The notes under the pieces: generated by a model
What the model was told of the DNA's origin: nothing
The model's input: only the letters and a program-made list of their open reading frames with translations
Database searches by the model: none
Made by a program: the position numbers and the translations under genes
Origin: Clostridia bacterium
GTDB lineage: Bacteria > Bacillota > Clostridia > Christensenellales > CAG-1252
Assembly (NCBI GenBank): GCA_017455385.1
Contig: JAFTBD010000002.1
Span: 1 to 32,934, forward strand
Length of the DNA stretch: 32,934 nt
Reading direction: 5' to 3'
In this document: piece after piece, positions 1 to 32,934 of the stretch
Layout: every line of letters begins with the position of its first letter
Position numbering within the stretch: the first letter of the stretch is position 1

Positions 1-60
1 GCCGTTATCTCCGCGCTGACCACGGACAAGACGATCTGTAGCATCATTTGCAGCCGCTGA
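1..60 (+). CDS. Possible 3' end of an unidentified CDS entering from the left edge (...AVISALTTDKTICSIICSR*); strand and frame ambiguous
   Basis: Own translation: plus frame 1 is open from position 1 to TGA at 58-60, with G/C-rich third codon positions. A minus-strand ORF (ATG 131-129, open to position 1) shares the same wobble positions, so only one of the two can be real. The minus ORF has no SD and its ATG lies inside a CATTCAT heptamer of the intergenic repeat family. Confidence 0.25.
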   Translation, partial: AVISALTTDKTICSIICSR

Positions 61-244
61 AGCTCCTGTAAAGATCTCCCTCTCACCAAGGCATTCGCGA
101 GGGCGCTCGCCGTCGAGACCAAGTCATTCATATCGTTTTATATGAAAAATTAAGATTTTTTGCTAATTTTAAGGTTCATTTAATGGTAGAATAATAGTAT
201 ATAACCGGAAAGGGGCGCTCGTGTGGCGCCAAAGGATGGATCAT

Positions 245-1312
245 ATGAAAAAGAGACTTATCATTTTAACGGCAATATTGGCGATCGTTCTCACCCTCTC
301 AGTTGCGGGGTGCAGTCTGGTCTCGGGCACTGACCTCATCGTGAATAACGGCGGCGGTTCGAGCGGCACTTCCGCCTCTTCGAGCACCATCGCGAAAGCG
401 GACTATTCCTCGATGACGAGGGAGGAGCTCGAGGCGACCCTGACGAAATATATCGACATCTGCGACAAGCAATCTGCGCTCCTCGAAGACTACAAGCAGA
501 TCGTGGAGGAAGCCGTGGCGAATAGTGAGACGAAGATCGGCGCGTATGCCTCCACCCTTGTGGACAGCGTGATGAATCTAGCCTGTGTGGAATCGCAATA
601 CAACCTCGGATGTCAGGGCACGGGCTTTATCATCTCCGCCGACGGCTACGTCCTCACCAATAACCACGTTGTCGCCTACGAGACGACCGTAATAGACCCG
701 AACAGCATCCGCAATTTCGGTCCATTTACGCAATACGGATACAAGACCGTTACGGGTGTGTATTCGTCCATCACCGCCGTCTTCGACTCGGAGAGCAGTT
801 ACTACGCGAACGGCACGGTATATAACCTTGAGTTCGTTTACCGCGATCCGGACTACGACCTCGCCCTCTTGAAGATCGTGGAAGAAGTCCCCGCGGGGGA
901 CGCTTGGAGCGCCGTTCCCTTCTATAACGGCACCACGAAGCGCGGCGACGAAGTGCTCGTCCTCGGCAATGCGGACGGATTCGGGCTCTCTGCCACGGCG
1001 GGCATCGTGTCCGCTACGGGCAAGACATTCACCGACTCCCCGAAACTCACCTTCATCCAGACCGACGCCGCCATCAACGGCGGTAACTCGGGCGGCCCCG
1101 CCGTCAATATCTACGGCGCGCTCATCGGCGTGGTGAATAGTAAGTTCGTCAGCACGAGCATCGAGAATATGGGCTTCGCCATCGAGCTCAGCAAGGTGGA
1201 GACCTTCATCGCCGACGCCATCGCGGACGCGACCGCGAAGGGGGCGCCGATAACGGTGTCATACACCACGAAAGGAGCGCAGGCTGCTACTGCTGCGCAA
1301 GACGCCGCATAA
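245..1312 (+). CDS. Trypsin-like serine protease (S1C / HtrA-DegP-like), lipoprotein, no obvious PDZ domain
   Basis: Lipoprotein signal MKKRLIILTAILAIVLTLSVAG|C. Catalytic contexts GYVLTNNHVV (His), DYDLALLKI (Asp) and TDAAINGGNSGGPAVN (Ser). AAAGGA lies 8 nt upstream of ATG 245. The track's GTG 221 and the ATG at 236 are in-frame alternatives with poorer SD spacing. Confidence 0.85.
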   Translation: MKKRLIILTAILAIVLTLSVAGCSLVSGTDLIVNNGGGSSGTSASSSTIAKADYSSMTREELEATLTKYIDICDKQSALLEDYKQIVEEAVANSETKIGAYASTLVDSVMNLACVESQYNLGCQGTGFIISADGYVLTNNHVVAYETTVIDPNSIRNFGPFTQYGYKTVTGVYSSITAVFDSESSYYANGTVYNLEFVYRDPDYDLALLKIVEEVPAGDAWSAVPFYNGTTKRGDEVLVLGNADGFGLSATAGIVSATGKTFTDSPKLTFIQTDAAINGGNSGGPAVNIYGALIGVVNSKFVSTSIENMGFAIELSKVETFIADAIADATAKGAPITVSYTTKGAQAATAAQDAA

Positions 1313-1464
1313 TGCGAGCGTGTATAAGGGCGCATCTGCGTTGTTTCTTCCTGCGCCTTGACGAAATCACGTACGGCAAGTACGCTCATTCGTACAAGGC
1401 TTGGAAAGCCTAGCATCTGCGACCCTTCTCCACGCTCTTTTAGAGTTTTCTTCAAACATTTCAC

Positions 1465-1503
1465 ATCGCTCTCCGAAAATCATTCGGAGAGCGATTTTTA
1501 TTC
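1465..1503 (+). terminator. Rho-independent terminator downstream of the protease gene
   Basis: Perfect 13-bp stem atcgctctccgaa (1465-1477) / ttcggagagcgat (1483-1495), 5-nt loop, followed by TTTTTATT. Confidence 0.8.
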
Positions 1504-1588
1504 TCTAAAATCCTCAATGCACTCAAAGCGTGCGATTCATGCGGCAGTGCCTTTAATTAATGCGCAAGCGCGCCGCGCTCGCGCGCAG

Positions 1589-1618
1589 TTGACATCTTCG
1601 CGCGGAATTTGCTATAAT
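1589..1618 (+). promoter_or_regulatory. SigmaA-type promoter for the large surface-protein gene
   Basis: TTGACA (1589-1594), 18-nt spacer, TATAAT (1613-1618), about 50 nt upstream of the ATG at 1671. Confidence 0.6.
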
Positions 1619-1670
1619 GTCTGCACTACACTTGTTATTATCGCGCGGCGCGCGTTATGAGGTCGGAGAT

Positions 1671-4600
1671 ATGTGGAGAAAGAGCAAATACGTTATCTTG
1701 GCGGTGGTCTTGCTGATATGTTGTGCGGTACTCGTTGCATGTGGCAGCGGGGCGTCGCAGCGGGAGCTGCGCACCGCGGCGAAAGCCACGCGTATGACAT
1801 ACCTATTCACGGACGCCTTCGAGGGGCTCGATTCCGTTCGGAGCGCGACGAAGACGGAGAGCGGACTGAGCGTTTTGGTGCGCTGTGACACGGAGAGCTT
1901 CTCCCTCTCGGACGTCTCCATTCCCGGCGCGTCTTTCGCGCTGTACGTGAGCCGCGAGTATCAGATCCCCTATCCCGAAGAGATCGAACTGAATATCGAC
2001 GAGCCTTTCACGGCGTTTCTGTCCGCCACGAGAGGGGATGCCGTCCTCGAATGCGACATCACCATTCTGCGCGCGCATGACTTCGGGGAATGGGCGTACA
2101 TAGCGGAGCCGACCTGTACCGAGGCGGGGTCCAAGCATAGGCAATGCGCCTTCTGCGACCTCGACGAGGTGGTCGCCATAGACGCGCTCGGACACGATTA
2201 CACCGACTGGACGGAGGTGCGTCCCGTCACTTGTCTGGAAGAGAGCGAGCGGGTGCGCACCTGCCGCCGTTGCGAGTATGAGGACAGGGAGATCACCGCG
2301 GCGCCGGGACACGACCTCGTGCATCACGAGGGCAAAGCGTCCTGCACCGAGCCCGGTTGGGCGCCCTACGACACTTGCACCCGTTGCGATTACACCACCT
2401 TCGAGGAGCTGCCCGCGTCGGGTCATCAGCCTATCACAGATCCTGCGAAGGAAGCCACCTGTACGGAAGACGGCTGCTCCGAAGGCTCGCATTGCGAGAA
2501 ATGCGGCGAGGTCTTCACGGAGCAGACCATTTATCCTGCGCTCGGACACCTTTACGCGGAGATCTCGCATAAAGACCCCACGTGTACGGAGGCGGGTCTC
2601 ATCGTACGGAAATGCAGTCGCTGTGAGGACGAGGAGAGAGAGGAGATCGCGGCGCTCGGGCACTCTTTTGACGGAGAGATCTGCACCCGTTGCGGCTATC
2701 GTGCCGCGGTCGGGCTCGTCTATCGCCTCGTGGACGGCTACTACGTCGTGGAGAGCATCGGCACTTTCGCGGGGAGCGAACTCTACGTGCCCGCTACCTA
2801 TAACGGGCTCCCCGTCATCGGCATCGATTCAGGCGCTTTCGCGAATGCGACTTTCGTGAAGCGGATCATCCTGCCCGTCGGTCTCGCTTATATCGACCCC
2901 GATGCGTTTTACGGTTGCGACGCCATCGAGGAGATCTCCGCTCCGAGCGACATCTTCTATAACACGCAGATATTGGATCGAGCCTTCGGCGCCGTCGCGA
3001 AATGCACCATTACGGGGAGCTATCTGTATCGCGATGGCGCATACGTCTCTCCCGTCATCTCGGCAAGCAGCTCTGTGACCATGCGCGCCACCATCACGAC
3101 GGCGGGGCGCTTTGAATGCAATTACGCCGTCTCCTCGGAGAGGGGAAGCGACATTCTATACGTGTATTATAATGGGACGCTATTGGATCAGATCTCGGGC
3201 GAGGTGGGCTATAAGCCCCTCGTCCTGAATGCTACCCTCGTGGGCGACGTCATCGAATTCACGTATGCGAAAGACTCTTCCATCAATAACGGAGACGACT
3301 GCGCGTACGTCCGCTTCGCCACGCCGAAAAGCATTCCTTCTTCCTTGAAGACAGTGACGCTCCTCGACGCGAAAGGGAATGTCGAGTCCAAGATATTCTA
3401 TGCCGACGGCGAGATCTCGGGCGTCAGCTTCGACAAGGACGCCAAGCTCTCCGATTACACCGTGAATGCTGCCCGGAGTTACCCGCTCTATTTCGGCGGC
3501 ACGGCGGACGAGTGGCGGACGTTCAAAGGGGATCACACCTCCTTTACGAATAAAGAAGACGTTTATTTCTACGAGGCGGAGCACGGCTCCGAGCGCAACT
3601 GGCGCTACGTGAATGGCGTCCCCGCCCTCGGTCCCTACGGGACGCATACTTTTGAGAACGAAGGTTACACCTGTGTGGCTCGGGTGTGTTCCTGCGGCTA
3701 CACCATCCCCGCGGACACCGTCGATCCCGTGCATAAGTATTCCGAGTGGGCGGTAGAGACGCCCGCCACCTGCACCGTGAACGGATCCGAGACGCGTCGG
3801 TGTGCGCTCTGCGGTAAGGTCGAGCGGGAGAGCATCGAGCTGAAAGATCATACCCCCGGCGAGTGGACGAGAACGGAGCCTACCTGCACGAAGGACGGCG
3901 AACGCGTGAAGAAGTGCACCGTCTGTCAGACGGTCTTGGAGAGAGAGGCGATCCCCGCCGCGCACCACTATGAGAACGGCGTTTGCACCGTTTGCGGCAC
4001 GCCGCAGCCGACCTTCACCCGTGTGAATGCCGAAGGCGTCGAGGACGAGGAAGGGAATTATATCTTCTTCGGGGAATATCCGCAGAGCAGGGTGACGGAT
4101 GAGAACGTTGCGGCGGCGCTCACTTTAGAGGCGGGCGACCTACCGACGGAGAGCGACAGTAAACGCTGGACGTCATACGGCTACTATAAGAGCAGCGTAA
4201 ATACCTCCGATTATATGTGGTATATCGATCTTCCGTATTCGGAGAACAAATACAGAGGTGTGTATTTTACGTCCTACAGACCGTTCAGTACGACGTCTGC
4301 GAGCGCCGCGGATTGTAGCTATCAAGATAATGGTGGGTATTATGTAAATGCTATATATTGGTTCAAGTATGAACCGATCAAGTGGCGCATCCTCGAGGAC
4401 AATGATGGTGAAGCCTTTATCTTCTGCGAGAATATTATCGACAGTCAAGAGTATTACGCTGACGTGCATACGCGATATGGAGACGAAACGGTATATCCGA
4501 ATAATTATAAGGAAAGCAACATTCGCAATTGGCTGAACGAGTCTTTCTACAATACGGCGTTCGGAACCGCCCAAAAGAACGCGATCCTTTTGAGCTTCGT

Positions 4601-6977
4601 AGATAATAGCGCCAGGAGCACATCGGATTCCAAAAACTATTTGGAACAAGCATTCTATTATTCCGAAAACACGAGAGACTACGTCTTCTTGCTCAGCGTG
4701 CAGGAGGTGACGGCTAAAGAGTATGGTTTTAATAGCAACTATTCCGCCGACGACTTTACGGCACGCTACAAAGAGCATACCGATTATGCTCTGTCACAAG
4801 GAGTGTGGTACGAATCGAATTGGACGAGCAGTGATTGGTGGCTCCGCTCTCCGCGTAATTATTACGGTTCTAACTCTCTTGCGGGAATGGTTTCTTACAG
4901 TGGATGCGTTGTTTCGGCAGGTTCTTCCGTTACAAATACCTACCTTGGCGTCGTCCCTGCCTTGCGCCTCAGGCTCCACGAGCCCACGCCGCCCGCCTAT
5001 ACCCGCGTGGACGCGGAAGGCGCGGAAGCGGAAGACGGCGATTATCTCCTCTTCGGCTCCTACCCGCAGAGCAGGGTGCAGGACGCATCGGTCGTCTCCG
5101 CCCTGAACGGAAGAGCGGGGGATCTCCCCACCGCCTCGGATAGCGGCAAGTGGACGAGCTACGGATATTATAAGAACGGCGTGGATACCACCGCATATAT
5201 GTGGTATATCGATCTCGCCTACGAGGGAGCGAAATACCGCGGCGTGTATTTCACGTCTTATCGTCCCTATTACACCACCTCGGACGGCACGGCGGAGAAT
5301 AGTTTCCAAGACGATAATGGATACAGCACCGCTACGGCGTATTGGTTCCTCTATGAGCCCATCAAGTGGCGCATCCTCGCAGAGGGGGAGGGCGAGGCGT
5401 TGATCCTCGCGGAGCTCATCCTCGACAGTCAGCACTTCAATTACGGGAATGACAGTTACAACCTTTATCGGGACAGCACGATACGCACCTGGCTGAATGA
5501 TACCTTCTATAATACCGCGTTCACCGCCCTGCAACGAGACGTGATCCTTCTGACCGAGGTGGAGAACGGCGCGCGCACGACCAATCCGGACGGTAACGCT
5601 TCGGAATGGAATTACGGTGCCAATAATAACGCCTACGGGAATACGCAAGACTATGTCTTCCTGCTCAGCGAGCAAGAGGTCACCATGGAGAGCTACGGCT
5701 TCGATCCCGATACGAACGGGTTCGACGAGGCGCGCAAGAAGAACACCACGGACTACGCACAGGCACAGGGAGCTTATACCACCGACACCACGGACATCGA
5801 AGGGAAAGGTCGTTGGTGGCTTCGTTCGCCCCATTACTCTGTCGTGAACTATGCCTACACCGTGCGGAATTCCGGTCCCGCGGAATATCTGACCAACTAT
5901 ATCCGCAGTACGGATACCGGCGTCGTCCCCGCCCTTCGCATTCGCTTGAAGGAGGCGGAAGAGCCCCAAGAACCGCAACAGCCCCAGCAAGAGGTCTCGG
6001 CGGCATATACCCGCGTGAACTCGCAGGGTGCGCCCGCGGAAGACGGAGACTACGTTCTCTTCGGCTATTATCCCCAGACGCAGATCTCGGATCCCACCGT
6101 TGTCGCGGCTCTCAACGAGGCGGCGGACGGACTTCCCACCCCCTCGGCGCCCGGGCTTTGGAGAGCATACGACTATTACGTCAACGGGCATAACGAATCC
6201 GTCTATATGTGGTACACCGATCGCAAATATGAGGGCGAGCGCTACCGCGGGGTGTATTTCGCCTATTATAGACCCTACAGGACGAATCTCGCGTCCTATT
6301 CGGACACCGGCTATCAAGACGACAACGGCTATTATACCTCGACGACGTATTGGTTCAAGTACGAGCCCATCAAGTGGCGCATCCTCGAGGAAGAGGGCGG
6401 GGAAGCATTCCTGCTCTCGGAAATGATCCTCGACAGCGGGGATTATTATGCGGACGCGAGCACGGGCACCTTCACGCACAACGACGGTATCGGTTACGCC
6501 AATAATTATGTGCTTTCGAATATTCGCAAATGGTTGAATGACACCTTCTATAATACGGCGTTCAAGTCGGCGGAGAAGGCGATCATCCTCACGACGCAGG
6601 TGGATAACAGCGCGCTGACCACGACCGATGCCGGCAGCAATCTGACGCAAGCGACGAAATACGAATCGAGCTATACCGAGGACTACGTCTATCTGCTCAG
6701 CCTGCGAGAGGTGACGAGCACATATTATGGCTTCGACAGCGATTACAACGCGAATGATCCCGCGCGTCGAAAGATGAATACCGACTATGCGAAGTCGCAA
6801 GGCGCATATACGCATACGGGCGCCTATGCGGGGGCGGGCTATTGGTGGCTCCGTTCGCCGAGCAACGGGTATGACAATTATGCAACGGACGTTTCCCCGA
6901 GCGGAAGCACCGGCAGTGGCAGCTTTGTGAGCCTTACCTACCTCGGCATCGCCCCGGCGATACGTATTTCGCTGTGA
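1671..6977 (+). CDS. Very large secreted or cell-surface lipoprotein. Contains Cys-rich CxxC repeats, a BspA-type leucine-rich repeat segment, and three tandem ~330-aa modules resembling the DUF6273 family (WWLRSP motif)
   Basis: GGAG lies 4 nt before ATG 1671, and the signal/lipobox is MWRKSKYVILAVVLLICCAVLVA|CGSG. The track start at 1617 adds 18 non-signal residues and lies at the -10 box. LRR_5-like segment: LYVPATYNGLPVIGIDSGAFANATFVKRIILPVGLAYIDPDAFYGCDAIEEI. The three modules share YPQSRV, KYRGVYFTSYRP, YWFKYEPIKWRIL, IRNWLN..FYNTAF, DYVFLLS..EV, WWLRSP and GVVPALR. Confidence 0.85.
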   Translation: MWRKSKYVILAVVLLICCAVLVACGSGASQRELRTAAKATRMTYLFTDAFEGLDSVRSATKTESGLSVLVRCDTESFSLSDVSIPGASFALYVSREYQIPYPEEIELNIDEPFTAFLSATRGDAVLECDITILRAHDFGEWAYIAEPTCTEAGSKHRQCAFCDLDEVVAIDALGHDYTDWTEVRPVTCLEESERVRTCRRCEYEDREITAAPGHDLVHHEGKASCTEPGWAPYDTCTRCDYTTFEELPASGHQPITDPAKEATCTEDGCSEGSHCEKCGEVFTEQTIYPALGHLYAEISHKDPTCTEAGLIVRKCSRCEDEEREEIAALGHSFDGEICTRCGYRAAVGLVYRLVDGYYVVESIGTFAGSELYVPATYNGLPVIGIDSGAFANATFVKRIILPVGLAYIDPDAFYGCDAIEEISAPSDIFYNTQILDRAFGAVAKCTITGSYLYRDGAYVSPVISASSSVTMRATITTAGRFECNYAVSSERGSDILYVYYNGTLLDQISGEVGYKPLVLNATLVGDVIEFTYAKDSSINNGDDCAYVRFATPKSIPSSLKTVTLLDAKGNVESKIFYADGEISGVSFDKDAKLSDYTVNAARSYPLYFGGTADEWRTFKGDHTSFTNKEDVYFYEAEHGSERNWRYVNGVPALGPYGTHTFENEGYTCVARVCSCGYTIPADTVDPVHKYSEWAVETPATCTVNGSETRRCALCGKVERESIELKDHTPGEWTRTEPTCTKDGERVKKCTVCQTVLEREAIPAAHHYENGVCTVCGTPQPTFTRVNAEGVEDEEGNYIFFGEYPQSRVTDENVAAALTLEAGDLPTESDSKRWTSYGYYKSSVNTSDYMWYIDLPYSENKYRGVYFTSYRPFSTTSASAADCSYQDNGGYYVNAIYWFKYEPIKWRILEDNDGEAFIFCENIIDSQEYYADVHTRYGDETVYPNNYKESNIRNWLNESFYNTAFGTAQKNAILLSFVDNSARSTSDSKNYLEQAFYYSENTRDYVFLLSVQEVTAKEYGFNSNYSADDFTARYKEHTDYALSQGVWYESNWTSSDWWLRSPRNYYGSNSLAGMVSYSGCVVSAGSSVTNTYLGVVPALRLRLHEPTPPAYTRVDAEGAEAEDGDYLLFGSYPQSRVQDASVVSALNGRAGDLPTASDSGKWTSYGYYKNGVDTTAYMWYIDLAYEGAKYRGVYFTSYRPYYTTSDGTAENSFQDDNGYSTATAYWFLYEPIKWRILAEGEGEALILAELILDSQHFNYGNDSYNLYRDSTIRTWLNDTFYNTAFTALQRDVILLTEVENGARTTNPDGNASEWNYGANNNAYGNTQDYVFLLSEQEVTMESYGFDPDTNGFDEARKKNTTDYAQAQGAYTTDTTDIEGKGRWWLRSPHYSVVNYAYTVRNSGPAEYLTNYIRSTDTGVVPALRIRLKEAEEPQEPQQPQQEVSAAYTRVNSQGAPAEDGDYVLFGYYPQTQISDPTVVAALNEAADGLPTPSAPGLWRAYDYYVNGHNESVYMWYTDRKYEGERYRGVYFAYYRPYRTNLASYSDTGYQDDNGYYTSTTYWFKYEPIKWRILEEEGGEAFLLSEMILDSGDYYADASTGTFTHNDGIGYANNYVLSNIRKWLNDTFYNTAFKSAEKAIILTTQVDNSALTTTDAGSNLTQATKYESSYTEDYVYLLSLREVTSTYYGFDSDYNANDPARRKMNTDYAKSQGAYTHTGAYAGAGYWWLRSPSNGYDNYATDVSPSGSTGSGSFVSLTYLGIAPAIRISL
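2115..2699 (+). repeat. Block of five full ~31-33-aa Cys-rich repeats plus a partial (pattern C-T-x2-G-x5-C-x2-C-x10-13-GH); a second, shorter block lies at 3771-3998
   Basis: Repeats read from the translation: CTEAGSKHRQCAFCD..ALGH, TCLEESERVRTCRRCE..APGH, CTEPGWAPYDTCTRCD..ASGH, CTEDGCSEGSHCEKCG..ALGH, CTEAGLIVRKCSRCE..ALGH. Second block: CTVNGSETRRCALCG, CTKDGERVKKCTVCQ. The four-Cys spacing suggests zinc-ribbon-like units. Confidence 0.7.
4011..6974 (+). repeat. Three tandem in-frame ~1-kb coding repeats (4011-4994, 4995-6002, 6003-6974) inside the surface-protein gene
   Basis: The modules start at TFTRVNAEG (4011), AYTRVDAEG (4995) and AYTRVNSQG (6003). Periods are 984, 1008 and 972 nt, and the conserved motifs are collinear in all three. 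A PQEPQQPQQ linker lies between modules 2 and 3. Confidence 0.85.
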
Positions 6978-7001
6978 AGAGAATGCTTTCAAACGATAAA
7001 A

Positions 7002-7040
7002 GTCACACGCAAGCCGCGTGTGACTTTTTCTGTCTCTTTT
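7002..7040 (+). terminator. Rho-independent terminator of the surface-protein gene
   Basis: 9-bp stem gtcacacgc (7002-7010) / gcgtgtgac (7016-7024), loop aagcc, then TTTTTCTGTCTCTTTTTT. Confidence 0.8.
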
Positions 7041-7048
7041 TTGAAAAA

Positions 7049-7254
7049 GTGAACTTGCTTACGCAGTGAATTGCACTTCGTGCGTAAATTGACCGCAGTT
7101 GCGGTCGTGAATTCTCGAGCAGAGCGCTCCGTGAATTGACGGCATAGCCGTCATTGCGGATAAATATATCCATAATGCACGCCAAGCGTGCAATTCATGC
7201 GCCAAAGGCGCCATTCATGGCGAAAGCCAATTCATGACCGTTAGGTCAATTCAT
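7049..7254. repeat. Array of ~10 short GC-rich hairpins of differing sequence, separated by a conserved heptamer. The left half uses GTGAATT/GTAAATT and the right half uses AATTCAT/CATTCAT (the inverted orientation)
   Basis: Parsed by eye. Left half: GTGAACTT(7049) gcttacgca, GTGAATT(7066) gcacttcgtgc, GTAAATT(7084) gaccgcagttgcggtc, GTGAATT(7107) ctcgagcagagcgctcc, GTGAATT(7131) gacggcatagccgtc. Centre: 7153-7176, containing ggata-aata-tatcc. Right half: gcacgccaagcgtgc AATTCAT(7192), gcgccaaaggcgc CATTCAT(7212), ggcgaaagcc AATTCAT(7229), gaccgttaggtc AATTCAT(7248). Confidence 0.7.
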
Positions 7255-7323
7255 CCCTTCTCAGCTCTCTTTTTTAAGTAATTCTTTGGAGAATTATTAG
7301 GATCGCGCTTTGCGCGCCACCTT

Positions 7324-7355
7324 CATTCCTAATTCCTAATTCATAATTCCTAATT
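7324..7355. repeat. Tandem heptamer repeat CATTCCT-AATTCCT-AATTCAT-AATTCCT-AATT
   Basis: Four head-to-tail 7-mers plus a partial, related to the AATTCAT spacer of the hairpin array ~70 nt upstream. Confidence 0.75.
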
Positions 7356-7545
7356 AAAGCGAAGCGTCACAGTTCCGAATTCCGCATTAATAAAGCAACA
7401 AGCCGACGGAGAGTGGTGCAGTCGCGAACGCGACGTGTCGCGGAGCGAGCAAGGCAGTCTGCCGAATCGTTGCTTTAGAGACGATGTAAACCGTCTCGGC
7501 AACCGAAGGCAGACAATGCCGCGCAGAGCCGCTATACGTCGGCGC

Positions 7546-8961
7546 TTAATCGTCGCCTTTTGGTTCGAATAGGCGTCGCGGCAACGCCAGCCCCTCATCC
7601 TCCTCCAGCGTCACCTCCACCGCGAACTGGATAATGATCATCATCGCGAAGAAGGACGGGGAGAAGAAGCCCGTATCCACCATGCAGTACCCCTCAAAAA
7701 GGAGGGTGGAGACGAAGAGGAATTGGACGCGGGTGTCTTTCCGATTGAGGAAGAAGGAGCGGTAACGTTGGAAGGTCCAAACGCCGTGGAAGAGTAGACC
7801 CACGACGCCCATCACGGCGCCCACTTGGAGTATCGTGCTGTGGAACCACAGGGGGGTGTATCCGTCTTTGACGCGTTCGCCCATCATATAGTCCCAGCCG
7901 ACGCCGAAGATGGGATGATTGCGGAAGGCTTCCCACGCGGCGGGGTACTCGAAATCCATTCGTCCATTGGAGTCCAAGCCCATGGCGAAGCGGTCGGCGA
8001 GGGCGGGAATGATCTTGTCCGCCGTGAGGACGATGCCCACCATCGCCGCGAAGATGACGGCGCAGAGGGAGAATCCATAGGCGCGCTTATGCGGGGTGAC
8101 CGCCATGATATAAAGGAGCATCGCAGGCATGGCGACGGTGACGACGAGGATGGAGCCACGCGACCCCGTGGAGACCAGTAAGGCGTATTCCGCGATGGCG
8201 GCGACGACGAAAAGAGGCGTCCGATTCCAATCCTTCGTGCAGAAATAGAGGGTGGCGGGGATGGCGAGGGTATAGATGGTGCCGATATTATTCGGACCGC
8301 CCCAGCCGAGCGCGTGACGCTTCTTCGCGATGGCGTCCACGATGGCTTCCACCGAGCCGAGCTTGAGATAATAGACGATCATTTGCAGGCTGATGATGAT
8401 GCCGACCGCGACGAGGTTCTTGAGAACGAAAGAGGGCATTTCCGCCTTGTCTTCCCGTCCGTAATTGCTGACCATATAGTAGGTATAAGCCGCGCCCACC
8501 ATGAAGATGATGAGGAAGGCGAGGAATATGACGAGGGGCTTCTCGTGCCCGCGCACGATGCCGCCGAGGGCGAAGGGGATCATCAGAAGGAGCAGGAAGA
8601 AATGCTGTCCTTTGAATTTCGATGGGCGCAAGATGTCCCAACGGTATTCCTTGCGGAAGCGAACGCCTTGGAATATGAGCCCGCCGAAAAGCGGGATCAA
8701 TAAAAGAAGCAGCCACCAATAAGACGCAAGGTCGTGCGAGTTGTGGCTGATGATAAAGGTGAACTGCATGAAGAAGACCAAGAGGGAACGATTGGACGAG
8801 GTGAAAAAGAGGGGCGCCGTGCATAATAGCGCCAAGAGGCATAGGAATATCACCCACAGCCCCGTCACCCAACCGATGAATACCACCGCGGCTGCAGCTA
8901 CGATGAAAAGGTCACCGGAGCAAAACTTCTCTATCTTGTCGAAAACCTTCGATCCGTCCAT
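7546..8961 (-). CDS. O-antigen ligase / Wzy_C-family polytopic membrane protein
   Basis: Multiple hydrophobic spans. Family-typical motifs LLVSTGSRGSILVV and FRNHPIFGVGWDYMMG, with a large loop between them. The start lies 4 nt after the gltX stop. Confidence 0.65.
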   Translation of the reverse strand: MDGSKVFDKIEKFCSGDLFIVAAAAVVFIGWVTGLWVIFLCLLALLCTAPLFFTSSNRSLLVFFMQFTFIISHNSHDLASYWWLLLLLIPLFGGLIFQGVRFRKEYRWDILRPSKFKGQHFFLLLLMIPFALGGIVRGHEKPLVIFLAFLIIFMVGAAYTYYMVSNYGREDKAEMPSFVLKNLVAVGIIISLQMIVYYLKLGSVEAIVDAIAKKRHALGWGGPNNIGTIYTLAIPATLYFCTKDWNRTPLFVVAAIAEYALLVSTGSRGSILVVTVAMPAMLLYIMAVTPHKRAYGFSLCAVIFAAMVGIVLTADKIIPALADRFAMGLDSNGRMDFEYPAAWEAFRNHPIFGVGWDYMMGERVKDGYTPLWFHSTILQVGAVMGVVGLLFHGVWTFQRYRSFFLNRKDTRVQFLFVSTLLFEGYCMVDTGFFSPSFFAMMIIIQFAVEVTLEEDEGLALPRRLFEPKGDD

Positions 8962-8965
8962 AGCG

Positions 8966-10393
8966 TCAGCGGGTCAGGAGAGCGATGGAGTGCTCCATCC
9001 TCTTGATACATTCCTCTTTCCCGAGGAGCTCCGCCATTTCGGTGGCGCCGCCCGGCGTGGACGCGCGACCCGTGATGGCGATGCGGAAACTCCAGAGCAT
9101 TTGACCTTTCTTGAGTCCGACGTTCTCCGCCGTGGCGACGAGGGTGTCGTGGAGGACGGTCATATCCCAACCGTCTGTCGCACGGATGGCGGGGAGGGCG
9201 GCATTCAGGGCAGTCAGGGCGACGGCGCCGTCCGTCTTCATCTTCTGATGGGTGAAGATCGAGGTGTCGTAGTCGCCGAATTCCTCGAGGAAATTCACGA
9301 GATCGGGGATCTCGGACAGGACTTCCACGCGGGGGATCAGCAGGGGAGCCAAGAGGGAATAGTCGTATTTGCCGCCCACTTTCGAGGCGTCGAGGAAGGG
9401 ACGCGCCGCTTCCACGAACTCGGGCACGGTCATATTCTTGATGTAACTGCCGTTCAGCCAGCGCAGTTTCGCTTCGTCGAAGATGGCGGGAGAGATATTC
9501 ACGCCTTCCACGTTGAAGAGGCGGATGAGGTCATCCATCGACATCATTTCCTCGTTGTTCTTCGGGCTCCAGCCGAGGAGGGCGATATAGTTCACGATCG
9601 CCTTCGGCAGATAGCCTTTCTTCACGAAATCGTCGAAATTCGCGTCGCCGTAGCGCTTGCTGAGCTTGCGCTCTTTGTCCTTCATAATGGGGGGCAGGTG
9701 GATGTATTGCGGGCGCTCCCAGCCGAATGCGTCGTAAATGAGATTATATTTCGGGGTGCTGGACAGGTACTCGTTGCCGCGGATGACGTGGGTGATGCCC
9801 ATCAGGTGGTCGTCCACGACGTTCGCGAAGTTATAGGTGGGCATCCCGTCGCTCTTGAGGAGCACGGCGTCCTCCATATCCTTATACGCCACGCTGATCT
9901 CGCCGTAAACGAGGTCGGTATAGCTGCTGACGCCGTCCGTATCGGGGATATTCTGACGCACGACGTAGCTGTCGCCGCGCGCGAGACGCTCCGCCACTTC
10001 CTCTTTGGAGAGGCGCAGACAGCGCTTGTCGTATTTCACCGTGCCGCCGTCCGTCATGTCGCGCCCCTTGCAGAAGCAGTAATAGGCGCCGCCGCGACGG
10101 ATGAGCTCCTCGGCGTACTTTTTATAGATGGCTTTCCTTTCGCTCTGGACGTAGCTGTAGCCGCCGACTTCCTTGCCGGGACCCTCGTCGTAGTCGATGC
10201 CCGCCTGTTTCAGCGTGTTGAAGATGACGTCCACCGCGCCGTCGACGTAACGACCTTGGTCGGTGTCTTCGATGCGGATGATGAATTTGCCGCCGTTCGC
10301 TCTCGCGTAGAGATAGGCGTATAGAGCGGTGCGCAGGTTGCCGATATGCATGAACCCCGTGGGACTGGGGGCGAATCTCGTTCTGACTTCCAT
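8966..10393 (-). CDS. gltX: Glutamate--tRNA ligase
   Basis: MEVRTRFAPSPTGFMHIGNLRTALYAYLYAR carries the HIGH-type class I signature, and KLSKRYG is the KMSKS-type motif. GGAGG lies upstream of ATG 10393. The track start at 10441 adds 16 residues with no SD. Confidence 0.9.
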   Translation of the reverse strand: MEVRTRFAPSPTGFMHIGNLRTALYAYLYARANGGKFIIRIEDTDQGRYVDGAVDVIFNTLKQAGIDYDEGPGKEVGGYSYVQSERKAIYKKYAEELIRRGGAYYCFCKGRDMTDGGTVKYDKRCLRLSKEEVAERLARGDSYVVRQNIPDTDGVSSYTDLVYGEISVAYKDMEDAVLLKSDGMPTYNFANVVDDHLMGITHVIRGNEYLSSTPKYNLIYDAFGWERPQYIHLPPIMKDKERKLSKRYGDANFDDFVKKGYLPKAIVNYIALLGWSPKNNEEMMSMDDLIRLFNVEGVNISPAIFDEAKLRWLNGSYIKNMTVPEFVEAARPFLDASKVGGKYDYSLLAPLLIPRVEVLSEIPDLVNFLEEFGDYDTSIFTHQKMKTDGAVALTALNAALPAIRATDGWDMTVLHDTLVATAENVGLKKGQMLWSFRIAITGRASTPGGATEMAELLGKEECIKRMEHSIALLTR

Positions 10394-10468
10394 AATTTCC
10401 TCCGTTTTAATTAGTATAATGCATACACGCGCGTTTTGCAACCGCTTTCGAGGGGCGAGGCAGGGCGG

Positions 10469-10489
10469 TCGAAAAAATAATTTTTTCGA
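10469..10489. promoter_or_regulatory. Perfect 9-bp inverted repeat TCGAAAAAA-taa-TTTTTTCGA in the gltX/spoIIE divergent intergenic region (possible operator)
   Basis: Read directly from the sequence. It is flanked by TGNCGAA-like heptamers (GGTCGAA 10467-10473, TTCGAAA 10485-10491, TTCGCGA 10492-10498) that resemble Spo0A boxes. No binding factor can be assigned. Confidence 0.3.
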
Positions 10490-10563
10490 AATTCGCGAAA
10501 AAGGGACGCTTATCGACGTTCTTCGCGATATTCGGACGAGAGCGGCGATGTAAACTTGCCTTT

Positions 10564-12822
10564 ATGGATAAGAGCCTTCGTTCCCTGCTGACCTATGTCC
10601 CCGTCGCCTTTTTCCTCACCTTTTTATTGTCTTCCGCGCGCCTTCCGTGGGAGATCTCTCCCTTTTACCTCGCGGTATTCGCGACCTCAGTGTCTCTCGG
10701 CTGTCATTTTATCGTCGCCGCGCTCGTCTTTCTCGGCGGGACGATGCTGTCCGCGGTGGCGCTCGGGGGGTTCACGGTCGCTTTGCTCTTGCAGATGGTA
10801 TTCGCCGTAGCGGCGTCCGCCGCAGGCGCCGCCGTGCAGTTTCTGCGCCGTCGGCGCTATCACGGATTTTACGCCGTTTTGCTCGCATTTTTCGGACAAT
10901 TATTTACCGTTTTCTTTCTGCCGACCACCGCTCTTTATACCTTCTTGCCGAATGTGGCGCTCGCCGCCTTTTTCGCGCTCTTGACCACGAGGCTCTTCGG
11001 CACGAAACGCGCCCGCATCTTCCTCTTCACGAATGCGGAGAAGGTGCTCGTGATGATCTGCTTATTTGCCCTCGGAGCGGGGGCGTACAGCGTGTCCGGT
11101 TACGGCGTTTCGCCTTATTATCTGCTTCTTGCTGCGGCAGTTCCTCTTTTCGCCGCGCTCGGAACGGAGGGAACGGCATATGCTTTCGCTTTCGCGCTCG
11201 GGGCGACCGTGACCTGCGGGGACGGGCTTCTGGTGCTCCCGGTCGCGCTCGCCGCCCTTCCCATCGAGGGACTTCGACACCATAGAAGGATCGCGGCATT
11301 TAGTGTGCTTTTATCGGAAATATGCGTATATTTTCTATTTAATGCCGCCTTCTCTCCCTATAATTTCATCCTGCTCACGGCGGGTGGTCTCTTCGCGGCG
11401 CTCCTGCCCGAGGAGACCTATCGGAAGGCGGTCGTGCATTTCGGCAAAGGGGAGGAAGTCGCGGCGCGTAGTCTCGTGAATAAGACACGGCTCGACCTCA
11501 GCGGGAAGCTCGGCTGTATGAGTGATGCGCTCAGAAAGATGTCGCATAGTCTCCTTTTCCTCTCTGCGGACGCGGACGAGGAGGAGGTCGCCTGTCGGAT
11601 CGCTCGCGCGATGGCGAAAAAGCTTTGTGAAGGGTGTCGCGGCATTCGGGATTGCTCTCGGCAGGCAGGCGGCGACACGGCGGAGATACTTTTGCCGACG
11701 GTGCGCCGCGGCTTGGGGCAGGGGCGAGCCACCATCGTGGATCTCTCGCCTTATCTCAACAGCAATTGTCATAAGACGAAAAGCCTCATCGACGGGATCA
11801 ACGAGTTCATTCGGCAGTATACGGCGGAGAAAGGGCGGAACGAGGCGCTTGGCGCCGAACGCGCCGTGATGGCGAGCGAAGCGGAAGGGATCGCGGGCAT
11901 CCTCGACGCGATGAAGAAAGAGACGCGGCGGGTCGTCACCTTCGACGGGGATCGGGAGAGACGCATCGTCAGAGAGCTTGCGGCGGAGGGGATCACGGCG
12001 TACGATGCGATGGTCACAGAGGAGGGAGAATACCTCGGCGTCACCGTCACGATGAGCGAGAGCGACGCGGAGGATCCGCGCGCCGCCAAGGGAGTCTCAA
12101 GGGCGCTCGGCGTCCCTCTCCTCGCGGAGAGCGTAGGTCGTATCGGGGCGGGGGCGGTGTCGGTTTGTTTCGAGACGGCGCCCTACTTTGACGTCATCGT
12201 CGGCGAAGCGGTCGCGGTGAAAGAGGGGAGCGCGGAGAGCGGCGACACCAAGACGATCACCCGTCTCGGTTCGGACAAGGTGATGATCGCCCTCTCCGAC
12301 GGCATGGGGAGCGGACGGGAAGCGGGGGACGGCTCTGCGGCGGCGATCTCCCTCGTGGAGAATTTCTACAAAACGGGGGTGGACGAGAAGGTGGTGCTCC
12401 CTCTTATCAATCGGCTCTTGTCCGTCCGAAACGACGGGTCCTTCCAGACCCTCGATATGTGCGTCATCGACCTCAGGACGGGGGTGGCGGATTTTATCAA
12501 ACTCTCTGCGCCCGAGTCGGTCATCAAGCGGAAAGGGGGCTCGGAGATCGTGGAAGGGAGCGCGCTCCCCCTCGGCATCTTGCGGGAAGTCCGCCCCGGC
12601 ATCTCCCGCAAACAGCTCGGGAGCGGCGACCTCGTCGTCCTCATGACGGACGGTATCACGGACGCCATCGGCGCGGACGGCGTCGTGCGCGTCATCGAGA
12701 GCGGCAGGACCAATCACCCCCGCACCGTCGCGGAGAATATCTTGCAGGACGCGTCCTACGTCTCCTCGGCGGATGACAGGACGGTGGTCGCGGTGCGTCT
12801 CTATCGTCGATTGGACGGGTGA
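10564..12822 (+). CDS. spoIIE: Stage II sporulation protein E (membrane-anchored PP2C phosphatase)
   Basis: The N-terminal ~300 aa contain about 10 hydrophobic spans. The C-terminal PP2C/SpoIIE domain motifs are ALSDGMGSGREAGDGSAAAISLVE, DMCVIDLRTGVADFIKLSAPES and VVLMTDGITDA. No clear SD precedes ATG 10564. Confidence 0.85.
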   Translation: MDKSLRSLLTYVPVAFFLTFLLSSARLPWEISPFYLAVFATSVSLGCHFIVAALVFLGGTMLSAVALGGFTVALLLQMVFAVAASAAGAAVQFLRRRRYHGFYAVLLAFFGQLFTVFFLPTTALYTFLPNVALAAFFALLTTRLFGTKRARIFLFTNAEKVLVMICLFALGAGAYSVSGYGVSPYYLLLAAAVPLFAALGTEGTAYAFAFALGATVTCGDGLLVLPVALAALPIEGLRHHRRIAAFSVLLSEICVYFLFNAAFSPYNFILLTAGGLFAALLPEETYRKAVVHFGKGEEVAARSLVNKTRLDLSGKLGCMSDALRKMSHSLLFLSADADEEEVACRIARAMAKKLCEGCRGIRDCSRQAGGDTAEILLPTVRRGLGQGRATIVDLSPYLNSNCHKTKSLIDGINEFIRQYTAEKGRNEALGAERAVMASEAEGIAGILDAMKKETRRVVTFDGDRERRIVRELAAEGITAYDAMVTEEGEYLGVTVTMSESDAEDPRAAKGVSRALGVPLLAESVGRIGAGAVSVCFETAPYFDVIVGEAVAVKEGSAESGDTKTITRLGSDKVMIALSDGMGSGREAGDGSAAAISLVENFYKTGVDEKVVLPLINRLLSVRNDGSFQTLDMCVIDLRTGVADFIKLSAPESVIKRKGGSEIVEGSALPLGILREVRPGISRKQLGSGDLVVLMTDGITDAIGADGVVRVIESGRTNHPRTVAENILQDASYVSSADDRTVVAVRLYRRLDG

Positions 12823-12855
12823 GCGCACACCGCGCGAAAAAAATCGAGAAAACAG

Positions 12856-12884
12856 TTGTGTTTGCGGTTTTTATATGCTACAAT
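12856..12884 (+). promoter_or_regulatory. SigmaA-type promoter upstream of secG
   Basis: TTGTGT (12856-12861), 17-nt spacer, TACAAT (12879-12884), preceded by TGC (extended -10-like). Confidence 0.5.
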
Positions 12885-12917
12885 AATGAAACGATTATAG
12901 AATAGGAGAGTATTCGA

Positions 12918-13205
12918 ATGTTGGATTTTGTTCTTGCTTCGATCAAAAGCGAAGCGTGGGAAGTCATTGATGCCGTGCTCATCATCTTGATGACGGTCAT
13001 TTCCATCGCGATCGTCGTGGTCGTGATGATGCAGGAGGGCGAGAGCGGCGGCGTGTCCGCGATCTCCGGTGGTAGCAGCGAGACCTTTTACGGCAAGAAT
13101 AAGGGCCGCAGCAAAGAGCAGGTCTTGAAGCGTATCACCTTGATCCTCGGTGCGGTCATGCTCGTTATCTCGGTCGTTTTCTTCGCGCTCAAGTCTTTGG
13201 TGTGA
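12918..13205 (+). CDS. secG: Preprotein translocase subunit SecG
   Basis: 95 aa with two hydrophobic helices flanking a Gly/Ser-rich loop (MMQEGESGGVSAISGGSSETFYGKNKG). AGGAGA SD. Conserved secG...smpB neighbourhood. Confidence 0.75.
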   Translation: MLDFVLASIKSEAWEVIDAVLIILMTVISIAIVVVVMMQEGESGGVSAISGGSSETFYGKNKGRSKEQVLKRITLILGAVMLVISVVFFALKSLV

Positions 13206-13235
13206 TACGGCAAGGTAATAGTTGCATCGACATTC

Positions 13236-13262
13236 GGGGGCTTCAGTGCCCCCGTTTTTTCT
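13236..13262 (+). terminator. Terminator-like hairpin plus T-tract after secG, abutting the smpB start codon
   Basis: Stem cgggggc (13236-13242) / gcccccg (13249-13255), loop ttcagt, then TTTTTT. The smpB ATG follows at 13265. Confidence 0.6.
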
Positions 13263-13264
13263 AA

Positions 13265-13711
13265 ATGGAACACGTCAAGATCATCGCACAAAATAAGAAA
13301 GCCTATCACGACTTCTTTATAGACGAGACCTACGAGGCGGGCATCGTCCTCGTCGGCAGCGAGGTGAAGAGCATTCGCGCGGGGAAGGTCAGTTTCGCGG
13401 ACAGTTTCGTGTCCGTGAAGGGTTCGACCGCCGTGCTGGAGAATTTTTACATCGCGCCCTATGAAAAGGGCAGCTACTTTAATCTCGAGGCGCGCCGCGA
13501 CCGCAACCTTCTCCTCAATAAGAGGGAGATCGACAAGCTTCGCGCCGCCGTGGAGAGAAAAGGCTATACCATCGTCGCCACCAAGCTGTATTTCAAGCAT
13601 TCGTTGGTGAAGGTGGAGCTCGGGCTCGCCCGAGGCAAACACGCGTACGACAAACGTAACGCGCTCAAGGAAAAACAGCTCGACCGCGAAGCACAGCGGG
13701 CGGCTATATAA
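13265..13711 (+). CDS. smpB: SsrA-binding protein SmpB
   Basis: IAQNKKAYHDFFIDETYEAGIVLVGSEVKSIRAGK, LLLNKREIDKL and LARGKHAYDKR are canonical SmpB motifs. Confidence 0.9.
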   Translation: MEHVKIIAQNKKAYHDFFIDETYEAGIVLVGSEVKSIRAGKVSFADSFVSVKGSTAVLENFYIAPYEKGSYFNLEARRDRNLLLNKREIDKLRAAVERKGYTIVATKLYFKHSLVKVELGLARGKHAYDKRNALKEKQLDREAQRAAI

Positions 13712-13720
13712 GGAGAAATT

Positions 13721-14986
13721 ATGAAGAAAGAGAGCATCTGTTTGCACGGCGGTTACACCCCGAAGAGCGGTGACGCCAACGTATTACCCATCTATCAGAG
13801 CACGACCTATGCCTATGATACCCCGGAGGAGATGGCGCACCTCTTCGATGTGCCGAAAGACGGACATATCTACACCCGCATCTCCAACCCCACGGTGGCG
13901 GCATTTGAGGAGAAGATGGCGCTTCTCGAGGGCGGCGTCGCTTCCATGATGACCTCTTCCGGTCAGGCGGCGAGCCTCATCACCGTGCTGACGGTGGCGC
14001 AGGCGGGCGACAATATCATCGCTTTCCCCACCCTATACGGCGGCACCTTCAATCTCTTGAAAGTCACGCTGGCGAAGCTCGGCATCGAATGTCGCTTCAT
14101 CAAGCCGGGGATGACGGACGAGGAGATCGAGACTCTCATCGACGACAAGACCAAGCTGATGTTCGGCGAGACCATCGCGAATCCCGCCATGGTCATCTTC
14201 GACTTCGAGCGTTATTCCGCTCTCTGTAAGAAGCACGGGCTCCTGCTCGCGGTGGATAATACCCTCGCGACGCCCTGTCTCGTCACTCCCTTCAAGTACG
14301 GCGTGAACGTCGTCATCCACAGCACCACCAAGTATCTGGACGGTCACGCGGTGGCGGTCGGCGGCATCATCGTGGACGGCGGTAACTTCGAGTTCCGCGG
14401 CAACCCCCGTTATGTAGACTTCACCACCCCCGACGAGAGTTATCACGGCACGGTGTACGTGGACGAAGGCGGTCCGGCGGCATTCGCCCTCAAAGCGAGG
14501 ATGCAACTGATGCGCGACATCGGCTCCAGCCCCAGCCCCTTCAATGCGTTCCTCACCAATCTCGGCACCGAGACCCTCGCGATCCGCATGAAGAAACACA
14601 GCGAGAACGCGATGTACGTCGCCGAGAAGCTCAAGAAGAACGACAAAGTCTCGTGGGTGAAATACTGCGGACTCAAGGATGACGAGAATCACGAGATGGC
14701 GGCGAAGTATTTCGAGGGCGGCTTCGGCGGCATGGTCTGCTTCGGCGTGAAAGGCGGCAGGGCGAAGGCGGCGGATTTCATCCGTAACCTCGGCTTCATC
14801 CGTCAGCTCACCCACATCGCGGACAGCCGCACCTGCGTCTTGCATCCCGCCTCCACCACCCATCGTCAGCTCTCGGACCAAGAGCTCATCGATTGCGGTA
14901 TCAGCGAGGATTTCATCCGTCTCTCCGTCGGTCTCGAAGACGCGGAGGACATCTATCAAGACATCGAACAGTCGCTGAACAAGTAA
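13721..14986 (+). CDS. metY: O-acetylhomoserine sulfhydrylase (PLP-dependent Cys/Met-metabolism family)
   Basis: LPIYQSTTYAYD, HIYTRISNPTVAAFEEKMALLEGG and the PLP-lysine context HSTTKYLDGH. 421 aa. AGGAGA SD overlaps the smpB stop. Confidence 0.85.
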   Translation: MKKESICLHGGYTPKSGDANVLPIYQSTTYAYDTPEEMAHLFDVPKDGHIYTRISNPTVAAFEEKMALLEGGVASMMTSSGQAASLITVLTVAQAGDNIIAFPTLYGGTFNLLKVTLAKLGIECRFIKPGMTDEEIETLIDDKTKLMFGETIANPAMVIFDFERYSALCKKHGLLLAVDNTLATPCLVTPFKYGVNVVIHSTTKYLDGHAVAVGGIIVDGGNFEFRGNPRYVDFTTPDESYHGTVYVDEGGPAAFALKARMQLMRDIGSSPSPFNAFLTNLGTETLAIRMKKHSENAMYVAEKLKKNDKVSWVKYCGLKDDENHEMAAKYFEGGFGGMVCFGVKGGRAKAADFIRNLGFIRQLTHIADSRTCVLHPASTTHRQLSDQELIDCGISEDFIRLSVGLEDAEDIYQDIEQSLNK

Positions 14987-15010
14987 AATTCCGCGACGAA
15001 GGAGAACACT

Positions 15011-15919
15011 ATGCCGATCGTCATTCCGAAAGCGCTTCCGGCTTATAAAATACTCTCGGATGAGAATATATTCGTGATGGGGGACGTCCGCGCCGAGACG
15101 CAGGACATTCGCCCGATAGAGATCGCGATCGTGAATCTCATGCCCACCAAGATCGAGACGGAGACACAGCTCCTCCGTCTTGTCAGCAACTCTCCTTTGC
15201 AGGTCAAAGTGACTCTTATCAAGACGGACAGCTACACCCCCACCCACGTGTCGGGACAGCACCTCTCCCGTTTCTATAAGACCTTCGACGAGGTGAAGGA
15301 TAAGAAGTTCGACGGGCTCATCGTCACGGGCGCTCCGGTGGAGACCATCCCCTTCGAGGAGGTCAAATACTGGACGGAGCTCACCGAGATCTTCGACTGG
15401 GCGGAGAAGGCGGTCACGTCCACCCTCTATATCTGCTGGGGGGCGCAAGCGGCTCTCTATTACCATTACGGGATCAAGAAGTACCTTTTGCCGAAGAAGC
15501 TTTTCGGCATATACGAGAATGCGGCGGTGAACCCATTCGATCCTCTCCTCAAGGGGCTGGACGACACTTTCAATATCCCGATGAGCCGCCATACCGAGAT
15601 CGACCAAGCCGCGACGCAGGCGGTGCCCGATTTGGAGATCCTCGCGAGGGGAAAAGATTGCGGCATCTCCGTCATCAAGAGCCGCGACAATAAGAAAATA
15701 TTCTTGACGGGACACTCGGAGTACGACCGCGACACTCTCTATAAGGAATACAAGCGCGACCTCGACAAGGGAGACCCCATCGAGCCCCCCGTTCGTTATT
15801 TCACGGAGCGCGGCGACGCGGTGAATTTCAGCTGGCGCAGCACCGCGAATCTCATTTTCTATAACTGGCTGAACTATTACGTGTACCAAGTCACGCCTTA
15901 TGACATCGAGAATGTATAA
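15011..15919 (+). CDS. metA: Homoserine O-acyltransferase, MetA family (probably acetyl-transferring)
   Basis: MPIVIPKALPAYKILSDENIFVM and IEIAIVNLMPTKIETETQLLRL. GLIVTGAPVE has Glu at the position reported as the acetyl versus succinyl determinant (Gly111 in E. coli MetA). Pairing with metY fits direct sulfhydrylation. Confidence 0.85.
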   Translation: MPIVIPKALPAYKILSDENIFVMGDVRAETQDIRPIEIAIVNLMPTKIETETQLLRLVSNSPLQVKVTLIKTDSYTPTHVSGQHLSRFYKTFDEVKDKKFDGLIVTGAPVETIPFEEVKYWTELTEIFDWAEKAVTSTLYICWGAQAALYYHYGIKKYLLPKKLFGIYENAAVNPFDPLLKGLDDTFNIPMSRHTEIDQAATQAVPDLEILARGKDCGISVIKSRDNKKIFLTGHSEYDRDTLYKEYKRDLDKGDPIEPPVRYFTERGDAVNFSWRSTANLIFYNWLNYYVYQVTPYDIENV

Positions 15920-16778
15920 GGGCGCGGTCATCGTCAATGCTTTTTGGCGCGGCGGGGACGCAGGCGCGGAGAATATCGCGGCGGAGCTTAGAAAGCGCGG
16001 CATCGACGTTCGCGTACTACGCGCGGACGAATTATGTATGCGGATCGACGACGGAGTCAAGGGCGAATATGCCTTGGACTTCGCCGTTTTTCTCGATAAA
16101 GATATGCACGTCGCGCGTATGCTCGAAGTGCAGGGAGTGCGCCTTTTCAACAGCGCGGAGAGCATTCGCCTCGCCGACGACAAGATGCTGACTCATATCG
16201 CGCTCGCCGCCGCGGGGATCCCACAGCCCCGCACGATCTCCTCGCCGCTCCGTTTTACAGAGGGAGAGGACGATTTCGCAGAGAAAGCGGAGCGCCTGCT
16301 CGGCTATCCCGTCGTGGTCAAGAATTGCTACGGCGCTTTCGGCAAGCAGGTGTGGCTCGTTCGGAATAGGGAAGAGTTTCTCGCGAAGAGGGCGGCGCTC
16401 AGGCTCGAGCCGCATATTTACCAAGAATACGTCGAATGCGGCGCCACCGACATCAGAGTCATCGTTATCGGGGGGAAGGCGGTCGCCGCCATGCGTCGTC
16501 ACGCCTCTGCCGCGGGGGAATTCCGCGCGAATGCGGAGCTCGGCGGATGGGGCGAAGCGATCCCCGTCACCGAGAAACTTGCCGCATTGGCAGCCTCTGT
16601 TGCGGGCGCCCTCGGACTGTGCTATGCGGGGGTGGATATCCTCGAGAGCGACAGGGGGTATCTCGTGACGGAAGTGAATTCCAATGCGGGATTTCGTTTG
16701 ATCGAGAAAGTCACGGGAGCGGACGTCGCGTCCCTCTACGCGGACTACATCGCCTCGGAATTGAGGAAAGGAGAATGA
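15900..16778 (+). CDS. ATP-grasp ligase of the RimK / GshB / LysX type
   Basis: YPVVVKNCYGAFGKQVWLV, YQEYVECGATDIRVIVIGGKAVAAMRR, GEFRANAELGG and AGVDILESDRGYLVTEVNSNAGF. The ATG at 15900 overlaps the metA 3' end by 20 nt. The in-frame ATG at 15912 overlaps it by 8 nt and is an alternative start. Confidence 0.75.
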   Translation: MTSRMYKGAVIVNAFWRGGDAGAENIAAELRKRGIDVRVLRADELCMRIDDGVKGEYALDFAVFLDKDMHVARMLEVQGVRLFNSAESIRLADDKMLTHIALAAAGIPQPRTISSPLRFTEGEDDFAEKAERLLGYPVVVKNCYGAFGKQVWLVRNREEFLAKRAALRLEPHIYQEYVECGATDIRVIVIGGKAVAAMRRHASAAGEFRANAELGGWGEAIPVTEKLAALAASVAGALGLCYAGVDILESDRGYLVTEVNSNAGFRLIEKVTGADVASLYADYIASELRKGE

Positions 16779-16779
16779 T

Positions 16780-17628
16780 ATGAGCGAGGATAAAAAGCCT
16801 GTGGAAATGGACGTCACCGATTACACCGATCCGCAATGCCCGTTCTGCGTGGATCAGTACAAGTCGGACAACGTGCGCCCCATCGATCTCGGGCGCGTCA
16901 TCACGAAACTGGACGAGTACCTCTCGCATAACGACTATGCGGGCGCCGAGCGCCACCTGCTCTATTGGCTGGAAGAGGCGAAGCAGGGGAACGATCTCCG
17001 CGGTGAATTCAGCCTGCGCGAAGAGTGTATGGGACTGTATCGGAAGCTCGGCAAGGGAGAAGAAGCCCTTGCCGCCGCCGCGCGCACCCTCCGTCTCATC
17101 GACCTTTTGGAACTACGCGGGACGGTCAGCGCCGCCACCGCGCTCCTCAATGTCGCCACGGTGTATAAAGCTTTCGGCAAAGCGGCGGATGCCGTGCCTC
17201 TTTTCGAGGAAGCGCGCGGGATCTACGAGGAGAAACTCCCCTCGGACGACAGCCGCGTCGCGGGACTTTATAATAATTTCGCTCTCGCCCTCGTCGACCT
17301 CAAACGGTATGAGGAAGCGCGGGAATTGTATCTGAAAGCGCTTGCGGTGCTCGCAAATGTCGAGGGCAGCGAACCGGAGCGCGCCATCACCGAGCTGAAT
17401 CTCGCCACCCTCGCGGAGGCGCAGTACGGGCTCGAAGAAGGGGAGTCAGAGATCGAAGCGCGCCTCGCGAACGCCGAGAAACTCCTCCTCGGGAGCGACC
17501 TGCCGCAGGACGGCAATTACGCCTTCGTCGCGGAGAAATGCGCGTCGGTATTCGGCTATTACGGGTGGTTCGCCGTCGAAGCGGAGCTGAAAGATAGGTC
17601 GAAGCGCATCTACGGAGGGAAGGTATGA
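16780..17628 (+). CDS. Tetratricopeptide-repeat (TPR) protein
   Basis: Repeated 34-aa-like helical pairs (LLNVATVYKAFGKAADAVPLFEEARGIYEE; LYNNFALALVDLKRYEEARELYLKALAVL). GGAAAGGAG SD. The start lies 1 nt after the upstream stop. Confidence 0.6.
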   Translation: MSEDKKPVEMDVTDYTDPQCPFCVDQYKSDNVRPIDLGRVITKLDEYLSHNDYAGAERHLLYWLEEAKQGNDLRGEFSLREECMGLYRKLGKGEEALAAAARTLRLIDLLELRGTVSAATALLNVATVYKAFGKAADAVPLFEEARGIYEEKLPSDDSRVAGLYNNFALALVDLKRYEEARELYLKALAVLANVEGSEPERAITELNLATLAEAQYGLEEGESEIEARLANAEKLLLGSDLPQDGNYAFVAEKCASVFGYYGWFAVEAELKDRSKRIYGGKV

Positions 17629-18569
17629 AAGGACTGGAGATAGCGGAGAAATATTACGAAACATTCGGCGCGGAGATGATGCGCACGGAGTTCCCCGAGC
17701 TCGAGGAGATCGTCGCCGTGGGGCTGATGGGCAGCGGCTCGGAATGCTACGGTTATGATGACGACACCTCGCGGGATCACGACTTCGAGCCGGGATTCAT
17801 ACTCTTTCTCCCGCCCGAAGAGGTGGTGGACAGGCGGACGGCTTTCCGCTTGGAGCGCGCCTATGGGAAGCTCCCCGACGAATTCATGGGACTCAAACGG
17901 AATAAGGACGTTTCCTACGACACGGGGCGTCACGGCGTCATCCGTACGGCGGACTTTTTCCGCTCCAAAGTAGGGGATCCCGAAGGGACATTGTCCCTTG
18001 AAGCGTGGATGAAGATCCCCGAGAATTACCTCTTGGAAGCCACGAACGGCAAGCTCTTTCGCGACGACGTCGGCACGGTGCGGGATATCCGCGCGCGGCT
18101 TGCGTATTTCCCCGAGGACGTCCGTTTGAAGAAGCTCGCAGGCGCCTTGATGCTCGCCGAGCAAGCGTCGAATTACAATTACGAGCGGCAGCTCTCCCGC
18201 GGCGACACGGCGGCGGCACAGCTCGCGATCTATGAGTACGTCAAGAACGTTATTTCGGTTTGTTTCCTCTTGGAGAAGCGCTACAAGCCCTATTATAAAT
18301 GGGTCTTCCGCGCCCTCAACGACTTGCCGCATTTCGCCGTCCTTCGCGAGGACCTCGAGTACCTCATCAGCAACGGCAACGGCATCGCGGAAACGGTGGA
18401 GAAGCGGAGCAAGATCCGTTCGATCAATGCCCGCCTCGGCGATGAGATCCGCCGTCAGGCGCTCTCGGATTACGACGGCTTGCACCTCGACTCTTTCGCC
18501 TACTGCGTGAACGGCAAGATCAAAGACCCCTCCGTCCGCAACCTCCACATGATGGCGGCAGGGGAATGA
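17625..18569 (+). CDS. Pol-beta-fold nucleotidyltransferase-like protein with a DUF4037-type C-terminal region
   Basis: GLMGSGSECYGYDDDTSRDHDFEPGF fits the G[GS]-x(9-13)-D-x-D nucleotidyltransferase signature and my recollection of DUF4037 proteins. ATGA start/stop overlap with the TPR gene, and a GGAGGGAAGG SD. Confidence 0.5.
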   Translation: MKGLEIAEKYYETFGAEMMRTEFPELEEIVAVGLMGSGSECYGYDDDTSRDHDFEPGFILFLPPEEVVDRRTAFRLERAYGKLPDEFMGLKRNKDVSYDTGRHGVIRTADFFRSKVGDPEGTLSLEAWMKIPENYLLEATNGKLFRDDVGTVRDIRARLAYFPEDVRLKKLAGALMLAEQASNYNYERQLSRGDTAAAQLAIYEYVKNVISVCFLLEKRYKPYYKWVFRALNDLPHFAVLREDLEYLISNGNGIAETVEKRSKIRSINARLGDEIRRQALSDYDGLHLDSFAYCVNGKIKDPSVRNLHMMAAGE

Positions 18570-18593
18570 TACGACACGGCTTATAAGGGAATA

Positions 18594-18632
18594 AAGCAAA
18601 AAAAAGATGGCGAAACGGATCGCCATCTTTTT
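18594..18632. terminator. Bidirectional rho-independent terminator between convergent genes
   Basis: An A-run (18594-18605) merges into the 9-bp stem agatggcga (18605-18613) / tcgccatct (18620-18628), loop aacgga, followed by a T-run (18628-18632). Confidence 0.8.
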
Positions 18633-18687
18633 GTATAAGAAGAGTTATGTCGTAGCGGCGTTATTTATAACGCGCGACGAGACCTTG

Positions 18688-18981
18688 TTATTTTTTCTCT
18701 ATTTTGAAGCCGAGCTTGGTGATGAGTTTCAGCGTCTCAAAGGCGGTGTTTCGGTCGAAAGACTTCTCGGATTCGGGGAGATCGGAGTAGGCGACGAGCT
18801 GAGGCGTCTCTTTCTTTTCGAGGTCTTTGACGGGGCCGTATTTCCAGCCTTCTTTCATCCTGCCAACAGACCACACTTCGTGGACGTTCTCGGCGATCTT
18901 CTCCGAGAGGGCGATGAGCTCCTCGGGGAGCACGACGTCCGACGTGTCTATGGGATGGGGTACGTATGTATGCATATTCAT
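18688..18981 (-). CDS. Stand-alone RyR (ryanodine-receptor repeat) domain protein, ~96 aa
   Basis: YVPHPIDTSDVVLPEELIALSEKIAENVHEVWSVGRMKEGWKYGPVKDLEKKETPQLVAYSDLPESEKSFDRNTAFETLKLITKLGF follows the RyR-domain (PF02026) consensus along its whole length. A GAGGAGA SD immediately precedes ATG 18981; the ATG at 18975 is an equally plausible start. The track's start at 19197 is an unsupported N-terminal extension. Confidence 0.85.
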   Translation of the reverse strand: MNMHTYVPHPIDTSDVVLPEELIALSEKIAENVHEVWSVGRMKEGWKYGPVKDLEKKETPQLVAYSDLPESEKSFDRNTAFETLKLITKLGFKIEKK

Positions 18982-19060
18982 TCTCCTCGTTCCGCGCTCC
19001 GCGCGGTCTGTTTTCTCGTCCGATCGGGTGGTGTGATAGACCCTTTTGCGTTCGCTCTTA

Positions 19061-19750
19061 CTATCGGACCGCCAGATCCAATACCTCATCGACGTTCGCC
19101 CAGTCCTTTGGGCTCTTGATGGGAACGTAGACGCAATTGTGACAGTTCTGCGGGAAATCTTCCCACGTGGGAAAGCGGGAATGCGACTGATCCGCATCGT
19201 TCATTGCGATGATGAGTCGAGCCTTGCGGGGATCGAATGAGCTTCCCGCTTCGGGGAGCCCCGTATTCCACCACCGATACAGTTCCTCTACGCTCCGATG
19301 CATGCCTTCGGGGCGAACGCCGCATTCTTCGGGCAGGAGCGGATCTGCGTCCGCGAATAAGAGAATGACCTGGCGGGAGAGGCTTTCATTCGTCCAGTCC
19401 GAACGCATCGCGAGGACGAGCGCCTCGAGCGCACTCTCTTGCGGGGTCTCTCCGCCGCCTTTCGCCTCGATCGTATCGAGGTAATCGAAAAGAGCGGGGG
19501 TCTCATCGGGGATGCGGAAAAAAGGGGAGATGAGCATCGGCTCCGGATCGGCGAGGTAATCTCGATACCCGATGACCTTGACGCGCAAGCTCGTGATCCG
19601 AGCGTAGAATTGCGGTAGCCCCGGCTCGAGTATGCGCAGCGCATCTTTGATCTTCTGTTTGTAGGAGTCGAGCGCGAGCCACGAGCTGCTTGTCGCATCC
19701 ACCGGTACCACGAGGTCTACGGAACGTCCCGAGCTTTCTCCGATCAGCAT
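19061..19750 (-). CDS. Cytoplasmic von Willebrand factor type A (vWA)-like domain protein
   Basis: MIDAS-like elements VDLVVPVDATSSS (D-x-T-x-S), GGGETPQESALEALVLA (Thr) and VILLFADADP (Asp). No signal peptide. An AAGGAG SD lies upstream of ATG 19750. The track's start at 19852 is an unsupported extension. Confidence 0.55.
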   Translation of the reverse strand: MLIGESSGRSVDLVVPVDATSSSWLALDSYKQKIKDALRILEPGLPQFYARITSLRVKVIGYRDYLADPEPMLISPFFRIPDETPALFDYLDTIEAKGGGETPQESALEALVLAMRSDWTNESLSRQVILLFADADPLLPEECGVRPEGMHRSVEELYRWWNTGLPEAGSSFDPRKARLIIAMNDADQSHSRFPTWEDFPQNCHNCVYVPIKSPKDWANVDEVLDLAVR

Positions 19751-20021
19751 ATCTTTTCTCCTTTTCGTGTGACGTTGATCGTCCGAACCGACCGCATCTG
19801 CTTTCCTTTTCGCGCCGCGGAAACGAGACGGTTCCGAATGAAAGTATATCAAAAAACCTCTCTTTTGTAAATCCCCGAACGGCGTTTCGGTCGGCGTTGA
19901 CCGTGACGGGCGTCTCGTCTTCTCTCGCTCGGCGTCTCTCGGAGATAGCCTTTTCCTGCCGTTCGGGCGGGACGCGCAAACGCGGAAAGGATGAAAAGCG
20001 ATTAAAATATGAATAAAACAT

Positions 20022-20120
20022 TAAAAATATGCAAAAAATAATGCATAAAAACTAAATATATAGATTATTTTGAAAAATATGCAAAAAATATTTGACCGAA
20101 TTGCGCGCGCGATATATAAT
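20022..20120 (+). promoter_or_regulatory. arg operon control region: two ARG-box-like AT-rich repeats plus a near-consensus sigmaA promoter
   Basis: Direct repeat (T/G)AAAAATATGCAAAAAATA at 20022-20040 and 20072-20090 (18/19 identical, 50 nt apart). The first copy is part of the palindrome TATGCA-N8-TGCATA (20028-20047). TTGACC (20092-20097), 17-nt spacer, TATAAT (20115-20120). The second repeat abuts the -35 box. Confidence 0.55.
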
Positions 20121-20156
20121 GAGAGCAAGGTGCACGCACCCGCGAGGAGCGAAAGA

Positions 20157-21065
20157 ATGAAAGTATTTGTGGACGGAAGCGCAGGCACGACGGGACTCGA
20201 GATCGTGAGCAGGCTCAGAGAGAGGGCGGATATCACCCTCGTTCTTCTCGGCGACGACCTTCGCAAAGACCCCTCTGCCCGTAAGGAAGCCATCCTCTCG
20301 TCCGATCTGACCGTGCTCTGTCTGCCCGATCAGGCGGCGGTGGAGGCGGTGGCATTCGCGGAAGAGGGAACGGGTAAGCTCATCGACGCCTCCACGGCGC
20401 ACCGCACCGATCCCCGCTTCGTGTATGGTTTTCCTGAGCTGAAAGGACAGCGAGAGAAGGTCCGCGCGGCGAAGTACGTGGCGAATCCCGGCTGTCACGC
20501 CAGTGGGTTCATCGCCCTCGTGGCGCCTCTCGTCGAGGCGGGTGTACTGGATAAGGCGGCGCCCCTCTCCGCGTTCTCCCTGACGGGCTATACCGGCGGC
20601 GGCAAGAAGATGATCGCGGATTACGAGGCGGCGCAAGGCGCTTTGGACGCGCCGCGGCAGTACGCGCTCACCCAGCAGCACAAGCATCTCAAAGAGATGG
20701 TCGCCGTGACGGGCATCGAGCGCGCCCCCGCGTTCCTTCCCGTAGTAGGCGCTTTCCCCCGCGGGATGCAGGTCTCCGTTCCGCTCTCGCCCGATTGGCT
20801 CTCTTGCGGCGCGGAAGGGCTGAAAGAAGTCTATCGCGACCTTTTTAGGGGCGGCGTTGTGCGTTATCAAGACGTCGACACCCCGATGCTCGCCGCCGAT
20901 ATGATGGCGGGCAGGGACGGAATGATCGTCTCCGTGATTGGGAATGAGGATCGCATCGTGGCGGTCGCCTCCTTCGATAACCTCGGCAAAGGGGCGAGCG
21001 GTGCGGCGATACAGAACCTGAATCTTATGCTCGGTGCGGACGAATGCACCGGTTTGAAATTATAA
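20157..21065 (+). CDS. argC: N-acetyl-gamma-glutamyl-phosphate reductase (short, ~300-aa form)
   Basis: MKVFVDGSAGTTGLEIVSRL, with the active-site Cys in ANPGCHASGF. GAGGAG lies 7 nt upstream of ATG 20157. The track start at 20070 lies inside the promoter/operator. Confidence 0.85.
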   Translation: MKVFVDGSAGTTGLEIVSRLRERADITLVLLGDDLRKDPSARKEAILSSDLTVLCLPDQAAVEAVAFAEEGTGKLIDASTAHRTDPRFVYGFPELKGQREKVRAAKYVANPGCHASGFIALVAPLVEAGVLDKAAPLSAFSLTGYTGGGKKMIADYEAAQGALDAPRQYALTQQHKHLKEMVAVTGIERAPAFLPVVGAFPRGMQVSVPLSPDWLSCGAEGLKEVYRDLFRGGVVRYQDVDTPMLAADMMAGRDGMIVSVIGNEDRIVAVASFDNLGKGASGAAIQNLNLMLGADECTGLKL

Positions 21066-21102
21066 TACTCTTTCGCCCTATGGGCGAATGACAGGAGGAA
21101 GT

Positions 21103-22317
21103 ATGATAGTAGTTACGGGCGGCGTCACAGCCGCGAAAGGATTTACGGCGGGCGGCGTGCATTGCGGCATCCGCAAGAGCAGGAGCAAGCGCGACCTCGG
21201 GCTCATTTGGTCGGAGGTGCAGGCGCAGGCGGCGGCGGTCTATACGACGAACCTCGTGAAAGGCGCCCCTCTCCTCGTCACCAAAGCGCATTTGGCAAAC
21301 GGCACGGCGCAGGCTTGTATCATCAATAGCGGCAACGCGAATACCTGCAATGCGAACGGCGTGGAGATCGCGGAAGAGACCGCGGCGCTTCTCGCTGCCG
21401 AGCTCGGCATCCCCGCGGACGACGTCGTCGTGGCGTCCACCGGAGTCATCGGTCAGCCCATGTCGATAGAACCCTTTGCGGAGGGCATCCCCGCCTTGGT
21501 GAAGGATCTCTCCAAGGACGGCTCCCCCCGTGCGGCGGAGGCGATCATGACCACCGACACCGTGAAGAAGGAGATCGCCATCACCGTCGAGATCGGCGGC
21601 AAAGAGGTCACCCTCGGCGGCATCGCGAAAGGGAGCGGCATGATCCATCCCAATATGGCGACGATGCTCGTTTTCCTGACCACCGACTGCGCCATCTCCT
21701 CGGCGATGCTCCAAAAGGCGCTCTCCACCGACGTGCAGAGCAGTTTCAATATGGTCAGCGTGGACGGCGACACATCCACCAACGATATGGTGACCATTCT
21801 CGCGAACGGTCTCGCGGGCAATCCGATGATCGACAGCGAGAATGAGGACTTCGCTCTCTTTATGAAGGCGCTCAATACCGTTACCGTTTCCCTTTGCAAA
21901 GCGCTCGCGGCGGACGGCGAAGGCGCCACGAAGTTCCTCGAGTGTTCCGTCTGCGGCGCGAAGACCCTCGCGGATGCGAAGAAAGCGGCGAAAGCGGTCA
22001 TCTGTTCCAGCCTCGTCAAAGCGGCGATGTTCGGCTCGGACGCGAACTGGGGCAGGGTGCTCTGCGCCATCGGTTATTCCGGCGCGGACGTGGACGTCAA
22101 TCAAGTGGACGTTTCTTTCGTCTCCCGGAAAGGCGAGATCCTCGTCTGTAAAGACGGCGCCTCGGTGGACTTCTCGGAGGACGTGGCGAAAGAGATCTTG
22201 TCCGAGAAAGAGATCACGATCGCGGTCACCTTGCATGACGGCTCCTTCGGGGCGGTCGCTTGGGGCTCCGATCTCACCTATGATTACGTGCGTATCAACG
22301 GCGATTATCGCACCTGA
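21103..22317 (+). CDS. argJ: Bifunctional glutamate N-acetyltransferase / amino-acid acetyltransferase
   Basis: GGVTAAKGFTAGGVHCGIRK, with the autoprocessing site in HPNMATMLVFLTTD. AGGAGG precedes ATG 21103. Confidence 0.9.
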   Translation: MIVVTGGVTAAKGFTAGGVHCGIRKSRSKRDLGLIWSEVQAQAAAVYTTNLVKGAPLLVTKAHLANGTAQACIINSGNANTCNANGVEIAEETAALLAAELGIPADDVVVASTGVIGQPMSIEPFAEGIPALVKDLSKDGSPRAAEAIMTTDTVKKEIAITVEIGGKEVTLGGIAKGSGMIHPNMATMLVFLTTDCAISSAMLQKALSTDVQSSFNMVSVDGDTSTNDMVTILANGLAGNPMIDSENEDFALFMKALNTVTVSLCKALAADGEGATKFLECSVCGAKTLADAKKAAKAVICSSLVKAAMFGSDANWGRVLCAIGYSGADVDVNQVDVSFVSRKGEILVCKDGASVDFSEDVAKEILSEKEITIAVTLHDGSFGAVAWGSDLTYDYVRINGDYRT

Positions 22318-22329
22318 TAAGGAGGCAGT

Positions 22330-23184
22330 ATGGATCTTTCCAATAAAGAAAGGGCGGAAGTGCTGACAGAGGCGCTTCCCTATATCAAGAGGTACGTCGG
22401 CAAGATCGTCGTGGTGAAATACGGCGGCAATGCGATGATAAACGAAGCCTTGAAAGAGCAGGTCATGGAGGACGTGACCCTTCTCTCCCTCATCGGGGTG
22501 AAGGTCGTGCTCGTGCATGGCGGCGGTCCCGAGATCTCCGCGGTGATGAATAAGCTCGGGCTGTCTCCCACCTTCGTGGACGGTCTCCGCGTGACGGATA
22601 AAGACACGGTGGACGTGGTGCAGATGGTGCTCGCGGGCAAGATCAATAAGTCGCTCGTGCGTTTCTTGGAGTCCAAGGGCGGCAAGGCGATGGGCATCTC
22701 GGGCATCGACGGCAAGCTCATCGTCGCGAAGCAGAAAGACGAGAAGCTCGGCTACGTGGGCGAGATCGAGAAGATCAATATCAAGCCTGTTTTCGACTTG
22801 CTCGAAAAAGGGTATATCCCCGTCGTGTCCACCATCGCCACGGGCGAAGACGGACAGACCTATAATATCAACGGCGACACCGCGGCGGCGTATCTTGCGG
22901 GCGCACTCTCCGCGAAGAGGCTCATTATGATGACCGATATCAGCGGCGTGCTCCGCGACAAGGACGATCCCTCCTCGCTGATCCCCGAGATCCATATCTC
23001 CGATGCGGAGAGGCTATATCAAGAAGGCATCATTTCGGGCGGCATGATCCCGAAAGTGGAGTGCTGTATCACCGCCATCAAGCAGGGCGTCAAGAGGGCG
23101 ATCATTATGGACGGCAGGGTGCCGCATTCCATCTTGATGGAGCTCCTGACCGACGAAGGTAGCGGCACGATGTTTGTGGAGTAA
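22330..23184 (+). CDS. argB: Acetylglutamate kinase
   Basis: YIKRYVGKIVVVKYGGNAM, VLVHGGGPEI and YNINGDTAAAYLAGAL. GGAGG SD. Confidence 0.9.
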   Translation: MDLSNKERAEVLTEALPYIKRYVGKIVVVKYGGNAMINEALKEQVMEDVTLLSLIGVKVVLVHGGGPEISAVMNKLGLSPTFVDGLRVTDKDTVDVVQMVLAGKINKSLVRFLESKGGKAMGISGIDGKLIVAKQKDEKLGYVGEIEKINIKPVFDLLEKGYIPVVSTIATGEDGQTYNINGDTAAAYLAGALSAKRLIMMTDISGVLRDKDDPSSLIPEIHISDAERLYQEGIISGGMIPKVECCITAIKQGVKRAIIMDGRVPHSILMELLTDEGSGTMFVE

Positions 23185-23186
23185 TA

Positions 23187-24353
23187 ATGAATACCGTAGA
23201 GAAAGATCAAGCCTACATAGCGAATACCTACGCCCGTTTCCCCGTGGAGATCGTGCATGGCGCGGGCTCCGTCGCGTACGGCGCGGACGGCAAAGAATAT
23301 ATCGACATGGGCGCGGGCATCGCGGTCAATACCTTCGGCTATGCGGACGAAGCATACAATGCGGCGGTCAAGGCGCAACTGGACGCTTTTCAGCATACGT
23401 CCAACCTCTATTACAGCGCTCCGGCGGCGGATCTCGCCGAAGCCTTGGCGAAAAAATCCGGATTGAAGAAAGTCTTTTTCGGCAATAGCGGCGCGGAAGC
23501 CAACGAGTGCGCCATCAAGACGGCTCGCAAGTGGGGCGTGGAGCATAAAGGCGAGGGCGCTTTTAACATCGTCACCCTCCAAGGCTCTTTCCACGGCCGC
23601 ACAGTCACCACTCTCTCCGCCACGGGACAGGACGTATTCCATAAACATTTCGATCCTTTTACCGGAGGATTCTCCTATGCGCCCATCAACGACGCGGCGG
23701 CGCTCGAAGCGCTCGTAAATGAGAAGACCTGCGCCGTGATGGTGGAGTTCGTGCAGGGTGAAGGGGGCGTGAACCCCTTGGACGCCGCTTTCGTGCGGAA
23801 GATCTTCGAGCTCAAAGAGAAGTACGACTTCCTCGTCATCGCGGACGAAGTGCAGACGGGGAACGGTCGGACGGGGCATTATTTCGCCTATCAGGCATTC
23901 GGCGTTCTCCCCGACATCGTCACCACGGCGAAAGGCTTGGGCGGCGGTCTGCCCATCGGCGCTTGCCTCTTCGGAGAGAAGACGGCGGACGTCCTCGGCA
24001 GAGGCGACCACGGCTCCACCTTCGGCGGTAATCCCGTCGTGGCGGCGGGCGCGCTCTCCATTGTGAAGCGTATAGACGACGCTCTCCTCGCGGAAGTCGC
24101 GAAGAAGGGCGAATATATCAAAAGCAAACTCGCGGGAGCCACGGGCATCCTCGGGGTGACGGGGATGGGCTTGATGCTCGGCGTCAAGACGCTCGCGGAC
24201 GCGAAGAAGGTCGTGATGAGCTGTCTCGAGAAGGGCGTCCTCTTCCTGACCGCGAAAGACAAGATCCGCCTGCTCCCCGCGCTGAATATCCCCTACGCCT
24301 TGATCGATAAGGCGATCGACGTGCTTTTAGAGTCCGTCAAGGAGGCGTTATGA
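23187..24353 (+). CDS. argD: Acetylornithine aminotransferase (class III PLP aminotransferase)
   Basis: FFGNSGAEANECAIKTARKW, LVIADEVQTGNGRTG, DIVTTAKGLGGGLPIGA and HGSTFGGNP. Confidence 0.88.
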   Translation: MNTVEKDQAYIANTYARFPVEIVHGAGSVAYGADGKEYIDMGAGIAVNTFGYADEAYNAAVKAQLDAFQHTSNLYYSAPAADLAEALAKKSGLKKVFFGNSGAEANECAIKTARKWGVEHKGEGAFNIVTLQGSFHGRTVTTLSATGQDVFHKHFDPFTGGFSYAPINDAAALEALVNEKTCAVMVEFVQGEGGVNPLDAAFVRKIFELKEKYDFLVIADEVQTGNGRTGHYFAYQAFGVLPDIVTTAKGLGGGLPIGACLFGEKTADVLGRGDHGSTFGGNPVVAAGALSIVKRIDDALLAEVAKKGEYIKSKLAGATGILGVTGMGLMLGVKTLADAKKVVMSCLEKGVLFLTAKDKIRLLPALNIPYALIDKAIDVLLESVKEAL

Positions 24354-25348
24354 CCCTTTACAAGAAGAACTTTTTGAAAATGTTGGATCTCTCCAAAGAG
24401 GAGGTCGAGGAATATCTGCGCGTCGCCGCCCTGCTCAAAGATAAGAAGAGGAAGGGCGAGGTGCATGACTTCCTGCGTGGGAAGAATATCGCGTTGATCT
24501 TCGAGAAGACCTCCACTCGTACCCGTTGCGCCTTCGAAGTGGCGGCGGCGGACCTCGGAATGCACGCGGTATATCTCGACCCCAAAAGCTCGCAGATCGG
24601 CAAGAAGGAGAGCATCGAGGACACCGCGAAGGTGCTCGGCAGGATGTTCGACGCCATCGAGTACCGCGGCTACGGGCAGGAGATCGTGGAGGCGCTCGCG
24701 AAGTATTCCGGCGTGCCCACCTTCAACGGACTCACGAATGAGTCTCACCCCACCCAGATCCTCGCGGACCTCTTGACCGTGCGGGAGCATTTCGGCAAGG
24801 TGGAAGGGCTCACCCTCGCCTATTACGGGGACGCCCGCTACAATATGGGCAACTCCCTGATGGTCGGCGCGGCGAAAATGGGCATGAACTTTACGGCGTG
24901 CTGTCCCGCGAAGTATTTCCCCGACGCAGCCCTCATCGAGAAATGCCGAGAGATCGCGAAGGAGACGGGTTCTGTTCTCCGTTTCGAGGAAGACCCCGCC
25001 AAAGGCAGCGTGGGCGCGGACGTTATCTACACCGACGTGTGGGTCAGCATGGGCGAACCTCCCGAGGTGTGGGAGAAGCGTATCGCGGATCTCTCCCCGT
25101 ATAAGGTAACGGGCGCCGTGATGGCGCGCGCGAATAAGGGCGCGATCTTTATGCATTGTCTGCCCGCGTTTCACGACCTCGGCACCGAGATCGGTCGGGA
25201 GATGAAAGAGCGTTTCGGGCTGGAGGATATGGAAGTCACGGACGAGGTGTTCCTCGGGGAGCAGTCGGTGGTGTTTGACGAGGCGGAGAACCGCCTGCAT
25301 ACTATAAAAGCCGTCATCGCCTGTTCTCTTGTCAAGGACGGCGTATAG
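24350..25348 (+). CDS. argF: Ornithine carbamoyltransferase
   Basis: FEKTSTRTRCAFEVAA, SHPTQILADL, DVWVSMG and FMHCLPAFH. ATGA overlap with argD and an AAGGAGG SD. The anabolic role is inferred from operon context. Confidence 0.88.
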   Translation: MTLYKKNFLKMLDLSKEEVEEYLRVAALLKDKKRKGEVHDFLRGKNIALIFEKTSTRTRCAFEVAAADLGMHAVYLDPKSSQIGKKESIEDTAKVLGRMFDAIEYRGYGQEIVEALAKYSGVPTFNGLTNESHPTQILADLLTVREHFGKVEGLTLAYYGDARYNMGNSLMVGAAKMGMNFTACCPAKYFPDAALIEKCREIAKETGSVLRFEEDPAKGSVGADVIYTDVWVSMGEPPEVWEKRIADLSPYKVTGAVMARANKGAIFMHCLPAFHDLGTEIGREMKERFGLEDMEVTDEVFLGEQSVVFDEAENRLHTIKAVIACSLVKDGV

Positions 25349-25460
25349 CGGCGCATATGCTTCGCTAACTACCTCGCCGCCAAGCAGTCACGTACAGGAA
25401 GTACGCTCCTACTCGGCGGCTCGGAGAGCGCTTGCCTCTGCACCACTCTCCGCCGTCCTT

Positions 25461-25515
25461 GATAAGAGAATGGTGGATAAGAGAACGGTGGATAAGAGAA
25501 CGGTGGGAGAGAAAA
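25461..25515. repeat. Tandem 15-bp repeat, three copies plus a degenerate fourth (GATAAGAGAA[T/C]GGTG)
   Basis: gataagagaatggtg (25461-25475), gataagagaacggtg (25476-25490), gataagagaacggtg (25491-25505), then ggagagaaaatg. Located in the 281-nt argF-carB spacer. Confidence 0.8.
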
Positions 25516-25629
25516 TGCGCCTCCGTACTTTAAGAGAGAAAGGATAGGATAGAGGACTCCACGTCCTTGAAAAGGGCAGGGAACAGAAATAAGGATTTAT
25601 TCGAAATGGTCGGATAAATAGGAGAATAT

Positions 25630-28600
25630 ATGAAAAGGAAAGATATCAAGAAGGTGCTCATCATCGGGTCGGGACCCATCGTGATCGGGCAGGCGGCGGA
25701 GTTCGACTATGCGGGCACGCAGGCGTGCTTGGCGCTCCGCGAAGAGGGCTACGAGGTCGTACTCGTGAATTCCAATCCCGCCACCATCATGACGGACAGC
25801 GAGATCGCGGACAAGGTCTATATGGAGCCTCTGACCGTGCCTTATATCGAGGAAGTCATCAAGAAGGAGCGACCCAATGCGCTCGTGCCGGGTATCGGCG
25901 GGCAGACGGGGCTGAATCTCGCCATCGAGCTCGCGGATAAGGGCATTCTGGAGAAATACGGCGTGGAGCTCCTCGGCACTGACGTCAAGAGCATTCGTTT
26001 GGCGGAGGATCGCGAACTTTTCAAGGAAATGTGCGAGAGGATCGGCGAGCCCGTTATCCCCTCCGAGATCGCGTATAATTTGGAAGAGGCGATCAAGGCG
26101 GCGTCCGACATCGGCTATCCGGTGGTGGTGCGTCCCGCATTCACCCTCGGCGGTACGGGCGGCGGCTTTGCCGAGAACGAAGCGGAGCTCATCGAGGTCG
26201 CCACGAACGGATTGCGCCTCTCTCCCGTCAGTCAGGTGCTCATCGAGAAGAGCGTCAAGGGGTATAAAGAGATCGAATTCGAGGTCATGCGTGACCAAGA
26301 GGGGAATACCATCACCATCTGCGGGATGGAGAACGTGGACCCCGTCGGCGTGCATACCGGCGATTCCATCGTGGTCGCCCCGATATTGACCCTCGCGCCC
26401 GACGAGCTCAAAATGCTGAATGACAGCGCCATCAAGATCATTAAAGAACTCGAGATCGCAGGCGGTTGCAACGTGCAATTCGCCCTCGCGCCCAAAGGGA
26501 AAGAATACTTCCTCATCGAGGTGAATCCGAGGGTGTCGCGTTCCTCGGCGCTCGCGTCCAAGGCGAGCGGCTATCCCATCGCCCGCGTCACGGCGAAAGT
26601 GGCGCTCGGCATGACGCTCCCCGAGATCGAGGTGGCGGGCGGCAAGGCGATCACCGAGCCTTCCTTGGACTACATCGTCGCCAAGTTTCCCCGTTTCCCC
26701 TTCGACAAGTTCACCACGGCGTCAAACCTGCTCGGCACGCAGATGAAAGCGACGGGCGAGGTCATGGGCATCGGGTCCAATCTCGAAGAGTGCATTCTGA
26801 AATCGGTGCGCTCCTTGGAGGTCAAGGTGAATCACCTTTACCATCCCAAGTTCGACGATATGTCGGTCGAGGCGCTTTTCGACTACATCAAGGTTTTCCG
26901 CGCGGATAATTTCTTCGCCATCGCGGAGCTTTTGTCCCGCGGCGCGGCGGTAGAGGACGTGGCGAAAGTGACGATGATCACTCCTTTCTTCATCGAGTCC
27001 ATCGCGAAGATCATCGCGGAGGAGAATGCCCTCAAGGCGGCGCCGTTCTCGGCGGACGAGCTCCTGAAAGCCAAGAAAATGGGCTTCTCGGACGGCTACG
27101 CGGCGAGGCTGTGGAACGTCACCGAGGCGGAGGTCTCGGCGTTCCGTAAAGAGCACGGCATCAAGCCCGTTTTCCGTATGGTGGACACCCTCCATACCGG
27201 CAAATACATCCCGTACTTCTATTCTTCGTATAGCGGCGTCAACGACTCCGTCAAGACGGATAAAAAGAAGATCGTCTGTCTCGGCGCGGGACCCATCCGT
27301 ATCGGGCAGGGCATCGAATTCGACTATTCCACCGTCCACGCGGTGAAGACCATCAAGGCGTCGGGCTACGAGTCCATCATTATCAATAATAACCCCGAGA
27401 CCGTTTCCACCGATTACACCACGGCGGACAAGCTGTATTTCGACCCGCTGACCCCCGAAGACGTGATGAACGTCTTGGATTTCGAGGGCGCGGAAGGGGT
27501 CATCACATCCCTCGGCGGGCAGACGGCGATAAACCTTGCGGCGCCCCTTGACGCGCGCGGCGTGACCTTGCTCGGCACGGGCAAGGCGGCGATCGACAAG
27601 GCGGAAGACCGCGAGCTTTTCGACGAGCTCCTCGCTTCGGTGGGCATCCCCCGTCCGCGTGGTACGGCTGTGACGGACGTGGAGAGCGGCGTCAAAGCGG
27701 CGGCGGAGATCGGCTATCCCTTGCTGGTGCGTCCGAGTTTCGTCCTCGGCGGCAGGGCGATGCAGATCGTTTCCAAGGAAGCGGAACTGCGCAAATATCT
27801 CTCCGAGGCGGTCAGCATCGACGCGTCCCATCCCGTCCTCATCGACAAGTATATTAAGGGCAAAGAGGTGGAGGTGGACGCCATCTCGGACGGCGAGACG
27901 GTCTTCGTCCCCGGCATCATGGAGCTCGTAGAGCGCACGGGCGTGCATTCGGGCGACAGCATCTCGGTCTATCCGTCTTTCTCCCTCACGGATTCCGTGA
28001 AGCAGACGGTGCTGGATTACACAGAGAAGCTCGGGCTCGCCATCGGCATCCAAGGGCTTTTCAACGTGCAGTACATCGTGGATGGCGAGAACGTTTACGT
28101 TATCGAGGTCAATCCCCGTTCTTCCCGTACCGTTCCCTTCCTCTCGAAGTCAACGGGTATCTCCGTGGCGGATGTCGCCACCAAGGTCATCCTCGGCGAG
28201 ACATTGAAAGAGCAGGGCTACGTCGGCTATCGCGAGAAGGCGGGCGCCTATTTCGTGAAAGTCCCCGTTTTCTCCTTCCATAAACTTCGCGGCTTGGACG
28301 CCTATCTGTCCCCCGAGATGAAGTCCACGGGCGAGGCGATCGGCTGCGGCGCGACCCTCACGCAGGCATTCGAGAAAGCATTCATCGCGGCAGGCACGAA
28401 GATCAAACGTTCCGGCACGGTGCTCCTCACCTTGGCGGATGAGGACAAAGAGGAGGCTCTCCCGCTCATCAAGCGCTTCGCCGCCCTCGGGTTCAGCTTC
28501 GCGTCCACCGGTCTCAGCACCAAGTTCCTCGTGGAGAAAGGCTTCGCCACCACCCACCTCGGCAAGCCGAGCGAGGGGAGCAACGAGGTGGAGGATTACA

Positions 28601-28770
28601 TCCGCGCAGGGAAGGCGACCTACGTCGTGAATACCCGCGCCATCCTGTCGGGCGTGCATTACATCGACGGCGAGACCATCCGCCGCGCCGCCATCGAGAG
28701 CAACGTGCAGATGATGACCTCGCTGGATACCGTCCGCGCCCTTCTCTCCGTCCTTGAAGCGCATAAATAA
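25630..28770 (+). CDS. carB: Carbamoyl-phosphate synthase large subunit
   Basis: KKVLIIGSGPIVIGQAAEFDYAGTQA and the duplicated KKIVCLGAGPIRIGQGIEFDYSTVHA show two ATP-grasp halves. C-terminal MGS-like domain (GTVLLTLADEDKEEALPLIKRFAALGF). AGGAGA SD. Confidence 0.92.
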   Translation: MKRKDIKKVLIIGSGPIVIGQAAEFDYAGTQACLALREEGYEVVLVNSNPATIMTDSEIADKVYMEPLTVPYIEEVIKKERPNALVPGIGGQTGLNLAIELADKGILEKYGVELLGTDVKSIRLAEDRELFKEMCERIGEPVIPSEIAYNLEEAIKAASDIGYPVVVRPAFTLGGTGGGFAENEAELIEVATNGLRLSPVSQVLIEKSVKGYKEIEFEVMRDQEGNTITICGMENVDPVGVHTGDSIVVAPILTLAPDELKMLNDSAIKIIKELEIAGGCNVQFALAPKGKEYFLIEVNPRVSRSSALASKASGYPIARVTAKVALGMTLPEIEVAGGKAITEPSLDYIVAKFPRFPFDKFTTASNLLGTQMKATGEVMGIGSNLEECILKSVRSLEVKVNHLYHPKFDDMSVEALFDYIKVFRADNFFAIAELLSRGAAVEDVAKVTMITPFFIESIAKIIAEENALKAAPFSADELLKAKKMGFSDGYAARLWNVTEAEVSAFRKEHGIKPVFRMVDTLHTGKYIPYFYSSYSGVNDSVKTDKKKIVCLGAGPIRIGQGIEFDYSTVHAVKTIKASGYESIIINNNPETVSTDYTTADKLYFDPLTPEDVMNVLDFEGAEGVITSLGGQTAINLAAPLDARGVTLLGTGKAAIDKAEDRELFDELLASVGIPRPRGTAVTDVESGVKAAAEIGYPLLVRPSFVLGGRAMQIVSKEAELRKYLSEAVSIDASHPVLIDKYIKGKEVEVDAISDGETVFVPGIMELVERTGVHSGDSISVYPSFSLTDSVKQTVLDYTEKLGLAIGIQGLFNVQYIVDGENVYVIEVNPRSSRTVPFLSKSTGISVADVATKVILGETLKEQGYVGYREKAGAYFVKVPVFSFHKLRGLDAYLSPEMKSTGEAIGCGATLTQAFEKAFIAAGTKIKRSGTVLLTLADEDKEEALPLIKRFAALGFSFASTGLSTKFLVEKGFATTHLGKPSEGSNEVEDYIRAGKATYVVNTRAILSGVHYIDGETIRRAAIESNVQMMTSLDTVRALLSVLEAHK

Positions 28771-28793
28771 GAAACGTACGACAATATAAGAAA

Positions 28794-28828
28794 AACGCCT
28801 TCGCGAATGAACGAAGGCGTTCTTTGTT
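28794..28828. terminator. Terminator hairpin between convergent carB and the phosphodiesterase gene
   Basis: 10-bp stem aacgccttcg (28794-28803) / cgaaggcgtt (28812-28821), loop cgaatgaa. A-run upstream and TCTTTGTT downstream. Confidence 0.75.
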
Positions 28829-28869
28829 GTCGGATCGTCGGCTTTCCGCGCCCGCGACGGGGCAGGGGA

Positions 28870-29703
28870 TCAATTGTGGAAAAGGTCTGTCGTGATGTAG
28901 TCCGCGCCGTATTCGCGCGCGGCGGCGAGATCCGCGTCCGTGTCGATCGTCCATACGTTCACGGTAAGCCCCGCATTATGAAATGTCGTCACCAGTTCCT
29001 CGGTCACGACGTTCTTCTCGGGGTCCGCGGAGAGCTTGACGTCGATGCTGATATTGTTTCTGAGGCATTGCGCGAATTGGGCGTCGTTCGGGGTTTGCGA
29101 GAGGTACTGGAGCGGGACGGTCGGATCCGCCTTTTGCGCTTCTTTCAGCGTGACGTAAGAGAAAGAAATAAAGGTGATCTGCTTGCGGTCGTACGTTTCG
29201 TCCACGATGCGGAGAACGTTCAGGAATTCGCTCTTTGAGAAATAGTCTTTCAGCTCGATGACCGCCACCTTGCCGCCCGACTTGCACGCCTGCAGGTAGG
29301 TCTCGAAGGTGCAGAGATGGGCAGGGGTGCTCGTTTTGGTGTTCTCGACAGGCTTCGCGGTGAGCGTGGCGAGGTCGTTGTCGGCGATCTTCAGGGAAGA
29401 GCCGTCCGCGTACTTGACGGTGTCGTTGTGGTTGCAGACGTAGTAGCCGTCTTTCGTTTTGCGGATGTCCGTCTCGATGCCGTAGAAACCAAGCTCCGCC
29501 GCCGCGCGGAAGGATGCCTCCGTGTTCTCCGGATAGCGGTAGCTGTAGCCGCGGTGCGCGACGTATTTCACGCCGCTCTCGACCACGACCTCCTCGTCCC
29601 CCGTCGGGGAGTCGTTACAAGCGGTAAAAGTGCCCATGATGATCGCTATGACAATGATCGCTATGACTGTGAGCCATATCCTTTTGCTCCTATTCGCCTT
29701 CAT
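28870..29703 (-). CDS. Glycerophosphodiester phosphodiesterase (GDPD family), lipoprotein
   Basis: Lipobox IIMGTFTA|C. GDPD N-terminal signature VAHRGYSYRYPENTEASFRAAAELGFYGIETDIRKTKDG. GGAGG lies upstream of ATG 29703. Confidence 0.85.
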   Translation of the reverse strand: MKANRSKRIWLTVIAIIVIAIIMGTFTACNDSPTGDEEVVVESGVKYVAHRGYSYRYPENTEASFRAAAELGFYGIETDIRKTKDGYYVCNHNDTVKYADGSSLKIADNDLATLTAKPVENTKTSTPAHLCTFETYLQACKSGGKVAVIELKDYFSKSEFLNVLRIVDETYDRKQITFISFSYVTLKEAQKADPTVPLQYLSQTPNDAQFAQCLRNNISIDVKLSADPEKNVVTEELVTTFHNAGLTVNVWTIDTDADLAAAREYGADYITTDLFHN

Positions 29704-29999
29704 TTGTCATCCCTCCTCCCTTCCTTCATACCATATCCCGGGGTGGGAAGTCAATATGCTCTCTGTCCTTTGTTAAGAAAAAAGGGCCAAAGCACTCGCG
29801 TTAGTTGCTTGCAAAAAATAGACCTATCCGTATTATTTCCAAATTCACGGAAGTGTTCGGATATCATAGGTGAATACTTTTTCAAAATTTTTTTAGGAAG
29901 GCATTTTGTTAATACATGAAAAAGCCAAGCGGTTAGCCTGGCTTGATGCGTTAAAATGTTCTATTGATTTTGATACCGAAGAAATCCCTCGTAATAAAT

Positions 30000-30034
30000 A
30001 AAACGACTCCCGGCTTGCACCGAGAGTTCGTTTT
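30000..30034 (-). terminator. Possible terminator of the 138-aa gene (minus strand)
   Basis: Imperfect stem aaaacgactc (30000-30009) / gagttcgtttt (30024-30034, one bulge). On the minus strand it is followed by a T-rich run (TTTATTTATT). Confidence 0.35.
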
Positions 30035-30084
30035 ATTGTCAAGTGGTGGGCAACAGATGAGCTAAAAAGAACAATCATTTTGGT

Positions 30085-30501
30085 CTATAGATATCGCTCT
30101 ATTTGTTTGTATTGTTCTTGCGTCAAATTATCAATACGTTTGTTAAAAACAATTCCATCATCGGTAATTGAATCAATACATGGAGTTATCCATTCGTGAT
30201 CTTCAAAATCAAATCCATATCTTAACAATAGAATATCAAATTGGCTGTTAGTTCCGTATTTTATGTAGTTTTGCAAGGCTTTTGCTCGTAAATCGGTAGT
30301 CGCATTATAATAAATCTCTAATCCTGCGTTAATAGGATCAACAAGAGATAGTGAAATAACTTTATCCAAATAATCATATGTATCGTAAACAAGCCTATCG
30401 TAATCACATTGATCTATGGGTGTATGTTCTGGAAATAATGAGATTGTCCCTTTATGTTTATTAGGGATAGAAAATGCCTCTTGTGTGAATTTTAAAGTCA
30501 T
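30085..30501 (-). CDS. Hypothetical 138-aa protein, no recognisable family
   Basis: Clean ORF with the AT-rich codon usage of the island. No signal peptide, transmembrane span or HTH seen. Weak, closely spaced SD (AAGGGA directly before the ATG). Divergent from the FRG gene, with only 50 nt between the start codons. Confidence 0.5.
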   Translation of the reverse strand: MTLKFTQEAFSIPNKHKGTISLFPEHTPIDQCDYDRLVYDTYDYLDKVISLSLVDPINAGLEIYYNATTDLRAKALQNYIKYGTNSQFDILLLRYGFDFEDHEWITPCIDSITDDGIVFNKRIDNLTQEQYKQIERYL

Positions 30502-30551
30502 TCCCTTTATTTCTTGTTTAAACTCTTTTTCTGTTATCTCGTTTTGATTAT

Positions 30552-31649
30552 ATGCTTTTTTTAGTTCCCGTTGAGTTTTTTTATATCGACGCAGTTAATT
30601 CGCTAATTAAAAACAAAAAGGAACCGCATAGAATCTTTTTATACCGTGGAGAACCTGAATTGTATGAAGAGAGTTCATGCATTCCGAGTATTTTTAGAAG
30701 GAAAGATTTGTCGGATAATGTATATTACGAGAAGAGTTTATATAATGCAATTAAGCAAAACAAGCTGTCGAAAGGAGATAACTATCTTGAAACGGCCATT
30801 GAGGCACAGCATGGAGAGTTTCCAAGTAGGCTATTGGACGTTTCATACAATTCTTTAATAGCACTGTACTTTGCAGTTACTCCGTATTATCACAAAGAAG
30901 TAACTGCATATGATGACAAAGACGGTGCGGTATATGTGTTTTATGTGGATAAGCTCTTTAGTCCAAGCGCATCCAATACGGTTGATAATTATGACGCAAT
31001 TATAAATAAAACAACTTGGTTGAACCAACCGATCTTTGCTAAGACACACAAGATGATTGATCACACTAAACTAAATAATAGGATAATTGCACAACAAGGT
31101 GCATTTATTTTGTTTCAGGGAAACGATGCAGAAAGAATCCCGCAATATATGTTTGATAGAATAGAAATCCCATACAGCGCCAAAAAGACCATTAGAGAAG
31201 AATTGGTTGCGTTGTTTGGATTAAGTAAAAGTTTTGTTTTCCCTGAGATAACGAATTATGTTGACGACTTATCGGAGAAAAATAAAATTCTTATTACTGA
31301 GGATTTTAGTATCGATGGTGAAATAGAGTCAGTTTTTAACACCTTTTCGGATGAATTGGACTATTTCTCCGATTTTATAGTTGCATTTGAAAGAAAAAAG
31401 CATGAAAGAGATTTTTATAACGCAATTCAGAAGATGGAAATGATAATAAATAGCTATAAGAGTTCCTTTGAAGTTTTTATTGAAATGGTAGAAAGAAATT
31501 CGGAAATCAATAATGAATTGAAGAGATATAGTATTGATGCGCAAAAAGATAGAATTGACATTATCAGAGAGTATAATCGTTTACTAACGGTATTTATCGA
31601 AGAATTAAAAGTGGAAGGGATAGAAATATCGGAGAGTTTGAAGTTTTGA
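30552..31649 (+). CDS. FRG-domain protein with a ~130-aa helical C-terminal extension
   Basis: HRIFLYRGE (the F/Y-R-G motif), PSIFRR, AIEAQHGEFPSRLLDVSYNSLIALYFAV, DGAVYVFYVD and NNRIIAQQGAFILF match the hallmarks of Pfam FRG (PF08867). No obvious SD. An in-frame stop at 30519-30521 limits the possible upstream extension. Confidence 0.75.
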   Translation: MLFLVPVEFFYIDAVNSLIKNKKEPHRIFLYRGEPELYEESSCIPSIFRRKDLSDNVYYEKSLYNAIKQNKLSKGDNYLETAIEAQHGEFPSRLLDVSYNSLIALYFAVTPYYHKEVTAYDDKDGAVYVFYVDKLFSPSASNTVDNYDAIINKTTWLNQPIFAKTHKMIDHTKLNNRIIAQQGAFILFQGNDAERIPQYMFDRIEIPYSAKKTIREELVALFGLSKSFVFPEITNYVDDLSEKNKILITEDFSIDGEIESVFNTFSDELDYFSDFIVAFERKKHERDFYNAIQKMEMIINSYKSSFEVFIEMVERNSEINNELKRYSIDAQKDRIDIIREYNRLLTVFIEELKVEGIEISESLKF

Positions 31650-31667
31650 ATTAAAAGGGGAAGACAA

Positions 31668-32934
31668 ATGATAACAGAGATCAACAGAAGATATGTTAAT
31701 TATATTTCGGAAGCATTATACAACTTTGGATTAGATAGCGATGAGGAAGTATGGAAACAAGATCCTCTTCTGCTCCGCAGCTTTGTGCAAAATAGAGATC
31801 CGATTGTTGTAGAGAATTCAGAGACCCTCGGTATTACGCAAGGGGAAGAGTTTATGCTTTTAATTCGCCTTAATGAAGATGGCTTCTCTCGCGATAAAAT
31901 AGTTGAAATAGCGGCGAAGGAATTGTCAAAAATAAAAGAAAAAAAACTTTTACGTATAATTAATATTGTTTGGTTTTTTCGAAATGTAAAAAGTCGTATT
32001 GAGATAGCGAGCATTCTTTCAAATCCTGTTCAATTTAAGAAGGAATTAAGCGCACATAAAATAAGTGGCATTAGGAGGATTCGTTCTATTTTATATTTGG
32101 ACGGTGAAGCGAAAACAAAAACGAAAGAGTATAAATTGAAAGCAAAGCGCTACGAGATGCTTATTCACAAAGACAATCGTAGTCACATAAATGATAACGA
32201 CGCTTTAAGGGGATATGTGTTTACGGCAAATCTTTTTGACATTGTCGAATTGTATAATGAGATTGGGGATGATATATTCAAAAAGAATCTTCGTCTTGGG
32301 ATAAAAGAACAAATGGGTGTAGATTCTGCTATAAAAGAAACTTTAAGAACAGCCCCGGATCATTTTTGGTTTCGAAATGGGGGGATAACTATATTAATAA
32401 AAAAGACCGATTTAGTTTTTGATCGAACAAACGAAATCGTGTTAAAAAGGGCTGGGGAGTCCGAAAGGAATTTCTGGATTATTAATGGAGCGCAAACTAT
32501 AAGTGCTGCTGCAGATTTTTATTATGGGGAAAAGGGAGCAGAAGATTCAAAAAGAGCAAAAGTAATTGTCAGAATAATTCAAATAAATGAGAAATCAACA
32601 AAGGCAGAAAGTGATGCTGATATTATAAGTATAGCATTGAACAGACAAAAACCGATAAAGGATGAAGATATTGCATTTAACAATGTTGTTGTTCGTGAAT
32701 GGAATGAGTACTTTAATAAAGAAGGATACACTCTTTGTCGTAGAAGTGAGTTTGTCCATTCTCCCAATGCTATGAGTCTGGTTGAATTTGCAAGGGCAAG
32801 AAAGGCAGTAGCCGGGCATCCCGGAGAGGCAAGGAGTAGCGCATCTTCTGAATTGTTAAAGACGAAAGATGCTTTTTTCCAAGATATTGATATTTTCGTA
32901 AAGGAATTGCAAAAAACAGAGCATGATTTCTCAA
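31668..32934 (+). CDS. AIPR-like (abortive infection phage resistance family) protein, 5' partial (422 codons, runs off the window)
   Basis: My own codon-by-codon translation from ATG 31668 found no stop to 32934. AAAGGGG SD at 31654-31660. Motifs LRGYVFTANLFDIVELYNEIGDDIFKKNLRLGIK, DHFWFRNGGITILIKK and FWIINGAQTISAAADF mirror the conserved AIPR core (..NNGITI.. / ..IVNG.QT..). The ORF is absent from the supplied track, presumably because it has no stop codon in the window. Confidence 0.7.
   Translation, partial: MITEINRRYVNYISEALYNFGLDSDEEVWKQDPLLLRSFVQNRDPIVVENSETLGITQGEEFMLLIRLNEDGFSRDKIVEIAAKELSKIKEKKLLRIINIVWFFRNVKSRIEIASILSNPVQFKKELSAHKISGIRRIRSILYLDGEAKTKTKEYKLKAKRYEMLIHKDNRSHINDNDALRGYVFTANLFDIVELYNEIGDDIFKKNLRLGIKEQMGVDSAIKETLRTAPDHFWFRNGGITILIKKTDLVFDRTNEIVLKRAGESERNFWIINGAQTISAAADFYYGEKGAEDSKRAKVIVRIIQINEKSTKAESDADIISIALNRQKPIKDEDIAFNNVVVREWNEYFNKEGYTLCRRSEFVHSPNAMSLVEFARARKAVAGHPGEARSSASSELLKTKDAFFQDIDIFVKELQKTEHDFS

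Follow-up and report, generated by a model that had tools for sequence, protein, structure and literature searches.

A near-obligate FRG–AIPR gene pair in Bacillota, a candidate two-gene anti-phage operon

We found that one subfamily of FRG-domain proteins is the near-obligate partner of one clade of AIPR proteins. The pairing holds in both directions, with fixed gene order and strand, and it coincides with the loss of the nuclease domain of stand-alone AIPRs. To our knowledge, FRG and AIPR are both old entries in catalogues of defence islands, and the mechanism is known for neither. Our preferred reading, to which we give a probability of roughly 45%, is that the two genes form a mobile operon of the abortive-infection type, in which the AIPR protein would be a sensor or scaffold and a docked FRG protein, likely acting through NAD+ or ADP-ribosylation, would be the effector that replaces a fused nuclease. 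From two imprecise annotations we obtain a specific hypothesis, with named residues, of a sensor or scaffold that works with a detachable effector.

The pair lies at the right-hand end of the window, by which we mean the whole stretch of 32,934 nucleotides that was analysed. The features are as follows.

29704–30084, no strand: left edge of the low-GC island, which holds the composition change point (29746) and two intrinsic-terminator-like hairpins of the minus strand
30027–30006 and 29944–29922, minus strand: the two intrinsic-terminator-like hairpins, downstream of the 138-aa open reading frame (ORF)
30085–30501, minus strand: 138-aa ORF, putatively what is left of the 3' end of a HamB helicase gene (Hachiman)
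30552–31649, plus strand: FRG-domain gene, 365 aa (Pfam FRG, PADLOC PDC-S15)
30624–31286, plus strand: conserved enzyme-like core of FRG, about residues 25–245
31311–31613, plus strand: family-specific C-terminal helical domain of FRG, about residues 254–354
31650–31667, plus strand: intergenic spacer of 18 nt, attaaaaggggaagacaa, with a Shine-Dalgarno-like run (GGGGAAG) preceding the start codon of AIPR
31668 to the window end (32934), plus strand: AIPR ORF, 422 codons, no stop
31668–32237, plus strand: N-terminal domain of AIPR, about residues 1–190, specific to the FRG-linked AIPR clade
32250–32934, plus strand: AIPR core, from about residue 195, truncated where the window and contig stop

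Pairing, co-divergence, and neighbours

The FRG subfamily is sporadic, being present in 67 of 185,579 species representatives. In 64 of these 67 species-level genomes, an AIPR gene lies directly downstream on the same strand. When we searched in reverse, starting from AIPR, FRG was upstream in 37 of the 38 loci and, after clustering at 90% identity, in 14 of 15 clusters. The FRG gene thus comes first from either direction, which agrees with the original prediction that the two genes belong to one operon. The pair occurs in about 65 species of Bacillota. These include gut Clostridia (Hungatella hathewayi DSM 13479, Clostridium neonatale, and Pseudobutyrivibrio ruminis) and Bacilli such as Lysinibacillus sphaericus, so the pair is experimentally accessible in cultivable bacteria.

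In the window, FRG ends with TGA at 31647–31649, and AIPR starts with the ATG at 31668. The 18-nt spacing, also part of the original prediction, is therefore correct, and the spacer holds a Shine-Dalgarno-like run. When the spacing was projected for 63 related loci, its median came to about +14 nt, with 52 loci falling within -70 to +60 nt. The two proteins also diverge together: pairwise identities among the FRG proteins correlate with those among the AIPR proteins at r = 0.87, a value that none of 999 Mantel permutations reached.

There is no third conserved gene, as the largest flanking family is present in 7 of about 70 loci. The right flank differs in every related locus that we compared, which argues against the pair being part of some larger system that is already described. 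The original prediction knew of no named system with this composition, and neither PADLOC nor NCBIfam returned a named multi-gene defence system for the pair. The searchable literature does not mention FRG and AIPR together, and our literature search found no published test of the pair. Mza (MzaABCDE) is a named system whose MzaE component is an AIPR protein. The window's AIPR protein matched MzaE weakly, at E = 2.4e-4 in PADLOC and with 31 bits in NCBIfam (the equivalog cut-off of 1050 bits was not reached), and the PADLOC scan of this protein, at E up to 1, returned nothing else. Nor do MzaA–D accompany the pair, with no third gene conserved in the roughly 70 related loci.

The settings of the pair are variable and rich in genes from mobile elements and restriction-modification systems. 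The flanks of related loci include serine recombinases, integrases, Dcm methylases, DndH, and HerA. For example, one flank has a type I restriction-modification system adjoining a TIR-family (CAP12-PCTIR) gene, and one has a MutH-like endonuclease with Dcm. However, housekeeping genes are often the closest neighbours, and any enrichment of defence islands near the pair is therefore just qualitative. Pseudogenes are frequent among these loci. Six of them have an intact FRG gene with a broken or absent AIPR gene (L006, L040, L058, L109, L129, and L044), and in another (L064) AIPR is intact and FRG is disrupted by an IS66 insertion. Among plasmids and phages, tblastn with the FRG subfamily found only distant matches to the FRG core, at 35% identity or less. 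A search of IMG/VR found no FRG relatives, and a search of the same database from AIPR found one distant, degenerate pair (L169).

Domains that mark the paired proteins

Both ORFs belong to the expected Pfam families, with scores above the curated gathering cut-off of 25 bits. The FRG protein matches FRG (PF08867) with 47.6 bits (E = 3.2e-12) across residues 29–111, and the AIPR protein matches AIPR (PF10592) with 74.5 bits (E = 1.5e-20) across residues 204–352. The latter match covers positions 1–138 of the 308 in the profile, and the remainder is lost at the window end; a full-length homologue (P0122) matches positions 1–268. In a second assembly of the locus (L001, 99.98% identical), the AIPR ORF extends to 525 codons and the contig again ends inside it. 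The truncation is the end of the assembly and has no biological cause. The closest full-length homologue has 579 amino acids, and full-length AIPR partners in paired loci have 570–760.

The core of the FRG protein is strongly conserved, in a pattern that looks enzyme-like. In an alignment of 30 homologues, 76 columns are invariant, including R32, G33, E34, Q86, H87, S92, R93, D96, D170, H171, R177, Q181, and Q182. The invariant YRGE at residues 31–34 fits the N-terminal [FY]RG motif of Pfam's FRG family. In the AlphaFold model (mean pLDDT 76.5), the conserved residues R32, S92, and Q181–Q182 lie near predicted strands, and the most conserved loops have pLDDT below 50. When this model was searched with Foldseek against PDB and BFVD, no match had E below 1e-3, and the top 50 contained no ADP-ribosyltransferase (ART), a superfamily defined by a split beta-sheet fold and an NAD+-binding catalytic triad. 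Whole-model matches, both for FRG (against PDB and BFVD) and for AIPR (against PDB), were mostly helical bundles. Given this null result and the low pLDDT of the conserved loops, the assignment of FRG to the ART fold comes entirely from the literature. It is said to originate with Burroughs and Aravind (2020). Two groups place FRG in an ART-like class and predict that it is an NADase or antiviral effector (PMC9503650, PMC12522546), and nine PADLOC models for the candidate PDC-S15 matched the window's protein (the best was PDLC04936, E = 3.7e-33). The original prediction stated that FRG has no experimentally defined function, but given these descriptions it is not a blank domain. As an observation on a distant relative, a Macro-domain gene overlaps the start of one FRG gene (L081), which is a hint from context for the ART-like reading.

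PDC-S15 itself is a candidate and, in searchable papers, a detection label only. It was defined as a single gene, whereas the window's FRG subfamily is essentially never found without AIPR. Also, the best-matching PDC-S15 models have 276–300 positions and describe the FRG core only, whereas proteins of this subfamily also have a helical tail of about 120 amino acids. The helices in the model are at residues 254–277, 285–315, 317–325, and 330–354. We sampled eight FRG homologues that lack an AIPR neighbour. They have about 270–330 amino acids, and their match to the FRG profile is confined to its core (it ends near position 250 in seven of them and at position 358 in L081), so none of the eight has a comparable tail. 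This fits the earlier suggestion that the tail could be the partner-binding part. A profile search of PDB sequences with the tail gave just coiled-coil-like matches (CC domains of plant NLRs) with E of 0.1 or more.

The AIPR family was defined from lactococcal AbiU. AbiU1/AIPR has been described as a ParB-superfamily domain that is often fused to other nucleases (PMC3632139), and lactococcal AbiUi gives phage resistance by itself (PMC13064643). The FRG-linked proteins share much with these stand-alone AIPR/AbiU1 proteins (AbiUi; PF10592; COG1479-related): the AIPR core with NGxQT and other family motifs, a similar overall size (about 570–750 amino acids), and a location near restriction-modification systems and mobile elements (PMC13064643, PMC3632139). 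The invariant motifs of the core are FWFRNGGIT, INGAQT, and LNRQKPIK, and in the model of P0122, INGAQT sits at the junction of a strand (269–273) and a helix (275–286).

The difference is at the N terminus. The stand-alone AIPRs that we sampled have no FRG neighbour and carry an N-terminal PD-(D/E)xK-type motif, DG..D..[IV]D...Q.K, which is found in 21–23 of 23 of them and is missing from the FRG-linked clade. Instead, the FRG-linked clade has an N-terminal domain of about 185 amino acids (an alpha/beta domain at residues 1–163 of the P0122 model). This domain had 13 matches among 1.84 billion representative proteins, all of them N termini of FRG-linked AIPRs, and hhalign found no homology between it and the PD-(D/E)xK-type region. 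These comparisons indicate that the nuclease domain was replaced by a clade-specific domain. Two domains thus appear to mark the pair: the C-terminal helical domain of FRG and the N-terminal domain of this AIPR clade.

The ParB-like fold described for the AIPR core was not recovered here. The best Foldseek match of the core to ParB-N, a fold with a DGxxR-type motif where a strand meets a helix, had an E value of only 1.4, and Pfam and NCBIfam gave no match to ParB, DUF262, or DGQHR. The AIPR model had no Foldseek match in the PDB with E below 1e-3, and a profile search of PDB sequences gave no match. A HEPN domain has been stated for AIPR (PMC3506569), but no conserved Rx4-6H was present in the N-terminal regions of either FRG-linked or stand-alone AIPRs; the window's protein contains RKAVAGH, a stretch that lacks conservation. 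We rejected the HEPN hypothesis.

Proposed mechanism and alternatives

In our preferred reading, the FRG–AIPR operon would be self-contained and horizontally mobile and would act against phages or mobile elements. The AIPR protein would be both a scaffold and a sensor that binds nucleic acids or nucleotides. FRG would dock on it via the clade-specific C-terminal helical bundle and would provide effector activity in place of the restriction-endonuclease-like nuclease that is fused to AbiU1-type proteins. Judging from the published ART-like class, this activity would most likely be NAD+ consumption or ADP-ribosylation, and it would halt phage replication or growth of the host. A more specific version is possible but doubtful, namely that the pair is an unnamed two-component immune system in which a separate, ART-fold, NAD+-using subunit took over from the restriction-type nuclease that is built into AbiU1-like proteins. 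If so, AIPR/ParB-like sensors would gain a new effector chemistry and the FRG domain would gain its first defined function. If FRG is indeed ART-like, then Thoeris, DarTG, and RES-Xre would share its effector logic (NAD+ depletion, ADP-ribosylation, or an NAD-derived signal; PMC9503650), but we detected no sequence or fold similarity between these systems and the pair, and none of them uses an AIPR partner.

Alternatively, the pair might be a relay similar to Thoeris. The FRG tail would sense infection, FRG would convert NAD+ to a messenger derived from ADP-ribose, the N-terminal domain of AIPR would bind the messenger, and the AIPR core would be the effector. Frg is listed among the ART-superfamily domains of NAD+-derived signalling (PMC9503650), and the N-terminal domain took the place of the nuclease, which is more than a mere loss. 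The top Foldseek matches of the AIPR model are SAVED/CARF receptors of Cap4, but these are not significant (E = 0.25, probability 0.33), and the AIPR core has no established catalytic activity. Furthermore, messenger systems usually shuffle their synthases and effectors among operons, whereas FRG and AIPR co-diverge tightly, and we did not see the FRG tail or the AIPR N-terminal domain outside the pair in the sampled loci. Tight co-divergence and pair-limited domains are more typical of a physical complex, and we consider a relay unlikely.

A toxin-antitoxin or addiction module, in which, for instance, FRG is an ART-type toxin that is held in check by its partner and the module maintains an element instead of defending against phages, seems quite unlikely. 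Toxins with an ART fold occur in many toxin-antitoxin pairs (DarTG and RES-Xre), and a two-gene operon with tight or overlapping spacing, often adjoined by recombinases and integrases, would suit such a module, as would the Macro gene that adjoins a distant FRG. But a partner of 570–760 amino acids is atypical of an antitoxin, and we did not find the FRG subfamily on the plasmids or phages that were searched. The six loci with only FRG intact and the one with only AIPR intact suggest that neither protein is unconditionally toxic alone.

We think it very unlikely that the pair has a role outside of defence, either as an accessory to DNA modification or regulation or in some other process unrelated to conflict. 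The AIPR family has been tied to the N-terminal region of DndB, a regulator of phosphorothioation (PMC3632139, PMC3506569), genes for DndH and cysteine desulfurase flank a few loci, and many neighbours are housekeeping genes. However, no modification enzyme is conserved beside the pair, and its sporadic distribution, foreign composition, frequent pseudogenes, and recombinase and restriction-modification neighbours are typical of defence cargo. Finally, that the genes are independent single-gene systems (a PDC-S15-type FRG beside an AbiU1-type AIPR) is hardly credible: PADLOC does treat FRG as a single-gene candidate and AbiUi does work alone (PMC13064643), but the two-way pairing, the fixed order and strand, the short or overlapping spacing, the co-divergence, and a domain in each protein that is limited to the paired subfamily all argue against it.

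FRG was known before as the single-gene candidate PDC-S15; together with AIPR, it would form an unnamed candidate anti-phage system. Annotation pipelines that find a PDC-S15 match followed by an AIPR gene should call one two-gene unit.

The low-GC island and a HamB remnant

The G+C content is 0.575 for positions 1–29703 and 0.342 for positions 29760–32934, and maximum likelihood puts the change point at 29746, so the drop that was originally placed at about 29.76 kb is real. A chimeric misassembly is an unlikely cause because the junction is crossed in two non-identical assemblies and by a Logan contig (L174, which is identical to 28316–29867 of the window and ends at 29867).

The original prediction placed FRG and AIPR in this island, which is correct, and overlooked the 138-aa ORF on the minus strand and its two terminators. 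No promoter-like site was found in the window between this ORF and the start of FRG, which, together with the cut-off AIPR gene, counts against taking this particular copy of the pair as functional. The ORF has no counterpart in any other FRG–AIPR locus that we examined and resembles the tail of HamB, so we rejected it as a third component of the cassette. At this locus there is no HamA nuclease and no helicase core; of the HamB model, just positions of about 750–846 of 866 are represented, which implies a remnant (the C-terminal 138 or so amino acids of HamB) and not a Hachiman system (HamA and HamB). The ORF is probably the 3' end of a HamB gene that lies outside of the FRG–AIPR cassette. 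Like its homologues, it matches the last 100 or so positions of HamB models: in PADLOC, residues 37–107 align to positions 751–822 of 866 (E = 0.0016). A homologue with 51% identity (P0248) matches positions 748–846 (E = 2.9e-6) and is encoded directly 3' of a HamB-like helicase of 632 amino acids.

Composition and genes of the low-GC island

The G+C content falls from 0.575 (1–29703) to 0.342 (29760–32934); the maximum-likelihood estimate puts the change at 29746, just past the start of the GDPD phosphodiesterase gene. The features at and within this island are as follows.

28870–29703, minus strand: GDPD phosphodiesterase gene (Pfam GDPD, E = 5e-33)
30027–30006 and 29944–29922, minus strand: two consecutive intrinsic-terminator-like hairpins, 3' of the 138-aa ORF and before the GDPD start
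30085–30501, minus strand: 138-aa ORF, one of three ORFs in the island
30552–31649, plus strand: FRG ORF, 365 aa (Pfam FRG)
31668 (ATG), still open at 32934, plus strand: AIPR ORF (Pfam AIPR)

The 365-aa protein matches Pfam FRG with 47.6 bits and the product of the ORF from 31668 matches Pfam AIPR with 74.5 bits (cut-off 25 for each); the 18-nt spacer between them contains GGGGAAG. Because both cut-offs are passed, the original prediction of a low-GC island with an FRG ORF and an AIPR-like ORF 18 nt after it is confirmed.

In a second assembly of this locus (L001, an ENA scaffold with 2 mismatches over 12,383 nt), the AIPR ORF extends to 525 codons, and the scaffold's end also falls inside the ORF, so the truncation in the window is an assembly end. 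A third assembly, a short Logan contig, covers the junction between the GDPD gene and the low-GC sequence up to 29867; with other assemblies spanning the junction, an assembly chimera is unlikely. The assembly that holds the window (ending at 32934) and L001 (ending at 12693) are not identical, and their breaks within AIPR lie about 310 nt from each other; the Logan contig breaks near the island edge. This pattern points to variation between strains or to a thinly covered island. The high-GC backbone beside the island (~20550–28770) carries an arginine-biosynthesis cluster (argC, argJ, argB, argD, and OTCase-type genes) and then carB, so the host chromosome context is ordinary housekeeping. 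A 1786-aa ORF lies at the window's far left (1617–6977, plus strand).

Conservation and genomic settings of the pair

Homologue searches returned more than 500 relatives of FRG and more than 260 of AIPR, many of them on common contigs. In each of three gene-called neighbourhoods, FRG was followed by AIPR, and the flanks were wholly unlike: a type I restriction-modification system adjoining a TIR-family (CAP12-PCTIR) gene, conjugation genes with an RHS toxin, and MerR and aldo-keto reductase genes.

We then scanned a single genome for each of 185,579 species with the FRG alignment and scored every ORF with our own FRG and AIPR HMMs. A same-strand AIPR gene lay directly downstream in 64 of 67 loci with this FRG subfamily; in the other three, the contig ends (L032), FRG is truncated (L063), or AIPR is absent (L044). 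All 67 are in Bacillota, mostly Clostridia (including Lachnospiraceae, Hungatella, Oscillospiraceae, and Acutalibacteraceae), with a few in Bacilli (Rossellomorea, Lysinibacillus, and Exiguobacterium). Eight distant FRG genes with no AIPR neighbour (mostly from Proteobacteria, 26–37% identity, ~270–330 aa) match only the core part of the FRG profile. Starting instead from AIPR in metagenomes, FRG was upstream in 37 of the 38 clade members that have upstream DNA (14 of 15 clusters at 90% identity); AIPRs at greater distance had no FRG, and the three exceptions (L138, L148, and L169) are divergent or degenerate pairs. The median of the projected spacings is about +14 nt, with 52 of 63 loci between -70 and +60 nt. 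Adjacency in other genomes, a check proposed with the original prediction, thus holds from both sides, and comparative genomics supports the interpretation of the pair as an operon and a candidate defence system.

We also searched the flanks for a third conserved gene; of about 70 loci, no family occurred in more than 7. The immediate neighbours (n = 125; 160 Pfam families) included many housekeeping genes. Serine recombinases were the commonest family, followed by cysteine desulfurases, Dcm methylases, LysR regulators, integrases, and HerA; PADLOC matches included DndH. Given the pairing, the varied flanks, and the absence of a third family, FRG-AIPR is a two-gene cassette that inserts at many sites and is not embedded in a larger described system; such embedding had been raised as grounds for rejecting the prediction.

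Individual settings vary. In one related locus (L002, 1–4419), ~3.5 kb separates the pair from type I restriction-modification genes (HsdM, HsdS), a TIR-domain gene (CAP12-PCTIR), and an AAA_14/DUF4143 gene, clearly a defence-island setting. The divergent pair on an IMG/VR contig (L169, 2443–9815), with FRG in two ORFs, adjoins a MutH-like endonuclease, a Dcm methylase, and a Viral_Rep/helicase gene. In L064 (8785–10320), an IS66-family transposase separates a truncated FRG gene from an intact AIPR gene. Seven loci (L025 at 326–778, L031, L032, L041, L044, L045, and L061) have a same-strand ORF of ~150–200 aa directly upstream of FRG, with no Pfam match, which may be a subclade-specific accessory gene; in L044, this ORF and FRG are present and AIPR is absent.

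Protein architecture and a proposed mechanism

Across 30 FRG homologues, 76 invariant columns cluster in residues 30–235 and include Y-R32-G-E34, Q86-H87-G-x-F-P-S92-R93-L-L-D96-V-x-Y-N, D170-H171, and N175-x-R177-I-x-A-Q181-Q182-G, which, judged from the alignment, is an enzyme-like pattern. The final ~120 residues have low sequence conservation and are predicted to form a helical bundle (pLDDT ~85–97). A comparable C-terminal tail was absent from all eight sampled FRG homologues without AIPR, and the PADLOC PDC-S15 models that match best have only the length of the core (276–300 positions). Profile matches of the tail (aa 254–354, 31311–31613) to plant NLR coiled-coil domains (NRC3, MLA10) were non-significant (E = 0.1–0.25) and are probably compositional.

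FRG has been described as an ADP-ribosyltransferase (ART)-superfamily domain and possible NADase (PMC9503650, PMC12522546). Because Foldseek of the FRG model against PDB and BFVD gave nothing below E = 1e-3 and PDB sequence-profile searches with FRG and AIPR gave no meaningful match, we keep this assignment as a claim from the literature. It reportedly originates in Burroughs & Aravind 2020. In a single instance (L081, 6962–9486), a Macro-domain gene overlaps the start of a distant FRG gene that has no AIPR partner, and a HAD phosphatase gene follows; this context hints at ADP-ribose chemistry and is the sole independent pointer to ART in our analysis.

In AIPR, the Pfam core begins near residue 200 and has the invariant motifs FWFRNxGIT, INGAQT, LNRQKPIK, and FARAxKAxxGxPGxAR. 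Residues 1 to ~185 form an alpha/beta domain in the structure model, and its 13 matches among 1.84 billion representative proteins are all N-termini of the FRG-linked AIPR clade. Stand-alone AIPRs (AbiU1-type proteins) have at this position a region of ~240 aa with the pattern DG..D..[IV]D...(~15)...Q.K, a PD-(D/E)xK-type nuclease signature. This agrees with published descriptions, in which AbiUi is a nuclease-like protein sufficient for phage resistance (PMC13064643). An hhalign comparison of the two kinds of N-terminus found no homology; in the AIPR core, just the first helix aligned. A HEPN assignment was rejected, as neither group has a conserved Rx4-6H motif. Foldseek of the AIPR model against PDB gave nothing below E = 1e-3, and the weak matches (Cap4 SAVED/CARF, E = 0.25; ParB-N, E = 1.4) are leads only. 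The AIPR partners (P0125–P0240) occur in short (~570–645 aa) and long (~690–760 aa) forms, the latter with an additional ~130-aa domain, conserved, at the C-terminus (alignment columns ~760–905); the window protein clusters with the short forms.

The best-supported reading is domain displacement: the FRG-linked AIPR clade would have given up a fused nuclease and acquired an N-terminal domain of its own, and it is always encoded together with an FRG enzyme whose helical tail is likewise private. The tail would dock on the AIPR N-terminal domain, FRG would supply the effector activity, probably NAD+-dependent, and the ParB-like AIPR core would sense or bind nucleic acid or a nucleotide. The strongest rival is that an NAD-derived messenger relays a signal between the two proteins. 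Against it, partners are not shuffled and the two proteins diverge together: across 63 loci, their pairwise identities correlate with r = 0.87 (reached in 0 of 999 Mantel permutations), with AIPR evolving faster (mean identity 32% versus 48% for FRG). A toxin-antitoxin or addiction module is disfavoured because either gene is found broken with the other intact (AIPR broken or absent in L006, L040, L058, L109, L129, and L044; FRG disrupted in L064, which carries the IS66 insertion). A non-defence role ranks below both, and two independent neighbouring systems are excluded by the pairing statistics.

Known systems and a probable HamB remnant

In line with the original prediction, PADLOC and NCBIfam assign the pair to no named multi-gene system. 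PADLOC recognises FRG solely as the single-gene candidate PDC-S15 (E = 3.7e-33), which in the searchable literature is a detection label only. AIPR is only weakly matched as MzaE of the Mza system (E = 2.4e-4); its NCBIfam MzaE score is 31 bits against a cut-off of 1050, and no Mza partner genes are conserved near the pair in related loci. No searchable paper names FRG and AIPR together (Burroughs & Aravind 2020, outside this search, may give further contexts). The pair is a defined two-gene architecture from two families, each already linked to defence but poorly understood.

The 138-aa ORF, whose ATG is 50 nt from that of FRG, weakly matches the C-terminal end of the Hachiman helicase HamB (E = 0.0016, HMM positions 751–822 of 866). 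Its homologue P0248 (51% identity) matches HamB more strongly (positions 748–846, E = 2.9e-6) and, on an element that carries an integrase, directly follows a HamB-like helicase of 632 aa (E = 7.5e-46). The ORF therefore appears to be what is left of HamB, its C-terminal ~138 aa, but unlike Hachiman, the window has neither HamA nor the helicase core. On the simplest reading, which these matches suggest, a defence hotspot beside the GDPD gene once held a Hachiman system, and the FRG-AIPR cassette took the place of most of it; the 3' end of that system and its terminators stayed behind. In L175 (3998–6366), the homologue of the 138-aa ORF is apparently a frameshifted continuation of the HamB-like 632-aa helicase.
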